Below are positions 1 through 64,000 of a stretch of DNA of 64,000 nt, in pieces. Made by a program: the position numbers and the translations under genes. The DNA lies in assembly GCA_028698995.1 (NCBI GenBank), contig JAQVVM010000017.1, positions 1,588 to 65,587 on the forward strand, written 5' to 3'. How positions within the stretch are numbered: the first letter of the stretch is position 1; each line of letters starts with the position of its first letter. The notes under the pieces are model-generated. The model saw only the letters and a program-made list of their open reading frames with translations, ran no database searches and was not told where the DNA came from. Source of the stretch: Bacteroidales bacterium (GTDB lineage: Bacteria; Bacteroidota; Bacteroidia; Bacteroidales; PXBB01).

Positions 1-3000
1 AAAAGAATTATAAATCTAGCCTATCAAGATAGTCAAAGCAGGTTTAAGACGATATTTGAATCGTCTCAAGATGCCTATATGTTGATTGACCAGAACAGAT
101 TTATTGACTGTAACAAAGCTACTTTAGAGATTTTTGCTTGTCCAACGAAGGAAGATTTTTGTTTAAAGCATCCTGCTGACTTTTCTCCTCCAACCCAACC
201 CGATGGAACTGAATCAGTGTTTTCATCGAATCAAAAAATCAAGGAAGCATTAAGCAAAGGAAATATATCTTTTGAATGGGTACACAAGAAGTTTAATACT
301 GATGAATTTTTCTTTACAGAAGTACATCTTAATGTTGTGAAATTAGAAGAGAAATCTATTCTCCAGGCTGTAGTAAGGGATATCAGCGAACGAAAAAGGA
401 ATGAAGAATACAAACAACTTTCATCTGATATCTTAGCTGTGCTCAATAGTTCTATGGATATTGACAGTAGTTTGATAAAAGTTACACAGCTTATTAAATT
501 AAAAACTCATGTGGATGCTATAGGGATACGTTTTAAAAAAAATGAAGACTTTCCATATCTTTATCATGATGGCTTTAACTCTGATTTTCTTGAAACAGAA
601 AATTCCCTTATAGCTTTATGCAGCGATGGTAGATTGAGTAAAAACACCAGATCAGGTCTTAATTATGAGTGTTTATGTGGATTGGTAGTATCAGGTAAGC
701 ATAAATATAATTCATCGATTTTTACGCCTTATGGTTCATTATGGGCAAATGATTTAAAATGTTGTATTGGAAAAACAAATATTAAAAAGATTGTAGAGAA
801 TCAGAGAAGTAATTGTATTAACAGTGGTTTTAATTCTTTCGCTCTCATTCCTATTGAAGGGGATAATTACCGATTAGGTCTTCTGCATCTTGCTCATAAA
901 AAGGAGAATTTTTTTAATAAAGATTTAATTGAACTAATTGAAAGGTTAAGTGCCAATATTGGAATAACGCTGATGCGCAAAGAGGCAACTGAGAGATTAA
1001 AATTTCAACTTGAATTTCAGAGTTTGGTGACACAGGTTTCGCGTTCTTTTATGAGTGCAAACAATAAATTCCTTGATAAGTATATTAAAAAAGTTCTGGA
1101 AAAGATAGGGGATTTTCTTAATGTTGACCGCAGTTATATTTACATGTTTTATGAAGGTCATATCATGGAAAATACGCTGGAATGGATTTTAAAGGAAGTA
1201 AAATTGCCTGCAAACAGGAAAAGGAAATATTCAATGGACAAGTTGCCATGGCTATGTGCCGAGGTTATGAAACAAAAACCTGTTTATATTGAAGATACCC
1301 ATAATTTACCAAAAAAGGCCGACCTTGAGAAGAAAATTTTCTTAAATCAGGGAATAAAGTCGATGCTTTGTTTGCCTTTAATGAATGAAAGAAATGTGAT
1401 AGGATTTCTTGGTTTTGATTCTGTGAAGAATTATAAGTACTGGTCTGAAAAGGAGATTTCATTTTTAGGAGTAATTGCAGAAGTCATTTCCAATGCTATA
1501 AATAGAAAAAAAGCAGAAGATGTATTAAAAGTTGCAAAGAAACAAGCTGAGAGTGCCAGTAAGGCAAAATCTGATTTTTTGTTTAATATGAGTCATGAAT
1601 TGCGAACACCTTTAAATTCAATAATCGGGTTCACAAATCTTTTGGATTACGCGGAATTAAAAGGTGTTCACGGCAATTATCTGAATTATATCGGGAATTC
1701 AGCTCATTCATTATTAAGCATAATAAACGTTATTCTTGATATTTCAAAATTTGAAACCGGAAAATTTAAACTGGAAAATTCAGAAACAGATATTGTCCAT
1801 TTACTTGGCAAAGTGACCGATAATATTAAACAGAATTTACAAGATAAGGAAGTTGAATTGCTTCTGAATATTCCCAACGATATTCCTCGTAAAGTTGTAA
1901 CTGATCCTAATAGATTATCTCAAGTGTTGATTAATCTTACCGGAAATGCCATTAAGTTTACAAATAAAGGAGAAATTGAAATCAGTCTTTCTTATGAGAA
2001 GTTGACAAACACTACCGGTGCTTTTACGTTCAGTGTACGAGATACAGGTATTGGAATCTCAACAAGTGCTCAAGAGAAAATTTTTGACTCTTTTTATCAA
2101 GTTGATACATCTGTAACAAGGAAATATGGCGGAACAGGTCTTGGGTTAGCCATATCCAATAGAATTGTAAAAAAGATGGGGGGGGAGCTTAAAATAAAAA
2201 GTTCTGTTGGTAAAGGTAGTACTTTTTATTTTACTGTAAAGACAGTATTTAAAGAAGAAGAGGAAGAAAATAATAAAACTATTTCAAGTAATATCAGGGT
2301 GTTGATAGTTGTTGATAATTTAAAAAATAGACAGATCATTAATAATATGCTTTTATATTGGCAGGTTAACACGCTACATGCCAAGAATTCTGAAGAAGCC
2401 TTGAGAATTTATAACAATCCAAGTACACCAAAAATTGATGCCGTTTTAGTTGATTTTCTTGTTGAAGGGGTTGATAGTACTGAGAACATTATTAAAATTA
2501 AAGAAAGTAAATATTTTGAGAATCATAAATCTGTGTTTTTTGTATTACATAAAGTTGGGGAGGAGAAAGCCATTTTCAACAAATTAGGATTGCTGAAACC
2601 AACAATTTTAATTGATAAGCCATTAAAGTCAGATAAGTTTTTTCTATATATAAAAAATCTTTCCTCCTCTGAGGAGGATATTGAATCGGCCGTTTCTAAG
2701 TCAATTGATTTTGAAAGTCAATTTTCAGGAGCACCAAAAATATTGGTTGTTGAAGATGTTGAAATTAATATGAAGTTAATAAAAGCCACTCTTAAACGTG
2801 TTATTCCTGAAGCCGATTTATTTGAAGCAGTTAATGGAAAAGAAGCCCTCGTACAATATAAAAATAACAAACCCGATATTATTTTTATGGATATTCAGAT
2901 GTCTGTAATGGATGGATTTACTGCCTCTAGAATAATTCGGGAAATTGAAGAAAAGTCTGATATAAGAACTCCAATTGTTGCCCTTACTGCACATGCTTTA

Positions 3001-3480
3001 AAAGGTGACAAGGAAAAATGTATTGCTGCTGGGATGGATGATTATATGTCTAAACCTTTCGAAATCCCTCACCTGAAAAATATCATTGATAAATATCTGT
3101 TTAAGAAAACAGTAAGAATATATAAACGAAGATATGAATTAAGCAAAGAACACTTTGATAAGGCAGATTATGTAAAACGTAACAGTGATGATAAAGAGTT
3201 GGCTCAGGAACTTTTTGTTTTATTCTTTGAAGGGATGAACAAATATACAAGTGGAATTAAGAATGCGATTGAGAATGGTAATCAAAAGGATTTGTTTTTT
3301 AATGCTCATTCTTTAAAAGGAGCTGCACGTCTTATTGCCTTTTATACGCTTGCAGATTACGCTTTGGAAATTGAAAACTCAGATATCAACGACAAAGATA
3401 AAATCAATAATTTACTTAATAAAATTTTCGATGAAGTTGTAATGCTGAAAGAATTGACAACTAACTTTTTAAATGAATAA
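1..3480 (+). CDS. Hybrid sensor histidine kinase / response regulator with C-terminal HPt domain (5' end cut by window edge)
   Basis: Frame 1 is open from nt 1 (KRIINLAYQDSQSRFKTIFESSQDAYMLID...) and runs straight into the track ORF at 79, so the first PAS domain starts upstream of the window. Domain order read from the translation: PAS; two GAF-like regions; HisKA H-box (FNMSHELRTPLNSIIGF); HATPase boxes (NLTGNAIKFT, DTGIGI, GGTGLGLAI); a degenerate receiver (VVDN...VLVDFLV); a canonical receiver (ILVVEDVEINM...IIFMDIQMSVMDG...MSKPF); HPt (NAHSLKGAARLI). Confidence 0.9.
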   Translation, partial: KRIINLAYQDSQSRFKTIFESSQDAYMLIDQNRFIDCNKATLEIFACPTKEDFCLKHPADFSPPTQPDGTESVFSSNQKIKEALSKGNISFEWVHKKFNTDEFFFTEVHLNVVKLEEKSILQAVVRDISERKRNEEYKQLSSDILAVLNSSMDIDSSLIKVTQLIKLKTHVDAIGIRFKKNEDFPYLYHDGFNSDFLETENSLIALCSDGRLSKNTRSGLNYECLCGLVVSGKHKYNSSIFTPYGSLWANDLKCCIGKTNIKKIVENQRSNCINSGFNSFALIPIEGDNYRLGLLHLAHKKENFFNKDLIELIERLSANIGITLMRKEATERLKFQLEFQSLVTQVSRSFMSANNKFLDKYIKKVLEKIGDFLNVDRSYIYMFYEGHIMENTLEWILKEVKLPANRKRKYSMDKLPWLCAEVMKQKPVYIEDTHNLPKKADLEKKIFLNQGIKSMLCLPLMNERNVIGFLGFDSVKNYKYWSEKEISFLGVIAEVISNAINRKKAEDVLKVAKKQAESASKAKSDFLFNMSHELRTPLNSIIGFTNLLDYAELKGVHGNYLNYIGNSAHSLLSIINVILDISKFETGKFKLENSETDIVHLLGKVTDNIKQNLQDKEVELLLNIPNDIPRKVVTDPNRLSQVLINLTGNAIKFTNKGEIEISLSYEKLTNTTGAFTFSVRDTGIGISTSAQEKIFDSFYQVDTSVTRKYGGTGLGLAISNRIVKKMGGELKIKSSVGKGSTFYFTVKTVFKEEEEENNKTISSNIRVLIVVDNLKNRQIINNMLLYWQVNTLHAKNSEEALRIYNNPSTPKIDAVLVDFLVEGVDSTENIIKIKESKYFENHKSVFFVLHKVGEEKAIFNKLGLLKPTILIDKPLKSDKFFLYIKNLSSSEEDIESAVSKSIDFESQFSGAPKILVVEDVEINMKLIKATLKRVIPEADLFEAVNGKEALVQYKNNKPDIIFMDIQMSVMDGFTASRIIREIEEKSDIRTPIVALTAHALKGDKEKCIAAGMDDYMSKPFEIPHLKNIIDKYLFKKTVRIYKRRYELSKEHFDKADYVKRNSDDKELAQELFVLFFEGMNKYTSGIKNAIENGNQKDLFFNAHSLKGAARLIAFYTLADYALEIENSDINDKDKINNLLNKIFDEVVMLKELTTNFLNE

Positions 3481-3525
3481 ATTATTATTAAAAGAAACTT
3501 TTATTTGAAATATAAAATGTAAAAA

Positions 3526-4731
3526 ATGAGAAAATACCTGTTCTATTTAGTCATTATTATAATTATCCTTATTCCTTTATGGATGTATCTTTTTTGGTTG
3601 TTAACACCAGAAAAGGAAATGAGAATTCTAATGCTTGACAAAACGATGTTGAACAAGAAAACACAGGAGCATATTTCTTTAAATTGGGTTCTGACAAATT
3701 CCAAATATGTGAAATGTAAAGATTCTTTATATGATCGTTTTAAGGATTATTACGGCTTTTTCCCAAAAATTAAATTTGATTATGATATAAAAGATTTTAA
3801 CCATCTTAATGACAGTATGCTGCGAGTTTTTGCAGATCAGTACGACATGGTCTATTATACTGATTTGTATGGAATCTACTCAATTGAATGGTTTGAAGAG
3901 AATAAGAAGTATTATCCATTGGGTTATTTTGATAATGAAAAAATCCCTGCACTTGAGCGTTCACGAAAAATTTATGGTGGCCTTACCCATAAAGAAATGG
4001 ATGTTTTGGAAATAATGAAAGAGCAAAAAAAGCTTATTATCACTGAGTTTAATATAATAGGTTCTCCAACTCCCTACAGAGTGAGGAAACGATTTCAGGA
4101 TGCTTTTGATATGCGTTGGTCGGGTTGGGTTGGAAGATACTTCAGTACTTTGGATACCAATATTAACAAAGAGATACCACATTGGTTAAAAAATAACTAT
4201 ATCATGCAACACGATAGTGTGTGGCCATTTACCAAATCTGGAATTGCATTTGTTAGAAATGATGACTGGATTGAGATACTTGAAAATGAGACGCATCTTA
4301 ATGTTGAAATACCAATGATTCATACGGGTGAAAAATTTCAGGATAAATATGGCTTACCTGCTGTTATGAAATATCCATTCTGGTTTGATATTATATATAC
4401 AGGAGATACCAATGAAATAGTTTCAGAGTATAGATTAAATCCAAATGAAGCTGGTGCGAAAATTTTAAGAAAATTTCGGATTCCTGTTATTTTTCCAGCT
4501 GTTATTGAACATGAGCAAAATTATCTGTTTCATTATTTTGCCGGAGATTTTTGCGATAACCCCGTAACGATGAAAATGTCGAGACTTCGCGGTATTCATT
4601 TGTTTAGTTGGCTTTTCTATGAAAAAAGTATAGATGAAAGATACAGCTTTTTCTGGCGCTTTTACCGTCCATTAGTGAAAACAATACTAAATTCATATTA
4701 TAATAATAGTATAAAACCCAAGAATAAATAA
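3526..4731 (+). CDS. Hypothetical N-terminally membrane-anchored protein, aromatic-rich, no domain recognised
   Basis: 401-aa ORF with one N-terminal hydrophobic helix (YLFYLVIIIIILIPLWMYLFWLL). It starts 45 nt after the kinase stop on the same strand and lies upstream of the polysaccharide locus. I recognise no catalytic motif. Confidence 0.65.
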   Translation: MRKYLFYLVIIIIILIPLWMYLFWLLTPEKEMRILMLDKTMLNKKTQEHISLNWVLTNSKYVKCKDSLYDRFKDYYGFFPKIKFDYDIKDFNHLNDSMLRVFADQYDMVYYTDLYGIYSIEWFEENKKYYPLGYFDNEKIPALERSRKIYGGLTHKEMDVLEIMKEQKKLIITEFNIIGSPTPYRVRKRFQDAFDMRWSGWVGRYFSTLDTNINKEIPHWLKNNYIMQHDSVWPFTKSGIAFVRNDDWIEILENETHLNVEIPMIHTGEKFQDKYGLPAVMKYPFWFDIIYTGDTNEIVSEYRLNPNEAGAKILRKFRIPVIFPAVIEHEQNYLFHYFAGDFCDNPVTMKMSRLRGIHLFSWLFYEKSIDERYSFFWRFYRPLVKTILNSYYNNSIKPKNK

Positions 4732-4923
4732 TTGCAATTTTGTATATGAATAGTAACTTAATAATTACAAATGATATTAAATTTAAAGATTCACTATATT
4801 TGTATATCAAAAAACTAAATGAATTAAACTGTAATTTTTTAGAAACAAATACTAAAATTGAACGTATAAAAAAAGTTTTAAATAGATTTTAAGAAAATCA
4901 TAACCATGTAAATACCCAATGCC

Positions 4924-5691
4924 ATGAGAATAATAATTGATAAAAACAAATCAAAAATCAAATCTTTCAATATCACGCCTACAGAAGATGGCTTTGAATT
5001 GAAAATGATTGTTAAAGATGATGATATTGCAACCAATAAAATGGATGTTTTTAGTAAAGTTCAGTTTGAATTTGCTGATGATGAAGAAACGCCAATACCT
5101 GTTGCAAAAAAGAAAACTCCAGTAGTTGAAGAAGAAGTTATTCCTCCAAAAAAAGTTGTTGCTGAAGAACCCGAAGAAGAAGATAGGCTTAACAAGTTTA
5201 ACAAGAGGGTTGAGGAATTAACGTCATCAATTATACCCGGGAACTTGAAAAGTAAGGAACAGGTTATGGAAACTAAAGGGAAATCCATACTTGTTGTTGA
5301 AGATGACTTAATGATCAACAAAGCCATTACAAACAAATTGACAAAAAGTGGGTATGTTGTTTATAGCGCCAAGGACGGAGAAGAAGGTATTGAAAAAATT
5401 CTTGACAACATGCCTGATTTAATAATTACAGACGTTATGATGCCCTATATTAATGGTCTTGAACTTATTGAATTTGTAAGAAAAAACCTCAGAACCAGTA
5501 TTCCTGTTATAGTTCTGTCTTCTCTTGAAGATGAAGAATCTATTTTAAAGTCTTTTAAAGTTGGTGCTGATGATTATTTGTCTAAACCATTCGGGCCAGA
5601 AGAATTGATACTCAGAGTAAGGCGTTTACTTATGTTTACTGATAATATGAGTAAAAATATAAATATTAATATCAACAAAGGCAAAGCGTAG
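4924..5691 (+). CDS. Single-domain response regulator (C-terminal receiver) with a novel short N-terminal domain and an acidic/Pro-rich linker; no DNA-binding output
   Basis: The receiver signature is present: ILVVEDDLMINK...DLIITDVMMPYINGLE...VIVLSSL...DDYLSKPF. The N-terminal ~115 aa comprise a ~55-aa unknown segment followed by PVAKKKTPVVEEEVIPPKKVVAEEPEEED. Confidence 0.85.
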   Translation: MRIIIDKNKSKIKSFNITPTEDGFELKMIVKDDDIATNKMDVFSKVQFEFADDEETPIPVAKKKTPVVEEEVIPPKKVVAEEPEEEDRLNKFNKRVEELTSSIIPGNLKSKEQVMETKGKSILVVEDDLMINKAITNKLTKSGYVVYSAKDGEEGIEKILDNMPDLIITDVMMPYINGLELIEFVRKNLRTSIPVIVLSSLEDEESILKSFKVGADDYLSKPFGPEELILRVRRLLMFTDNMSKNINININKGKA

Positions 5692-5720
5692 TTACTGTTT
5701 TTTGAAACAATATCTCTTTA

Positions 5721-7382
5721 ATGATGAACTTTATCCATAGGTTGTTTTTCATTTTTTCTTTGGTTTTATTATTGTTGCCTATTAGTGCTGAGGCTCAAAC
5801 AGACACGTTAAAACCAACCATTCTTGATGAGATTAAGGTTTTGATGCAATTGCCAAATACTGACAGTGCACTTAAATTATGTGAGAGTACATTGTCTGAA
5901 GATAGTGAACTCCATGATGTACGTTTGATGATGGCTGTCATATATTTACGTATGGATAGCCTCGATGATGCTCATAATGAATTGAGCTATATTACGTCAA
6001 GAAATTCGGATTATAAGGAGGCTTGGTTTCTTTTGGGTAACATCGCTTTATGGAAAAGCGATTATCAAATGGCTATAAGTAATTATTTTAAGGCATTTTC
6101 TTCTGAATATAATGAAGTCCTTACATTTAATAAAGCCATAGCACATTTTAAACTTAAAGATTATAACAGTGCTGAACCACTTATTGATACTGTTCTAGCA
6201 AAGAATCGCAACCATTCCGAAGCGCTTATTTTAAAAGATGAAATTATTCTTGCAAAAGCCAATGTAAAATTTGCAAATGGACAATTTGCAGAAGCACTTA
6301 AAGATTTCAAGTATTACGTTAATAAATACCCACTTGTTAACGATGCCCGTTTTAACCTGAGTCGCACTTATTATTCACTTAACTATGTTGACTCATCGCT
6401 GAATCATCTTGATACTATATTACAAAAGGACAGCATGAATTATGATGCATTGATGTATATTACCAATATTTATATGGGGAAAAGGGATTGGGATAATGCC
6501 CTTAAATACCATCAAAGACTTTTAAAACTTCATCCGGATGATCCTGCTTTTCTACTCCGTCTTGCTCAGATTCTTAAAGAAAAAGCCATGTATCAGGAAG
6601 CCTATAATGTCGCTGATACCCTTTATACTAGAAACAATGCCGATTCCAATGCTTTGGAACTTTTGTATGAATTATCACCCTATGTTTTTCGTAATACATT
6701 TACAGCCTCTTATAATGTAGATGCTTTTAAAGATTTTGGACCTTGGCATTTTATTTATATACAGTTATCAAGAAGCTATGATAAAAATATTTTTGTAGGA
6801 CGTGTCAACAGGGCAGAGAAAAGAGGTTTGGTAGGATTACAATTGGAAGGTGATTATTATAGGAAAATGAAAAATAAATCATATTTCTATGCAAATTTGG
6901 GTTTATCACGTGATTCATTGTTCCCCAGTTTAAGAATTGGGGCAGAATACTTTCATTACTTTAATCCAACTGTTGAAGGTTCTTTAGGATTCCGATATCT
7001 AGAGTTTGACACATTGAACCTTACAATTTTTACAGCCTCAATTGGAAAATATATAAACAAACTTTATGCTGGTTACAGACTTTATACTACACAGATTGAC
7101 AAAACATATTACAGTACCAATGTTTTTTCTGTAAGGGTTTTCGGGAAACATGACAATTTCGTCGGCATACAATATCTTTATGGTTTACTTCATGATGAAA
7201 ATGCATGGTTTAGTAATGATGTTTATAAACTCAAATCGAATACCATAAGGCTTGAATTTTTTAGGAGAATTAGTCCTGTGCTATCTTTTCAGATTAATGG
7301 CGCTTTTGCGACTGAAGAATATAAGCAAAACTTAAAGAGGCAGAAATACAGTGTTGAATTTATTATTAACAGATTATTTTAG
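5721..7382 (+). CDS. Outer-membrane export protein candidate: signal peptide, N-terminal TPR repeats, C-terminal YaiO-like beta-barrel
   Basis: Signal peptide FIFSLVLLLLPISAEAQ. The first ~300 aa are TPR-like helical repeats (AWFLLGNIALWKSDYQMAISNYFKA, ALKYHQRLLKLHPDD). The C-terminal ~230 aa show an alternating aromatic/Gly beta-strand pattern and end ...EFIINRLF, with the terminal aromatic typical of OM barrels. Confidence 0.7.
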   Translation: MMNFIHRLFFIFSLVLLLLPISAEAQTDTLKPTILDEIKVLMQLPNTDSALKLCESTLSEDSELHDVRLMMAVIYLRMDSLDDAHNELSYITSRNSDYKEAWFLLGNIALWKSDYQMAISNYFKAFSSEYNEVLTFNKAIAHFKLKDYNSAEPLIDTVLAKNRNHSEALILKDEIILAKANVKFANGQFAEALKDFKYYVNKYPLVNDARFNLSRTYYSLNYVDSSLNHLDTILQKDSMNYDALMYITNIYMGKRDWDNALKYHQRLLKLHPDDPAFLLRLAQILKEKAMYQEAYNVADTLYTRNNADSNALELLYELSPYVFRNTFTASYNVDAFKDFGPWHFIYIQLSRSYDKNIFVGRVNRAEKRGLVGLQLEGDYYRKMKNKSYFYANLGLSRDSLFPSLRIGAEYFHYFNPTVEGSLGFRYLEFDTLNLTIFTASIGKYINKLYAGYRLYTTQIDKTYYSTNVFSVRVFGKHDNFVGIQYLYGLLHDENAWFSNDVYKLKSNTIRLEFFRRISPVLSFQINGAFATEEYKQNLKRQKYSVEFIINRLF

Positions 7383-7387
7383 TTAAA

Positions 7388-8893
7388 ATGCTACTAAGCT
7401 TTTTTGAAAACATCGAATTACATAATTTTATTAATCTTTTTATAGCTTCTGTATTGTTTTATATAGTAGCATTCAGAGAAATTAATGAAGATAAAGTTTC
7501 AAAAACATATAACAAAGCCATTCTTTTTATTCTTTGCATTATTGTTCTTGAAGGCATTATAATTAATATTCTATATTATACAAAGGGAAGTTATCTTTCT
7601 GAGTACGGATTTGCAATATTGTTTATAAACAATTTGTACATTCTAATTGCACTTTTGTCCATCTGGATTTATTACTATAGAAGACTGTATGGAAAAAGAA
7701 GAAATTTTATTATTTATTCCATTATCGGTTTGTGCATTTTATTCATTGTAATAATTCTGATTTTAATAACAAGTGGCGTTCATTTTGGGAATTCTGATTC
7801 AACTGAATATGCTACTATTTTTAATTTTTTAGATTTGAAAATTAAAATTCTATTGACTTTAATTTTAATTTTTACTCTTCTTAGTGTGTCTTTTTTCTCA
7901 ATTATCTTATTGAGCCGTTTGGTAAGAGGATATGTTAATAAAAGAAATAATGAACATAAAAAATATTTATTTGAGCAATTAAGTCAGTATATATATGCCG
8001 AAAAAGAAACACGGGAATTAATTAAAAGTGATATTGAACTGTTTTTGAAGGGAGGTAAAGGGAGAAAACAACTTACTGTAGATGTGATAATCAACCTGAA
8101 GAAAAATATAAGTGGTGATTTAAGTAAAAATATTACTGATTTATACTATGCTTTGAAATTAGATGATTTTTCAATGAGAAAAATAAATAGTAGAAAGTGG
8201 TTCATAAGAGCTAAGGGTATTAGAGAAATTTCTGATATGGACATCGCTGATTTTGGGAATAATATCAGAGATTTTCTGGATAGCAAAAATGATATTTTAA
8301 GGGGAGAAGCAATTTTTGCAGTATCGAATCTGTTCGGTTCAAAGAATCCTGTTTGTTTCCTTTCTGATTACAAACAGAAGCTAAATTTATGGGAACAGAT
8401 AAATATTATTTTCAACTCAATAAAGAAACGTCAGTTAATTTCTAATCTTGATAACATAATTAAAAGTAAAAACGAATCTGTAAAAGTATTTGCTTTAAGA
8501 CTAGTGAAAATCAACAAATTATCCAATTATTATCCAAATGTGATTGATTTTATAAGGTACAGCCCTTCAGACTTGGTTAGGAGTGAATCTTATAAAGCAT
8601 TTGCTGCACTAAATATCTCTGATGATATTGAAATTCTTTTTGAGAAGTATTTTATGGAAACATATTCAAACAAAATTGAAATTTTAAAAGTGTTGGTTCA
8701 GATACCTGAAAATGCAAGTTTGTCGTTCCTTAAAAGTATTCTTTTAAATGAAAATGATTACAAAATACGCTTATTAATTTGTAAAGGCATAGAGGCATTA
8801 GGTTCACCGATGAATGTTTATTTACGCAATCTCATGCAAGAGAAGAGTTCTTTACGACCTTATATTTTACATGCAATAGATAAAAGATTATAA
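7388..8893 (+). CDS. Polytopic inner-membrane protein with cytoplasmic HEAT/armadillo-like repeat domain
   Basis: The N-terminal ~190 aa contain about 5-6 hydrophobic helices. The C-terminal ~300 aa have repeated helical units (WFIRAKGIREIS, DILRGEAIFAVSNL, SVKVFALRLV, DLVRSESYKAFAAL, DYKIRLLICKGIEALG) typical of HEAT repeats. The gene starts 6 nt after the preceding gene and ends 4 nt before the GT2 gene. Confidence 0.65.
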   Translation: MLLSFFENIELHNFINLFIASVLFYIVAFREINEDKVSKTYNKAILFILCIIVLEGIIINILYYTKGSYLSEYGFAILFINNLYILIALLSIWIYYYRRLYGKRRNFIIYSIIGLCILFIVIILILITSGVHFGNSDSTEYATIFNFLDLKIKILLTLILIFTLLSVSFFSIILLSRLVRGYVNKRNNEHKKYLFEQLSQYIYAEKETRELIKSDIELFLKGGKGRKQLTVDVIINLKKNISGDLSKNITDLYYALKLDDFSMRKINSRKWFIRAKGIREISDMDIADFGNNIRDFLDSKNDILRGEAIFAVSNLFGSKNPVCFLSDYKQKLNLWEQINIIFNSIKKRQLISNLDNIIKSKNESVKVFALRLVKINKLSNYYPNVIDFIRYSPSDLVRSESYKAFAALNISDDIEILFEKYFMETYSNKIEILKVLVQIPENASLSFLKSILLNENDYKIRLLICKGIEALGSPMNVYLRNLMQEKSSLRPYILHAIDKRL

Positions 8894-8897
8894 CAAT

Positions 8898-10364
8898 ATG
8901 CATATATTTTTTAGCTTTCTAAGATTTTTTTTCGAGAACCTCCTTTTTATTTATGGGGTATCTATAATGTTATCATATATTGTGCTTGCTTTTCTATCTG
9001 CAAGTGCATTAATAAGGTATAAAAAAAGAAACAGCTTCGTTGACTATAGTGCCCTACTCAAATCTCCAATTTGCCCTTCAATTTCCATTCTTGCTCCGGC
9101 ATATAATGAAAGTAAGACTATTATAGAAAATGTGCATTCTCTATTATCTCTGAATTACACTGCTTTTGAAGTTGTTTTGGTTAATGATGGAAGTACAGAT
9201 GACTCATTGCAGAAAATTATTAATGAATTTGAGCTTGAAAAGGTAAATTTTCTTGTTGATGAAAAAATCCCTACTCAACCTATAAAAGCTATTTACAAAT
9301 CACGCCGAGATGTTTTTTCAAAACTCATAGTTGTTGACAAAGAAAACGGAGGTAAATCAGACGCTTTAAATGCAGCAATCAATATTTCAAATAAAGATTA
9401 TTTTATAACTATTGACGTTGACTGTGTGATGGAACAGGATGCTTTAGTTAAAATGGCCAAACCCTTTATAGAACAAACTAAAAAACGTGTTATTGCTTCA
9501 GGGGGAGTTATCAGAGTTGCGAATTCATGCACTGTGAAAAATGGGAACCTTGTGGAAGTAAATGTACCCAAAAAATTATTACCCAAATTTCAAGTTCTTG
9601 AATACTTCAGGGCTTTTGTTTTGGGGCGTATGGCATGGAGTCGGCTTAATGGTCTTTTGCTCATATCCGGTGCCTTCGGTATGTTTGATAAGGAGATTGT
9701 AATTAAGGCAGGAGGTTATAGTACCAGAACCGTTGGAGAGGATATGGAGTTAGTAGTAAGAATGAGAAGGTATATGCACGAAAATAATATGGGTAAATAT
9801 ATTGTAGCTTTTATCCCTGACCCTCTTTGCTGGACAGAAGTTCCTGAAACACAGAAGGTTCTGGGACGCCAAAGAAATAGATGGACAAGGGGTACTATAG
9901 AAGTTCTTTTCCTTCATAAAAAGCTATTTCTTAATCCTTCCTATGGAAGATTAGGAGTCATTAGTTATCTTTTCTGGTTTCTTTTTGAATGGATGGCTCC
10001 ATTTGTTGAATTTTTCGGAATTATGTATTTTATTTTACTCATTTTAGTTGGGAAAGTTAACTTTCTCTTTTTTCTCCTCATGTTAGGTCTTATCTATACA
10101 TTTGCTATTTCCTTTTCCCTATGCGCCATTTTCTTTGAAGAAATTTATTTTCATCAGTATAAGAAAAAGGGAGATGCCTTTAAACTTGTATTTGCAGCCC
10201 TATTAGAACCATTTTTACACCATCCTGTACTTGTTTTTTATGCCCTTAAAGGTAACTATGACTTCTTTATTTTGAAAAGACATGGGTGGGGTGATATGAA
10301 AAGGGTAGGGTTTACTATTGCAGAGAAACGGAAAAAGAGGGATTCAGATGAAGATATTATTTAA
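8898..10364 (+). CDS. Membrane-embedded processive family-2 glycosyltransferase (PgaC/IcaA/NodC-like polysaccharide synthase)
   Basis: GT2 motifs appear in order: VLVNDGSTDDS, GGKSDALNAAIN, IDVDC (9411-9425), GAFGMFDKE, GEDMELVVRM, QRNRWTRG (9870-9893, the QxxRW motif). One to two TM helices precede the catalytic domain and three to four follow it. Confidence 0.85.
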   Translation: MHIFFSFLRFFFENLLFIYGVSIMLSYIVLAFLSASALIRYKKRNSFVDYSALLKSPICPSISILAPAYNESKTIIENVHSLLSLNYTAFEVVLVNDGSTDDSLQKIINEFELEKVNFLVDEKIPTQPIKAIYKSRRDVFSKLIVVDKENGGKSDALNAAINISNKDYFITIDVDCVMEQDALVKMAKPFIEQTKKRVIASGGVIRVANSCTVKNGNLVEVNVPKKLLPKFQVLEYFRAFVLGRMAWSRLNGLLLISGAFGMFDKEIVIKAGGYSTRTVGEDMELVVRMRRYMHENNMGKYIVAFIPDPLCWTEVPETQKVLGRQRNRWTRGTIEVLFLHKKLFLNPSYGRLGVISYLFWFLFEWMAPFVEFFGIMYFILLILVGKVNFLFFLLMLGLIYTFAISFSLCAIFFEEIYFHQYKKKGDAFKLVFAALLEPFLHHPVLVFYALKGNYDFFILKRHGWGDMKRVGFTIAEKRKKRDSDEDII

Positions 10365-10369
10365 TAATC

Positions 10370-11110
10370 ATGCTATTCCTTTCTAAAAGAAAACTTTCTC
10401 TTTGCTTTTTTTATTTTTTTGTTTCTTTTGCATACTCTCAAACTCCACAGTATATTTATTTTTCCGGCTTTAAATGGTTTTTAAAAGAGAACTCAACAGA
10501 ACAAATTGGACCCGGCCCAAATTTTTTTTCTGCTGCACCCGTGAATTTAAGTGTTGATCCCGAAGGACACTTAAACATGAGTTTAACAAAAAATAAAGAT
10601 AAGAAATGGTATTGCGCAGAATTGGTAACTGATTCAACTTTTGGTTATGGAACTTATATTTTTGAACTTGGGAATGTACCTTCCATTTTTAATAAAAACA
10701 TTGTGTTAGGTCTTTTTGTTTATGATTTCTACAAAACTCCTGCTCATAATGAAATTGATATTGAGTTTTCGAAGTGGGGTAGGAGGCAGAAAAATAATGT
10801 TCAGTTTGTGTTACATCAGGATACTAATTATTTTGATTCATTTCGATTTCATCAGAAAAATTTAAGAAATTCTACCCATACATTTTCTTGGTATCCTGAT
10901 AGTATTGTGTATAGAAGTTACATGTCAAGTATCTCTAATAATATAAGTGCTGAACCCTATATGGAATATGTTCTGAAAAATACAAATATTCCTGAGCCAT
11001 CAAACGAAAAAGTGCGTATTAACCTTTGGTTATACAAAGGCAGGAAACCTTTTAGAAAAAAACACACTGTGGTGATAAAAAGTTTCAAATTTATACCAAT
11101 GAGCTTATAA
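10370..11110 (+). CDS. Secreted GH16-like (concanavalin-fold) glycoside hydrolase/transglycosylase
   Basis: The protein has a signal peptide. GYGTYIFEL and LGLFVYD strands are followed by HNEIDIEFSKWG (E-I-D-I-E at 10751-10765), which matches the GH16 catalytic E-x-D-x-x-E pattern. The 246-aa size is typical of single-domain GH16 enzymes. Confidence 0.7.
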   Translation: MLFLSKRKLSLCFFYFFVSFAYSQTPQYIYFSGFKWFLKENSTEQIGPGPNFFSAAPVNLSVDPEGHLNMSLTKNKDKKWYCAELVTDSTFGYGTYIFELGNVPSIFNKNIVLGLFVYDFYKTPAHNEIDIEFSKWGRRQKNNVQFVLHQDTNYFDSFRFHQKNLRNSTHTFSWYPDSIVYRSYMSSISNNISAEPYMEYVLKNTNIPEPSNEKVRINLWLYKGRKPFRKKHTVVIKSFKFIPMSL

Positions 11111-11120
11111 GAAACTAAGA

Positions 11121-11711
11121 TTATTTGCTTTCTTTCAAAACCATATCTATGGTGATAGCACTTGAAAGAATAGCAATTTTATTTTCTTTATTTGAATAAT
11201 GGGGGTCTATACTAACATTATATTTATCAGCAGTTGTAAAAATCTCTTTCATGGCACCGGCCCATTTTTTTGTTATAACTCCAATCTGTGTGCCAGATGT
11301 GTCTTTAATAACAAAGTTCCATGCCTTCCAATCACCTGTAATTTCTGAAATCAGAACATCAGAATTGTTGAAAATTTTAAAGGTGGGTTTGAAAAATTTA
11401 AACTTTTGTTGTACTGTGCCTATTGTGTGACCTTCTGCATCCTGAATTTTTATTTTAGACATAAAAAATGTCCAGCCTCTTGAAATAGAAGCTTGTAATA
11501 CTTCATCAGAATCCTTTATTTCTAATAAGAAGGGAAGCATGGCTTTGTTAAGCAATAGGCGAAGAAGCTTTTGACCGGCTGTCAGTCTTTGTCTTATTGA
11601 ACCAATATTACGTGCATTTTCATCATAAATTTGATAACAATTTTCAAATTTAAACAGATTGACTTTTTCGTCAATAAAATAACTGTTTGTGTCAAAAAAA
11701 TTAGAACTCAT
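11121..11711 (-). CDS. Phospholipid scramblase-related / LURP-one-like (tubby-fold) protein
   Basis: 196 aa. The C-terminal block ITKKWAGAMKEIFTTADKYNVSI...AITIDMVLKE matches the conserved tail I recall for bacterial scramblase-related proteins. There is no signal peptide. Confidence 0.55.
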   Translation of the reverse strand: MSSNFFDTNSYFIDEKVNLFKFENCYQIYDENARNIGSIRQRLTAGQKLLRLLLNKAMLPFLLEIKDSDEVLQASISRGWTFFMSKIKIQDAEGHTIGTVQQKFKFFKPTFKIFNNSDVLISEITGDWKAWNFVIKDTSGTQIGVITKKWAGAMKEIFTTADKYNVSIDPHYSNKENKIAILSSAITIDMVLKESK

Positions 11712-11846
11712 GTTTATATATTTAATTATTAATTGGTCAAAAATAATCTAATAAATTGAATTGAAAAAATATTTATTATTTATAAGATTGAGTTTGACAA
11801 AATATAAAATAAAAATATCTTTAAGTCTGAAAATGTTATTAAGAAT

Positions 11847-14270
11847 TTAGAAAGAGTCATTTTTCTTAACAAATTTTCTAGTTAAAGTACCATTTTTTGT
11901 TTCAATTTGAATGGTATATATCCCACTTTCAAGAAAAGATACATCAATATAGTTTTGAACATTGCTTGAACTATGTACCAAACGTCCTACAATATCAAAT
12001 ATCTTTATGTTATCGGAATGAGATACACCATAAAAATTAAGATAATCAGTGACCGGATTTGGGAAAATATTTATGCTTTCAGAGTCATATTCAGCGATGT
12101 TTACTGTATTTGGGAGTTGTTTAATGTTAACATAAAAGAGCAAACCCGGGATTGATGTTGAAGAAATACTTAAAGTTCCCATTCGAACAATTGAAGACGG
12201 ATTTGCTGAAGCTGTAAGAGTTATAGTACCATTATTAGTACCTGTAGGTGTATTGACTGTGAGCCAGCTTGTATTACTGCTCACCTGCCATGATGTATTT
12301 GAACTGATATGAAGTAAAGCAATACTATTTTGTAGAGCACCAATCCATAAAGGATTTTCATCTGGATGCACATAATAAAGAGGCAGGTTATCATCCATCC
12401 AGTCAAGTCTTTCTGTAATCCAGTCCTTTAACCAGATTATTTCACTCTCAAAAGTATTTCCAATAAAATAGTTTGGCCAAGTGTAAGTCCCTAAAATAGG
12501 CCACTTTTTAAAATGTCTGACTTGGGCTTCATTTAGAACCAATACCTGCTCATCAACATAATTCAGTACTGAATCTGTATGTAAAAATGTTTGACGTATT
12601 TCCACCCATCGAGATTTTAACTCATTAAGAAAGTAGGGGTCAGACCAGAATTTTATCCACCATTTGGGGATACCACCGCCCTGTTCTTTATAAATGTATC
12701 TCCAGTTGTCAGTTCTCCATCCCTGGGCGTAGTCTGCATTTCCAAAGCCGAGGTTGAAATCCCATATCGGGCCGAAGTGTATGGTTGAGTCTTTATCATC
12801 CCTGTCTTTATAAAAAAAAGTGCTTAAAGAAAATGCGTCAATATTGTTTGTTACCTCAGTACAAATAACATAATCTACCAAAGAAGGCATATCAACCCAG
12901 TTTCGGTAACCCAGTATCGGGTCTTTATAATAGGAACTGTTAATAATATCCTCAAAATCAGTTATTTTGTTTTGGATATACTCAAACTGGGTTTGATGAA
13001 GTTCATCTTTTTTAGGATAATGGATAACAAATTCAATATTTCTGTAAGGAGAAACCCAATATTCTTCATCATCATCAATTCTATCTACTTTAAGGATGTA
13101 ACCTCCGGTTAACTGAACACCACTGGTATCAGATGCTTTTAATTTTGAAATGTCAACCCTTGAAGGACTGCGCTTTATCTTCTCCATCAGAACATATATG
13201 CCGTTATATTGATTATTGATAAACAATTCACAGAAACGTGTACCGGTAGTCCAATGTCCCATCTTGTTGCCTATGTCGTAAATGATATTATTTCGCAGCA
13301 TGGTTTTATCGGAATAAGGTCCGTAAAGGATCCAGTCTGAATCAGCAGGAAAACCAAGAATGGAAGCATCTATGTCGAGTGAATCATCATCCCATAGTTC
13401 AAACCCATATGATTTTTGAGGAAAATAATAGGCAGATGATGATCCTCGAATTTTAATGCCAATTTTTCCTGAGTAGTTATTAAATGGATCTGACAGGTAA
13501 TTACGATTACCGGTTCCATTATCAATAATCCCAATTTCGGCAAGAATTCTTTCCTCATCGGTTATTTCTGTACCATTGGTATTAATAAAAATTAAAGGTA
13601 AATTTGATGATACAAATGGTGTGTCAACCCAAAACCAAGAAGGAACAGGGTTATAAAAGCTGCCTGCAACATTTAATCCAACTGAAAAGAAAGGGATTAA
13701 TGACATATCAGAGGAACTGCTGCTGTAATTATTAAGTTGAATGGCAAGTACATTAGAACCGTTTTTCAAATTCCCTGAAAGTTGATTAGCTGATATCATA
13801 TACATTTCAGGTAAGCCCCCTTGGTAAATCTCTGCTTCATGATCGGGTTGGGCATAATCATCATGTGCTACAAATGAGCCGGGTGCTCCCATATTGTCTG
13901 AGCGTACTATTTCTGTACCATTAAGAAAGGCAATAAAACCATCATCATAGTCAATATGTAATACTGCTGATAAAATTGCAGAAGCATCTACTACTGAAAA
14001 ATGAGCCCTTATGTATATAGATGGGGTATAGACGGGAATATTTGTGGTGTCATCTCCATCACCGTAGCCAAATCCGCTTTTGCCTGTTAACCATGATGCA
14101 TCCGTGAAAGCTGTATCCATCCAGTTTAATGGAGGTTGATTTGTTCCTAGAAAATATTTCCAGTTTTGATTGTAATCAATTATTGTTTCCCAGTGATTGA
14201 TCTGGGCAGATGATGAATAGTTAAAAATCAATCCTAAGATAACTAAAAATAAGATTTGGTATTTTTTCAT
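11847..14270 (-). CDS. Secreted CotH-family (atypical kinase fold) protein with T9SS type-A C-terminal sorting domain
   Basis: The protein has a signal peptide. CotH-like blocks are present: PQKSYGFELWDDD, MLRNNIIYDIGNKMG, FCELFINNQYNGIYVLMEKIKR, FGPIWDFNLGFGNADY. The C-terminus (INIFPNPVTDYLNF...IKIFDIVGRLV...GIYTIQIETKNGTLTRKFVKK) is a typical Por secretion tail. Confidence 0.8.
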   Translation of the reverse strand: MKKYQILFLVILGLIFNYSSSAQINHWETIIDYNQNWKYFLGTNQPPLNWMDTAFTDASWLTGKSGFGYGDGDDTTNIPVYTPSIYIRAHFSVVDASAILSAVLHIDYDDGFIAFLNGTEIVRSDNMGAPGSFVAHDDYAQPDHEAEIYQGGLPEMYMISANQLSGNLKNGSNVLAIQLNNYSSSSSDMSLIPFFSVGLNVAGSFYNPVPSWFWVDTPFVSSNLPLIFINTNGTEITDEERILAEIGIIDNGTGNRNYLSDPFNNYSGKIGIKIRGSSSAYYFPQKSYGFELWDDDSLDIDASILGFPADSDWILYGPYSDKTMLRNNIIYDIGNKMGHWTTGTRFCELFINNQYNGIYVLMEKIKRSPSRVDISKLKASDTSGVQLTGGYILKVDRIDDDEEYWVSPYRNIEFVIHYPKKDELHQTQFEYIQNKITDFEDIINSSYYKDPILGYRNWVDMPSLVDYVICTEVTNNIDAFSLSTFFYKDRDDKDSTIHFGPIWDFNLGFGNADYAQGWRTDNWRYIYKEQGGGIPKWWIKFWSDPYFLNELKSRWVEIRQTFLHTDSVLNYVDEQVLVLNEAQVRHFKKWPILGTYTWPNYFIGNTFESEIIWLKDWITERLDWMDDNLPLYYVHPDENPLWIGALQNSIALLHISSNTSWQVSSNTSWLTVNTPTGTNNGTITLTASANPSSIVRMGTLSISSTSIPGLLFYVNIKQLPNTVNIAEYDSESINIFPNPVTDYLNFYGVSHSDNIKIFDIVGRLVHSSSNVQNYIDVSFLESGIYTIQIETKNGTLTRKFVKKNDSF

Positions 14271-14306
14271 GTTTTTACCATTAAAAATAAATGCTTTTAA
14301 TTGTGC

Positions 14307-16949
14307 TTAATTAGGCGCAAAATCAAGGATTTGAATAGCTTGTTTTATAATATTAAGGGATGCCTTTTCTCTTTCTGTGGTTATGGGAGCTTCGTTCCAT
14401 GTTGGCCATGCATGTCTTTGTGTTTCAATAAGACAATTATTAATGCTTACAGTAAGTGCAATGCCATCAGATGTATAGGTTTCACGAACAGAAGTATTTC
14501 TGTTGTCATGAAGTACTTCTCTTAAGCTGGGGTCAGTAAAATGGATTAGCGACCAAGGAATTTTTATATCAATACTTAACCCGTTAAAAATAACTGCATC
14601 TTTGCTGGAAAATGTTTGCCCCGGATGTTTTACAATTAATTTCCCAATATCGTCAATAGCATCGGGCCAGTGGTTGTTTTTCCAAACTACAGGCTTCCAT
14701 GGTGCACCATCAGTAGGAATTGAATGGTATAATTGTTCACTTCCTGACTCTTCATGATAAATACCAAAAGTGTTATATGCTTCTGTTACAAACAATCTTG
14801 CACTGTCGTATGTTATTCTCAAAACAAACTCAGCCCTGTTATTAATACTTACACCATTTGGCAAGATAGATTCTCCCCAATCACTTCTATAGGTATCATA
14901 AGCAATCCATAATGTATCGTCTGCAGCAAAAGGTGATAAAGTTTGTAACCTTAAGTAAAAAAAATCGTTGGCAAAATCAGCTTTAACAGAAGATAAAAAG
15001 CAATTAGCTTGTGTTGCTGCCCATTCAGAAAAAGTTGGTGCCGGTTCATCAAAACTAATTAGACCGAAATTTTCTTCTGCACTTACTACATTGTGCCAGA
15101 GTGGTCTTCTGTCTAGATAACTGCCTATGGGATTAGTGTACCAGCATTGTTTAAACCATTCATCTATCCATGCAAATAGAAATCCTCCCCCACAGTTTGT
15201 ATTGTGGATATTTTTCATAAGTCTTACGTTATCTAGGCCTTGCTGAATTTCATCTTGTCCGCCATGATTCATTCCACTATGTGCAAAATGAGCATTTCCC
15301 CAACTGTTAGGAATTCCAAATTCTGCTATAACTAGAGGAAAGTCAGAATAATGATTTTTTAAATCTGTCAAATAACCCAGATAACTGTTTGGTCCAACAT
15401 CATCACTGTATGTCTTATAGTTTGGTTGTTCACTAATAAAATCAGGAAAATAAGGATATGCATGATAGCTGGCAAAATATCCGGCAGGAGCATTAATTAG
15501 CTCAATACCAGTCATGTCTATTTCTGCAACATCTTCAGTGCTTGATGGTTGCTCTGTAGGGTGCGTCAGTGGGTCGAGTGTTGGCCAGCTTGATTGACTT
15601 ACCGGACGCTCAGAACCATAAGTAGCCCTTTCATAAGAAATAAGATGGTCTATACTTTTTGTGAACCATATTGCAGAAGGAGAACCTTGTTGCATGCTGA
15701 CAGCTGTTCCTGAATATGATGTTTGAGATGGATTTTGGCTGTCAGTAAGTTGTACTTCGTCAGGGTGTACTTCGCGGCCAATAATATATCCCATTACCCA
15801 GGGTGAAACATCAGTTTCATAAGTGCCAAATGCTCTACCCTGTCGTTCAGGTATAACCCTATTACCATAAATACAATCAGTAACTTCTTCAATGTCATTG
15901 AAAAATTCTTGTGTAAAAGAATACAGATTTCCTGCAGGCTGATCTTCGTCAAGCCATATACCCTGAAAAAGATATATGGGATTGTCGGCGTGCTCGTGAT
16001 TGTATAAAGCAAGTTCTTCGTAAAACCGAGGGTAATGAAGCGTATAAACACGTATCGAATTAAACCCTATCTCTCCTATGCGGTTTAACCAGTCTCTGTA
16101 TTGCTGTCTTGTGGCGGCCATCTGCCCAGGATTTGTTCCGGGGATTGAAATTCCAAGATTAATACCCATAATGTAAAATGGTTCATATACGCCATCACTT
16201 ATTTCTTTTCCTAAGTAGTTACCAACACAAGCATAAGGAACAGGAGAATATTTGGTGAGAGTAAAATCTTTTTCATTTATTCCTGCAAAAGAAAAATGGC
16301 TCAGATTTAAAACACTGTGACCTGTTGCCTTCACATTGATGTTATACAAAATTGGATCAAAATCCTCTATTAGGTTGTTTAGAGGTACAGATACAGGCTC
16401 AATACCGGTTGGAGTATTTCCCATCATCAGCATTTTTCCTGCAACCATATAGTTGTTGAAAACGAATGTGTAAAAATAAAACCCTTGTTTAAGTATCAAT
16501 CCATCATTTGAAAGACCATTCCAAGTAAGCTGATGAAATCCGGCCGGCATATAACCATCGTGGAGTATGACCACAAGTTGTCCAATATAATTTGAAACAA
16601 AAACCTTCAAGTCACCATCTTCGTTTAAATTAAATGGAATTACAGTGCCATTTGTGAAAGGATTTGGATAGTTGTTAAATACCTGAATAGAATTAGAATT
16701 ATTGCCTTTAAATATGGGCAAGGATACATTATAGTAGCCCTGATTATCTGAAGTTGTTGTAATAACGCTTTCAGGATCTTCTGAATTGGTAAACTTTATT
16801 TCTGCATTGGGAACGAATTCTCCTTTATTGTTTACTATGCGCCCCTTTATGGCTAGGAGATGACAAGTAAAAAATAGAAAAAAGGAACTTAAAAGAAATA
16901 GCCTTATTAAATAAAAATATAAGCCTGAATATCTTTTTTCGGTTTTCAC
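14307..16949 (-). CDS. Secreted multidomain protein: CarboxypepD_reg-like domain, internal FlgD-Ig/T9SS-tail-like domain, putative clan GH-A TIM-barrel glycoside hydrolase
   Basis: N-terminal hydrophobic anchor. GRIVNNKGEFVPNAEIKF...DNQGYYNV is carboxypeptidase-regulatory-like. YPNPFTNGTVIPFNL...KVFVSNYIGQLVVIL...GFHQLTWNG...GFYFYTF (aa 88-176) is FlgD-Ig-like. TIM-barrel-like blocks follow: GFNSIRVYTLHYP, IYLFQGIWLDE, LVIAEFGIPNSWG, GGGFLFAWIDEWFK. The stop lies 36 nt upstream of the CotH start on the same strand. Confidence 0.6.
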   Translation of the reverse strand: MKTEKRYSGLYFYLIRLFLLSSFFLFFTCHLLAIKGRIVNNKGEFVPNAEIKFTNSEDPESVITTTSDNQGYYNVSLPIFKGNNSNSIQVFNNYPNPFTNGTVIPFNLNEDGDLKVFVSNYIGQLVVILHDGYMPAGFHQLTWNGLSNDGLILKQGFYFYTFVFNNYMVAGKMLMMGNTPTGIEPVSVPLNNLIEDFDPILYNINVKATGHSVLNLSHFSFAGINEKDFTLTKYSPVPYACVGNYLGKEISDGVYEPFYIMGINLGISIPGTNPGQMAATRQQYRDWLNRIGEIGFNSIRVYTLHYPRFYEELALYNHEHADNPIYLFQGIWLDEDQPAGNLYSFTQEFFNDIEEVTDCIYGNRVIPERQGRAFGTYETDVSPWVMGYIIGREVHPDEVQLTDSQNPSQTSYSGTAVSMQQGSPSAIWFTKSIDHLISYERATYGSERPVSQSSWPTLDPLTHPTEQPSSTEDVAEIDMTGIELINAPAGYFASYHAYPYFPDFISEQPNYKTYSDDVGPNSYLGYLTDLKNHYSDFPLVIAEFGIPNSWGNAHFAHSGMNHGGQDEIQQGLDNVRLMKNIHNTNCGGGFLFAWIDEWFKQCWYTNPIGSYLDRRPLWHNVVSAEENFGLISFDEPAPTFSEWAATQANCFLSSVKADFANDFFYLRLQTLSPFAADDTLWIAYDTYRSDWGESILPNGVSINNRAEFVLRITYDSARLFVTEAYNTFGIYHEESGSEQLYHSIPTDGAPWKPVVWKNNHWPDAIDDIGKLIVKHPGQTFSSKDAVIFNGLSIDIKIPWSLIHFTDPSLREVLHDNRNTSVRETYTSDGIALTVSINNCLIETQRHAWPTWNEAPITTEREKASLNIIKQAIQILDFAPN

Positions 16950-17023
16950 ATGATGTAAATTTGATTATAAAATTAGTAAAAAAATAGTTAACCAAAAAGA
17001 AATTGCTAAAATAATGATATTAT

Positions 17024-17371
17024 TTAAAGAATTGTTTTTCTTTGGTGTGCAGCTAATCCTCTAACAACTAAATCATATGAATGGTCGATAAGTTGAAAAA
17101 CTGACTTTTTCTCGATATTACCTGATAAAATAATGGTATTCCAATGTTTTTTATTCATGTGAAAACCGGGAATGATACAGGAATAATGCTCTCTGAGTTC
17201 TATGGCTTTCTCAGGTTCACATTTTAAGTTCAGATGCATATTTCCGTCAAGGCTTAGTAAAGCAAAAATTTTATTATAAACTCTAAAAACTAATGTTGAG
17301 TCATCAAAAGGCATGTCTTCTGTTGTGAATTGCTTGCTTAGGCAATAAACTCTGATGTCTTCAATAATCAT
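17024..17371 (-). CDS. MmcQ/YjbR family protein
   Basis: 115 aa with PFDDSTLVFRVYNKIFALL...LNLKCEPEKAIELRE...PGFHMNKKHWNTI, the characteristic YjbR pattern. Confidence 0.8.
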   Translation of the reverse strand: MIIEDIRVYCLSKQFTTEDMPFDDSTLVFRVYNKIFALLSLDGNMHLNLKCEPEKAIELREHYSCIIPGFHMNKKHWNTIILSGNIEKKSVFQLIDHSYDLVVRGLAAHQRKTIL

Positions 17372-17374
17372 TAG

Positions 17375-18640
17375 TTATTTAATTACAAATTGGACTGTAT
17401 TTCTGGATTTTTGCTCTAGAAGGGTAGTTTTTTTATTGCAAATTCTTTCAATAGCCTGTTCATTATAGTGCCTTATTGTAACAAGATCCAGACTTGTGTT
17501 ATAATAAATTTTGTAGCTTGTTTTGAGATCTTTCAGTAGTAATGGTATCTTTTGTGGATCGTTATCAGAGCATATTGAAAAGCTAAGGGCAGAATTTTGC
17601 ATCAGATTAACTTTAATATCATACTTACTTAGAAGTTGGAAAATAGTGCTGATATTATGTTCAACAATAAATGAAAAATCATTGGGCATGATACTTATTA
17701 GAATCTGATTTTTTTTGAAAATAAAACTAGGTGTTTTTTGATTGCTGTTTTCAACATTGCCAATATAAGTGCCTTTATCTGAAGGACTTATAAATGATTT
17801 AACAAGTAAAGGAATGCCAGCATTTTGAAGGGGTTTTATGGTTTTTGGATGAATGACAGTAGCCCCGTAGTAAGCAAGTTCAATGGCGTCCGAATAGGTT
17901 AAACTGTCAATTTTTACACAGTCAGGCATTTCTTTGGGATCAGCGTTTAATACGCCTGGTACATCCTTCCATATCACAACTTCCTCAGCCTTAAGGCTGT
18001 ATCCGATAATAGCTGCGGTAAAGTCGGAACCTTCACGTCCCAGAGTGGTTGCAAAACCATGAGCTGATGATCCAATGAAGCCTTGTGTAACTGCAAATTT
18101 AAACCCTTCTTTAAGAATTAATTCCCACTTATGGGATACAGTCTCAGGTGTTTTATCCCAGTTTATACGGGCTTCTCTATATGTGGCATCAGTAATTATT
18201 ATTTGTCGAGCGTCAATAAATTTATTCGGTTGGCCAGTTTGATTAAGATAATGGCTTAATATTGTTGATGCTAACAGCTCTCCATAAGGAACAATACTAT
18301 CATAAACAAAGTTATAGTTCGGTGTAGAATCTTTTTTTAATAAAGTTAATAATGAATTGAAAAGGGATTCAATATGAGTGTAAACAAGATTGGTTTTGTC
18401 AGGGAAAAGTAATTCAATAATAGAGTAGTGAAAAACTTTTATATAATTGAATGCATCTCTTATAGAATTTTTATCATTAAAATAACAATTTGTCAGTTTC
18501 TCAAAAGCATTGGTCATTTTTCCCATGGCAGAGATAACAATAAATATGTCTTCTGTTTCAAACTGTTTAAGGATTGAAGCCACATTTTTTACACCTTCTG
18601 CATCTTTTGTAGAAGCGCCTCCAAATTTAAAAACTTTCAT
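17375..18640 (-). CDS. lysC: Aspartate kinase
   Basis: N-terminus MKVFKFGGAS...VISAMGKMTN, catalytic-domain block TTLGREGSDFTAAIIG, and a C-terminal ACT-like region. Length is 421 aa. Confidence 0.85.
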   Translation of the reverse strand: MKVFKFGGASTKDAEGVKNVASILKQFETEDIFIVISAMGKMTNAFEKLTNCYFNDKNSIRDAFNYIKVFHYSIIELLFPDKTNLVYTHIESLFNSLLTLLKKDSTPNYNFVYDSIVPYGELLASTILSHYLNQTGQPNKFIDARQIIITDATYREARINWDKTPETVSHKWELILKEGFKFAVTQGFIGSSAHGFATTLGREGSDFTAAIIGYSLKAEEVVIWKDVPGVLNADPKEMPDCVKIDSLTYSDAIELAYYGATVIHPKTIKPLQNAGIPLLVKSFISPSDKGTYIGNVENSNQKTPSFIFKKNQILISIMPNDFSFIVEHNISTIFQLLSKYDIKVNLMQNSALSFSICSDNDPQKIPLLLKDLKTSYKIYYNTSLDLVTIRHYNEQAIERICNKKTTLLEQKSRNTVQFVIK

Positions 18641-18706
18641 TTTAAGGTAGTTTAGACTTTAAAATCAATTCTAATTAGTGTCAGAGTATCAAATAATTAC
18701 CAATGC

Positions 18707-20113
18707 TTACTCGTGATCTTTTAAAAGTTTGTCAAAAAAGTCTTTAAGTTGAGAAGCATCAATTCGCTTGGCAATTATTTTCTTGTCTTTATCCAATAAG
18801 TAAATGACCGGTGTGCTATACACATCATATTTGTCTCTGAATTCAGACATGTTGAAGGGGTCCCATACATTAATCCATGGTGCATTGTATTCTATTACCT
18901 TGGCTTTCCATTCATCAATATCGGTTTCTGTGCAAAGGGCAAATACTTCTATACCTTTATCTCTATTTTCAAGATAGAATTCTTTAAGAATAGGTGTCAT
19001 TCTCTTGCAATGTCCGCAGTCGGTACTCCAGATATAAAGAATTGTGTAATCAGCTCTTACATCAAGCAGCGAAAACCTTCGTCCAATAGAATCCATAACT
19101 GTAACATTAGGGGGAACCTTTCCTAGAAGCAGGGGTTTTAATTTGGCTGCACGTTCAGTGATTTTTTGCAATTGCTCGGGCGAAACCCAAAAAGCTCTAT
19201 TGGTCATATAATAGGTCTCAGCCATATGTACAAAAGCAGCATCCATCCCCATAATGTTGGAACGCTCCGAAAAGTTTGTAAAAAACCAAACGAGGTATTT
19301 GAACATTTCTCGGTTATCATTTGCCATGGCTATAAGAGCATCTGCTTCTTTAATAACAGAATCAGGTATTTGGAGTACAAGGTTTGTGATGTAGTTGTTG
19401 AGCTTGTTGTAGAAAACAGGTGTGCGCAGTAAACGGTCATCAGTAAAATCAATATATCTGAAATAATTTGATTTATAGTACTTATATGCAAACAATGAAT
19501 CAACACTCCCATCTTCAAGTAATGGTGCGTCAGGAATAGTAATCTCTTTAGAAGCTAAAAACACTTTAGAAAGAAATTTTTCAGGGTGTCTCTCAATAAA
19601 GTTTATCTTATACTCTTCGACTTTTAAATTGATGTTTTTTATCTCTTCTTTTAAGGCTTCTTTTTCGGGGCTGTCTTCTTCCATCTCTGCCAGTCTCTCT
19701 GAAAGGGGAGAAATTTGCTTATGCATCCCGTCTATGAATTTAAGATATTCATAAAACATCAGATTGTCTTCAGATCCACGGACTCTCATATTATTTATTA
19801 GGTCAATAGTGTCTGTTTCTAAAGAAAAGACCTGGTTTTCACCCATTAAAATTTCAAAATATTTTCTGTCCGGTAGAACTACAAAATAAATACCTCCTTC
19901 AAATTTTTCATCACCCTTGAATTCCAGCATACCCCTGCTGTCAACGATTGCTGTATCTCTTACATATTGTTTATCACCAAAATAGTTACCAAGGTAGCAT
20001 TCGTTCCCGATTGTCAGACCCTTAACCTTTACCTTAATACTGTATCCACTGTTTTGTGAAACACCTATGATTGATGAAAGTACCAGTGATAAAAATAAAA
20101 TTAAATTTTTCAT
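18707..20113 (-). CDS. TlpA/thioredoxin-fold thiol:disulfide oxidoreductase-like secreted protein with long N-terminal accessory domain
   Basis: Signal peptide. The C-terminal thioredoxin fold carries a CxxC motif (LYIWSTDCGHCKRMTP) and ...YSTPVIYLLDKDKKIIAKRI. Confidence 0.75.
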   Translation of the reverse strand: MKNLILFLSLVLSSIIGVSQNSGYSIKVKVKGLTIGNECYLGNYFGDKQYVRDTAIVDSRGMLEFKGDEKFEGGIYFVVLPDRKYFEILMGENQVFSLETDTIDLINNMRVRGSEDNLMFYEYLKFIDGMHKQISPLSERLAEMEEDSPEKEALKEEIKNINLKVEEYKINFIERHPEKFLSKVFLASKEITIPDAPLLEDGSVDSLFAYKYYKSNYFRYIDFTDDRLLRTPVFYNKLNNYITNLVLQIPDSVIKEADALIAMANDNREMFKYLVWFFTNFSERSNIMGMDAAFVHMAETYYMTNRAFWVSPEQLQKITERAAKLKPLLLGKVPPNVTVMDSIGRRFSLLDVRADYTILYIWSTDCGHCKRMTPILKEFYLENRDKGIEVFALCTETDIDEWKAKVIEYNAPWINVWDPFNMSEFRDKYDVYSTPVIYLLDKDKKIIAKRIDASQLKDFFDKLLKDHE

Positions 20114-20207
20114 CTTCTTTTTTTCTGCAAATTTAATTTTTTTTAAAAAAATATGTAAAATTAAACTATTAATATTCGTTAATTGATTTAATAAAATACC
20201 ATAAACA

Positions 20208-21206
20208 TTAATACTTCATCAAATTCTTAACTGTAACCCTGCTTCCATCATTAACAACGACATGATATAGCCCATGTTTTAGGTCTGACACTGAGAATGT
20301 TTTATTACTGATTTCGATTTTCTCTGAAAGGACAAGTTGCCCAACTGAATTGAAAATTTCTATAGTTGTATTTTGTTTAAGTGGTTCATTAATATCAATT
20401 TGCATAAAATCAGTAACTGGGTTTGGATATATAGAGACAGAGAGTTCATCATCTGATAGTTCAGAAATATTTACTTCAGAATTTAGAGTTGTAAAATTAT
20501 CTATAAAAAAGTAAGCAGGGGTATTCATCCCAAAACTACCATTATCGCTTGAACTCAATGTAAATATCAGACTGTCAGCATTTCCAAGTGTTGATATATC
20601 AACCCATTGCCATGTGTCAACAATATAATCTTGTGAATTTTGTGAAAAACGATAATCTGCAAGATAAAAATCAACACTATCATTTTTCAGTGAGCCATTG
20701 TAATAAGCCTGAATTTTTAGTTTAAACCAATCAGGATCACCACCAGAAGTTCCACCAAATTTTTTCCCTACCATGTCACCATTTTTCATACTCAGAGCTG
20801 CATAGGTGCCATTAGTAATATAAAACCCTGCTGCAACTTTCCCCAATGCGTTTCCTGTAAGTTTAATTACACTTCCTTGAGTTCCAACTGAATAATTATT
20901 TGAATAATAACCAGATCCGGTGATGGCACTGAACATGTTCAGAAATCCTTCTGTAATAGTATCTTGCATATTACTGTATGCCCATCCTGTAGCCCAATAA
21001 CCTCCCCATGCAGTATCATAGAAGTTAGGAAAAATGGCATTACCGTCAGTAAATGTTGTTCCCATGGGCATGTCAGAGCCATTCCAGTATGAATCCTGCA
21101 ATAAACTGAGTGCTTCAAATGTTGATACGGTTTGTGCCTTAGAAGTTGTTGAAAAGATTAATATTCCCATTAAAGTAAAAATGACACTTTTAATTGTTGT
21201 TTTCAT
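20208..21206 (-). CDS. DUF4465-like surface protein with T9SS type-A sorting domain, in a B12-riboswitch-controlled operon
   Basis: Signal peptide. STFEALSL..DSYWNGSD...FPNFYDTAWGGYWATGWAYSNMQD...FSAITGSGYYSNNYSV matches my recollection of the DUF4465 pattern. The C-terminal tail is VSIYPNPVTDFMQI...IEIFNSVGQLV...GLYHVVVNDGSRVTVKNLMK. The gene starts 16 nt downstream of the TonB-receptor stop. Confidence 0.65.
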   Translation of the reverse strand: MKTTIKSVIFTLMGILIFSTTSKAQTVSTFEALSLLQDSYWNGSDMPMGTTFTDGNAIFPNFYDTAWGGYWATGWAYSNMQDTITEGFLNMFSAITGSGYYSNNYSVGTQGSVIKLTGNALGKVAAGFYITNGTYAALSMKNGDMVGKKFGGTSGGDPDWFKLKIQAYYNGSLKNDSVDFYLADYRFSQNSQDYIVDTWQWVDISTLGNADSLIFTLSSSDNGSFGMNTPAYFFIDNFTTLNSEVNISELSDDELSVSIYPNPVTDFMQIDINEPLKQNTTIEIFNSVGQLVLSEKIEISNKTFSVSDLKHGLYHVVVNDGSRVTVKNLMKY

Positions 21207-21222
21207 ATCTAATTGTTTTTAG

Positions 21223-23145
21223 TTAATTGATTTCTTGTTTGTTATATGAAAGTGAGATACCCGCATTGAAATATCTTAGAGGCATTGGCCGTGTTGCCAT
21301 GTTCATGTAAACCTCGTTCCATATGTTTTGACATTGAAAGTAAATTGTTGCTCCAAAGGTTTTAAAAGTCCTGTTGTATGAAATGAATAGACTTCCCAGA
21401 CTATAAGGTGTAAGATATTGTGTATTATCTGCAGATATATAACGATAGCCAACATAATTATGTTTGTATGTGATTTGAAAAGCATTATAAGAAAGATTTA
21501 TTTTTGCATAACCACTATACATGGGCACATAAATCAATTGTTTTTCATAAGAAGCATCATATATTGAAATCGCTTTTTGATTGGTCGAAACGATATAATT
21601 TGTAAGCACAGCAATAGAAACTTTAAATTTATTCTTTCTGATTTCAATCTCTGAAAATGTGTCAACGCCTCTACTCCATACATGTAAAATGTTTTTAGGT
21701 CTCCAGAAGTTATCCTCTGGTAACCAGATAATCCAATTTTTGATATTGCTGTTGAAAATTGATGGTGTGGTACTTAATTTTATTTTGTTATAGGTGTAAT
21801 TCCATTTAAACCCAATCTCCTGAGTGTATCCACTTTCCGGTAAAAGGTTTTCATTTCCACCCGGTGACCAGTACAAATCATTAAGTGTGGGCATACGGTG
21901 AACTCTGGCAACTTGAGCATGAAGGGATGTGCTTTTAAAAATTTCGAAATCTGTTCCTGCCGAAAATGTGAATGGTAGCAGTTTTTTTGAGAGGAGCTCT
22001 TGTCTGCCTGATAAATTGAATTGTAATCTGTTATTTTTGCTTTTGTAACCATAAGAAATAAATAATGCGGAATTATTCTGCCGTGGATTTGTTGGGAGAT
22101 TTGTCGCAACTGCACTGATAAATGTGTTATTAATTCCCAAATTAAAATCGTGTAGTTCTCTTACAGAAATCTTTGTTTCTGCTTCATTTATGAAAGATTG
22201 GAATGTATTCACCGCATAAACATGACTGGTTGAATCATTATATGTTTGATAATCATTGAAATAGGCGGATCTTACAAAAATTGATTTTTTGTTATCATGT
22301 AAGCTCCATTCTGTTGAGAGTTTTAAATTTCTGTCTGATTGAAATGCTTTGCTTTCGGCTTGCAACATGGTAGGAGGGATTTCCCTATCAGTTTCCTGAT
22401 ACCAGAAAAGTAAATTTATTTTTTGTTTTTTTGTTAAAAGAAAGTGGTTTTCTGAAATTAGTCCTGTGCTTTTAATCTTTGCATGGCTTTGCCTATCTAA
22501 GGGTAGGTTTGGTTTATATGTATTTTTAAACAGGAATTTATTTTCTGCAATACAATTTATAAACTTAACTAAGTTAAGCATTCTTTTTTTACTCACTTCA
22601 ACCAAAAAACTTTGTTTGTGTGTTTGGAAACTTCCGCTTGATATATTTAACTGTACATTAATTCCTTTGTTAAAATGGGGCTTGCTGCTCAGGTGAATAG
22701 CACCACCAATAGCACCACTTCCCCATAGTGAACTGCTTCCACCATATTGAATGCTCACAGCATCAAAAAAACCTACAGGCAGAAGAGATAAATCCATTTG
22801 CCCGTTCATAGGGCTGTTAACATTAAACCCGTTCCATAGAACAGCTGTGTGATTCGCATTAGTTCCTCTTAGCGATACTGTAGCAATGCCTCCTGCCCCA
22901 TAAGACTTAACATATAAGCTGCTTTCACCGGCAATAAGTTCTGAAATACTTTGATGTGCGTATTGCTGCATTATCAGGTTATCGTAAGACACTGTTTTTA
23001 TACCTGCTGAGAACTCTTCAAGTCTTGCAGAGCTAATGGTAAATGTTGATAATGTTTGTATTGAATCTTTGTTGTCATTTTGACCTAAAACAAAACCGAA
23101 ATACATCACCAAAAGAAAAAACAAGATTGATTTTAACAAGTTCAT
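21223..23145 (-). CDS. btuB: TonB-dependent outer-membrane receptor, probable cobalamin transporter
   Basis: Signal peptide and plug-domain blocks (ELIAGESSLYVKSYGAGGIATVSLRGTNANHTAVLWNGFNVNSP). The 640-aa barrel ends in an aromatic-rich strand. It is the first gene downstream of a cobalamin riboswitch. Confidence 0.8.
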   Translation of the reverse strand: MNLLKSILFFLLVMYFGFVLGQNDNKDSIQTLSTFTISSARLEEFSAGIKTVSYDNLIMQQYAHQSISELIAGESSLYVKSYGAGGIATVSLRGTNANHTAVLWNGFNVNSPMNGQMDLSLLPVGFFDAVSIQYGGSSSLWGSGAIGGAIHLSSKPHFNKGINVQLNISSGSFQTHKQSFLVEVSKKRMLNLVKFINCIAENKFLFKNTYKPNLPLDRQSHAKIKSTGLISENHFLLTKKQKINLLFWYQETDREIPPTMLQAESKAFQSDRNLKLSTEWSLHDNKKSIFVRSAYFNDYQTYNDSTSHVYAVNTFQSFINEAETKISVRELHDFNLGINNTFISAVATNLPTNPRQNNSALFISYGYKSKNNRLQFNLSGRQELLSKKLLPFTFSAGTDFEIFKSTSLHAQVARVHRMPTLNDLYWSPGGNENLLPESGYTQEIGFKWNYTYNKIKLSTTPSIFNSNIKNWIIWLPEDNFWRPKNILHVWSRGVDTFSEIEIRKNKFKVSIAVLTNYIVSTNQKAISIYDASYEKQLIYVPMYSGYAKINLSYNAFQITYKHNYVGYRYISADNTQYLTPYSLGSLFISYNRTFKTFGATIYFQCQNIWNEVYMNMATRPMPLRYFNAGISLSYNKQEIN

Positions 23146-23261
23146 TAAAATGAATATTATATTATTAAATCATTTTCAACGAACGGAGAGAAAAGAAAAG
23201 AAACTAAAAATGAATTTTAAGTTCCCATTTGCTTTTAGCCCGAAGCATTTGAAATATAAAA

Positions 23262-23420
23262 AGCATTTGGTAGGTCTCCTGGCTTGTTCTTTTGTTGCCT
23301 TCCCATTTCATTTTTGAAACAGTGGCTTTGCGTACAAATTCCGGTTTTACGGAAGAACTTACAGTTGCGGGTACAGCCCCCGATTTTAACGGGATTCCCT
23401 CTTAGTCCCAATAATTGTAA
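23262..23420 (-). promoter_or_regulatory. Cobalamin (B12) riboswitch
   Basis: The minus-strand RNA reads ...GGGACUAAGAGGGAAUCCCGUUAAAAUCGGGGGCUGUACCCGCAACUGUAAG...CAAAGCCACUGUUU...GGGAAGGC...AAGCCAGGAGACCUACC. It contains the conserved core (AGGGAA, GCxGxxCCCGCAACUGUAA, GCCACUG) and the B12 box (AGCCAGGAGACCU-CC; plus-strand 23269-23285). It lies about 115 nt upstream of the receptor ATG. Confidence 0.9.
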
Positions 23421-23444
23421 ATTATTTAGAAACCATTTGCATTG

Positions 23445-23452
23445 CAAATATA
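23445..23452 (-). promoter_or_regulatory. Candidate Bacteroidota -7 promoter box (TATATTTG) driving the riboswitch/btuB transcript
   Basis: The reverse complement of 23445-23452 is TATATTTG, which matches TAnnTTTG. It is positioned about 20-25 nt upstream of the first conserved riboswitch helix. Confidence 0.4.
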
Positions 23453-23509
23453 TAAAGTTTTTTTATATCCAAAATTTTTTAAAGAATTATTTTTAATTAA
23501 TTTTGTTCA

Positions 23510-24334
23510 ATGGAAACTCAGGACATTTTGTTTGCTTTTTTACTTACATTCATTGCCGGTATATCTACAGGAATAGGTAGTTTGCTGGCTTTTTTCACCA
23601 CTAAAACTAACACAAAGTTTTTGTCTGTTGCTCTAGGCTTTTCTGCCGGTGTGATGATTTTTATTTCTATGATAGAATTGTATCAGGGTTCACTTGATTA
23701 TTTTAACAGTGCCAATGGTGAAAATTCAGGGAAATGGCTCACTATTGTTTTCTTTTTTGGAGGCATGTTTATAATTGCGCTGATTGATAAACTGATACCC
23801 AATTTTGAAAACCCTCATGAGATAAGGATGGTTGAAGATATGAGTGAGAAAAATAACTCGGTTGATACCTCAAAAAATTTTAAAAAGCTTAAACGGGTTG
23901 GTTTGGTTACGGCTTTAGCAATTACCATTCACAATGTTCCAGAGGGTTTGGCTACATTTATTACTGCACTTCAGGAACCTACAACAGGTATTGCCATTGC
24001 TATTGCCATTGCTATTCATAATATTCCTGAAGGTATAGCTGTTGCTGTTCCCATTTATTATAGTACCGGAAGTCGTAAGAAAGCTTTTTTCTGGTCCTTA
24101 CTCTCAGGATTATCTGAAATGGTTGGTGCCATTTTAGGCTTTATAATTCTAATGCCTTTTTTAAGTGCAGGCCTTTTCGGTGCCCTTTATGCAATTGTTG
24201 CTGGAATAATGGTGTACATTTCATTCGATACCCTTTTGCCCGCTGCCCGTGAATATGGTGAAAATCACCTTGCCGTTTATGGCCTAATTTTAGGCATGAT
24301 TGTAATGGCTGTAAGTTTAAATTTATTGATGTAA
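23510..24334 (+). CDS. zupT: ZIP-family zinc transporter ZupT
   Basis: Eight hydrophobic segments. ZIP signatures HNVPEGLATF and HNIPEGIAVAVPIYY are present. Length is 274 aa. Confidence 0.9.
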   Translation: METQDILFAFLLTFIAGISTGIGSLLAFFTTKTNTKFLSVALGFSAGVMIFISMIELYQGSLDYFNSANGENSGKWLTIVFFFGGMFIIALIDKLIPNFENPHEIRMVEDMSEKNNSVDTSKNFKKLKRVGLVTALAITIHNVPEGLATFITALQEPTTGIAIAIAIAIHNIPEGIAVAVPIYYSTGSRKKAFFWSLLSGLSEMVGAILGFIILMPFLSAGLFGALYAIVAGIMVYISFDTLLPAAREYGENHLAVYGLILGMIVMAVSLNLLM

Positions 24335-24446
24335 ATCATAGAATTTGGTTATTTTTGAATCAACTATGTTGAAAGGAATATATCTTCTATTTAGCAAATA
24401 ATGAATTTTTGATTTTCTTTAACTTAAACAGCTATTATAATTAAAT

Positions 24447-26351
24447 ATGTACTTTAAAAATCTTAATGAATTCATTACTGCTCTTGAAAGGGAAAATGAG
24501 CTTATCAGAATCAAAATTTTTGTTTCATCAATTCTTGAAGCTGCCGAAATTAATGACCGTGTAGTTAAAAATATTAATAAAGCACTATTGTTCGAAAACA
24601 CTGGTACAAAGTTTCCGCTTTTATTAAATGCTATGGGTTCTGAGAAAAGAATGTGTATGGCTCTAGGTGTTGAAAAATTTAATGATATTGGCGATGAAAT
24701 TCTAAGATTGTTTAGAAAATTTACTTCTCAGCAATTGAGTTTTCTTGATAAAATGAGACTCCTGTCTGAATTGAATGATATTGGTAAATGGATGCCTAGG
24801 AGATTAAAGGGCAAAGGTGCTTCTCAAGAAGTTATTTTAGAAAACATTGATTTAAATCAACTTCCTGTTTTAACATGCTGGCCTTTTGACGGAGGGCCTT
24901 TTATTACTTTACCTGCAGTTCATACATTAGACCCTGAGACTGGTATTTGCAATGTCGGCATGTATCGTATGCAGGTATTCGATAATAATACCACCGGTAT
25001 GCACTGGCACAAACATAAAGATGCAGCAAAACATTTCTTAGCTTATAAAAAACAAAAAAAACGGATGCCCGTCAGCGTTTCTATAGGGGGACCACCAGTT
25101 CTTTCCTATGTTGCATCAGCACCACTTCCTGAAAATATTGACGAATATATCCTTGCAGGTTTCCTTCAAAAGAAAAAAGTTGAACTCGTAAAATGCTTGA
25201 CTAATGATATTTATGTTCCCTCAAATGCGGATTTTATTTTGGAAGGTTATATAGACACTGAAGAACCGTATCGACTTGAAGGCCCTTTTGGAGATCATAC
25301 AGGTTTTTATTCACTTGCCGATTTTTACCCTGTATTTCATATAACATGTATTACACACCGGAAAGATGCCATTTACCCTGCCACAGTTGTTGGTATTCCT
25401 CCACAAGAAGATACTTGGATGGCCAAGGCTACTGAGAGAATTTTCCTGATGCCGATACGATTAACCATGCTTCCAGAGCTTTTGGATATGATTTTACCCG
25501 CAGAAGGTGTGTTTCATAATATCGCCATTGTAAAAATTAAAAATGCTTATGAGGGGCATGCTTTTAAAGTGATGAATTCGCTGTGGGGAGCCGGACAAAT
25601 GATGCTTAATAAAGTATTGTTTGTTGTTGATGATTCTGTTGATATTAATAATATATGGGTTTTATTTGAAAAAATTATCAGAAGTATTGACATTAAAAGA
25701 GATTTGCTTTTAAGCAAAGGTCCATTAGATGTACTTGACCATTCTGTTGATAAAACAGGGTACGGGGGCAAATTGGGAATTGATGCAACACCTACTGAGA
25801 CAAATGTGCTTCCAGACTTTGCAGAAACGTTAAATGTGCTAGAATCATTAAGGTCTGCACACACATTTATTATTGATTTTAATAGAGAACTTCTTGAAAA
25901 TCAATATGCGATTTTGATTATTGCAGTGAAAAAGGAGAATTTCCAAGATTTTGAACTATTGAAAAATGAAATTTCAAGTTTACCAGCTTTTTCTGATATA
26001 AAAGTGGTCCTTTTTATTGAGCACCTTGTTAAACCGAGTGATTATAAGGATTTAATATGGCGTAGCGCTAATAATATTGAACCTTCAAGAGATTGTCAAA
26101 TTGTTAAACACGTATCAGGGAAATACATGCTTTTTATGGATGGAACCATGAAAACAAAGAAAATTGATAATTTCTTAAAAGACTGGCCAAACATTATCTG
26201 TGCTAATGATGAAACAATAACTCTTGTTGATTCAAAGTGGGAAAGCCTTGGTATTGGTGAATTTATCGAGTCTCCTTCAAGAAAATATGGCACCCTAAAA
26301 TATAGCAGTGGAGCAATTGTAGAAAAACCTGATGAGTCTTTTAATATTTAG
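24447..26351 (+). CDS. UbiD-family (prenyl-FMN dependent) decarboxylase, menaquinone/ubiquinone-type, with extended C-terminus
   Basis: UbiD blocks are present: GMYRMQVFDNNTTGMHWHKHKDAAKHF, VSVSIGGPP, EGPFGDHTGFYS. Confidence 0.85.
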   Translation: MYFKNLNEFITALERENELIRIKIFVSSILEAAEINDRVVKNINKALLFENTGTKFPLLLNAMGSEKRMCMALGVEKFNDIGDEILRLFRKFTSQQLSFLDKMRLLSELNDIGKWMPRRLKGKGASQEVILENIDLNQLPVLTCWPFDGGPFITLPAVHTLDPETGICNVGMYRMQVFDNNTTGMHWHKHKDAAKHFLAYKKQKKRMPVSVSIGGPPVLSYVASAPLPENIDEYILAGFLQKKKVELVKCLTNDIYVPSNADFILEGYIDTEEPYRLEGPFGDHTGFYSLADFYPVFHITCITHRKDAIYPATVVGIPPQEDTWMAKATERIFLMPIRLTMLPELLDMILPAEGVFHNIAIVKIKNAYEGHAFKVMNSLWGAGQMMLNKVLFVVDDSVDINNIWVLFEKIIRSIDIKRDLLLSKGPLDVLDHSVDKTGYGGKLGIDATPTETNVLPDFAETLNVLESLRSAHTFIIDFNRELLENQYAILIIAVKKENFQDFELLKNEISSLPAFSDIKVVLFIEHLVKPSDYKDLIWRSANNIEPSRDCQIVKHVSGKYMLFMDGTMKTKKIDNFLKDWPNIICANDETITLVDSKWESLGIGEFIESPSRKYGTLKYSSGAIVEKPDESFNI

Positions 26352-27382
26352 TTTGATTCTATAATCTGGAAAAGCTGATCGAGTTTAGGAGTCAGAATGA
26401 TTTCTGTCCTTCTGTTTTTAGCACGACCTTCTCTGCTATCAGTATTGTCTAAAGGAAGGTATTCACTTCTTCCTGAAGCAGAAAGTCGTTCAGGTGCAAT
26501 TGTGGTACCCTGTAACAGAATTTTAACTATAGCTGTGGCACGCATAACGCTCAGATCCCAATTGTCTTTAATTTGTCCTGAACCTCTGTATGGAACGTTA
26601 TCGGTATGTCCTTCAATTAATACATTTATGTCTGGATTTGTTTCCAGAACCTTGGCAAGTTCCTTAAGAGCAGCCACACCTTTGGCATCTACATCAAACC
26701 TTCCTGATGCAAAAAGCAGGCTTTCTTCCAAAGAAACATATACTTTGCCGTTTCTGACATCAACAGTAAGTCCCTGTCCTTCAAATCCTAATAATGCATT
26801 GGATACAGTTTCCTTTAGAGTATTTACTATGGCAACTTGTCTGTCAAGTATTTCCTGTAACTCTTTAACTCTGGCTTCTTTTGCAGTCATATCAGCCATT
26901 GCAGTATTCAGTTGTATGCTTAAAGAATCTAACTCTCTTCTTCTAATCAGCATCTCTTCTTCAGCCTTTTTTAGGTCATCTTCTTTCTTTTGAAGTTCTT
27001 CCTGGGTTTGTTGCAGCTGTTCAAGTATTCTGCGTGTTTCGTTTGAACTACCTTCCAATAACTCCCTGTTTTTATCTAAAAGTAAATTATATGTTCTGTT
27101 CAATTGGTCATAATTTTCAGTAAGCCTTCTTTGAGTTGCTCCCAGAATTGTAGTGTCATTCATAAGTCCTTCCATTTGTCTGGTCATTAAATTTACTTTT
27201 TCTCGCATCTCATTATTATTAGTGGTTACTGTCTGGTTCTCAGCTCTACTAACCCTAAGTTCTTCTTCACATTCAAGTCTCTTTGCCTTCATTTCTTCGT
27301 ACTGGCGTGCCGGAACACATGAGGCTATTATAATAGTAATTATAAATGCATAAGAAAAAATTCTAAAAGAGGTTGTTTTCAT
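26348..27382 (-). CDS. OmpA/MotB-like peptidoglycan-binding protein with long N-terminal coiled coil
   Basis: Lipoprotein-like N-terminus (IIIASC), then ~170 aa of heptad-rich E/K/L/Q sequence. The C-terminal OmpA-like domain reads IEGHTDNVPY...WDLSVMRATAIVKIL...GRSEYLP...NRRTEIILTPK. Confidence 0.85.
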   Translation of the reverse strand: MKTTSFRIFSYAFIITIIIASCVPARQYEEMKAKRLECEEELRVSRAENQTVTTNNNEMREKVNLMTRQMEGLMNDTTILGATQRRLTENYDQLNRTYNLLLDKNRELLEGSSNETRRILEQLQQTQEELQKKEDDLKKAEEEMLIRRRELDSLSIQLNTAMADMTAKEARVKELQEILDRQVAIVNTLKETVSNALLGFEGQGLTVDVRNGKVYVSLEESLLFASGRFDVDAKGVAALKELAKVLETNPDINVLIEGHTDNVPYRGSGQIKDNWDLSVMRATAIVKILLQGTTIAPERLSASGRSEYLPLDNTDSREGRAKNRRTEIILTPKLDQLFQIIESN

Positions 27383-27461
27383 GATTAAATTAATTTTATT
27401 TGGATTACAAAAATAATTAAAAAATTGACTTCTATTTATAAAACATACTTAAACATTTTTT

Positions 27462-27502
27462 AAATAAAAAAACACCTTAAACTATATCTAGTTTAAGGTG
27501 TT
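27462..27502 (-). terminator. Rho-independent terminator after the 220-aa gene
   Basis: Perfect 13-bp stem (27471-27483 aacaccttaaact / 27490-27502 agtttaaggtgtt) with a 6-nt loop. On the minus strand the hairpin is followed by TTTTTATTTA. Confidence 0.7.
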
Positions 27503-27522
27503 CTTATGTGAAAAAAAAAATA

Positions 27523-28185
27523 TTATTCCTGAACAGGCATTGGGTTTAATTCTTCAAAAGTTTTATATTCGCTGCCAATTCTGAAGATGTCATCAGAAAC
27601 AGAGTTAACTCTCATATCAATAGTTTCTACAACATTAATAATCTTTCCTTCTAAGTCAGTAGTTTTAACGGCAATAGGAAAGCCTTTCATACGTAAATCT
27701 TTAAGGGCAAGTAAAGCATGGTCAGATTTGATAAAAGATTCATAATTGTAGTAGTTAATATTAATACCCGGATCAATATAACATTCAATGATATTGTTAG
27801 ATGTTCTGATTATAAATTTCTGACAAGCAATTCCTGAAAATTCTGCATCCCCAAGTCTTTCAATTTCGAGTATATTCCTGTCAAAAGAAGCAGTGGGTTG
27901 AATATCGCTTGCAGGAGCACTTGATTTCATTTTCATACCACCGGTATGGGTTAAAATATTTAACATACCACTATTCAAATCAGGAATAAATCGGCTGCTG
28001 TAAAGGGTACCATTAAATTCGTATTCGACATCAAAAGCAAGTTTCCCATTGTTAATATACCATGTTATAATGCCATCAAAACCTTCAGCTTTAACTGTAG
28101 TTTTAATAGTAACGTTATTAATATTTTGAGCTGGCAATATGGCCGTGCTTAAAAATAGGAAGCTGATAATAAGTATTTTTTTCAT
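27523..28185 (-). CDS. Hypothetical secreted protein (possibly DUF4412/LolA-like fold)
   Basis: Signal peptide MKKILIISFLFLSTAILPAQ and a beta-rich 220-aa ORF. It lies 43 nt downstream of the Gly-rich protein gene on the same strand. Confidence 0.6.
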   Translation of the reverse strand: MKKILIISFLFLSTAILPAQNINNVTIKTTVKAEGFDGIITWYINNGKLAFDVEYEFNGTLYSSRFIPDLNSGMLNILTHTGGMKMKSSAPASDIQPTASFDRNILEIERLGDAEFSGIACQKFIIRTSNNIIECYIDPGININYYNYESFIKSDHALLALKDLRMKGFPIAVKTTDLEGKIINVVETIDMRVNSVSDDIFRIGSEYKTFEELNPMPVQE

Positions 28186-28228
28186 TTTTTCTTGGATTAA
28201 TTATTTTGATAAATTGAGTTTATTAAAA

Positions 28229-29716
28229 TTAATTGCCAACATAACCTTTAAAGTAGGTTGATTGGTAGTATGAATCCGGCATTGTAAGAGGTATGCCGAT
28301 GAGTGGGTAATTATTTCTCTTTATCATGTTGCCCGGTTGTCCACCAGGAGGAAAATTGATAGGTATATTAATGTTCATATTAATAATAGTAATAGTTCCA
28401 ATTGGCCATGGAAGAGTTACTTGTACCAATAAATGCACATAGAGGTAACCGGCACCCCCTGGTTGTCCGTAGCCACCACCATGTCCTCCGTGACCGCCGG
28501 GTGTAATTGTAGCATTTACTGGTCCGAGAGGTACCTGAATAGGATAGTTAAGGTCTCCTCCAAGTCCACCAACTCCCATAACGCCACCTGTAGCATCATG
28601 ACCGGCCTGGAATATATTAATCTGAATACCTCCGAGAAGACTTGTTCCTCCTTCACCTAAGGCAGCACCGCCACCACCACCTGCACCAACTGCAATTGCA
28701 AATGTGCCGATAATTGGAATATTGAAGGAATACCCAAGACCAACAGAGCCACCGCCGCCGCCGCCTGCATAATGATATCCAAATGTATTTGTCATCAATG
28801 ATAATCTTGTTGTCATGTTTATACAATTACCACCTGGTTCTCCAGGGTTACCAAATGTACTGAATGTTCCTCCAACAGCACCATCGCCACCACGTGCCAA
28901 CATGGCACCATGGTTAATTATCCCTACATGCGACTGGGCATCAAGGTTCCCATGAGTGAAAACGGGTATATTGGTTGCATTGCTGGTCATCTCAACACCT
29001 GGATAAACGGTTGCGACGACACATATTGGATTACCCGGACCTGGTAGGTTGGCTGCCGATTGCAAATTGTAATTCGTTGTAGGGGAAGTGATATTGACAA
29101 TATAGCAAGGTTCTATAGTCAACTGAAACAACTTGAATTTGACAATTGAACCGCATATCCCTTGAACGGCAATAGGATATACACCTGGTGTTGCAAAAAT
29201 ATTGGAATGTACAATCATATCACAACTTCCACTATAGTTAATCAATGGGTTAGTCATTGTTATTGTTACCCCTGGAGGTGTGTTTGTAAGGTAAAACAAA
29301 CCAATTGTCTGCGGTGTACCGGAAGATTGCTGTACTGTGATTGTGATAATCAGAGAGTCAACAGTGGTGCGGTTAATAGTTCCTGCGGTATCACTTAAAT
29401 AAATATCAAACAAACAATCATCACAATTTTCCTGAAATACATGCATCCAGCATTCTCCATTCCAATACTGCATGGTACTGTCCGTAGTATTAAATAACAA
29501 CAAACCAATATGTGGACCTATTATGGAATCCCTTTGTATGGTTGATAAACATGGAGGTAAAAACCCCTGTTTGGTAGCCTCAAGATGCAATATGGCTGTC
29601 TGATGCGGTGTTAATGTACCGATACCTACATTATTATCTACTTGAGCTTTGACATTAGATGTCAAAAAACTTCCGATAATTAAGATGGCTAATGTTAAAA
29701 TGATTTTGTTTCTCAT
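28229..29716 (-). CDS. Secreted glycine-rich protein (polyglycine tracts), function unknown
   Basis: Signal peptide, then an N-terminal motif VGIGTLTPHQTAILHLEATKQGFLPP...GLLLFNTTDSTMQYWNGECW. An Ig-like middle region follows, then a ~200-aa Gly-rich C-terminal part (ARGGDGAVGG, YAGGGGGGSVGLG, VGAGGGGGAALGEGG, GGHGGHGGGYGQPGGAG). There is no recognisable T9SS tail. Confidence 0.7.
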   Translation of the reverse strand: MRNKIILTLAILIIGSFLTSNVKAQVDNNVGIGTLTPHQTAILHLEATKQGFLPPCLSTIQRDSIIGPHIGLLLFNTTDSTMQYWNGECWMHVFQENCDDCLFDIYLSDTAGTINRTTVDSLIITITVQQSSGTPQTIGLFYLTNTPPGVTITMTNPLINYSGSCDMIVHSNIFATPGVYPIAVQGICGSIVKFKLFQLTIEPCYIVNITSPTTNYNLQSAANLPGPGNPICVVATVYPGVEMTSNATNIPVFTHGNLDAQSHVGIINHGAMLARGGDGAVGGTFSTFGNPGEPGGNCINMTTRLSLMTNTFGYHYAGGGGGGSVGLGYSFNIPIIGTFAIAVGAGGGGGAALGEGGTSLLGGIQINIFQAGHDATGGVMGVGGLGGDLNYPIQVPLGPVNATITPGGHGGHGGGYGQPGGAGYLYVHLLVQVTLPWPIGTITIINMNINIPINFPPGGQPGNMIKRNNYPLIGIPLTMPDSYYQSTYFKGYVGN

Positions 29717-29751
29717 GGTTTATTAATGTAATTTATTGATTTTAATATTTA

Positions 29752-30768
29752 CTATAAAAATGGTCTATTCCTAACTTCCGTGGTCAGAACATACCTGAGG
29801 GTTATCTCAATACCGCTGTTAGCATTAGTTGTATGTTTTAAAGATGAAGTATTGATGTCATAACTGAATAAAAACATGAAATCTTGATATTTAATACCAG
29901 TAAGAGCTATTATGGCATCACTGCTTCTGTAAAAAGAACCTAAAATAAATGTGGCATCATTAGTAGCTTTAAAATTGGCTGTAGTTCCTGCATTGTATTG
30001 TGTATTTGGTCCTTGGTTAAATATTATAAACATAGGTTGCAAAGCAAATTTTGTCGAGGTTTGAAATTCGGCACCTGCATGAAAAAGGAATTTTCTTGGT
30101 AATTTGCTGTTTGAAGTTCCGTAAAATGACAAATTTGGCTTAGCTAGGTGGGAAATAGATATACCTGCGTAAGGAAGAATCCTTACCCTGTCGGCTCTTG
30201 AAAAACTTCGGTTGCTGCCAACATACCATAAAGCACCAAAATTAAAATCAGGAAGAATTTTGGAAGTATTTGTGAAGTTCTCTCCACTTGGTAAAGAAGC
30301 ATCAAATCCTACATCTTCAACATATTGATTGTCTGTTGTCAGCTTATCAGGCATAAATCCTATCTGTTTAATACCTGCCTGAATTCCAAAATTCAGATAT
30401 TGTGCGCCTTTACTTCCTCTTTGTCTGGTAAGTTGTGCTTGATAACCGAATGAAGCCATAATGTCAAGGTTTTTCATTGCACCTGTAGTTGCAGCATTAT
30501 TTTGAACCATCACACCAATGCCAATATTTTTTGAGGAAATAGGTTTATCAATAGCAAGGGATGTGGTTGTAAAACCCTTTGGTAAAATACCTGCCCACTG
30601 GTTTTTGTAATTGGCATGAATTCTTAAATCGCGGTTCTGGAAATATCCTGTGGCAGCAGGATTAATAGATATAGCACTGGATGCAAAGGGTGAAACGTGT
30701 GGATCTTGCGCCGATATTATCAGTGAGCTAATCAGTAAAATGCCAAGTATGTAAATTTTTGTTTTCAT
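29752..30768 (-). CDS. PorP/SprF-family T9SS membrane protein (start moved to the internal ATG at 30768)
   Basis: From the internal Met the protein reads MKTKIYILGILLISSLIISAQDPHVSPFASSAISINPAATGYF, the canonical PorP/SprF N-terminus, and the C-terminus reads ...GIEITLRYV. The track ORF start (30843) would overlap the upstream gene by 73 nt. With the start at 30768, the upstream stop (30771-30773) is 2 nt away. Confidence 0.85.
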   Translation of the reverse strand: MKTKIYILGILLISSLIISAQDPHVSPFASSAISINPAATGYFQNRDLRIHANYKNQWAGILPKGFTTTSLAIDKPISSKNIGIGVMVQNNAATTGAMKNLDIMASFGYQAQLTRQRGSKGAQYLNFGIQAGIKQIGFMPDKLTTDNQYVEDVGFDASLPSGENFTNTSKILPDFNFGALWYVGSNRSFSRADRVRILPYAGISISHLAKPNLSFYGTSNSKLPRKFLFHAGAEFQTSTKFALQPMFIIFNQGPNTQYNAGTTANFKATNDATFILGSFYRSSDAIIALTGIKYQDFMFLFSYDINTSSLKHTTNANSGIEITLRYVLTTEVRNRPFL

Positions 30769-30770
30769 AT

Positions 30771-32471
30771 TTATTTGGCTATAGTAACAACCCCTTGTTC
30801 CTGAATAATTTTGCCTCTCCTTGTTAAACCAGTAACAACCCATAAATAATTACCATCCGGATGCATTACTCCTCCTGAAGAACCAGCCCATCCCAAATTT
30901 TGATTTGTTGTTTGGAACAATTCAATTCCCAATTGGTTGTAAACAGCAAAATTAAAATTTTCAATTTTTTCACCACGTACATAAAGTACATCATTTACGC
31001 CATCACCATTAGGTGTAAATAGGGAAGGTACATAAATATCTGGACCTACAACGTCAATGTAATCTTTTCTAATTAAAGTGTCCTTACAACCATCAGGGCT
31101 GGTAACAATCAGAGTGACGCTGTAGAAGCCGTCAACATAATAATACTGAATAGGGTTTTGGTCGGTGGATGTGCTGCCTTCACCAAATTCCCATTCCCAG
31201 TACGATGCATTGGTAGAAAGATCATGAAATTCGGCATAATGTTGCACTTGAATTTCTGTTTCAACTGCATAAAAATCTGCAAGAGGTTTTGGAAAAACAG
31301 TTAATGTTACAACATCAGACATTTGGAAACCGGCATCATTTGATACAATACATCTGTACAAACAGCCATTCATCGAATATGCAGGTTTTCTAATAGTTAA
31401 ATAGTTTGTTTGACTGCCACTGTAGGTAATGTCATCAATAATATCTGACCAAGTTCCTCCACAATTGACCTGCCATTGATAATAAACTTGAAGCATAGAA
31501 ACAGCATCAATAGTGAAATATGCATCTACACCTTCACAAACTTCAGCCGGAAGTGGCTTAAGAGTAATAGTTGGTACAGGCATACTTCTGATCATGAAAG
31601 CTGCATTTGGTGGATTAAAACCTGTTAATCCATTAACTTTGTAGTACCAGTCAGTTTCAGGTTGGTTGATAATGCCACCAGGATTTCCACTTTGTGGGTG
31701 CCAAACGCCATAAAGATTTCGCCACATCAATGCCCATGAATTATTAAAAGCGGGTTGTTCGTCCCATGTATTCCATCCAAGGCTTAATGAAGCACTGGTA
31801 CCTCCCGGATTACTTTCATGAATGTAGAAAGTGCTGTAAACAGTAGTTGTATCTGCTCCTGTAGTAGGATGAATGCCTGTTTTTACTCTTACGGCAAAGG
31901 TATCTGTATTGCCGATGTAATTCAGGATTACAGGTTTATACGTATTAAGTGTATCGCTGACAGGGAAAAGATAATCTGTGCCAACAGGAACCATCTTTTT
32001 TACAAGAAAACCTTCGCCTATAGTTACAATATGTTTCGCTGGAGATGGATGATAAATGTGACCTGTAAAAGTTAGTGTGATATTGCTGTCGGCTAAAATA
32101 ATTTTGTTCTGAATGAATTTGAGACTGTCGTTTATCTGTGTGGGGCCTGTAAAATCCTTATTGTTTGTACCTGATATAAATAAGTGCCAGAAAGGTATTA
32201 ATTCTGTGCCGCCAACTTCTTGAGTATCTCCTTCCAATTTTACATAACTATCAGGACCAGATTCAAAAACGGTATGGTTAATAAAATCATTCATCATGAT
32301 GATAAGTCCATTGTTGTTAAAATAGCCTGAATCGTTCAAAACACTACCTTTTATATACATTTCTGCATTTTTGCACACTTTTATTTTACCACCGTTGTTA
32401 AAAAACTGTGCGTTTAGTGTGAAATGAAGGCTTATGAATAGAAATATTTGTAATAGTATAAGTTTTCTCAT
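30771..32471 (-). CDS. T9SS type-B (CHU_C / gliding-motility C-terminal domain) cargo protein with Ig-like and PKD domains
   Basis: Signal peptide. Ig-like module (VCEGVDAYFTIDA...YYQWQV...YRCIVSNDAG) and PKD-like module (FHDLSTNASYWEWEFGEGSTS...YSVTLIVTSPDGC). The C-terminal type-B tail reads YVPSLFTPNGDGVNDVLYVRGEKIENFNFAVYNQLG...GWAG... Confidence 0.85.
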   Translation of the reverse strand: MRKLILLQIFLFISLHFTLNAQFFNNGGKIKVCKNAEMYIKGSVLNDSGYFNNNGLIIMMNDFINHTVFESGPDSYVKLEGDTQEVGGTELIPFWHLFISGTNNKDFTGPTQINDSLKFIQNKIILADSNITLTFTGHIYHPSPAKHIVTIGEGFLVKKMVPVGTDYLFPVSDTLNTYKPVILNYIGNTDTFAVRVKTGIHPTTGADTTTVYSTFYIHESNPGGTSASLSLGWNTWDEQPAFNNSWALMWRNLYGVWHPQSGNPGGIINQPETDWYYKVNGLTGFNPPNAAFMIRSMPVPTITLKPLPAEVCEGVDAYFTIDAVSMLQVYYQWQVNCGGTWSDIIDDITYSGSQTNYLTIRKPAYSMNGCLYRCIVSNDAGFQMSDVVTLTVFPKPLADFYAVETEIQVQHYAEFHDLSTNASYWEWEFGEGSTSTDQNPIQYYYVDGFYSVTLIVTSPDGCKDTLIRKDYIDVVGPDIYVPSLFTPNGDGVNDVLYVRGEKIENFNFAVYNQLGIELFQTTNQNLGWAGSSGGVMHPDGNYLWVVTGLTRRGKIIQEQGVVTIAK

Positions 32472-32766
32472 TATTTAAATTTTAAATAATAAACAGCTTG
32501 ATAAACAGACATATTAAATATATTAATCGATAAAATAAAAAATATGAATTTATTTTATAAATGCATATCTTGTTTCGATTAATATAGGTTTAAATGTGAT
32601 TATAATCTTTTTATCAAAAGCCAAATTTATAACATTTTTTTAAAAAAATGCAAATAAAATAAATTTATTTTTATTTTTAATAAATATTTAAAAATGAGAT
32701 TGTTTAAAATTAATTTAAAGGAGTGATATACAGTAATTTGCAACAAATTGTTGTTCTTAATTTCTG

Positions 32767-33099
32767 TTAAAAACTTTTAATCATTGTCAGTACCATTTTA
32801 AACTTCTCAACAGCATTCACAGCATGTGGAATATCAGCAGGCATGATAATGGTATCACCTTGTTTAAGAATGAATGCTTCTTTATTGATAATAACTTCGG
32901 CAATTCCCTCAATTACCTGAACCATAGCATCGAAAGGAGCTGTGTGTTCACTTAAGTTTTGACCTTGGGCAAATGAGAATAAGGTCACATTTCCTGTTTC
33001 TTTTTTTAGAATAATTTTGCTGACTATAGAGCCATTAGCGTATTCAACTTCTTTATTAAAAGTAAATACTTTCCCTTTTTCAAATTCGTTGTTTGTCAT
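32767..33099 (-). CDS. Cupin-domain protein
   Basis: 110 aa with the cupin motif pattern (LFSFAQGQNLSEHTAPFDAMVQVIEG...GDTIIMPADIPHAV). Confidence 0.75.
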   Translation of the reverse strand: MTNNEFEKGKVFTFNKEVEYANGSIVSKIILKKETGNVTLFSFAQGQNLSEHTAPFDAMVQVIEGIAEVIINKEAFILKQGDTIIMPADIPHAVNAVEKFKMVLTMIKSF

Positions 33100-33135
33100 T
33101 TTTTATATTTTTTTTATTTATAATATTAAATTTTG

Positions 33136-33171
33136 AAACAGAGGTGAAGAAGTTCTTCTTCACCTCTGTTT
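33136..33171 (-). terminator. Hairpin between hcp and the cupin gene (possible terminator/attenuator)
   Basis: A ~15-17 bp perfect inverted repeat (aaacagaggtgaagaag / cttcttcacctctgttt) lies 18 nt downstream of the hcp stop. The U-tract on the minus strand is weak (CAAAAUUUAAUAUUA). Confidence 0.45.
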
Positions 33172-33188
33172 TCAGCTCTGCAGTAATC

Positions 33189-34841
33189 TTAATTCAAAAA
33201 TATTTTCATATCCTCATCTACGCTTCCAATAGGTGCAATACCAAATTTTTCAACAAGGACTTTTGCAACATTAGGAGATAAGAAAGCTGGAAGGGTAGGG
33301 CCGAGGTGAATATTTTTTACACCAAGAGAGAGTAATGCCAGTAATACAATAACGGCTTTTTGTTCATACCAGGCAATATTGTATGCAATTGGCAAATCGT
33401 TAACATCGTTCAGTTCAAATACTTCTTTAAGTTTAAGGGCAATTACGGCCAGAGAATAGGAGTCGTTACACTGTCCTGCATCTAAAACGCGCGGGATGCC
33501 ACCTATATCACCAAGTTGTAATTTGTTATAACGGTATTTTGCACAACCTGCAGTAAGAATGACAGTATCTTTTGGAAGTTTTTCGGCAAATTCGGTATAG
33601 TAATCTCGTGTTTTCATTCTGCCATCACATCCGGCCATAACAAAGAATTTTCTAATTGCACCCGACTTAACTGCATCCACCACTTTATCTGCCAATGCAA
33701 TAACCTGATTATGTGCAAATCCGCCTATAATTTCACCCTTTTCAATTTCTGTAGGTGGTGCACATTTTTTTGCGTGTTCGATGATCATGCTGAAATCCTT
33801 TTTACCATGAGCATTTGCTGTTATATGAGTCGCACCGTCTAAACCGGAAGCACCTGTTGTGTATATTTTATCCTTGTAAACAGCATTGGCAGGTGGCGGA
33901 ACAATACAGTTGGTTGTAAAAAGTATGGGTCCGTTGAATGTAGCAAATTCTTCTCTTTGTTTCCACCAAGCATTTCCGTAGTTGCCTACAAAATGTTTGT
34001 ATTTTTTAAAAGCAGGGTAATAATGTGCAGGTAACATTTCGCTGTGGGTGTAAATATCAACACCGCTGTTTTCTGTTTGTTTAAGAAGCTCTTCCATGTC
34101 TTTCAAATCATGGCCGCTAATAAGAATACCAGGATTGCCTTTTACACCGATATTGACTTTAGAAATTTCAGGGTTTCCATAAGTCGAAGTGTTTGCCTTG
34201 TCTAAAAGAGCCATGACACTTACACCTTTAGAACCGCATTCTAAAACCAGTGCAACAAGTTCTTCTGCCGTAAGATTGTTATTTGTTGTTGCAGCCAATC
34301 CCTCCTGCATAAATTTAAACAAATTATTATCAGTATAGCCAAGATTGAATGCATGTTCTGCATATGCAGCCATTCCCTTAATCCCGTAAACCAAAAGCTC
34401 CCTTAATGACCTAATGTCTTCGTTATTTGTACTTAAAACACCTACTGAAGGAGCCATAAGTTCATATTCCTTTGTTGACATTGGATTCCACAAAGCAGAA
34501 TGGTGAAGCTTACTTTTGTCAATTTTAATACCTGCTTTATCAAGATCAACCTCTATGTCCTGACGTAATTTAATTCCTTCAGAAATTTTTTCAACAAAAC
34601 GTGCCTTGTCGAAATTGGCATTTGTAATTGTCATAAACAAGCCGTCAAATACGAACTTGTTAACAACATCATTTTCCTTACCATGTTTTCGAGCTTCTAT
34701 CGCATAAATGGAAAGCCCTTTAAGAACATAAATTAATACATCTTGCATTTGTGCTAAATCTTCTTTCTTGCCGCAAACACCGGCGATGGTGCATCCTACA
34801 CCTTTTGCAGTTTCCTGACATTGAAAACAAAACATACTCAT
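33189..34841 (-). CDS. hcp: Hybrid-cluster protein / hydroxylamine (NO) reductase Hcp
   Basis: N-terminal Cys motif [23 protein letters not shown]. Length is 550 aa, with conserved blocks [20 protein letters not shown] and AGCDG. Confidence 0.92.
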
Positions 34842-34896
34842 AATTTTAATTTTTTTAGTTAGTAATTTTTTAGTTATTATTTATTTTGAAACTTTT

Positions 34897-35766
34897 TTAC
34901 ATCCATTTTTCTTCAATCACGCTTCCATCTAATGCTATTTCAATCAATTTTACAGGCACTTTGCGTGAGGCTTTTTCAGAAGCCATTTTAGCCATCTGGG
35001 CCAAACCACCGCAACATGGAACTTCCATAATCATAACTGAAAGGGTGTTAATTTTTGAGTTTTCAATCATTGATACTAATTTTTCAAGATAAATCTCTTT
35101 ATTTGAATCAAGTTTTGGACATGCAATTGCTAAACTTTTTCCTTTTAGATAGTCCGTATGAAAGTTCCCCATGGCAAAGGCCACACAATCAGCAGCTAAT
35201 AATACATCAGCATTTTGGAAATAGGATGCAGACGGATTAATTAAGTGTAATTGCACAGGCCATTGTCTGAGCTCGGAAGATTGTTTAATATTTGAAGTCA
35301 TCTCCTCACTTTGGTTTGTAATCGGTTTTAGTTCCCGTGACATACTTCCGGGACATCCTGAAAAATGCTTATGTTCATTATTCATATTTTCTTGTTTTTT
35401 TGATTTTAATTTTGATTTATTTATGTTGATATTTTTCTCTTCAAGCCATTTTAAACCCTCATTATAAAATACCATCTCATTATGGTCAAAAAGATGATTT
35501 AGGTGGGCTATGATTGTACTTTCACCATTTGGGGTAATTCTTTCCATGACAGCAGCTTCATTATAGGGTTCAGCTTCTCGCTCAATTAATTCTATGGCTC
35601 CAACCGGGCATTCACCTATACAGGCACCCAATCCGTCGCAAAACAAGTCGCTTATCATACGTGCTTTATCATCAATAATCTGCAGGGCGCCCTCATGACA
35701 ACCTGATACGCACAAACCGCAGCCATTGCATAAGTCTTCATTTATTTTTATTATTGTTCTTTTCAT
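34897..35766 (-). CDS. 4Fe-4S dicluster ferredoxin-domain protein with Cys-rich C-terminal domain (hcp-associated)
   Basis: Two ferredoxin-type Cys clusters are present (CNGCGLCVSGC, CDGLGACIGECP). The C-terminal domain carries LLAADCVAFA...IACPKLD...MEVPCCGG. Confidence 0.8.
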   Translation of the reverse strand: MKRTIIKINEDLCNGCGLCVSGCHEGALQIIDDKARMISDLFCDGLGACIGECPVGAIELIEREAEPYNEAAVMERITPNGESTIIAHLNHLFDHNEMVFYNEGLKWLEEKNININKSKLKSKKQENMNNEHKHFSGCPGSMSRELKPITNQSEEMTSNIKQSSELRQWPVQLHLINPSASYFQNADVLLAADCVAFAMGNFHTDYLKGKSLAIACPKLDSNKEIYLEKLVSMIENSKINTLSVMIMEVPCCGGLAQMAKMASEKASRKVPVKLIEIALDGSVIEEKWM

Positions 35767-35778
35767 TTTTATATTGTT

Positions 35779-36180
35779 TTAGTGAATTACATGAGCGATA
35801 GTATGGTTGTTCATATGGTTGTAAAATTCATTTGTGAATTTACCTGTAAGTCCCCCAAAAACGCAAGATTTAAAAGGACATTTTCCAGAATGCAATGAAC
35901 AATGTGTTTGCTGTAGCTTTCCTTCAAAAAGTTCGTAAATTTCAAGTAAAAAAATTTCTTCTGCTTTTGCTTTCAAAACAAAACCACCTTTTGGACCTCT
36001 TGTAGAATTTATATATCCATTTTTTACAAGTATTTGAAGAACTTTTGAAAGATGATTTTTCGAAAATCCTGTGATTTTTGCAATGTCAATTGTGCTGATC
36101 ATTTCGTTAGACTGTGCTATAAGAGCAAGACTATGAATGGCTAATGAAGCGGCTTCAGATATGTTTACAATTTTCGACAT
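35779..36180 (-). CDS. Rrf2-family transcriptional regulator with three clustered Cys (putative Fe-S sensor)
   Basis: The winged-helix N-terminus (ISTIDIAKITGFSKNHLSKVLQILVKNGYINSTRGPKGGFVL) is typical of Rrf2 proteins. The C-terminal Cys triad reads THCSLHSGKCPFKSC (C-x6-C-x4-C). Confidence 0.85.
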   Translation of the reverse strand: MSKIVNISEAASLAIHSLALIAQSNEMISTIDIAKITGFSKNHLSKVLQILVKNGYINSTRGPKGGFVLKAKAEEIFLLEIYELFEGKLQQTHCSLHSGKCPFKSCVFGGLTGKFTNEFYNHMNNHTIAHVIH

Positions 36181-36199
36181 TTGTATATTGTGTTATTTT

Positions 36200-36239
36200 G
36201 GTATTGCAATGCAAAAATATAAAAAGGTATTGTAATACC
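36200..36239 (-). promoter_or_regulatory. Candidate promoter plus operator of the Rrf2-hcp operon
   Basis: A direct repeat GGTATTG(C/T)AAT occurs at 36200-36210 and 36226-36236. The second copy is part of the palindrome GGTATT-GT-AATACC. Between the copies, the reverse complement of 36212-36219 is TATTTTTG, which matches the -7 box TAnnTTTG. The site lies 20-60 nt upstream of the regulator ATG (36180). Confidence 0.35.
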
Positions 36240-36353
36240 ACAATTATTTTTAATAAAATTTGTTAATTTTTATTAAGTTATTGAAAATGAGAAGAATATT
36301 TTTTGATTATGGTTAATTATCTTAAGTAGGGGAGTAAAAAATTTTAAAAATAT

Positions 36354-37313
36354 CTACAAATTTCTGTTTACAGATGGATGTTGATTTTTATTTTTTTTAA
36401 AAAAAGTGGGATTCACCTGAATGCCTATGTAAGGAATAAAAGAAAAACCTTTAAATTTAGTTTGACTGCCATCAAGAAGCATGTAATTTCCATAATTCTG
36501 GTAATAGATAGCGAAAGAAGGTACTAGGTAAATAAATTTGTATCCTAGTTTTAAATTGATAAAACCGCCAACCGAAGAAAAATTCTGATTCTGATTAATA
36601 AAGTCAATAAGCTCAGGCGAGACACTGTTGAGAGTGTCATATATATTTTCATTATTTATACCATACTTAATGAATGAATGACTGTAAACCAATCCCCATC
36701 CAAAGCTGCCATACTTTTCATCAGATCCGAATGGCAAACTGAAAATGAGTGGAAACAACATGTCTTTTCTATTAAATTCGAAATCCAGTAAACTCTGAAC
36801 TTTATCTAAGCCACTCCAACTTGGTAAATTATAGCTTTTTGATGAATATTGAAAACCTATACTACCATGAATGTTATTGTTCTCATTTTCGTTTTTGGAT
36901 GTTCCGAGAAACTGGTACCTTCCATCAAAAACATGGGTTCCCGAAGTATATCTATAACCTATGTCTGTATTTGGTAATATTCCGTAACGCAGGTAAAAAC
37001 CATAACCTGACCCAAAAGGATCCAAAGCATAAGCCATCGCACTTTTATTAAGTTGAAGAACCTGATCATCAAGAATAATGCTGTCTTCATTCAAAATTGG
37101 TGTTACAATGCCTTCGATATTATTATAAAGTTCTTTGGCAAAATGGGTGGATATGTTTGCAGAAAAATCTCCTCCAACAACTATGTTTTTGTGTGCAGTT
37201 ACTTTCCCTGAATTAAAAACAGCTCTTGGGGGCGTGCATGACTCACTAAAAAAAAATATTACAATAATTAAAAATAATAAAATGTGCGAGAAGCTTATTA
37301 TACTTTTATTCAT
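36354..37313 (-). CDS. Hypothetical outer-membrane beta-barrel-like protein
   Basis: N-terminal hydrophobic/lipoprotein-like segment (LFLIIVIFFFSESC). The sequence is rich in alternating Tyr/Gly/Phe beta-strand patterns (GYRYTSGTHVFDGRYQF, GFINLKLGYKFIYLVPSFAIYYQNYG). I recognise no family. Confidence 0.55.
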   Translation of the reverse strand: MNKSIISFSHILLFLIIVIFFFSESCTPPRAVFNSGKVTAHKNIVVGGDFSANISTHFAKELYNNIEGIVTPILNEDSIILDDQVLQLNKSAMAYALDPFGSGYGFYLRYGILPNTDIGYRYTSGTHVFDGRYQFLGTSKNENENNNIHGSIGFQYSSKSYNLPSWSGLDKVQSLLDFEFNRKDMLFPLIFSLPFGSDEKYGSFGWGLVYSHSFIKYGINNENIYDTLNSVSPELIDFINQNQNFSSVGGFINLKLGYKFIYLVPSFAIYYQNYGNYMLLDGSQTKFKGFSFIPYIGIQVNPTFFKKNKNQHPSVNRNL

Positions 37314-37479
37314 CTAAGGTTAAAATTTGAATTATAATGCAAAATTAAAAACATATATTTGATTTATTAATTTATTTTAGTTTTCAAAACAGTTTTAATC
37401 TATAATTCATTGATATCTGAATCAGATTAAAAAAAAATAATATTTTTAAAAAAAAAGTTTATAGAATTAAAAAAAAGAT

Positions 37480-37487
37480 TAATTTTG
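37480..37487 (+). promoter_or_regulatory. Candidate -7 promoter box (TAATTTTG) for rplS
   Basis: Matches TAnnTTTG and lies 50 nt upstream of the rplS ATG in an otherwise A-rich leader. Confidence 0.35.
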
Positions 37488-37537
37488 CACTTCCATTTTA
37501 GAAGGCAAATATATATAAATAATAAAATATAAATAAA

Positions 37538-37894
37538 ATGAACCGCAGCGAGACAATCCAATTTGTACAGCAAACATATGTACCTGTTAAAGAATTACCT
37601 GCTTTTAAAGCAGGAGACACAATAAGTATGAGTTATAAAATCATTGAAGGGAATAAAGAGCGTATCCAGCAGTTTCAGGGTGTTGTAATACAAAGGTCAG
37701 GCAGTGGTGCTTCCGAAACTTTTACTGTTAGAAAGATTTCTGGTAATATTGGTGTAGAAAGAATTATACCTGTTTCCTCGCCGTTTGTGGAAGAAATTAA
37801 AGTGAATAAAAGAGGTTTGGTTCGAAGAGCAAGAATTTATTATCTTCGAGATCTTAAGGGAAAGAAAGCCAAAATCAAAGAAAAGAAATACTAA
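37538..37894 (+). CDS. rplS: 50S ribosomal protein L19
   Basis: [60 protein letters not shown] is the canonical L19 sequence. Length is 118 aa. Confidence 0.95.
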
Positions 37895-37901
37895 TTTCTA
37901 C

Positions 37902-37930
37902 AAAAACCATCCTCCAGATGGTTTTTTTTT
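37902..37930 (+). terminator. Rho-independent terminator of rplS
   Basis: The 10-bp stem aaaaaccatc / gatggttttt (37902-37911 / 37917-37926) has a 5-nt loop and runs into a T9 tract ending at 37930. Confidence 0.8.
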
Positions 37931-38132
37931 GCAAAAAAAACAAATTTATCTTGAGAAAAAGCACTGGCTGAGGTGTTGTATTCATTTATAATGAAAATAA
38001 TACATTTGAAACAATTATAAATATTGTAATGTGCCGAGAATTTGTACATATCTTTCAAATTCACTCACAATATAAAAGGAAGGCTATTCTCGTATATTTT
38101 AAGATGATGTATTGTCAAAAAGACCTGAGGAA

Positions 38133-38537
38133 TCAAAAAATCGAACTTTCTCCGAAAAAATTCATATATTCTCCTGAATTTTTTCCATAAGCTTCAAATG
38201 TATCATCAGAAATTTTATAGGTGCATTTCTGACCTTTAATTTTTGAGAAAACGATGTTATGTTGTTTCCCGTTCTCATCAATCATATAAATTTTTGCCAG
38301 ATTTTTTGTTTCATACTCCTTAGCATCCAGGTTCTCATAACAAATCGGACAAATAAAATTAACATGGTCACCATCTTTGTATTTGACCGAAGGATGGCTT
38401 TTATAACTGTAATCACCTATCTCAGGGCTGATAAGAACAAGGCCTGAAGCCCCGGATTTTGTTTTTGTCAGGAAAATAATGTCTTTTTCAATCATTAACT
38501 GACCTTTGCAATGAGGACAAATATAATTTTTGCTCAT
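38133..38537 (-). CDS. Hypothetical zinc-ribbon protein
   Basis: 134 aa with two CxxC pairs (CPHCKG ... CPICYE) and no signal peptide. Confidence 0.55.
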   Translation of the reverse strand: MSKNYICPHCKGQLMIEKDIIFLTKTKSGASGLVLISPEIGDYSYKSHPSVKYKDGDHVNFICPICYENLDAKEYETKNLAKIYMIDENGKQHNIVFSKIKGQKCTYKISDDTFEAYGKNSGEYMNFFGESSIF

Positions 38538-38609
38538 GGGAACCTCCTTAATTTTTAGTATTTAGTTTTCAAAAATAAGAAAAAATTAAATATTATGAAA
38601 ATAATTTAA

Positions 38610-39344
38610 TTATTTATTTAGGATAACAAGTTTGGCCTGCATTCCATTATCCAACATCATCAAGTACATTCCTTGTTGCAAATCATTTGTATGCATTTCT
38701 GTGACATTTTCAAAATAGTTAATAAATTTTCCGTTAATATTGAAAAGTTTAAAGCTGATTTCTTCATTGAATGAAACAACATTTTCTGACACGGGATTTG
38801 GAAAATATTGAAATGTTTTTTGAGCATTATCTTCTTCAATAGATACATTGCTATTGCTGGCACCAGGGGTAGGGAAGTTAAAATAAAGCCAGTTATTATT
38901 GCCGTTGGGATATCTTCCGTAGGAGATGTCAGTAATTTGTTGGCCAAAAGTAACAGAATCAATAATTGTCAAACCGTCAGGAGCTATTATCCCTATTTGT
39001 TCGCCTCCGGCACTTAGTTTAAAAGACAGGTGTGTAGGGCCGTATTGCAAAGTATCATTGTCAGCCCAGAGAATCAAATAACCTTGGGGCGGGATTTTGG
39101 TAATGGCATATCCTGCCGGTATCTGATGTTTGTCATTGTTGCCTATAGTATCTGTGATATAAAAGCCGGCAATATTAACTGTGTCATTTCCATAGTTGTA
39201 GATCTCAAACCAATCGTTGTATTCCCCAAATTCATCAGAAATAATACTTGCATTACTGGCCATTATTTCATTAATTTTCAACGTTTGAGAGAAAACGAAG
39301 TTTTGAGATAAAAGAAATAATAATATAAGTGATAAATTTTTCAT
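38610..39344 (-). CDS. Stand-alone lamin-tail-domain (LTD) protein with T9SS type-A sorting domain
   Basis: Signal peptide. The LTD reads LKINEIMASNASIISDEFGEYNDWFEIYNYGNDTVNIAGFYITD...LILWADND...LSFKLSAGGEQIGI...ISYGRYPNG. The tail reads FQYFPNPVSENVVSF...FKLFNINGKFI...GMYLMMLDNGMQAKLVILNK. By eye it is roughly half identical to the LTD+tail of the 856-aa CotH protein. Confidence 0.8.
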   Translation of the reverse strand: MKNLSLILLFLLSQNFVFSQTLKINEIMASNASIISDEFGEYNDWFEIYNYGNDTVNIAGFYITDTIGNNDKHQIPAGYAITKIPPQGYLILWADNDTLQYGPTHLSFKLSAGGEQIGIIAPDGLTIIDSVTFGQQITDISYGRYPNGNNNWLYFNFPTPGASNSNVSIEEDNAQKTFQYFPNPVSENVVSFNEEISFKLFNINGKFINYFENVTEMHTNDLQQGMYLMMLDNGMQAKLVILNK

Positions 39345-39413
39345 AAAACTTAGATTTTGGAAACAAAAGTAAAAAACAAATTTAATAATAGTGAATGTTT
39401 TTAATAAATATTA

Positions 39414-42400
39414 CTAATTAAAACCACATATTAGTTTTTTTGATACAGAATAATTGTTTGTTTTAAGTATGATAATATAAACACCTGACGTAAAAGATTC
39501 TACATCAAGAATTAGATTCTCTGCAATTTTTTCAGTAAAAAGAAAAGAATGAACAAGATGCCCCAAAACATCATAAACTTCAATCGAGCCACTTTCTCTT
39601 GCCGGTAAATCAAAGTCAATAAATACCATATTGCTTGCTGGATTAGGATAAATCTTCAACTCAGGTTTATTCGTGAAAATGTAATCTTCAACATTGCTTG
39701 ATAGTCCGACAGTAAATTGCATATATACTTCCCCACCAAAATCAGAATTGAAATTTTTAAGAATAGTGGGATTGTATGCACTTTTAAAACGCAGATAACC
39801 ATTACCTTGGGATGTATTTGCCCACCATGTAAGCCCGTCTTCTCCTGTGTCAGTGAGTTTAAATTCGTAACAACCATCTGTCAGTTCAAGTGTATCACGG
39901 TAAATTGTATTTGCAGTCAATCCGGAACGCGACAATATTATATTTCCATTATTATCGCTTAGAGTAAATGCATTCTGGGATGGATAATTGTTAGTTTTGA
40001 ATTCAATCATAAATTTTGATGGCATAACCGGAACATAAGTAAAGGGAGTTGTCCTTGTATTGTTGTTTGTGTATTGATCGGTTCCGCCGTTTGGATTACT
40101 GATTGTAGTTGTAAAAGTAGTTGCACCTTGCATCCACGCAAAGGTGTCGAGCTGGACAGTAGCTGTTTCGGTGAATTTGAGAAGACCGGTCCAGTGAAAT
40201 ACAGATGTGTTTGCACCTGTTATACCGTAGGTAATATCTAAAGAGGTGAGATTTGTTATGCCATTATTTTTAATAATTACTGAAGGGTTTTTGCAGATTG
40301 GATTTAAACGACCCCACATTTGGTCTTTAGTGGGAGATAATACATTTTCAATAGCAGCATCTAATATGAAATTTGGTGCTCCGTAAGTAACCAACTGGTC
40401 CTCTATCTGATAATAGTTCCACCCTCCTGTGCTTGTATATGGTTGTACATCATGATCAAGAGTGATTGAATCACCTGCGGTGATAAAAGGCGTAATTTCA
40501 AAATCGTAAGTCCATACTTCAGCCCCAGGACACCAGTTAGCTCTGTCATAAACCCATGTACCTCCTTGGGGATAAAGAGGGTTAAGGTCACAGTTGTTAC
40601 GCCAGACAAGTTGAGTGAATTTAAGGCTGTCGTTTACTTTAAAAAAATGATTTTTTGCACAAAACTCCGAGCAATTTTGAGGTGTGTCCATACCATGACC
40701 TGTTATTCTTGATTTCCAACGCGCAGTTTGAGCATTACTTGGAATATAAACCTGTTTGGGTATCAAATGGTTTTCAATAGGATCAGCAGTTTGTCCGTAA
40801 TTAAAACCTCCGTTCCACAAGTTCTGAATACCAATCACATCTCTGGGAGGGGTTCCTTTTATCATGACGAAACGCATGTCGAGAAGTTCTTGCCAGTTAC
40901 CGGCTGTCAAATGAACACTATCTGAGAGCAATGTGCGATAGTCGGTAACATCAAAAGTCCATGTCCATCCTGAACCAAGACTAAGCCCGTTACCATAGGG
41001 TGTAATGTAACGTGCCAGTTCATATCTGATTACCTGAGGAAATTTTTTATAATAGTCATAATAGCTGAGAATCATAGTACTGTCTGGTGATACATAGACT
41101 GAATCAGTAATTATACCTGATGCATTGTAGAGATAAGTGTAATAATCAGCCAGCCATACATTGAGTGTATCAACCGGAAGTCCGGGATTATAAATAGAAT
41201 CTGTGTAAGTGATAATCTGTACAGGGGTGTTTACTGCAGAATCTAAAACGAATACAGAATCAATGTGGGAAGTGAAAATCCCTTGTTGGAAATTTACATT
41301 GGGTCTCAAACTACTTGTGGTAAAATCGCTGACATAATCAATGGCATTTTTCATGGGGTTACCTATACTTGTAAAGATGGCATCAGAATGGTTTGCCGGT
41401 GCACTGTCAATAGCTGAAATATAGCTGTTATCGTTAAATTTATAGTAAACCACAAGGTTATTGTAATACTGATCAGAAGTTGTAATTCCTTTTTGCATGT
41501 GGTTTTGAATGGCAGACTGGTTAAGTTCGGTGTTGAATACAGCAAATTCATCCATCCGCCCTTCGTAGGATTGTGAACTATTTTCAGTCCCTTTACCAAT
41601 ATGAAATTTTGTGATTTCTTTAAAAGAGCGTAATTTTGAATTACCACTATGCCATAGTACACCATTAAGGTAAATTTTCATAGAGCCGGAGGTGACATTC
41701 TTTGTAAAAGACCAGTAATTCCATCTTCCTTTAATGATATCGGCTGTGGCTGCTTTATTGATGCGATCAAAAGAACTACCATCATTACCTGCATCCCAGT
41801 AAATACTATTGTCCGACCATGGAACATGAGCATTTAATACCCTGTTCCCATTTGTATCAACTGCTTCAAAACAACTTCCGTTCTGGGGTTGTAATAGGGC
41901 ATCTCCATACGCCCAAAAAGAAACAGTTATCAGTGAGTCAATCTGCTTGAGATCACTGTTCATTGGAACATTGACATAACCACCATTATGAATACTAATA
42001 CATCTGTCGTCGCCCTTACGGAACAAACTTGATTGAAATGCCACATCAGAAGCTTTGACAATATTATCTGAGCCTGGTAATGAATTGTCAAAACAAACAT
42101 CAAGGATAATATTACTTGTCCCATCCCAGTAAAATGGTGTAAGGAATTGCAAGCTTTGCCATCCGTTTGAAGCAAATAAGGTATTATGTCTGTAAACCTC
42201 AGTGAAACCAATATTGTTGAAATTATTTTGAGATAGGGAATCTAATGGGCTTAACAACATTCGTAAAACAAGGTTTTTTAGCTCGCTACCTGATGTATGA
42301 ATATCGAATTGAATACCTGTAATATTGCCAGCTACCATGCCTGAAACTGTAAGTTCCGAAGCTTTCCATAAATATTGTGTTCTTGATACCGGTGACGAGG

Positions 42401-42851
42401 AAGCGAAAGGGAGTACTGACTGAATTGAATCATTTCCCAAAACGAATGTGTTGAGCGAAGTGGTATCATCATGAACTACGTTGTAATGCCAACCGGTTTG
42501 ATACGAATAAGTAGGATTATTAACAAAACTGAATGTGTCTTTTATATTGCCATTTACAAGATAAACAGGCTGGTGAACAATAGAGGAGTCTGTCAGCCCT
42601 GTATGGTCGTGAAGATAGGTATATGTAAGATAATCCCACTCTCCGCAAGCCGGATTTTGAGCAGGATTACATTTAAGAGTATAGAGCATTAATATCTTTT
42701 CAAATCTTACAGTATCTGCTGGAAACTGAAACCATGCATCCTGTGGTGATCCAAAAGTAAAAGTTTGCACTGTAATAGTGTCATTGGACTGACTTAGGGC
42801 TCTTAAGCTCATCGAACTTAGTACAATACAGAGTAGCATAATTTTTCTCAT
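39414..42851 (-). CDS. Large T9SS-secreted protein with PNGase-F-like beta-sandwich segments and a LamG/concanavalin-like insertion
   Basis: Signal peptide. The N-terminal block is TFTFGSP..FQFP...FEKILMLYTLKCNP...CGEWDYLTYTYL. The later block is NCSEFCAKNHFFKVND...WRNNCDLNPLYPQGGTWVYDRANWCPG, as I recall for peptide-N-glycosidase-F-related proteins. The LamG-like region reads ITVSFWAY...RWNYWSFTKNVTSGSMKIYLNGVLWHSG...GRMDEFAVFN. The type-A tail reads LKIYPNPASNMVFIDF...IEVYDVLGHLV...GVYIIILKTNN. Confidence 0.6.
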   Translation of the reverse strand: MRKIMLLCIVLSSMSLRALSQSNDTITVQTFTFGSPQDAWFQFPADTVRFEKILMLYTLKCNPAQNPACGEWDYLTYTYLHDHTGLTDSSIVHQPVYLVNGNIKDTFSFVNNPTYSYQTGWHYNVVHDDTTSLNTFVLGNDSIQSVLPFASSSPVSRTQYLWKASELTVSGMVAGNITGIQFDIHTSGSELKNLVLRMLLSPLDSLSQNNFNNIGFTEVYRHNTLFASNGWQSLQFLTPFYWDGTSNIILDVCFDNSLPGSDNIVKASDVAFQSSLFRKGDDRCISIHNGGYVNVPMNSDLKQIDSLITVSFWAYGDALLQPQNGSCFEAVDTNGNRVLNAHVPWSDNSIYWDAGNDGSSFDRINKAATADIIKGRWNYWSFTKNVTSGSMKIYLNGVLWHSGNSKLRSFKEITKFHIGKGTENSSQSYEGRMDEFAVFNTELNQSAIQNHMQKGITTSDQYYNNLVVYYKFNDNSYISAIDSAPANHSDAIFTSIGNPMKNAIDYVSDFTTSSLRPNVNFQQGIFTSHIDSVFVLDSAVNTPVQIITYTDSIYNPGLPVDTLNVWLADYYTYLYNASGIITDSVYVSPDSTMILSYYDYYKKFPQVIRYELARYITPYGNGLSLGSGWTWTFDVTDYRTLLSDSVHLTAGNWQELLDMRFVMIKGTPPRDVIGIQNLWNGGFNYGQTADPIENHLIPKQVYIPSNAQTARWKSRITGHGMDTPQNCSEFCAKNHFFKVNDSLKFTQLVWRNNCDLNPLYPQGGTWVYDRANWCPGAEVWTYDFEITPFITAGDSITLDHDVQPYTSTGGWNYYQIEDQLVTYGAPNFILDAAIENVLSPTKDQMWGRLNPICKNPSVIIKNNGITNLTSLDITYGITGANTSVFHWTGLLKFTETATVQLDTFAWMQGATTFTTTISNPNGGTDQYTNNNTRTTPFTYVPVMPSKFMIEFKTNNYPSQNAFTLSDNNGNIILSRSGLTANTIYRDTLELTDGCYEFKLTDTGEDGLTWWANTSQGNGYLRFKSAYNPTILKNFNSDFGGEVYMQFTVGLSSNVEDYIFTNKPELKIYPNPASNMVFIDFDLPARESGSIEVYDVLGHLVHSFLFTEKIAENLILDVESFTSGVYIIILKTNNYSVSKKLICGFN

Positions 42852-43025
42852 AGGTATTACTATTAAAATATTGAAGGATTTATAATAACAAAAATAACTA
42901 ATTTTATTAATTATAATCTAAAAGCAAGACAGGATATATTAAAAAAAAAAGTTTTAAATATAATGTGATATTAAAGCACCTTAGTTATTTTACGAGAACA
43001 TACAACAACCTAAAAACTATCAAAA

Positions 43026-45596
43026 TCAGTATAAAATCAATTTTAAAATTTCTTTTTTATTAATGCATAAGAGGTAAACTCCTTTATTCAGATGGCTGAT
43101 ATCTACTTTTATAACATTTTCAGCGTAGAGCTTTAATTTACCAAAAAGATCCATGATTTCAACTGAACTGACTTCTCTGTTAAAGTTTATTATCCCTGTT
43201 GTGGGGTTCGGGAAAGCAAATAATTGTGAAGATTCATAATTGCTTTGAATCAGGGTTAGTGTATTTGAGCTTCCCGGACTTGGTGTAGCAAAATCTCTCC
43301 AGTAGTTATATCCATCAGGATAACGTCCGTATGAAATATTTTGGGTTTGATTTCCAAAAGAAATATTGTCAATGAGGTTAATAGAAGTGTCATACAAAGC
43401 TACCAATTCACCTGTGCCTGTCAGTTTAAAGTTCAGGTGGAGAGGACCCTGAACAGATTCTCCATCAGCCCATAGCAGAAGAAATCCATAAGGTGGTATC
43501 TTTGTCTGTGGGTTTCCAAAAGGGATTTGATGTTTTGTTGGTTGTGAATAATTATCACTCAGATAAAATCCTTCAATATTAATTGTATCATTATTTGGAT
43601 TGTAAATTTCTATCCAATCATCAAAGTCGCCAAATTCATCAGAAACAGTAGCAGAATTGGATGCCATAAGTTCATTTATAAAAAGCAGACGTGGTACATA
43701 AGAAGAATCTATCTCAAATATAGCAGTAAAAGTGGTATCTGAATTGAGATTAAGTTGTATGTTGGGATTGGATGAAGTAGTACCTGCCCATTGTTTGAAC
43801 TTGTAACCCGGCTTTGGCACAGCATTCATAGGAATTGGTATGTCGTGAAAGTAAATGCCTGACCAAGGAAATTCCGAAGGGCAGATGGAACTTATTCTTA
43901 TATAACCCATTGTGGTGTCGTTAACATTTAAAGTTACAGAGGCTGTATCGGAGATATCCGTGGCAGTAATTTCAATCTCATTGAAATAGTCCATGATATA
44001 TTTTCTGATAAAGCTTGGTCGGTATTGTGCAAACTCTCTTAAATGTTCAATGTTATTATTCCATTGAGACATATCATTGGGTTTCGACCATCGGGCGATA
44101 TGCTGAGGCATAGCAGTGCTGTATTGTTGTTGAAATTGATTAATTTTTTCGACTACATAAGCAGCATTAAAATTTGTATTGAGCATATCAGCAAAGCGGT
44201 TAACAAAATCGTTTCTGAATTTGGGATTTTGCAACATCTTACGTAATTGCATGGTTGCATATGGCTGATTTGTATCCCATGAAGGAGGTGTTGTAGGTCC
44301 ATTGGGTGTTGTGGCAAAATCTAATGTATTGTTGTCGTAGTGGTTGTAGGGCTCAAGGCCGAATCCAAAGTCAGTGTCAAAAACAATCCAACGCCATTTA
44401 CCACCGGTAACTTTAGGACGCCAGAAGTCACGGTTATTACTTGGCCAGTCAATATTTGCAAAGTAAATTTGTGCAATATTATAATCAGTAAAGTTATTAA
44501 TGTCAATCATTGATGACATATAATCATAGTTTGAGTTGATTGTCATATCAGCACTTTCCAAAAAGTAATACCACATAAAATAGTGCAGGTTGTCGCCCTC
44601 ATTTACAATACCGTGTTTTTCAAGATAGTCGATATTATCAGAGGAAACATTACCATTGGAACTAATAAAATATTTGTCAATTCTTTCTCTAAGGTTGTGT
44701 ATTCCCCAGAATTCTCCATTGATAAACATAACAGATGGGAGGCTTGCCTGATATTCAAGCCCACTACCCATTTCAGAAACCAAATCCGACATGAAGGCGT
44801 CTCTGAACATGGTACTCGTATTATCATTTCCGGAATTCCTCAACATGATTGTTTTGAAACTACTTATATTTTTATCAGTGAAGAAGGGAAATGTGAAAAA
44901 GGTATCGGCATAAAGTCGTAAAGCTTTTTGTGGAATTAAACGCGTATCACCGCCATGAATACGCACATTAACTGTTTCAGAAAGTTGTTTTATTCCATTT
45001 AAATCAAAAAACTCAAAAATTGCTGGACGTTCCCATAAGCTCCCCGTCTGGAAATAATTTCCGGTATTGTCATTACCTGATACATAATTAATTCCGGGCA
45101 CATAAATGCCGATGCTGTCAGAAAATAAATTCTCAGGATTTGTAGAAAGAGAAATAACAGGCATATCATACATATTATATATGGCTGTATCCACAAAGTA
45201 TGTATGGGTAACTATTACCGATGGCGCTGAGATTCCTGAAAAACATCTTGCTTTCACTACGGTGCATTTAAAAACCTCGGATGTTGGAGGAACAAAGGTC
45301 CAATTGCCTGTCTGAACAAAATTAGAAGGTATAACTGACAAGACATTGGTGTCGCCAACGCGACTCTTAATAGTCAAAGGTTGTGTAAAAATGTTCGAAT
45401 TACGCGTAGGTTCAGAGCCGTCAAGCGTATAATAAATAGTATCGTTGAGATTATTTGAAGTGATTGAAAGCTGGAATTGTGAAATAAAAAAACCACCATG
45501 ATGTGAAAAAAACGGAGGGTTTAATGCTTGGGCGGTTAAAAAATTCTCTAATAAAAGTAATCTTACAATAATTGTAAGCAAAAAGATATTCTTCAT
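43026..45596 (-). CDS. T9SS-secreted CotH-family kinase-fold protein with N-terminal chitobiase/Fn3-like domain, LTD and type-A sorting domain
   Basis: N-terminal block: SQFQLSITSNNLNDTIYYTLDGSEPT. CotH blocks: PQKALRLYAD, FRDAFMSDLVSEMG, VMFINGEFWGIHNLRERIDKYF, WRWIVFDTDFGFGLEPY. LTD: LFINELMASNSATVSDEFGDFDDWIEIYNPNNDTINIEGFYLSD. Tail: LFAFPNPTTGIINF...VEIMDLFGKL...GVYLLCINKKEILKLILY. Confidence 0.8.
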   Translation of the reverse strand: MKNIFLLTIIVRLLLLENFLTAQALNPPFFSHHGGFFISQFQLSITSNNLNDTIYYTLDGSEPTRNSNIFTQPLTIKSRVGDTNVLSVIPSNFVQTGNWTFVPPTSEVFKCTVVKARCFSGISAPSVIVTHTYFVDTAIYNMYDMPVISLSTNPENLFSDSIGIYVPGINYVSGNDNTGNYFQTGSLWERPAIFEFFDLNGIKQLSETVNVRIHGGDTRLIPQKALRLYADTFFTFPFFTDKNISSFKTIMLRNSGNDNTSTMFRDAFMSDLVSEMGSGLEYQASLPSVMFINGEFWGIHNLRERIDKYFISSNGNVSSDNIDYLEKHGIVNEGDNLHYFMWYYFLESADMTINSNYDYMSSMIDINNFTDYNIAQIYFANIDWPSNNRDFWRPKVTGGKWRWIVFDTDFGFGLEPYNHYDNNTLDFATTPNGPTTPPSWDTNQPYATMQLRKMLQNPKFRNDFVNRFADMLNTNFNAAYVVEKINQFQQQYSTAMPQHIARWSKPNDMSQWNNNIEHLREFAQYRPSFIRKYIMDYFNEIEITATDISDTASVTLNVNDTTMGYIRISSICPSEFPWSGIYFHDIPIPMNAVPKPGYKFKQWAGTTSSNPNIQLNLNSDTTFTAIFEIDSSYVPRLLFINELMASNSATVSDEFGDFDDWIEIYNPNNDTINIEGFYLSDNYSQPTKHQIPFGNPQTKIPPYGFLLLWADGESVQGPLHLNFKLTGTGELVALYDTSINLIDNISFGNQTQNISYGRYPDGYNYWRDFATPSPGSSNTLTLIQSNYESSQLFAFPNPTTGIINFNREVSSVEIMDLFGKLKLYAENVIKVDISHLNKGVYLLCINKKEILKLILY

Positions 45597-45718
45597 AAAT
45601 TTTATTTATCAAGCATTTTATTGCAAATTTATTAAAATTTAAAAGTATTTCACTTTTAATAGGTTGTAAAAAACAATTATTGTTAAAAAAAATCTACATT
45701 TACAAAAAATATTGAATT

Positions 45719-46360
45719 TTGAAGAAAGAGAATGAACCTTTAAGTGCAATCACACATGCTTTGGCGGCACTTCTCTCTGTTGCAGGTCTGATATTGATGG
45801 TAGTTTATGCTGCTCGTTATGGACAGGCATCACATATTATAGGTTTTTCAGTTTTTGGTATAAGTCTCATCATTCTTTACGGGACAAGTGCTATTTACCA
45901 TTTTTTTCAGAGGGAAACCAAAATGAAGAGAATTTTTCAGAGAATTGACCATGCGATGATTTTTATTCTTATTGCAGGGACATATACGCCAATTTCTCTT
46001 GTCATGCCGCAAAGGGCTTGGGGGTGGAGCATATTTGGCATTATATGGGGACTTGCAGTGTTTGGTGTTATTCTAAAACTGACAGGAATTAAAATCAGAG
46101 AATGGATCACTGTGGCTATTTATATTCTTATGGGTTGGCTAGCATTGGTGGCCATTAGCCCTTTAAGGAACTGGCTCTCATCTGAGGCTTTGACATGGTT
46201 ATTTATGGGAGGCGTATTATATACTGCCGGATGCCTGTTTTTTGCCTTGGATAATTTTTTACCCCATCGAAGATGGTTTAATATGCATGATATCTTCCAC
46301 CTTTTTGTAATAGGAGGAAGCTTTTGTCATTTCTGGCTTATGTTTCAATTTATTATATAA
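45719..46360 (+). CDS. Hemolysin-III / PAQR-family membrane protein (apparent TTG start)
   Basis: Seven hydrophobic segments. PAQR motifs are present: SAITHALAALL, RIDHAMIFILIAGTYTP, HDIFHLFVIGGSFCHFW. There is no in-frame ATG before the first conserved motif, so the TTG at 45719 is taken as the start. Confidence 0.8.
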   Translation: MKKENEPLSAITHALAALLSVAGLILMVVYAARYGQASHIIGFSVFGISLIILYGTSAIYHFFQRETKMKRIFQRIDHAMIFILIAGTYTPISLVMPQRAWGWSIFGIIWGLAVFGVILKLTGIKIREWITVAIYILMGWLALVAISPLRNWLSSEALTWLFMGGVLYTAGCLFFALDNFLPHRRWFNMHDIFHLFVIGGSFCHFWLMFQFII

Positions 46361-46400
46361 TTTTATTCCCGATAATTTATTATTTTTACAATAAAAAATC

Positions 46401-46925
46401 ATGAAGATTAATTTTCTTTTAGTTTTCTGTGTTTTTATATTTAATATTTTTGTAAATGCGCAACAGGAAAGTAGAGACAGAAATAGTATGTCAAGTCGGA
46501 CAACCGAAGACAGCCTTCATATAAGCATTTTTAAAGAGCAACTTAATTCATTTATTTTATCATTGGAGCAAAAACTTGCAGGAAATGCTCAGTTGCTGGA
46601 TAGTTTTTATTTTACTATAGGAGAAGCTGATAGCCTGTCAAAGCGTTTACAAGACATAAGGTATCCTGAGGTTGATTCAACATTTTCCAATACTCTTTTA
46701 GAGAAGAATAATCTGGTTAGACAACTCCTTGATACAAATGCTGTACTTTATTCTAAAGTGAAACTAGTCAGAACCACTTATCGTAAAGGATACACTGATG
46801 ATGTGGAAGCCTTTCTTTTGGTGTTATCATTTGGGGATGAAACAGCTTGGAAAGAAACAAGGAGTATCTTGCTCCTAATTTGGGAAGGTAAACTAAAAAT
46901 TTTAACTTTAAAAGAAGAAATCTAA
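46401..46925 (+). CDS. Hypothetical secreted protein preceding the giant adhesin gene
   Basis: Signal peptide (LLVFCVFIFNIFVNAQQ). The 174-aa ORF stops 4 nt before the next start codon. I recognise no domain. Confidence 0.55.
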   Translation: MKINFLLVFCVFIFNIFVNAQQESRDRNSMSSRTTEDSLHISIFKEQLNSFILSLEQKLAGNAQLLDSFYFTIGEADSLSKRLQDIRYPEVDSTFSNTLLEKNNLVRQLLDTNAVLYSKVKLVRTTYRKGYTDDVEAFLLVLSFGDETAWKETRSILLLIWEGKLKILTLKEEI

Positions 46926-46929
46926 TTGT

Positions 46930-49900
46930 ATGCAAAAAAGAATATTAAAGCTTATATTAGTATTTCTTTTAATATTTCCGTTGTTTGGAATTTCTCAGAC
47001 CCAGTATAACGATGGGCAGATTCGGCTTAGGGTTTGGGTGCATAAAGTATGGTCAAGTGCCAATTGTTCTGACCCCGGTGTGCAGGAATATGTTTTTCGT
47101 GATATAAGGGTAAGACCCCGTACGGATATTTTGGGTACAGGATGGAGTCCTAATGGTGTTAACATCAGAACTGACATGAGTGAGAATAGGTGGAGAGCAT
47201 TTCCATGGACAGCCTTTCAGATACCAACAGGAAGTGGAATATGGCCAATGTCAACCAGTCCTGATGGAATTCTTTTGCTCGACATCAGTTATCCTTCTAC
47301 AGCAGTACCTACGTCCTTTGACTGGAGCATGGGTCAAACTTTTGAAAATGACTGCGGAAGCGACTGGCATTATGAAAACTCCTGTGGTTTTCTGGGTCTG
47401 CTTGGTGATGAAACCATGGCCAGTTATCACGAAGGTCTTACCTCCAATCCTTTCAGATCTGCTCCTGAAGGTCAAAAGTATTATGTGCAGACTGATATTA
47501 TTGATGCAGGATCGGCTGAAGATGACAGATTTGCGGTTATTTTTGCTTTCCAATGGGATTTACTGAATCCTTTGCCCCCCTTACCCAATACTTGTGGCTT
47601 CCCTAAATATCAGGATGGCAATGTCAATCTTGATGTTCAACTTGCAGGAGTTTGGAGTGATATTGACTATGATATGGGAGCAGAGTGTATTATGGGTTTA
47701 GCAGGTGACGAAGATTTAAGAATACGTTACCGCAGCAAAGACAACCTTTCTCCCTTCAGTTCTTCAGTATGTATAAATCAGACTCCAGGTCCTTTAGATT
47801 TGTACAACCAAAATGTTCCTCAATGGAATACACCTGGAAATATTTCTTTGTTATCAAAATCCTACTCTACTTCGGATACTAACTTTGAGAGCTTTGAACT
47901 TGAATTTGAAACTTGGGAAGAAGACCCCTTTCCAACAAACGAATTTGTTTATGAAAATGACGATGATGCACATCTTTCTCCACTTTCTACCGGTCCAATT
48001 AATTGGCGTAATAGCCCCCCCAATAAATGGAATTATCTTGATATACCCATCAGAGCAGGAAATGGGGAATATGAAAACTGGACGATGTGGATTCGTTATA
48101 AATGGACCCAGGGTAGTCCTGTAATTATTACACAACCTTCTGCGGGCGGTGCTGATAGAACTTTATGTATTGGTACACCTACCACTTTAACTGTAAATGC
48201 AAACAGTACAACCTTTTACCAGTGGCAGGTAACAGATGTTACTGGACCTGCCGGACCGGCTTGCCCCTCAACAGGTTGGACAGATATTACCGGAGCCTAT
48301 TGTCCCCAATATACACCACCCCAAACACCCGGTACCAGAATTTATAGATGTATGCTTATGAACAGAACCGGAACGGGAAGTACAACTCCTAACGGAGACC
48401 GACTTAAAAGAATTTATACAGATTGTGTGCGTATTACTTACTATGACTTTTCTCCTGTAATTTCCTCCTTAACAGCAGTTTGTAACAGTACTGTTCTTCC
48501 CGGTTCGACTCATATTTTCAGCATCCCTGCAGTTCCGTCTGTAGGGGCTTCGGCAAATGCCACTTTCACATGGTCAGTAACAGGACCTGCTACCGTTACA
48601 CCTACTCCGATTACTGGCACTAGTACAACAATAACATTCCCCTCAACACCAGGAATATACACTATCTATTGCACTGTTAATAATACTTCATTAAATTGTG
48701 CCCCAAATACCTCAAATGAAGGTGTTTCTACCTGTATTGTTACCGTAACAGAACCCGACTGTGGAATTATTCATGCTTCACCATCGGGCAATCCAACAGG
48801 TGTGGGAACTGAATCTGACCCTGTTCAGATACAACAGGCTTTGTTTTTAGCCAATTCTTCGGGGGGTACCCGAAACCACATTAAGGTACTTGCGGGTACT
48901 TATAATAATGTTCCCAAATTAATAATTACCAGTAATGATTTACTGATTGATGGAGATTACGAAATTTTTGCAGGAAAATGGAGGAAAAATTCATCTTTGA
49001 CAACAACTGTTAATATTGATCCTGTAGTTGAAGTCCTTCCTTATAATGGGAGCAGTGGAACATCTGTCGGGGTCTTTAAAGGTGTTGAAGCAGTTAATGT
49101 AACGGGTTTTACGATCCAAGATATTATTTTCAATGTGAAAAACGGTGTGGGATCATCACAGGCATCCGGTACATCTGGTAACATGGGATTAAGTGTTTAT
49201 GGTTATTATTTCAGAAATTGTAATGGATACAATGTAAGACGCTGTGTTATGAATACTGGTGGTGGTACTAATGGTACAAACGGTACCAATGGTGCAGCAG
49301 GTGTAAATGGATCAGCCGGTGGCAACGGAGCAAGTGGGGACTGTGATGATGAAGATGATGTAGGTGATGGTGGTGCTGGTGGATCGGGAGGAGGAGGTAC
49401 CTGGGCTCCAGGGCAGAATGTGGATAACTCATGTTGTAATAACGGTCAAAACGGTACTACAGGAGGAAGTGCCAGTAGTTATAGAAATGGTGGCAGTGGA
49501 GGCAGTGGTGCTTCAGCAGGTTCTGAAAATCATAATGGTGGTTCAGGGGGTGATGGTGGTAACGGAGGAGGTAGTGCTTTGGGTGGATCGTCATTTGGTT
49601 CAAACGGTATCTCAAATGGCTGCAGTGAAAACTCCAATTCTGATGGCCGAGCCGGTCAAAATGGTAATAATGGTGTTTCCGGAGCCAATGCTTCAGCAAC
49701 GGTACCAGCAACATCAAATACTTTTTCCTTTTATTGGTTGCCTAATGGTCAGAGTGCAAACGGTGCTGATGGAGCCGGAGGTGGTGGTGGAGAAGGTGGC
49801 GGTGGCGGCGGTGGTCAGGGTGGTACCTGGTGTGATGATGGGGCAGGATCCGGCGGTGGCGGCGGCGGTGGCGGCGGCCAAGGTGGTCAGGGTGGTACTG

Positions 49901-52900
49901 GAGGTTGGGGAGGTGGTTCCTCTTTTGCAATTTATACTTTTGGTGCAGGTACAGGCACTTTATCCGATGTCCCCCTGAATCAAGGGAGTGCCGGAAATGG
50001 TGGTGCTTTAGGACTTGGTAACATCGGTGGAGTAGGAGGTTTAGGAGGAATTGGTGGTGGTGGTAATAATACCTGCTTTTCAAGTGGCAATTGTTTAACA
50101 GGTGGTCGGGTATGTGGTAATGCTGAAGTTGGTGCAGGAGGGAAAGGTGGTAACGGTGGTAATGGTGGTGATGGTGGTAAAGGACAATTTGGTGCTGCAG
50201 GCTTAAGTATTGCTTCCAAGCAAGTAAACAGTTCGGTAGTTAACACTAATAATGTGTCTCCCAATGCATCAAATATTCTTGCTGCAACAACCCTGAAAGG
50301 TTGCACAAACTCTGAAATAGTTTTATATAAATCAGGGGGTAATCCTTTTGATTTTCCTGACATGGGAAACCCTGAATTGATTGATGATATATCTTTTAAT
50401 GTCAGCTCCTATAGCAATTTTGGAGGTGCTACTCAATTACTTGTATCTTATCCTGTAATAGGAAACTATAAAATTACACTCAATAATTATAATTCGAATG
50501 ATTGGGATAATTTTATTGTTATTTCGGAAGACAGACCTTTGCCAAGTATAAATGGCCTTTCTTTAACAACTGACACAATTTGTACTGGTCAATCAGTAGA
50601 TTTAAGTACAAATGTTGGAGGGGCAGAGGCTTATGAGTGGAATATTCAACAGATTTCAGCTCCCTCATCGCCCTATTCTCCGGGAGCCAACATTTACAAT
50701 GGTTTACAAATAATGGATCCAGCACCTTTTGTTTTTAATAATCCTGGACCGGAAAATCTTACTTTTCAAATAAAATTGCACATTAAAGATAATTGCTGCG
50801 GTTGGTCTAAACCTGTTTATAAAAATTTGGTGGTTGTCCCAGAATTAACTCCCGGTAATATTATTGAAAATCAAATTGTATGTTACAATACATTGCCGAC
50901 TCCTATAACGAGTTTGGTTGACGCCTTCTGGGGAGTAAACCCAATTAATTATACATGGGAACAATCGGTTGATAGTGTTAACTGGTATCCTGCAGTTGGA
51001 ATTGTAATTTCTGGTGGCACAGGATTTCAACCTACACAAGCTGTAACAGGAACCATTTATTATAGAAGACTTGTAGATGGTGGTCCTTGTGGTTTAATAT
51101 CTTCTAATGTTATTATTATTACGGCATTACCGGAACTTTTTGCTGGCAACATTGGATATAGTCATGATGTGTGTTACAACACACCTGCTTCACCCTTTGT
51201 TTCTCTTTCATCTGCTACAGGTGGCTCCGGTTCATTTTCATATATCTGGCAGATCAGCCCTGATTGTAATGGCATTTGGACTGATATTCCAGGAGCTTTT
51301 AATGATTCTTATTCGCCTCCCGGTAATTTAATTTCTGATGCCTGTTACCGCAGGGCTGCTATTAATACAGCTTGTCCAGATACGGTTTATACAAATACTT
51401 TAGCTATTAATGTCCACCCTCAGGTTCACCCGGGAGTTATTTCCGGTGATACTGTTTTGTGCCAGGGTACAAATGCTGATACAATAATAAGTGTTGTTAA
51501 TGCTTTTGGTGGCTACACAGGTTTTACTTACACTTGGGAGCAATCCGATGATGGCGGTTTAACTTGGGTCCCTGCCATTGGAACACCGTCAGGAAGCCCT
51601 GCAGGTATTGAATTTATACCGGCTACACCTTCAGGTGGTCAAACTATTTTATACAGACGTATTGCTGAAAATACCAGTTGTCAACCCTTTTCTGTAACCT
51701 CTAATAGTGTCTCAATTCAGGTTGTATTCAACCCCATTGTTGACCTTGGTGTAGATCTAGAATTGTGTTCAGGTAATAGTGCCATTTTGGATGCAGGAGC
51801 AGGTTTTTCCGATTATATTTGGAATACTTCAGCTACAAATCAAATCATAAATGTAAGTACTACAGGAAATTACTCTGTCACTGTAACCGACACTAATTCA
51901 TGCCAGGGATATGATACCGTATTTGTAAATATAATTGCCCATCAGATAGTTTCTATTAATTCCGGTTTGTCTTATTGCATCAATGCCGGAAATCAAACTT
52001 TTACTGCTACACCTGTGGGTGGAATATGGACAGGGACAGGGATTTCAGGTACTGGTATTTTTAATCCCCAGCTTGCCGGAATTGGTGTACATGTAATTAT
52101 TTATACAGCTACAGGAATTTGTGGTGATGCTGATACCGTACTTGTATCTGTAAATCCTCTTCCTATAGTAAATCTGGGTGTTGATTTTTATATTTGTTCG
52201 GGTAACACTGCTGTTCTCGATGCAGGAGCAGGTTATAATTATTTGTGGAATACTTCTGATATAAGTCAGACTATAACGGTCAATTCAGGAGGAACATATT
52301 TTGTAACAATAACTGATGCTAATGGCTGTCATGATACTGATGATATAATAATCACCCTAATAAATCAACAAGATGCCACTATTCTTACAACAGACACTTT
52401 CTGTTCTAATGATATCCCATTTCAGTTTAATGCTGTTGATAGCGGAGGTGTTTGGAGTGGTACAGGTATTACAACAGCAGGCTTGTTTAGCCCATTAATT
52501 GCCGGCCCCGGTTCTCACAATATTACTTACGTTTTATCAGGTTTGTGTGGTGATTCTGATAGTGTTCAAGTCATTGTAAACCCTGTGCCTTCGGTGAGTC
52601 TTGGTAGTGATTTTATTTTGTGTGCCGGAGACAGTGCTATCTTGGATGCAGGTGTAGGTTTTAACTATTTATGGAATACCACTGACATCACTCAAACCAT
52701 TACGCTTTTTACAGGAGGAACATATATTGTGACAATAACAGATGCTAATGCCTGTCAAGATTCTGATGATATTATAATCACCCTAATAAATCAACAAGAT
52801 GCTACTATTCTTACTACAGGTCCTTTTTGTTCTAATGATTTGCCGGTTCAGTTTATTGCGGTTGATAGTGGAGGTATATGGAGTGGCACAGGTATTTCAA

Positions 52901-54381
52901 CAACAGGCTTTTTTACGCCATTAATAGCAGGCCCTGGTTCTCACAACATTTCCTACGTTTTATCAGGCTCATGTGGTGATGCAGACACAGCTCAGGTTAT
53001 TATTAATCCGGCGCCTGTTGTAAACCTTGGTGCCGATTTTATATTATGTTCCGGAGATAGTGCTTACTTGGATGCCGGTGCCGGTTTTAATAATTACTTC
53101 TGGAATACTTCTGAAACAACTCAAATCATTACCCTTAATACTGGAGGAAATTTTTTGGTAACCGTTACAGATGGCAATAGTTGTCAGGGTTCTGATGAGG
53201 TAATGGTCACATTGATTAATCAGCAGGATGCAACTATTCTCACTACTGATACCTTCTGTTCAAATGGTTCACCCGTTCAGTTCATTTCTGTAGATAGCGC
53301 TGGTGTGTGGAGTGGAACAGGCATAACACCCACTGGCATTTTTGATCCGATAGTTGCTGGTCCCGGAGTACATAATGTTAATTATACTATTACCGGTACT
53401 TGTGGTGACAGTGACTCCATACAGGTTAACGTTAATTCAGCTCCTATAGTGAATCTTGGTGCTGATTTTAATATTTGTTCAGGGGAAAGTGCTGTTTTGG
53501 ATGCCGGTACAGGTTTTAATAATTATATTTGGAATACAAATGATATAACTCAAACAATTACAATTTTTACAGGGGGTACCTATTTGGTAACAATTTCAGA
53601 TGTTAATAACTGTCAGGGAACCGACGAAGTTATTGTAACTCTCATTAATCAACAGGATGCTACAATCTTAACTACAGATACATTTTGTTCTAATGATTTG
53701 CCGGTTCAGTTTATGGCAGCAAATACCGGTGGTATTTGGAGTGGAACTGGAATTTCTCCAAGTGGTTTATTCAATCCTGAATTGGCCGGACAAGGTGTTC
53801 ATCTAATTAACCATATTATCTCGGGTGTATGTGGTGATTCCAATTCAATATTCGTAAGTGTTTTAGAAGTACCCTCTTTCAGTTTGAATCACATTGATGA
53901 GTCATGTTTTGGCGCTGGGGATGGTTATGCTTATGTCAATTTGAGTGACAGCATTTCGGGTAATAATATACTTTGGGACAATGGAGCCTCTACTGATACG
54001 ATTTTTGGCCTTATGCCCGGTGTTTACAATGTTACGGTAACAGCCCAGAACGGTTGCCATTCTGATTCTTCAGTTATTATATTGGAAAGTTTAATTGATT
54101 GCTTCCCTCCGGGTCTTTATATTCCAAATGTTTTTTCACCAAACGATGACGGTTTAAATGACATTTTGTTTGTAAGAGGAAAAAATATTGAATCAATTGA
54201 GATGTTTATTTATGACAGATGGGGTGAAAAAATATTTGAAACTACAAGCCAGTCAAACGGATGGGATGGGACTTATAAGGGTAAAAAATGTGAGCCGGGT
54301 GTTTTTGTGTACAGAATTACAGTAAAATTCATCAATCATTTTCCATATCAATTACATGGAAATATAACTTTAGTGAGGTAA
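46930..54381 (+). CDS. Giant (2483 aa) T9SS type-B cargo / SprB-like adhesin with beta-helix-like, polyglycine, Ig-like and tandem-repeat regions
   Basis: Signal peptide, then a ~400-aa unknown N-terminal region and Ig-like modules (FYQWQV...YRCMLMN). A beta-helix-like entry follows (GTESDPVQIQQALFLANSSGG..IKVLAGTYNN), then a ~315-aa Gly-rich region. Next come three ~97-aa Ig-like repeats (YTWEQS...YYRRL), five ~142-aa tandem repeats and a SprB-type repeat (ESCFGAGDGYAYV...GVYNVTVTAQNGC). The type-B tail reads YIPNVFSPNDDGLNDILFVRGKNIESIEMFIYDRWGEKIF...GWDGTYKGK. Confidence 0.9.
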   Translation: MQKRILKLILVFLLIFPLFGISQTQYNDGQIRLRVWVHKVWSSANCSDPGVQEYVFRDIRVRPRTDILGTGWSPNGVNIRTDMSENRWRAFPWTAFQIPTGSGIWPMSTSPDGILLLDISYPSTAVPTSFDWSMGQTFENDCGSDWHYENSCGFLGLLGDETMASYHEGLTSNPFRSAPEGQKYYVQTDIIDAGSAEDDRFAVIFAFQWDLLNPLPPLPNTCGFPKYQDGNVNLDVQLAGVWSDIDYDMGAECIMGLAGDEDLRIRYRSKDNLSPFSSSVCINQTPGPLDLYNQNVPQWNTPGNISLLSKSYSTSDTNFESFELEFETWEEDPFPTNEFVYENDDDAHLSPLSTGPINWRNSPPNKWNYLDIPIRAGNGEYENWTMWIRYKWTQGSPVIITQPSAGGADRTLCIGTPTTLTVNANSTTFYQWQVTDVTGPAGPACPSTGWTDITGAYCPQYTPPQTPGTRIYRCMLMNRTGTGSTTPNGDRLKRIYTDCVRITYYDFSPVISSLTAVCNSTVLPGSTHIFSIPAVPSVGASANATFTWSVTGPATVTPTPITGTSTTITFPSTPGIYTIYCTVNNTSLNCAPNTSNEGVSTCIVTVTEPDCGIIHASPSGNPTGVGTESDPVQIQQALFLANSSGGTRNHIKVLAGTYNNVPKLIITSNDLLIDGDYEIFAGKWRKNSSLTTTVNIDPVVEVLPYNGSSGTSVGVFKGVEAVNVTGFTIQDIIFNVKNGVGSSQASGTSGNMGLSVYGYYFRNCNGYNVRRCVMNTGGGTNGTNGTNGAAGVNGSAGGNGASGDCDDEDDVGDGGAGGSGGGGTWAPGQNVDNSCCNNGQNGTTGGSASSYRNGGSGGSGASAGSENHNGGSGGDGGNGGGSALGGSSFGSNGISNGCSENSNSDGRAGQNGNNGVSGANASATVPATSNTFSFYWLPNGQSANGADGAGGGGGEGGGGGGGQGGTWCDDGAGSGGGGGGGGGQGGQGGTGGWGGGSSFAIYTFGAGTGTLSDVPLNQGSAGNGGALGLGNIGGVGGLGGIGGGGNNTCFSSGNCLTGGRVCGNAEVGAGGKGGNGGNGGDGGKGQFGAAGLSIASKQVNSSVVNTNNVSPNASNILAATTLKGCTNSEIVLYKSGGNPFDFPDMGNPELIDDISFNVSSYSNFGGATQLLVSYPVIGNYKITLNNYNSNDWDNFIVISEDRPLPSINGLSLTTDTICTGQSVDLSTNVGGAEAYEWNIQQISAPSSPYSPGANIYNGLQIMDPAPFVFNNPGPENLTFQIKLHIKDNCCGWSKPVYKNLVVVPELTPGNIIENQIVCYNTLPTPITSLVDAFWGVNPINYTWEQSVDSVNWYPAVGIVISGGTGFQPTQAVTGTIYYRRLVDGGPCGLISSNVIIITALPELFAGNIGYSHDVCYNTPASPFVSLSSATGGSGSFSYIWQISPDCNGIWTDIPGAFNDSYSPPGNLISDACYRRAAINTACPDTVYTNTLAINVHPQVHPGVISGDTVLCQGTNADTIISVVNAFGGYTGFTYTWEQSDDGGLTWVPAIGTPSGSPAGIEFIPATPSGGQTILYRRIAENTSCQPFSVTSNSVSIQVVFNPIVDLGVDLELCSGNSAILDAGAGFSDYIWNTSATNQIINVSTTGNYSVTVTDTNSCQGYDTVFVNIIAHQIVSINSGLSYCINAGNQTFTATPVGGIWTGTGISGTGIFNPQLAGIGVHVIIYTATGICGDADTVLVSVNPLPIVNLGVDFYICSGNTAVLDAGAGYNYLWNTSDISQTITVNSGGTYFVTITDANGCHDTDDIIITLINQQDATILTTDTFCSNDIPFQFNAVDSGGVWSGTGITTAGLFSPLIAGPGSHNITYVLSGLCGDSDSVQVIVNPVPSVSLGSDFILCAGDSAILDAGVGFNYLWNTTDITQTITLFTGGTYIVTITDANACQDSDDIIITLINQQDATILTTGPFCSNDLPVQFIAVDSGGIWSGTGISTTGFFTPLIAGPGSHNISYVLSGSCGDADTAQVIINPAPVVNLGADFILCSGDSAYLDAGAGFNNYFWNTSETTQIITLNTGGNFLVTVTDGNSCQGSDEVMVTLINQQDATILTTDTFCSNGSPVQFISVDSAGVWSGTGITPTGIFDPIVAGPGVHNVNYTITGTCGDSDSIQVNVNSAPIVNLGADFNICSGESAVLDAGTGFNNYIWNTNDITQTITIFTGGTYLVTISDVNNCQGTDEVIVTLINQQDATILTTDTFCSNDLPVQFMAANTGGIWSGTGISPSGLFNPELAGQGVHLINHIISGVCGDSNSIFVSVLEVPSFSLNHIDESCFGAGDGYAYVNLSDSISGNNILWDNGASTDTIFGLMPGVYNVTVTAQNGCHSDSSVIILESLIDCFPPGLYIPNVFSPNDDGLNDILFVRGKNIESIEMFIYDRWGEKIFETTSQSNGWDGTYKGKKCEPGVFVYRITVKFINHFPYQLHGNITLVR
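49257..50205 (+). repeat. Low-complexity polyglycine/Cys-containing coding region inside the giant gene (local GC spike)
   Basis: The translation is dominated by GGN codons: GGTNGTNGTNGAAGVNGSAGGNGASG, GDGGAGGSGGGGTW, GAGGGGGEGGGGGGGQGGTWCDDGAGSGGGGGGGGGQGGQGGTGGWGGGSSFAIY, GAGGKGGNGGNGGDGGKG. It generates several spurious alternative-frame ORFs in the track. Confidence 0.9.
51730..53862 (+). repeat. Five in-frame tandem repeats of about 426 bp (142 aa) inside the giant gene
   Basis: Unit starts are at about 51730, 52153, 52579, 53005 and 53434, and the array ends near 53862. The unit consensus is NPxPxVNLGxDFxxCSGxSAxLDAGxGFNxYxWNTxxxTQxITxxTGGTYxVTxTDxNxCQxxDxxxVTLINQQDATILTTDTFCSNDLPVQFxAVDSGGxWSGTGIxxxGxFxPxxAGPGxHNxxYxxSGxCGDxDxxQVxV. 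Units 2-5 share long near-identical DNA stretches. Confidence 0.9.
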
Positions 54382-54397
54382 AATTTATTTTATTTAC

Positions 54398-55441
54398 GTG
54401 AGGAAAATTTCTTTATTTATACTGTTGATTTTTGTGGTTGTTTGTGCAACCAAGCCTCAGGATGTGCATTTTTCACAGTTTTTTGATGCTCCTCAAACCA
54501 TGAATCCTGCACTTACCGGTTATTTTAAAGGGGAACACAGAATGTATGTCAATATGAAAAATCAATGGGGAATTAAAGATATTACTTTTCGAACATATGC
54601 CTTCTCCTACGATTTGAGAATCAATAAAAATAAACGATTTATGCAACCCGAATGCCTGTCTCTTGGAGCTATGGTTTTTGCAGATAAAGCGGGCGACCTT
54701 AACTTGTCAACAATACAAGCTAATTTTAATGTTGCCTATCATTTAAGCATTAGTAATAACCAAACTATTGGTGCAGCGATATCAGGAGGGTTTGGGCAAA
54801 AATCAATAAATATGACCAATGCCCAGTGGGATGACCAGTATGACAGTAACACAGGAACTTTTAATCCAGGTATTCAAACCCTCGAAACCAATACATTCAA
54901 TTCTTTTTATTATCCTGATTTTGGGTTAGGTTTGCTTTATACCATAAGAAAAAAGGAACTCTCCAGAAATTCAAATGATGGTATTCGTGCTGTTTTAGGT
55001 TTTGGGGCTTTTCATGTAAATTCTCCTGAAATAAAATTTTACAGCAGTACACAAAATGTCAAATATTCAACACGCTATGCAGCTCATGGTCAAGTATTTA
55101 TTGGTGTCCCTTCAACCAATGTGATTGTTACCCCCGGTGTCTTTTACTATAATCAGGGTAAAATGCAGGAAATATATTTTGGAACGACTGTAAAATATTT
55201 GCTTAATGACCGGACAAGATATACCGTTTTTATCAACCAGTCTAGCTTTTCTATTGGTGCTTATTACCGGTATGCTGATGCAGCAATAGCTTACGTTCAG
55301 GTAGAAGTTAATGATGTGGCTTTAGGATTAAGTTATGATATTAATACCTCAAAACTTAAAATTCCTGCAACTTTGACCAATGGACTTGAATTGTCTCTTA
55401 GATATGTGTTTTCAAAGGCCAATCAAAAACGATATCATTAA
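54398..55441 (+). CDS. PorP/SprF-family T9SS membrane protein (GTG start)
   Basis: The N-terminus after the signal reads QDVHFSQFFDAPQTMNPALTGYF and the C-terminus reads ...GLELSLRYVF. The gene starts 16 nt after the type-B cargo gene. Confidence 0.85.
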   Translation: MRKISLFILLIFVVVCATKPQDVHFSQFFDAPQTMNPALTGYFKGEHRMYVNMKNQWGIKDITFRTYAFSYDLRINKNKRFMQPECLSLGAMVFADKAGDLNLSTIQANFNVAYHLSISNNQTIGAAISGGFGQKSINMTNAQWDDQYDSNTGTFNPGIQTLETNTFNSFYYPDFGLGLLYTIRKKELSRNSNDGIRAVLGFGAFHVNSPEIKFYSSTQNVKYSTRYAAHGQVFIGVPSTNVIVTPGVFYYNQGKMQEIYFGTTVKYLLNDRTRYTVFINQSSFSIGAYYRYADAAIAYVQVEVNDVALGLSYDINTSKLKIPATLTNGLELSLRYVFSKANQKRYH

Positions 55442-55533
55442 ATTAATATATATTAAAAAATATTTATTAATTGGATTGTATCGTTCATTAATACATTTGT
55501 TATGATATCATGTTTTTATTGTGAGATTTTTAA

Positions 55534-56730
55534 ATGAAAAGAAAAAAAATAATTATTATCGGAGGGGGACCGGCAGGTTTAATGGCTGCAGAAAAACTCA
55601 GTTCTGTTCACAGTGTATGTGTTTTTGATAAAGAAAAAAACATTGGACAGAAATTTCTAATAGCTGGGAAAGGAGGTTTTAATCTGACAAATAAAGCTCA
55701 TGGATTGGAATTAATCAGCAAATATACACCTTCAGGTTTTTTGAACAACGCATTGTTAAGTTTCGATTCTACTGATTTAAGGCAATGGATTTCTGAGATA
55801 GGAATACCTACTTTTGTAGGTTCCAGTGGAAGGGTTTTTCCTGAAAAAGGCATCAAACCTATTGATGTATTGAATAGAATAAAAGAGAAGTTAATACAAC
55901 AAGGTGTGCAATTTTTTAACGAACATGAGTTTATTCGATTTGATAGTAATAAAACTGTAACCTTTAAAAATCATGAAGGAAATATTGTGATTGAAGCTGA
56001 TTACATCCTATTTGCTTTAGGAGGAGCATCTTGGCCCGTAACCGGTTCAAACGGTACTTGGCGTATTATTTTTGAGTCTATGGGCATTAATACAAAACCA
56101 TTTCAATCATCCAATTGTGGAATTAATATTTGCTGGCCTGAGACTTTAAGAATAAACCATGCAGGAAAGCCTCTCAAAAATGTAAGACTATCAACAAGCA
56201 ATTTTAAAGTAATGGGAGAAGCTATCATGACCGATTACGGTTTGGAAGGAAACGCCGTTTATAAATTGGTGCCTTCAATACGTGATATGTTTAATAATAA
56301 TGAGCCTGTTAAAATTAATATTGATTTTAAACCATTAAATACTAAAGAACAGCTTATTAATAAAGTTAAAGGGAAAGATGTTTCTTCAAAGAATTATAAA
56401 GAAATATTCAATCTAACTACAACTCAACTAGCTATTATAAAGGCATTTACCAATAAGAATTCTTTTCAATCGATTGAAGGGTTTGTTAGCAGTATTAAGA
56501 AGATTTCAATTCCTGTTGATTCATTGAGGCCATTGAATGAAGCTATCTCTAGTATAGGAGGGATAAGTCTGGATGAGGTTAATGATGATTTTTCGTTAAA
56601 AAAATATCCAAAGATATACACCATTGGTGAAATGCTCGATTGGGATGCCCCAACCGGAGGTTTTCTACTTCAAGCCTGTTTCTCGATGGGAAATTATGCT
56701 GCTAAATCAATTTTAAACGAAGATATTTAA
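55534..56730 (+). CDS. NAD(P)/FAD-dependent oxidoreductase, BaiN/HI0933-like flavoprotein
   Basis: Rossmann motif IIIIGGGPAGLMAAEKL. Other blocks: KFLIAGKGGFNLTN, GRVFP, and the C-terminal GEMLDWDAPTGGFLLQ. Length is 398 aa. Confidence 0.8.
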   Translation: MKRKKIIIIGGGPAGLMAAEKLSSVHSVCVFDKEKNIGQKFLIAGKGGFNLTNKAHGLELISKYTPSGFLNNALLSFDSTDLRQWISEIGIPTFVGSSGRVFPEKGIKPIDVLNRIKEKLIQQGVQFFNEHEFIRFDSNKTVTFKNHEGNIVIEADYILFALGGASWPVTGSNGTWRIIFESMGINTKPFQSSNCGINICWPETLRINHAGKPLKNVRLSTSNFKVMGEAIMTDYGLEGNAVYKLVPSIRDMFNNNEPVKINIDFKPLNTKEQLINKVKGKDVSSKNYKEIFNLTTTQLAIIKAFTNKNSFQSIEGFVSSIKKISIPVDSLRPLNEAISSIGGISLDEVNDDFSLKKYPKIYTIGEMLDWDAPTGGFLLQACFSMGNYAAKSILNEDI

Positions 56731-57064
56731 CACCCTAAAATGATTTCAATAAATTATTTATTACACCTTACTTTATGAATAGAGTATAAATTGTTTTGTT
56801 GAAAGATGAATTTAGTGATTTAGTAAGTTTAGATTTGCACAATGAAATATATTTTATACATTTTTGTTTATTAAAATAATTTGTTAATTATTAAAATAAA
56901 TTACTATTTTTGAAACTCAATAATATAAAATATCTTTAACTTCTATAATGCTAGCTTGAACATCCTGATTTTACAGTATATAATAGCATTTCATTATATT
57001 GGCATTATAAAAATTAGATCAAATCAAATAAGAATACTTGTAAATAATTTAAAAATAATTTTAA

Positions 57065-60364
<3,300 letters not shown>

Positions 60365-60810
60365 AAATTTGGTTGCAACTTGTGTTGCCTTGTTGAGGTA
60401 AAAATAGTCCTTTTTAATAGTGAGTTAAACCCTCAAAATATTTATAAAAAAGAACAATAGATAGCGTTTTACATAAGTAAAATACAGACGAAAGAATATT
60501 TTTGATTAACGATTATTAATTTTATATTTATTTTTTATTTGCTGCAACTGTCATTTTTCCACCGCATTTAAAATCTGAGTACTAAGTTTAACTTGGGGAC
60601 AATGCATTCCCTGAGCTAAGATAGTTCTATGGTTTTATTATTTAAAAAAAAATATTTTGAAATAAATACAATATTAAAAATAATATTGTATTTTTGATAT
60701 TACTTTTACTAATGAAACAGTTTTTTTATACCTATAAATAAAAAGCTTATTTTGATAAATATTTTTTTTTAATTATTCTTTTCTTAATATTTATTTAATA
60801 GTCTTTGTTT

Positions 60811-61065
60811 ATGAATAAAAAAAATATATATTTATTAACTTGTTTGTTTTTTGTAGGTACAACAGTCTTTACTCAGACAATTCAAAATTCAGTTATTTCC
60901 AGCACAGGTGGTTCAGCTTTATCAGGAAGCCTTAAGATGGATAATACAATAGAAAAAACAATGATTGAAACTGTTGCTGCAAGGAGAAATACTCTAACAC
61001 AAGGTTTTCATCAAAACAATCTAACATTGATGACCATTGAAATATTTGAAGATTTTCTTTCATGA
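60811..61065 (+). CDS. Small hypothetical secreted protein (start taken at the ATG at 60811 rather than the track TTG)
   Basis: Signal-like N-terminus MNKKNIYLLTCLFFVGTTVFTQ, followed by SSTGGSALSG...TLTQGFHQ. Only 84 aa, and there is no strong coding evidence beyond ORF length and position upstream of the second fibre gene. Confidence 0.35.
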   Translation: MNKKNIYLLTCLFFVGTTVFTQTIQNSVISSTGGSALSGSLKMDNTIEKTMIETVAARRNTLTQGFHQNNLTLMTIEIFEDFLS

Positions 61066-61169
61066 CAAAAGTCAAAGGAAATGACTTTGCACTTGTATCT
61101 TGCAAATTTAAACTTTAACCTCTCATTTTGCTTCTTATCCCTTAAATTAAATCTATAAAAATAAAAAAA

Positions 61170-63947
61170 ATGAAAAAAACAATTCAAAAATTCAGCTTAG
61201 TAGCCTTGCTACTTTTTTATTTTAACTTTTATCTACTATCTTTTTTGCAAGCTCAATCCCCACAAAGCTTTAAATACCAGGCAGTACTTCGCGACAATGC
61301 AGGTATTATTATTGCAAACCAGAACATTCCTATCAGGGTATCCATACATCAAGGTTCAAGTACTGGCACTGTCATTTATAAGGAAACTTTCAGCCCTACA
61401 ACCAACCAATATGGATTAGTAAATTTGAACATAGGAACAGGCATTGTAGTTAGTGGAAACTTTTCTACTATTTCTTGGGGTACAGATTCATATTTTATTC
61501 AGATAGAAGTTGATGCTGGTTCAGGTTATGTTGATATGGGTGCAACACAATTATTAAGCGTACCTTATGCATTGTACTCTGCTACTTCAGGAGGCTCAGG
61601 AACGCCTGGCCCAACAGGAGCAACGGGGCCAACCGGTCTTACAGGTAGCACAGGATTAGTTGGACCAACGGGACCATCCGGTCTTACAGGTAGTACAGGA
61701 CTAGATGGTGCAACAGGCCCAACAGGTCTTGCAGGCAGTACCGGATTAGTTGGAGCAACAGGCCCAACAGGTCTTGCAGGTAGTACAGGTTTAATTGGAG
61801 CAACAGGCCCAACAGGTCTTGCAGGCAGTACAGGATTAGTTGGAGCAACAGGCCCAACAGGTCTTGCAGGTAGTACAGGATTAATTGGAGCAACAGGCCC
61901 AACTGGACTAACTGGCAGCACCGGTTTAGTCGGTCCAACCGGAGCTGAAGGAGCAACCGGATCTGATGGAGCAACTGGCGCAACCGGAGCTGATGGCGTA
62001 ACCGGAGCAACCGGAGCAACCGGTCCATTGGTACCCGGTATCAGCAATCAAACTCTTAGACATGATGGTACAGATTGGATTGCCAACAGTTTGTTAACAA
62101 ATGATGGAACAAATATAGGTATTAATTATCAACCTTATCCGGGAGCAAAATTATTTGTTCATCGTCCTTATGGAAATTTTGGCCCTGATTCATCTGCAAT
62201 TTATGCTTATCGTGTAGGATCTGATGGTTATGCTACAGATGGGGGAACCTCTTGGAGTCTTTTAGGAGTTGATGCAGCTATTAAGGGGTACTCCGATTAT
62301 GGTAATAATTTTACTGCAGGTATTGCTGGATATGGTTATCTCGATTATCCCAATTCTACTGCACTAATTGGTAGTAATTACGGCGGTACAACTTGGGGTG
62401 CATTGGCATATAGAGATATAAGTTCAACACTCTGGGCCGGTTATTTTACAGGGAATGTAAATGTAACAGGTACTATGACAATTCAGGGAGGCTCACCAGG
62501 GTTAGGGAAAGTCCTGACATCAAATTCTTCAGGAAATGCCACATGGGAACCCCTGCCTGCATTATTACCTATAGGTACTGCAGGTCAAACTCTTATGAAC
62601 GATGGAACTAACTGGATTGCTAACGATAATTTATTTAATGATGGAACCAATGTCGGAATAGGTACAACAAACCCCACGACGAGGCTCCAGGTTAATTCAG
62701 CTCCGGGTGCTTTTGCAAGCTTTGGATTAAAAGGAACAACAGGTGCTTTTGACCCCTTACAATCATCTGTTTATGACTACAAGGGATTTCTGATTCATTA
62801 CCGCGAAGAAGTCGGCTTTCCCAATCAGGTATCATTGATTGCTACAGGCTCATATTCTAGTAACTATGGAAGTATGATGAGCTTTTATACAAGAAATTAT
62901 GGCGATTATCCTGCTGAAAGAATGCGCATTGTACAGGACGGCAGTATCGGAATTGGAACCATAACTCCCGGAACCAAACTCGATGTTGCTGGCGGTGCCA
63001 TCAGAACAGATAATCAATTGATATCAACCATTTCAACAGGCACCTCACCTCTTGCTGTTACTTCAACCACTATAAATACAAACCTGAATGCCGATATGCT
63101 CGATGGATTACATGCATCCTCTTTCCAAACTGCATTATCAGGTACTTTAAATTATAATACTTACTGGACATCTGCTACAACTTTGGGTTCAGAGCAGTTT
63201 GTAAGTGCAACACGAGGAGGAACAGGAATGGGCAGTTTCACAAATGGTGACCTTTTATTTGCCAATTCTCCTGGAACCCTAAGCAGACTGGCTGGTGTGA
63301 CAGTGGGGAATGTTTTGCTTTCGGGTGGAGTTGGTGTTCCCCCTGCATATGGAAAAGTAACACTGACAGGGCATGTTTCAGGAGTATTACCTGTCGCTAA
63401 TGGTGGAACAGGACAAAGCTCAACTTTAAATCAGGGTGGGGTCATTTATGCCCAATCATCAAATGCAATGGCCTCCAGTGCTACCGGTACTGCTGGTCAA
63501 GTACTTAAATCAAATGGAACATCAGCCCCTGCTTGGAGTAATAATAATGGCATAATTACCTCAACTGAAACAAGTGCAATAACCGCTTTAACTTCATCAT
63601 GGGCTAATTATTCAGGAGCATCTGTTACTATTACAGTCCCCTATTCCGGAACAATTGAAGTCCTTGCGAATGTATGGGTTCAACTGGATCATACTACCGG
63701 TGTATTAGATAGACTTTATCTTGGAATTTCTAATACTACTACAGATGGTGGAATGCCTTCTAACTATGTCGCTTATGATATACCAGCAGCAATTCCAACT
63801 TATGGCCTAGCTAACAGCACATTTACAGTTACAAGAAGATTTCCAGTTTCAGCAGGCACTTATACGTATTACTTAAATGGATATATGTTATCAGGTTTAT
63901 CCGGTGATAAGTTTTGGTATGGTGCAATGAGGGCTGTGTTCTATTAA
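61170..63947 (+). CDS. Collagen-like (Gly-X-Y) repeat fibre protein with tail-fibre-like C-terminal region; paralog of 57080-60364
   Basis: It has the same N-domain as the upstream paralog ([19 protein letters not shown]...[14 protein letters not shown]...[28 protein letters not shown]). A GxY block of ~140 aa follows. Tail-fibre-like motifs are present ([71 protein letters not shown]). Confidence 0.85.
61626..61940 (+). repeat. Seven tandem 45-bp (15-aa) units in the collagen-like region; the central four are nearly identical
   Basis: The units at 61716-61760, 61761-61805, 61806-61850 and 61851-61895 each encode [11 protein letters not shown](V/I)GAT and differ by only a few nucleotides. 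The flanking units (61626, 61671, 61896) are diverged copies. Confidence 0.9.
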
Positions 63948-64000
63948 GATTTTGTGTGCCTCTTTATCTAACAAAACTAAAAAACCGGTTGTGAAAGCTT

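Follow-up and report, generated by a model that had tools for sequence, protein, structure and literature searches.

A candidate REC/HEAT-associated exopolysaccharide synthase locus from a Bacteroidales bacterium compared with known secretion systems

A TPR domain combined with a beta-barrel is the hallmark of synthase-dependent polysaccharide export, and the barrels of PgaA, BcsC, and AlgE have 16 to 18 strands. The Pga/Ica system contains the characterised synthase closest to the one described here (PgaC, 127 bits). In that system an obligate partner gene lies beside the synthase gene and encodes PgaD, c-di-GMP acts at the PgaC–PgaD interface, PgaB supplies CE4/GH153 domains, and a TPR protein with a PgaA-type barrel is found in the outer membrane.

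Here, we analysed a 64,000-nt stretch of DNA from a Bacteroidales bacterium (contig JAQVVM010000017.1; the whole stretch is called the window below) that carries a locus with the same TM-flanked GT2 topology, an obligate partner gene beside the synthase, and an outer membrane protein with TPR repeats and a barrel. The locus differs from Pga in that the partner has HEAT repeats and no relation to PgaD, in that it has no PgaB CE4/GH153 protein, in that its barrel is of the YaiO type rather than the PgaA type, and in that a predicted REC phosphorelay is found where Pga has c-di-GMP. The most probable reading, in our view, is that the locus encodes an exopolysaccharide machine of the synthase-dependent type, from a family not described before, and that control runs through the REC and HEAT proteins. 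We found no paper describing the system in an incomplete coverage of the literature, and an earlier description is possible.

Gene content and missing parts

A preliminary description made from the sequence had placed the locus at 3526-11110, as six tightly packed genes forming one operon. All six ORFs are present on the + strand, and the packing is indeed tight (gaps of 4 to 29 nt), with intergenic gaps of 29, 5, 4, and 5 nt from the REC gene through the GH16-like gene. The gene for the 401-aa protein unk401 is set apart from the REC gene by a 192-nt gap with a TAnnTTTG motif inside it at 4795, so that the term "one operon" is safest for REC through GH16-like. Moreover, the ORFs of the system reach beyond the limits first given, to a hybrid kinase gene (79-3480), to the gene for the 880-aa protein unk880 (14307-16949), and possibly to a CotH gene.

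The locus had been recognised as synthase-dependent in type, and the membrane GT2 and the TPR/beta-barrel protein on which that view relied are both encoded. Its parts list had also been said to match no characterised system, and this agrees with our comparisons, which covered Pga, Nfr, and, by Pfam and NCBIfam only, Bcs. None of the ORFs between 79 and 26351 encodes PilZ, GGDEF, MshEN, CE4, BcsB, or GH8, and the absence of CE4, BcsB, GH8, and MshEN noted earlier is thus confirmed for this interval. No window protein or family profile gave a phmmer or hmmsearch match to E. coli PgaB or PgaD. Of the recognised types of c-di-GMP receptor (PilZ, degenerate GGDEF I-site, MshEN), none was found, and the protein encoded in the regulatory position is a REC protein. 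The earlier statement that the system lacks a c-di-GMP module is correct for the window and for Bacteroidota but does not extend to a Rossellomorea homologue, whose REC protein contains GGDEF. Two assignments were tried and did not fit: the PNAG equivalog set, with PgaC and PgaA below their cutoffs and PgaB and PgaD missing, and NfrAB, with no match to NfrB, a match to NfrA only in the TPR part, and no MshEN.

The GT2 synthase and its HEAT-repeat partner

The GT2 gene (8898-10364, + strand) encodes a protein that matches Pfam GT2 families. Its translation contains VNDGSTDDS, NGGKSDALN, IDVDC, SGAFGMF, GEDMEL, and QRNRWTRG, so all six motifs of the processive-synthase set reported earlier are there, and the key residues (D97, D173/D175, E281/D282, and Q325-R326-x-R328-W329) were invariant in an alignment of 14 sequences. 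Hydrophobic segments border the catalytic domain on both sides, where TM helices had been described. The protein therefore combines the D, DxD, (T/G)ED, and QxxRW motifs of a membrane-embedded processive GT2 with flanking TM segments, and we propose that it would serve as both polymerase and inner membrane translocator. Its homologues are numerous (at least 8,000 clusters at E ≤ 1e-10). The GT2 family profile matched E. coli YaiP (54 bits) and, weakly, the catalytic/TM regions of BcsA and HAS1, and neither single-sequence nor profile searches (phmmer, hmmsearch) found similarity to NfrB.

The best NCBIfam match of the GT2 was PgaC_IcaA (TIGR03937, 131.6 bits), and the family profile aligned to E. 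coli PgaC at residues 38 to 398, nearly the full length (127 bits). The locus might thus be a divergent PNAG system in which the GT2 makes poly-beta-1,6-GlcNAc, the HEAT protein stands in for PgaD/IcaD, and the TPR/YaiO protein stands in for PgaA; some homologues are named "PgaC" by JGI pipelines, and weak CE4 matches (Polysacc_deac_1) were obtained for a T9SS protein beside one related locus (L003) and, in another (L051), for the N-terminal part of its HEAT protein. However, the synthase score is far under the equivalog cutoff of 422.3, the PgaA model TIGR03939 scored 18.7 bits against a cutoff of 366 and only in the TPR region, and the window has no homologue of PgaB (CE4/GH153) or PgaD. Furthermore, the hydrolases are GH-A-like and GH16-like, with beta-glucanases as their nearest structures, and the transferases encoded in sister loci are LtaS/OpgB-like, a kind that PNAG systems are not known to have. 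We regard a PNAG system as improbable.

The HEAT gene (7388-8893, + strand) encodes a predicted inner membrane protein with five predicted TM segments and an alpha-solenoid of about 320 aa. The label "polytopic HEAT-repeat protein" fits the TM segments and the homologues, which match HEAT_2 significantly (32 to 78 bits), although the window protein itself stays below the HEAT_2 cutoff (16.7 versus 27.7 bits). It showed no similarity to PgaD or to any other E. coli comparator tested. Across 51 homologues with a single TM segment, the mean number of K+R residues was 1.0 before the segment and 4.9 after it; this excess places the HEAT domain on the cytoplasmic side, as the positive-inside rule did in 49 of the 51. 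The family is poorly conserved, with only three columns at ≥70%, and for this reason we can point to no binding site on the HEAT domain.

In all 73 informative genomic loci the GT2 gene is immediately preceded by the HEAT gene, commonly with a 4-nt overlap, and by gene order the HEAT protein is an obligate partner of the GT2. Such a recurrence of the gene order is more than chance would give. We propose a role as co-synthase and signal adaptor. The HEAT–GT2 loci span Bacteroidota, KSB1, Gemmatimonadota, Myxococcota, Bacillota, Actinomycetota, and others, and at least ten phyla, the monoderm Bacillota and Actinomycetota among them, have the REC–HEAT–GT2 core, so that the earlier idea of a distinct Bacteroidota variant does not stand. 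The conserved core is REC, HEAT protein, and GT2, to which a porin is added in diderms. As judged from sequence, a PgaC-like GT2 is invariably found beside a predicted cytoplasm-facing HEAT protein, with a REC gene nearly always near. The window subtype, defined in the same way, adds unk401 and unk880, with the GH16-like enzyme in this lineage only.

The outer membrane protein and accessory enzymes

The candidate porin (5721-7382, + strand) has a signal peptide, TPR repeats, and a C-terminal barrel at about aa 320 to 553 that ends in ...NRLF. It scored well above the curated cutoffs for the YaiO family (PF19413, 135.7 versus 23.9 bits, E = 2.2e-39; TIGR04390, 84.7 versus 32 bits) and matched multiple TPR families, in keeping with the combination of TPR repeats and C-terminal beta-barrel described previously. 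In hhalign the barrel profile covered mature E. coli YaiO from end to end (residues 23 to 257; 223 columns, E = 1.2e-5) and matched nothing in the barrels of NfrA and PgaA; NfrA resembles the protein in the TPR part alone. An outer membrane barrel with a periplasmic TPR domain is thus encoded with the synthase, and the gene was found in 52 of 73 loci, as an addition in those of diderms. On these sequence features we propose that the protein may be the export porin. With about 230 aa and roughly 12 to 14 strands by a crude amphipathicity count, the YaiO barrel is small beside those of PgaA, BcsC, and AlgE, and we know of no YaiO protein shown to export a polymer.

The small size of this barrel and its putative export function leave room for a GT2 that makes a periplasmic or envelope glycan, such as an OPG-like glucan or a glycolipid, with another outer membrane role for the TPR/YaiO protein. 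Sister loci frequently carry homologues of LtaS/OpgB-like phosphoglycerol transferases, which would suit such a product; the window has none. Against it, the topology and motifs of the GT2 are those of channel-forming synthases, the combination of TPR and barrel typical of synthase-dependent export is present, and the system also occurs in monoderms that have no periplasmic glucans. In addition, the signal peptides or T9SS sorting domains of the partner hydrolases assign these enzymes to the surface or to another place outside the cytoplasm. An envelope glycan is very unlikely in our estimate.

The protein unk401 (3526-4731, + strand) is anchored in the inner membrane by a TM segment at its N terminus and carries an extracytoplasmic alpha/beta domain after it (AF2 pLDDT 88). 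It had no Pfam, NCBIfam, or PDB sequence match, and its best fold match was weak (ThuA-like/class-I GATase-like, E = 4e-4). Homologues are encoded in related Bacteroidota/KSB1 loci (2e-37 to 6e-107), with fusions to the GT2 in L076 and to an unk880 homologue (GH-A-like domain) in Bacillaceae. When the search started from unk401, 43 loci were found, of which 41 had the TPR-YaiO gene (35 directly adjacent) and 35 had the GT2. By these sequence comparisons unk401 appears as a genuine conserved accessory subunit, and its earlier listing as an anchored 401-aa component of the system was justified.

The protein unk880 (14307-16949, − strand) consists of a signal/anchor, Ig-like N-terminal domains, a (beta/alpha)8 GH-A-like domain, and a C-terminal beta-sandwich. 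In its AF2 model the TIM barrel had a pLDDT of mostly 80 to 90 and the whole model a mean of 59. Foldseek returned GH157 (4.5e-10), followed by GH158, GH5_4, GH2, and GH17, so that the top matches all belonged to GH-A, and there was no match at the sequence level to any solved GH. E393 follows beta4 (strand 385-391) and E543 ends beta7 (strand 539-544), both are invariant, and the modelled barrel thus carries glutamates where clan GH-A has its acid/base (after beta4) and its nucleophile (after beta7). We call unk880 a GH-A-like hydrolase by model; the fold match leaves its substrate specificity unfixed. The C-terminal half of the Bacillaceae fusion matches the window at 14331-16196 (1e-97), and homologues were found in L003, L017, L019, L048 to L050, L052, L062, and L084. 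It is a conserved hydrolase of the window's subtype, tied to unk401 by fusion.

The GH16-like protein (10370-11110, + strand) has a signal peptide and the GH16 catalytic motif E-x-D-x(x)-E in its lichenase-type form, E128-x-D130-x-E132 (EIDIE). PF00722 falls just below threshold (21.6 bits versus a gathering value of 22); the match to Bacillus lichenase 1gbg (E = 8e-5) brings the EIDIEF motif of that enzyme into line with this one. In 39 homologues the ExDxE motif was invariant, and 15 of the 39 matched PF00722 (best E = 3e-9). The earlier call of a GH16-like enzyme holds as far as this motif goes but not as a part conserved in the system: there are 3,025 representative relatives of the protein, and the gene was found in 0 of 80 genomic loci, so that the quartet of TPR-barrel, HEAT, GT2, and GH16 genes cannot be kept as a conserved unit. 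It follows the GT2 in the closest relative, the metagenomic L084 (46% identity), and sequence comparison marks it as a probable lineage-specific accessory hydrolase, shared, among the loci compared, with this relative only. The CotH-kinase-like protein (11847-14270, − strand) matches Pfam CotH (177 bits), BACON, and Por_Secre_tail, a T9SS C-terminal sorting domain. Its gene lies between those for the GH16-like enzyme and unk880, the CotH–unk880 order recurs in L084, and the gene was not seen in the other loci; CotH is possibly an accessory with a weak link to the system.

The clues to the polymer conflict, with a PgaC-like synthase on one side and beta-glucanase-like hydrolases on the other. 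The hint of a hexosamine polymer comes from the synthase, and that of a beta-glucan from the GH16-like enzyme and from the GH157/158-like fold of unk880.

Receiver, kinase, and a proposed activation route

The REC ORF (4924-5691, + strand) contains a receiver domain at aa 122 to 232 (PF00072, 96 bits) and, in Pfam, no output domain, as expected for the REC-only regulator first described. D127, D170, and K221 are kept in 91 to 98% of 62 family members, with the phospho-acceptor D170 in 95% and K221 in 98%. The first ~118 residues had no homologue among 61 relatives, and the true start may therefore be M115; judged on sequence, this N terminus may be unique or its start may be mis-called. Of 73 loci, 68 have a REC gene no more than 6 kb away from the GT2 gene.

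The gene at 79-3480 (+ strand) encodes a hybrid histidine kinase with Pfam domains in the order GAF–HisKA–HATPase_c–REC–Hpt; it has no hydrophobic segment and is hence called cytoplasmic. Together with the receiver it supplies the predicted domains of a phosphorelay (a HisKA/HATPase kinase, Hpt, and a receiver with Asp and Lys), and we propose that it takes in the signal and donates phosphate to the REC protein. Among 73 related loci, 32 have a histidine kinase or Hpt gene no farther than 8 kb from the GT2. Partners of this kind in other loci are a GAF hybrid kinase and a separate Hpt in L085, REC-Hpt proteins in L001 and L004, Hpt also in L003, and an Hpt-REC-REC protein in Myxococcota. In Rossellomorea (L060) an Hpt-REC-GGDEF-REC protein occupies the REC position, and c-di-GMP may therefore still act there.

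These parts suggest a possible route to activation. The cytoplasmic GAF hybrid kinase would pass phosphate, by way of REC and Hpt domains of its own, to the stand-alone receiver at Asp170, and the phosphorylated receiver would dock on the HEAT solenoid of the co-synthase. Docking would switch on the GT2, which would polymerise a UDP-sugar and thread the chain through its own membrane channel. The chain would then be handled or trimmed by unk401 and the hydrolases in the periplasm or at the surface, and the TPR/YaiO protein would move it across the outer membrane. The REC–HEAT and HEAT–GT2 contacts are ones that we infer from gene order only.

A receiver without an output domain often serves as a phosphate sink or a connector, and the one here could instead be either of these, or act on transcription or another target, with a HEAT protein that is only a structural co-synthase or stabiliser, like BcsB or PgaD. 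No conserved patch can be named on the HEAT domain, 5 of the 73 loci have no REC gene within 6 kb, and in Rossellomorea the nucleotide signal could be the real activator. However, phyla with entirely different genes around the locus retain the REC–HEAT–GT2 order, the Bacteroidota loci encode no DNA-binding output, and the HEAT solenoid, being cytoplasmic, is one that the receiver could reach. We consider an indirect receiver the less probable arrangement, though a stronger competitor than a PNAG system, and keep direct gating as our working proposal.

Compared with other known systems, the locus follows the same logic as NfrB–NfrA–YbcH, the c-di-GMP-dependent poly-ManNAc system of E. coli, with a GT2, a TPR/barrel protein, and an uncharacterised periplasmic accessory; Nfr differs in having MshEN, and YbcH is unrelated to unk401 and unk880. 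The only known YaiO-family barrel beside a GT2 is that of E. coli yaiO–yaiX–yaiP–yaiS, a cryptic and uncharacterised cluster, in which YaiO has no TPR domain and an acyltransferase and a deacetylase are encoded but no HEAT or REC protein. The curdlan (CrdASC) and mixed-linkage beta-glucan (BgsBA) systems are possible product analogues, likened by description only, through the lichenase-type ExDxE of the GH16-like enzyme and the nearness of the unk880 fold to GH157/158/GH17 beta-1,3- and GH5_4 beta-1,3/1,4-glucanases. CrdS and BgsA are BcsA-like, whereas the GT2 here is PgaC-like, and to our knowledge neither system has HEAT, REC, or YaiO parts. With Bcs, the locus shares the processive GT2 motifs, a weak match to the BcsA profile, a dedicated hydrolase, and a TPR porin, and the alkaline-phosphatase-superfamily transferase of sister loci is in the role of BcsG. 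It differs from Bcs in that it has no PilZ, BcsB, or GH8, in that its hydrolases are GH-A-like and GH16-like, and in that the sister-locus transferase is LtaS/OpgB-like. If the phosphorylated receiver does switch the GT2, phosphorylation would take the post-translational role that c-di-GMP holds at BcsA, PgaCD, Alg44, PelD, and NfrB.

Gene content and conserved core of the locus

The preliminary description had placed a synthase-dependent exopolysaccharide export locus at 3526-11110, and its open reading frames (ORFs), spacing, and motifs were confirmed by an ORF map and Pfam/NCBIfam searches; all the synthase motifs that it quoted are present in the translation. On the plus strand, a hybrid kinase with GAF-HisKA-HATPase-REC-Hpt domains (79-3480) precedes unk401, a 401-aa protein (3526-4731) for which these searches returned nothing. 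After a 192-nt gap come a receiver consisting of REC only (4924-5691), a protein combining TPR repeats with a YaiO barrel (TPR-YaiO, 5721-7382; PF19413, 135.7 bits), a HEAT-repeat protein with a weak HEAT_2 match (7388-8893), a synthase matching GT2 families (8898-10364; PgaC_IcaA, 131.6 bits versus a cutoff of 422), and a GH16-like enzyme (10370-11110) scoring near the GH16 threshold. The last five ORFs, from REC to the GH16-like gene, are separated by 29, 5, 4, and 5 nt. The parts said to be absent (PilZ, GGDEF, MshEN, CE4, BcsB, and GH8) were indeed not found in window ORFs up to 26 kb.

A TAnnTTTG motif occurs once in the 192-nt gap, at 4795 (chance expectation roughly 13%), and is only a hint; given the gap and its motif, unk401 and the kinase may be transcribed apart from the unit running from REC through the GH16-like gene. 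Rfam elements gave 0 matches in window 1-17500, and the numbers of sigma-70 promoter-like sites (79 versus 63.8 ± 8.9 in shuffled sequence) and terminator-like sites (4 versus 4.4) were close to expectation.

The GT2 family is very large, with at least 8,000 clusters at 90% identity spread over many phyla; the best 120 homologues listed are 56 to 78% identical to the window GT2. Scanning one genome per species yielded 80 loci, from Bacteroidota (Flavobacterium, Chitinophaga, Polaribacter, Chryseobacterium, Daejeonella, and Bacteroides/Prevotella/Odoribacter MAGs), Bacillota (Paenibacillus, Rossellomorea, Bacillus, and Clostridium), Gemmatimonadota, Fibrobacterota, Myxococcota, Nitrospinota, Elusimicrobia, Terriglobia, Alphaproteobacteria, and Actinomycetota; a KSB1 locus (GCA_042576465) came from a separate genome-context look-up. 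We counted neighbors by running jackhmmer on all ORFs of the loci, taking as the denominator the 73 loci in which the sequence upstream of GT2 reached 1.5 kb or more. A HEAT-family gene lay directly upstream of GT2 in all 73, commonly with a 4-nt overlap, and a REC protein was found within 6 kb of GT2 in 68; TPR-YaiO (52 of 73) and a kinase or Hpt protein (32 of 73) were scored within 8 kb. These results indicate that the central idea of the preliminary description was sound and that its phylum range, core set, and coordinates need correction. The system is pan-bacterial rather than a Bacteroidota-specific variant; the conserved unit is REC-HEAT-GT2, with TPR-YaiO added in diderms, instead of a TPR-barrel/HEAT/GT2/GH16 quartet; and the system runs beyond 3526-11110, since the 880-aa protein unk880 (14307-16949, minus strand) lies outside those limits.

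The HEAT protein and its receiver

Homologues of the window HEAT protein score 32 to 78 bits against HEAT_2, which makes the assignment secure in the homologues. They were collected with locus-based jackhmmer, since the family is too divergent for the word-index search, which gave only two proteins. The family core consists of one N-terminal transmembrane (TM) helix and about 320 residues, and the window protein is predicted to have five TM segments. Lysines plus arginines average 1.0 before the family's TM helix and 4.9 after it. This asymmetry runs the expected way in 49 of 51 proteins and predicts a cytoplasmic HEAT solenoid. A PDB sequence search with the HEAT protein returned nothing, and conservation within the family is too low for an interface to be named. 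One HEAT partner, from a Fibrobacterota MAG (L051:233-3331), is 1,032 aa long and has an N-terminal extracytoplasmic part with weak matches to the GH42 trimerization (GATase-like) domain and to CE4 deacetylase; it may be another fusion, one that couples the HEAT co-synthase to domains for periplasmic processing.

The receivers keep their acidic pocket, with the phospho-acceptor Asp conserved in 95% and the Lys in 98%. In Bacteroidota they are REC-only proteins of about 120 aa, sometimes beside REC-Hpt or Hpt proteins; the REC position holds an Hpt-REC-GGDEF-REC protein in Rossellomorea and an Hpt-REC-REC protein in a myxobacterial MAG. Positions 4924-5266, about the first 114 codons of the window REC ORF, encode an acidic stretch rich in Pro, Glu, and Lys, and none of 61 homologous receivers has a counterpart to the N-terminal 118 or so residues. 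The stretch could be a disordered extension specific to the lineage or else a noncoding leader before a start at M115.

Accessory proteins, candidate hydrolases, and sister subtypes

Homologues of unk401 were found in KSB1 and several Bacteroidota loci (2e-37 to 6e-107), in one of the loci compared (L076) as a fusion to GT2. In Bacillaceae, unk401 forms the N-terminal half of a protein of about 1,077 aa that is without Pfam matches and annotated "hypothetical" throughout, with 842 relatives detected, including Geobacillus, Anoxybacillus, Cytobacillus, and Lysinibacillus. The C-terminal half of this fusion matches window 14331-16196 (minus strand) at 1e-97, inside the unk880 ORF. The monoderm form of the system, seen in Rossellomorea and Bacillus (L060 and L074), comprises, in order, Hpt-REC-GGDEF-REC, HEAT, GT2, and the fusion of unk401 to a GH-A-like domain, followed by a REC-only protein and a hybrid kinase, and it appears entirely uncharacterized.

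A reciprocal scan of metagenome contigs from unk401, built on a 6-sequence alignment (a 9-sequence alignment had no usable conserved stretch), gave 43 nonredundant loci of at least 9 kb. TPR-YaiO was present in 41 of these and was the immediate same-strand neighbor in 35; GT2 occurred in 35, REC in 34, and HEAT in 33. Thus, unk401 is a true component of the system, most tightly tied to the porin. In a neighbor-joining tree, the window GT2 falls in the unk401/unk880 subtype. The AlphaFold2 model of unk401 (pLDDT 88) has a TM helix at its N terminus and an alpha/beta domain, for which the fold search gave only a weak ThuA/class-I-GATase-like match (TM score, 0.34 to 0.5). We do not claim an enzymatic role on this likeness, as the match is weak and the family has no invariant Cys; a PDB sequence search with unk401 found nothing.

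The AlphaFold2 model of unk880 has a whole-model mean pLDDT of 59, with mostly 80 to 90 over residues 280 to 600, which are modeled as a (beta/alpha)8 barrel. The analysis drew on the TIM and beta-sandwich part alone; residues 26 to 234 are unreliable, having been forced by the alignment onto the unk401 half of the fusion proteins, to which they are unrelated. Clan GH-A enzymes catalyze with Glu residues after beta4 and beta7, and the modeled placement of two invariant residues of unk880, E393 after beta4 and E543 ending beta7, corresponds to this signature. The best Foldseek match was a GH157 endo-beta-1,3-glucanase (4.5e-10), followed by GH158 laminarinase, GH5_4 beta-1,3/1,4-glucanases, GH2, and GH17, and unk880 had no sequence-level match in Pfam or, searched with a profile, in PDB. 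The GH16-like protein aligns with Bacillus lichenases via its EIDIEF catalytic motif; GH16 catalysis relies on ExDxE. The family of the protein has 3,025 representatives, and E128, D130, and E132 are invariant in the 39 homologues compared. The hydrolase clues favor a beta-glucan as the polymer, whereas the affinity of the synthase favors a hexosamine polymer.

The GH16-like gene was rejected as a core part, having no homologue in the 80 genomic loci; it was seen again only in the closest relative, a metagenomic locus (L084), where it follows GT2 and is 46% identical. L084 also keeps the pair formed by a CotH-kinase-family gene and unk880 (63% identical), and L085 keeps unk401 (41% identity). 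In the window, the CotH gene of this pair (11847-14270, minus strand) has the GH16-like gene on one side and the GH-A-like hydrolase on the other, an arrangement retained in L084. It and a second CotH gene (43026-45596, minus strand) both carry a T9SS C-terminal sorting domain, one with BACON and the other with Fn3_assoc, CHB_HEX_C, and LTD domains; in Bacteroidota, no role is known to us for CotH kinases secreted to the surface. A 196-aa protein carrying a Scramblase domain of eukaryote type (11121-11711, minus strand; PF03803, 80 bits) is encoded convergently with the GH16-like gene; it was rejected as a system part because the closest relative lacks it at this position. Elsewhere, the window abounds in T9SS-related genes (46930-54381, 54398-55441, and 57080-60364 on the plus strand; 29752-30843, 30771-32471, and 39414-42851 on the minus strand), including a 2,483-aa ORF with a PorP/SprF gene after it, another PorP/SprF gene beside a PKD/CHU_C protein, a T9SS cargo protein of the PNGase-F-like/Laminin_G_3 type, and a 1,094-aa protein that has collagen repeats and ends in an Lcl domain. 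This content confirms the Bacteroidota origin of the window.

In other subtypes, these parts are replaced or supplemented by an LtaS/OpgB-like alkaline-phosphatase-family transferase, free or GT2 fused, or by DUF4838 proteins. The transferase is a polytopic PF00884 enzyme, often with a C-terminal TPR of its own; it is joined to the GT2 C terminus in L013, L024, L033, L136, and L167 and encoded by a free neighboring gene in L005, L015, L026, L085, and many metagenome loci. By analogy with BcsG, which decorates cellulose, such a partner suggests that the polymer is decorated with groups of the phosphoglycerol or phosphoethanolamine type. DUF4838 proteins mark a separate subtype (L038, L039, L045, L046, and L054); in all of these except L054, a TPR-YaiO protein of about 1,000 aa is followed by the DUF4838 protein, and L038 and L039 combine DUF4838 with two tandem GT2 copies.

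Proposed mechanism and comparison with known systems

GT2 enzymes that combine these motifs with TM helices on both sides, such as BcsA, HAS, and PgaC, polymerize and translocate simultaneously; TPR/beta-barrel proteins export such polymers, and stand-alone receivers act via protein-protein contacts. We propose that the hybrid kinase would pass phosphate through Hpt to REC Asp170, that phosphorylated REC would bind the cytoplasmic HEAT solenoid and thereby activate the synthase, and that the chain would be processed by unk401, unk880, and the GH16-like enzyme and exported by TPR-YaiO. What the sequences show directly is which domains are encoded, the predicted topologies, how far the motifs are conserved, and how the genes are linked. 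That the locus encodes a synthase-dependent polysaccharide system of a new family is quite likely, and we lean toward the explanation as a whole; the specific gating of HEAT by REC is a tentative reading. Rather doubtful is the broadest formulation, an ancient pan-bacterial class in which a phosphorylated single-domain receiver gates a processive GT2 directly through a HEAT adaptor, independently of c-di-GMP, with unk401 and the GH-A-like hydrolase as new families, a TPR-YaiO porin class, and a new beta-glucan-type polymer.

If receiver gating is real, it would be a c-di-GMP-independent posttranslational switch for exopolysaccharide synthesis and would account for matrix control in Bacteroidota, from which, to our knowledge, c-di-GMP enzymes are largely missing. 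If the proposed mechanism holds, it would provide a phosphorylation-gated synthase and a new type of co-synthase, assign the orphan YaiO barrels a function, add two new families of carbohydrate-active proteins, and open a path to the matrix polymer in phyla with poorly known biofilm biology. Annotations of family members go no further than "glycosyltransferase," "HEAT repeat protein," or "hypothetical protein," and their carriers include gut-associated Bacteroides, Prevotella, and Odoribacter MAGs, soil and marine Flavobacteriia and Chitinophagia, and thermophilic Bacillaceae. The system appears uncharacterized, and it is experimentally accessible, as many cultured strains carry it. A full-text literature search of incomplete coverage found no description of a REC-HEAT-GT2-YaiO system, which is absence of evidence only.

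The understood synthase-dependent systems are few (cellulose, poly-N-acetylglucosamine [PNAG], alginate, Pel, Nfr, and some glucans), and nearly all those known to us are activated by c-di-GMP. The GT2 family profile matched Escherichia coli PgaC (127 bits, residues 38 to 398) and YaiP (54 bits), and NfrB matched neither the GT2 sequence nor its profile. The HEAT profile had no match to PgaD or the other comparators, nor did unk401 and unk880 match PgaB, PgaD, or YbcH by phmmer. The TPR-YaiO profile matched NfrA and PgaA in the TPR part only, and the barrel profile did not match their barrels. Identity with Pga or Nfr was rejected on the PgaC_IcaA shortfall, the lack of an NfrB match, and the unrelated barrels. 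The barrel profile did align with E. coli YaiO over the full-length mature protein (hhalign E value, 1.2e-5); the YaiO-type barrel is small, with roughly 12 to 14 strands by a crude count. In E. coli K-12 (380069-384616), yaiO, encoding a barrel of the same family, adjoins an IS2-disrupted acyltransferase gene (yaiX), the GT2 gene yaiP, and a deacetylase gene (yaiS); we found no literature on the function of these four genes, which look like a decayed small polysaccharide locus.
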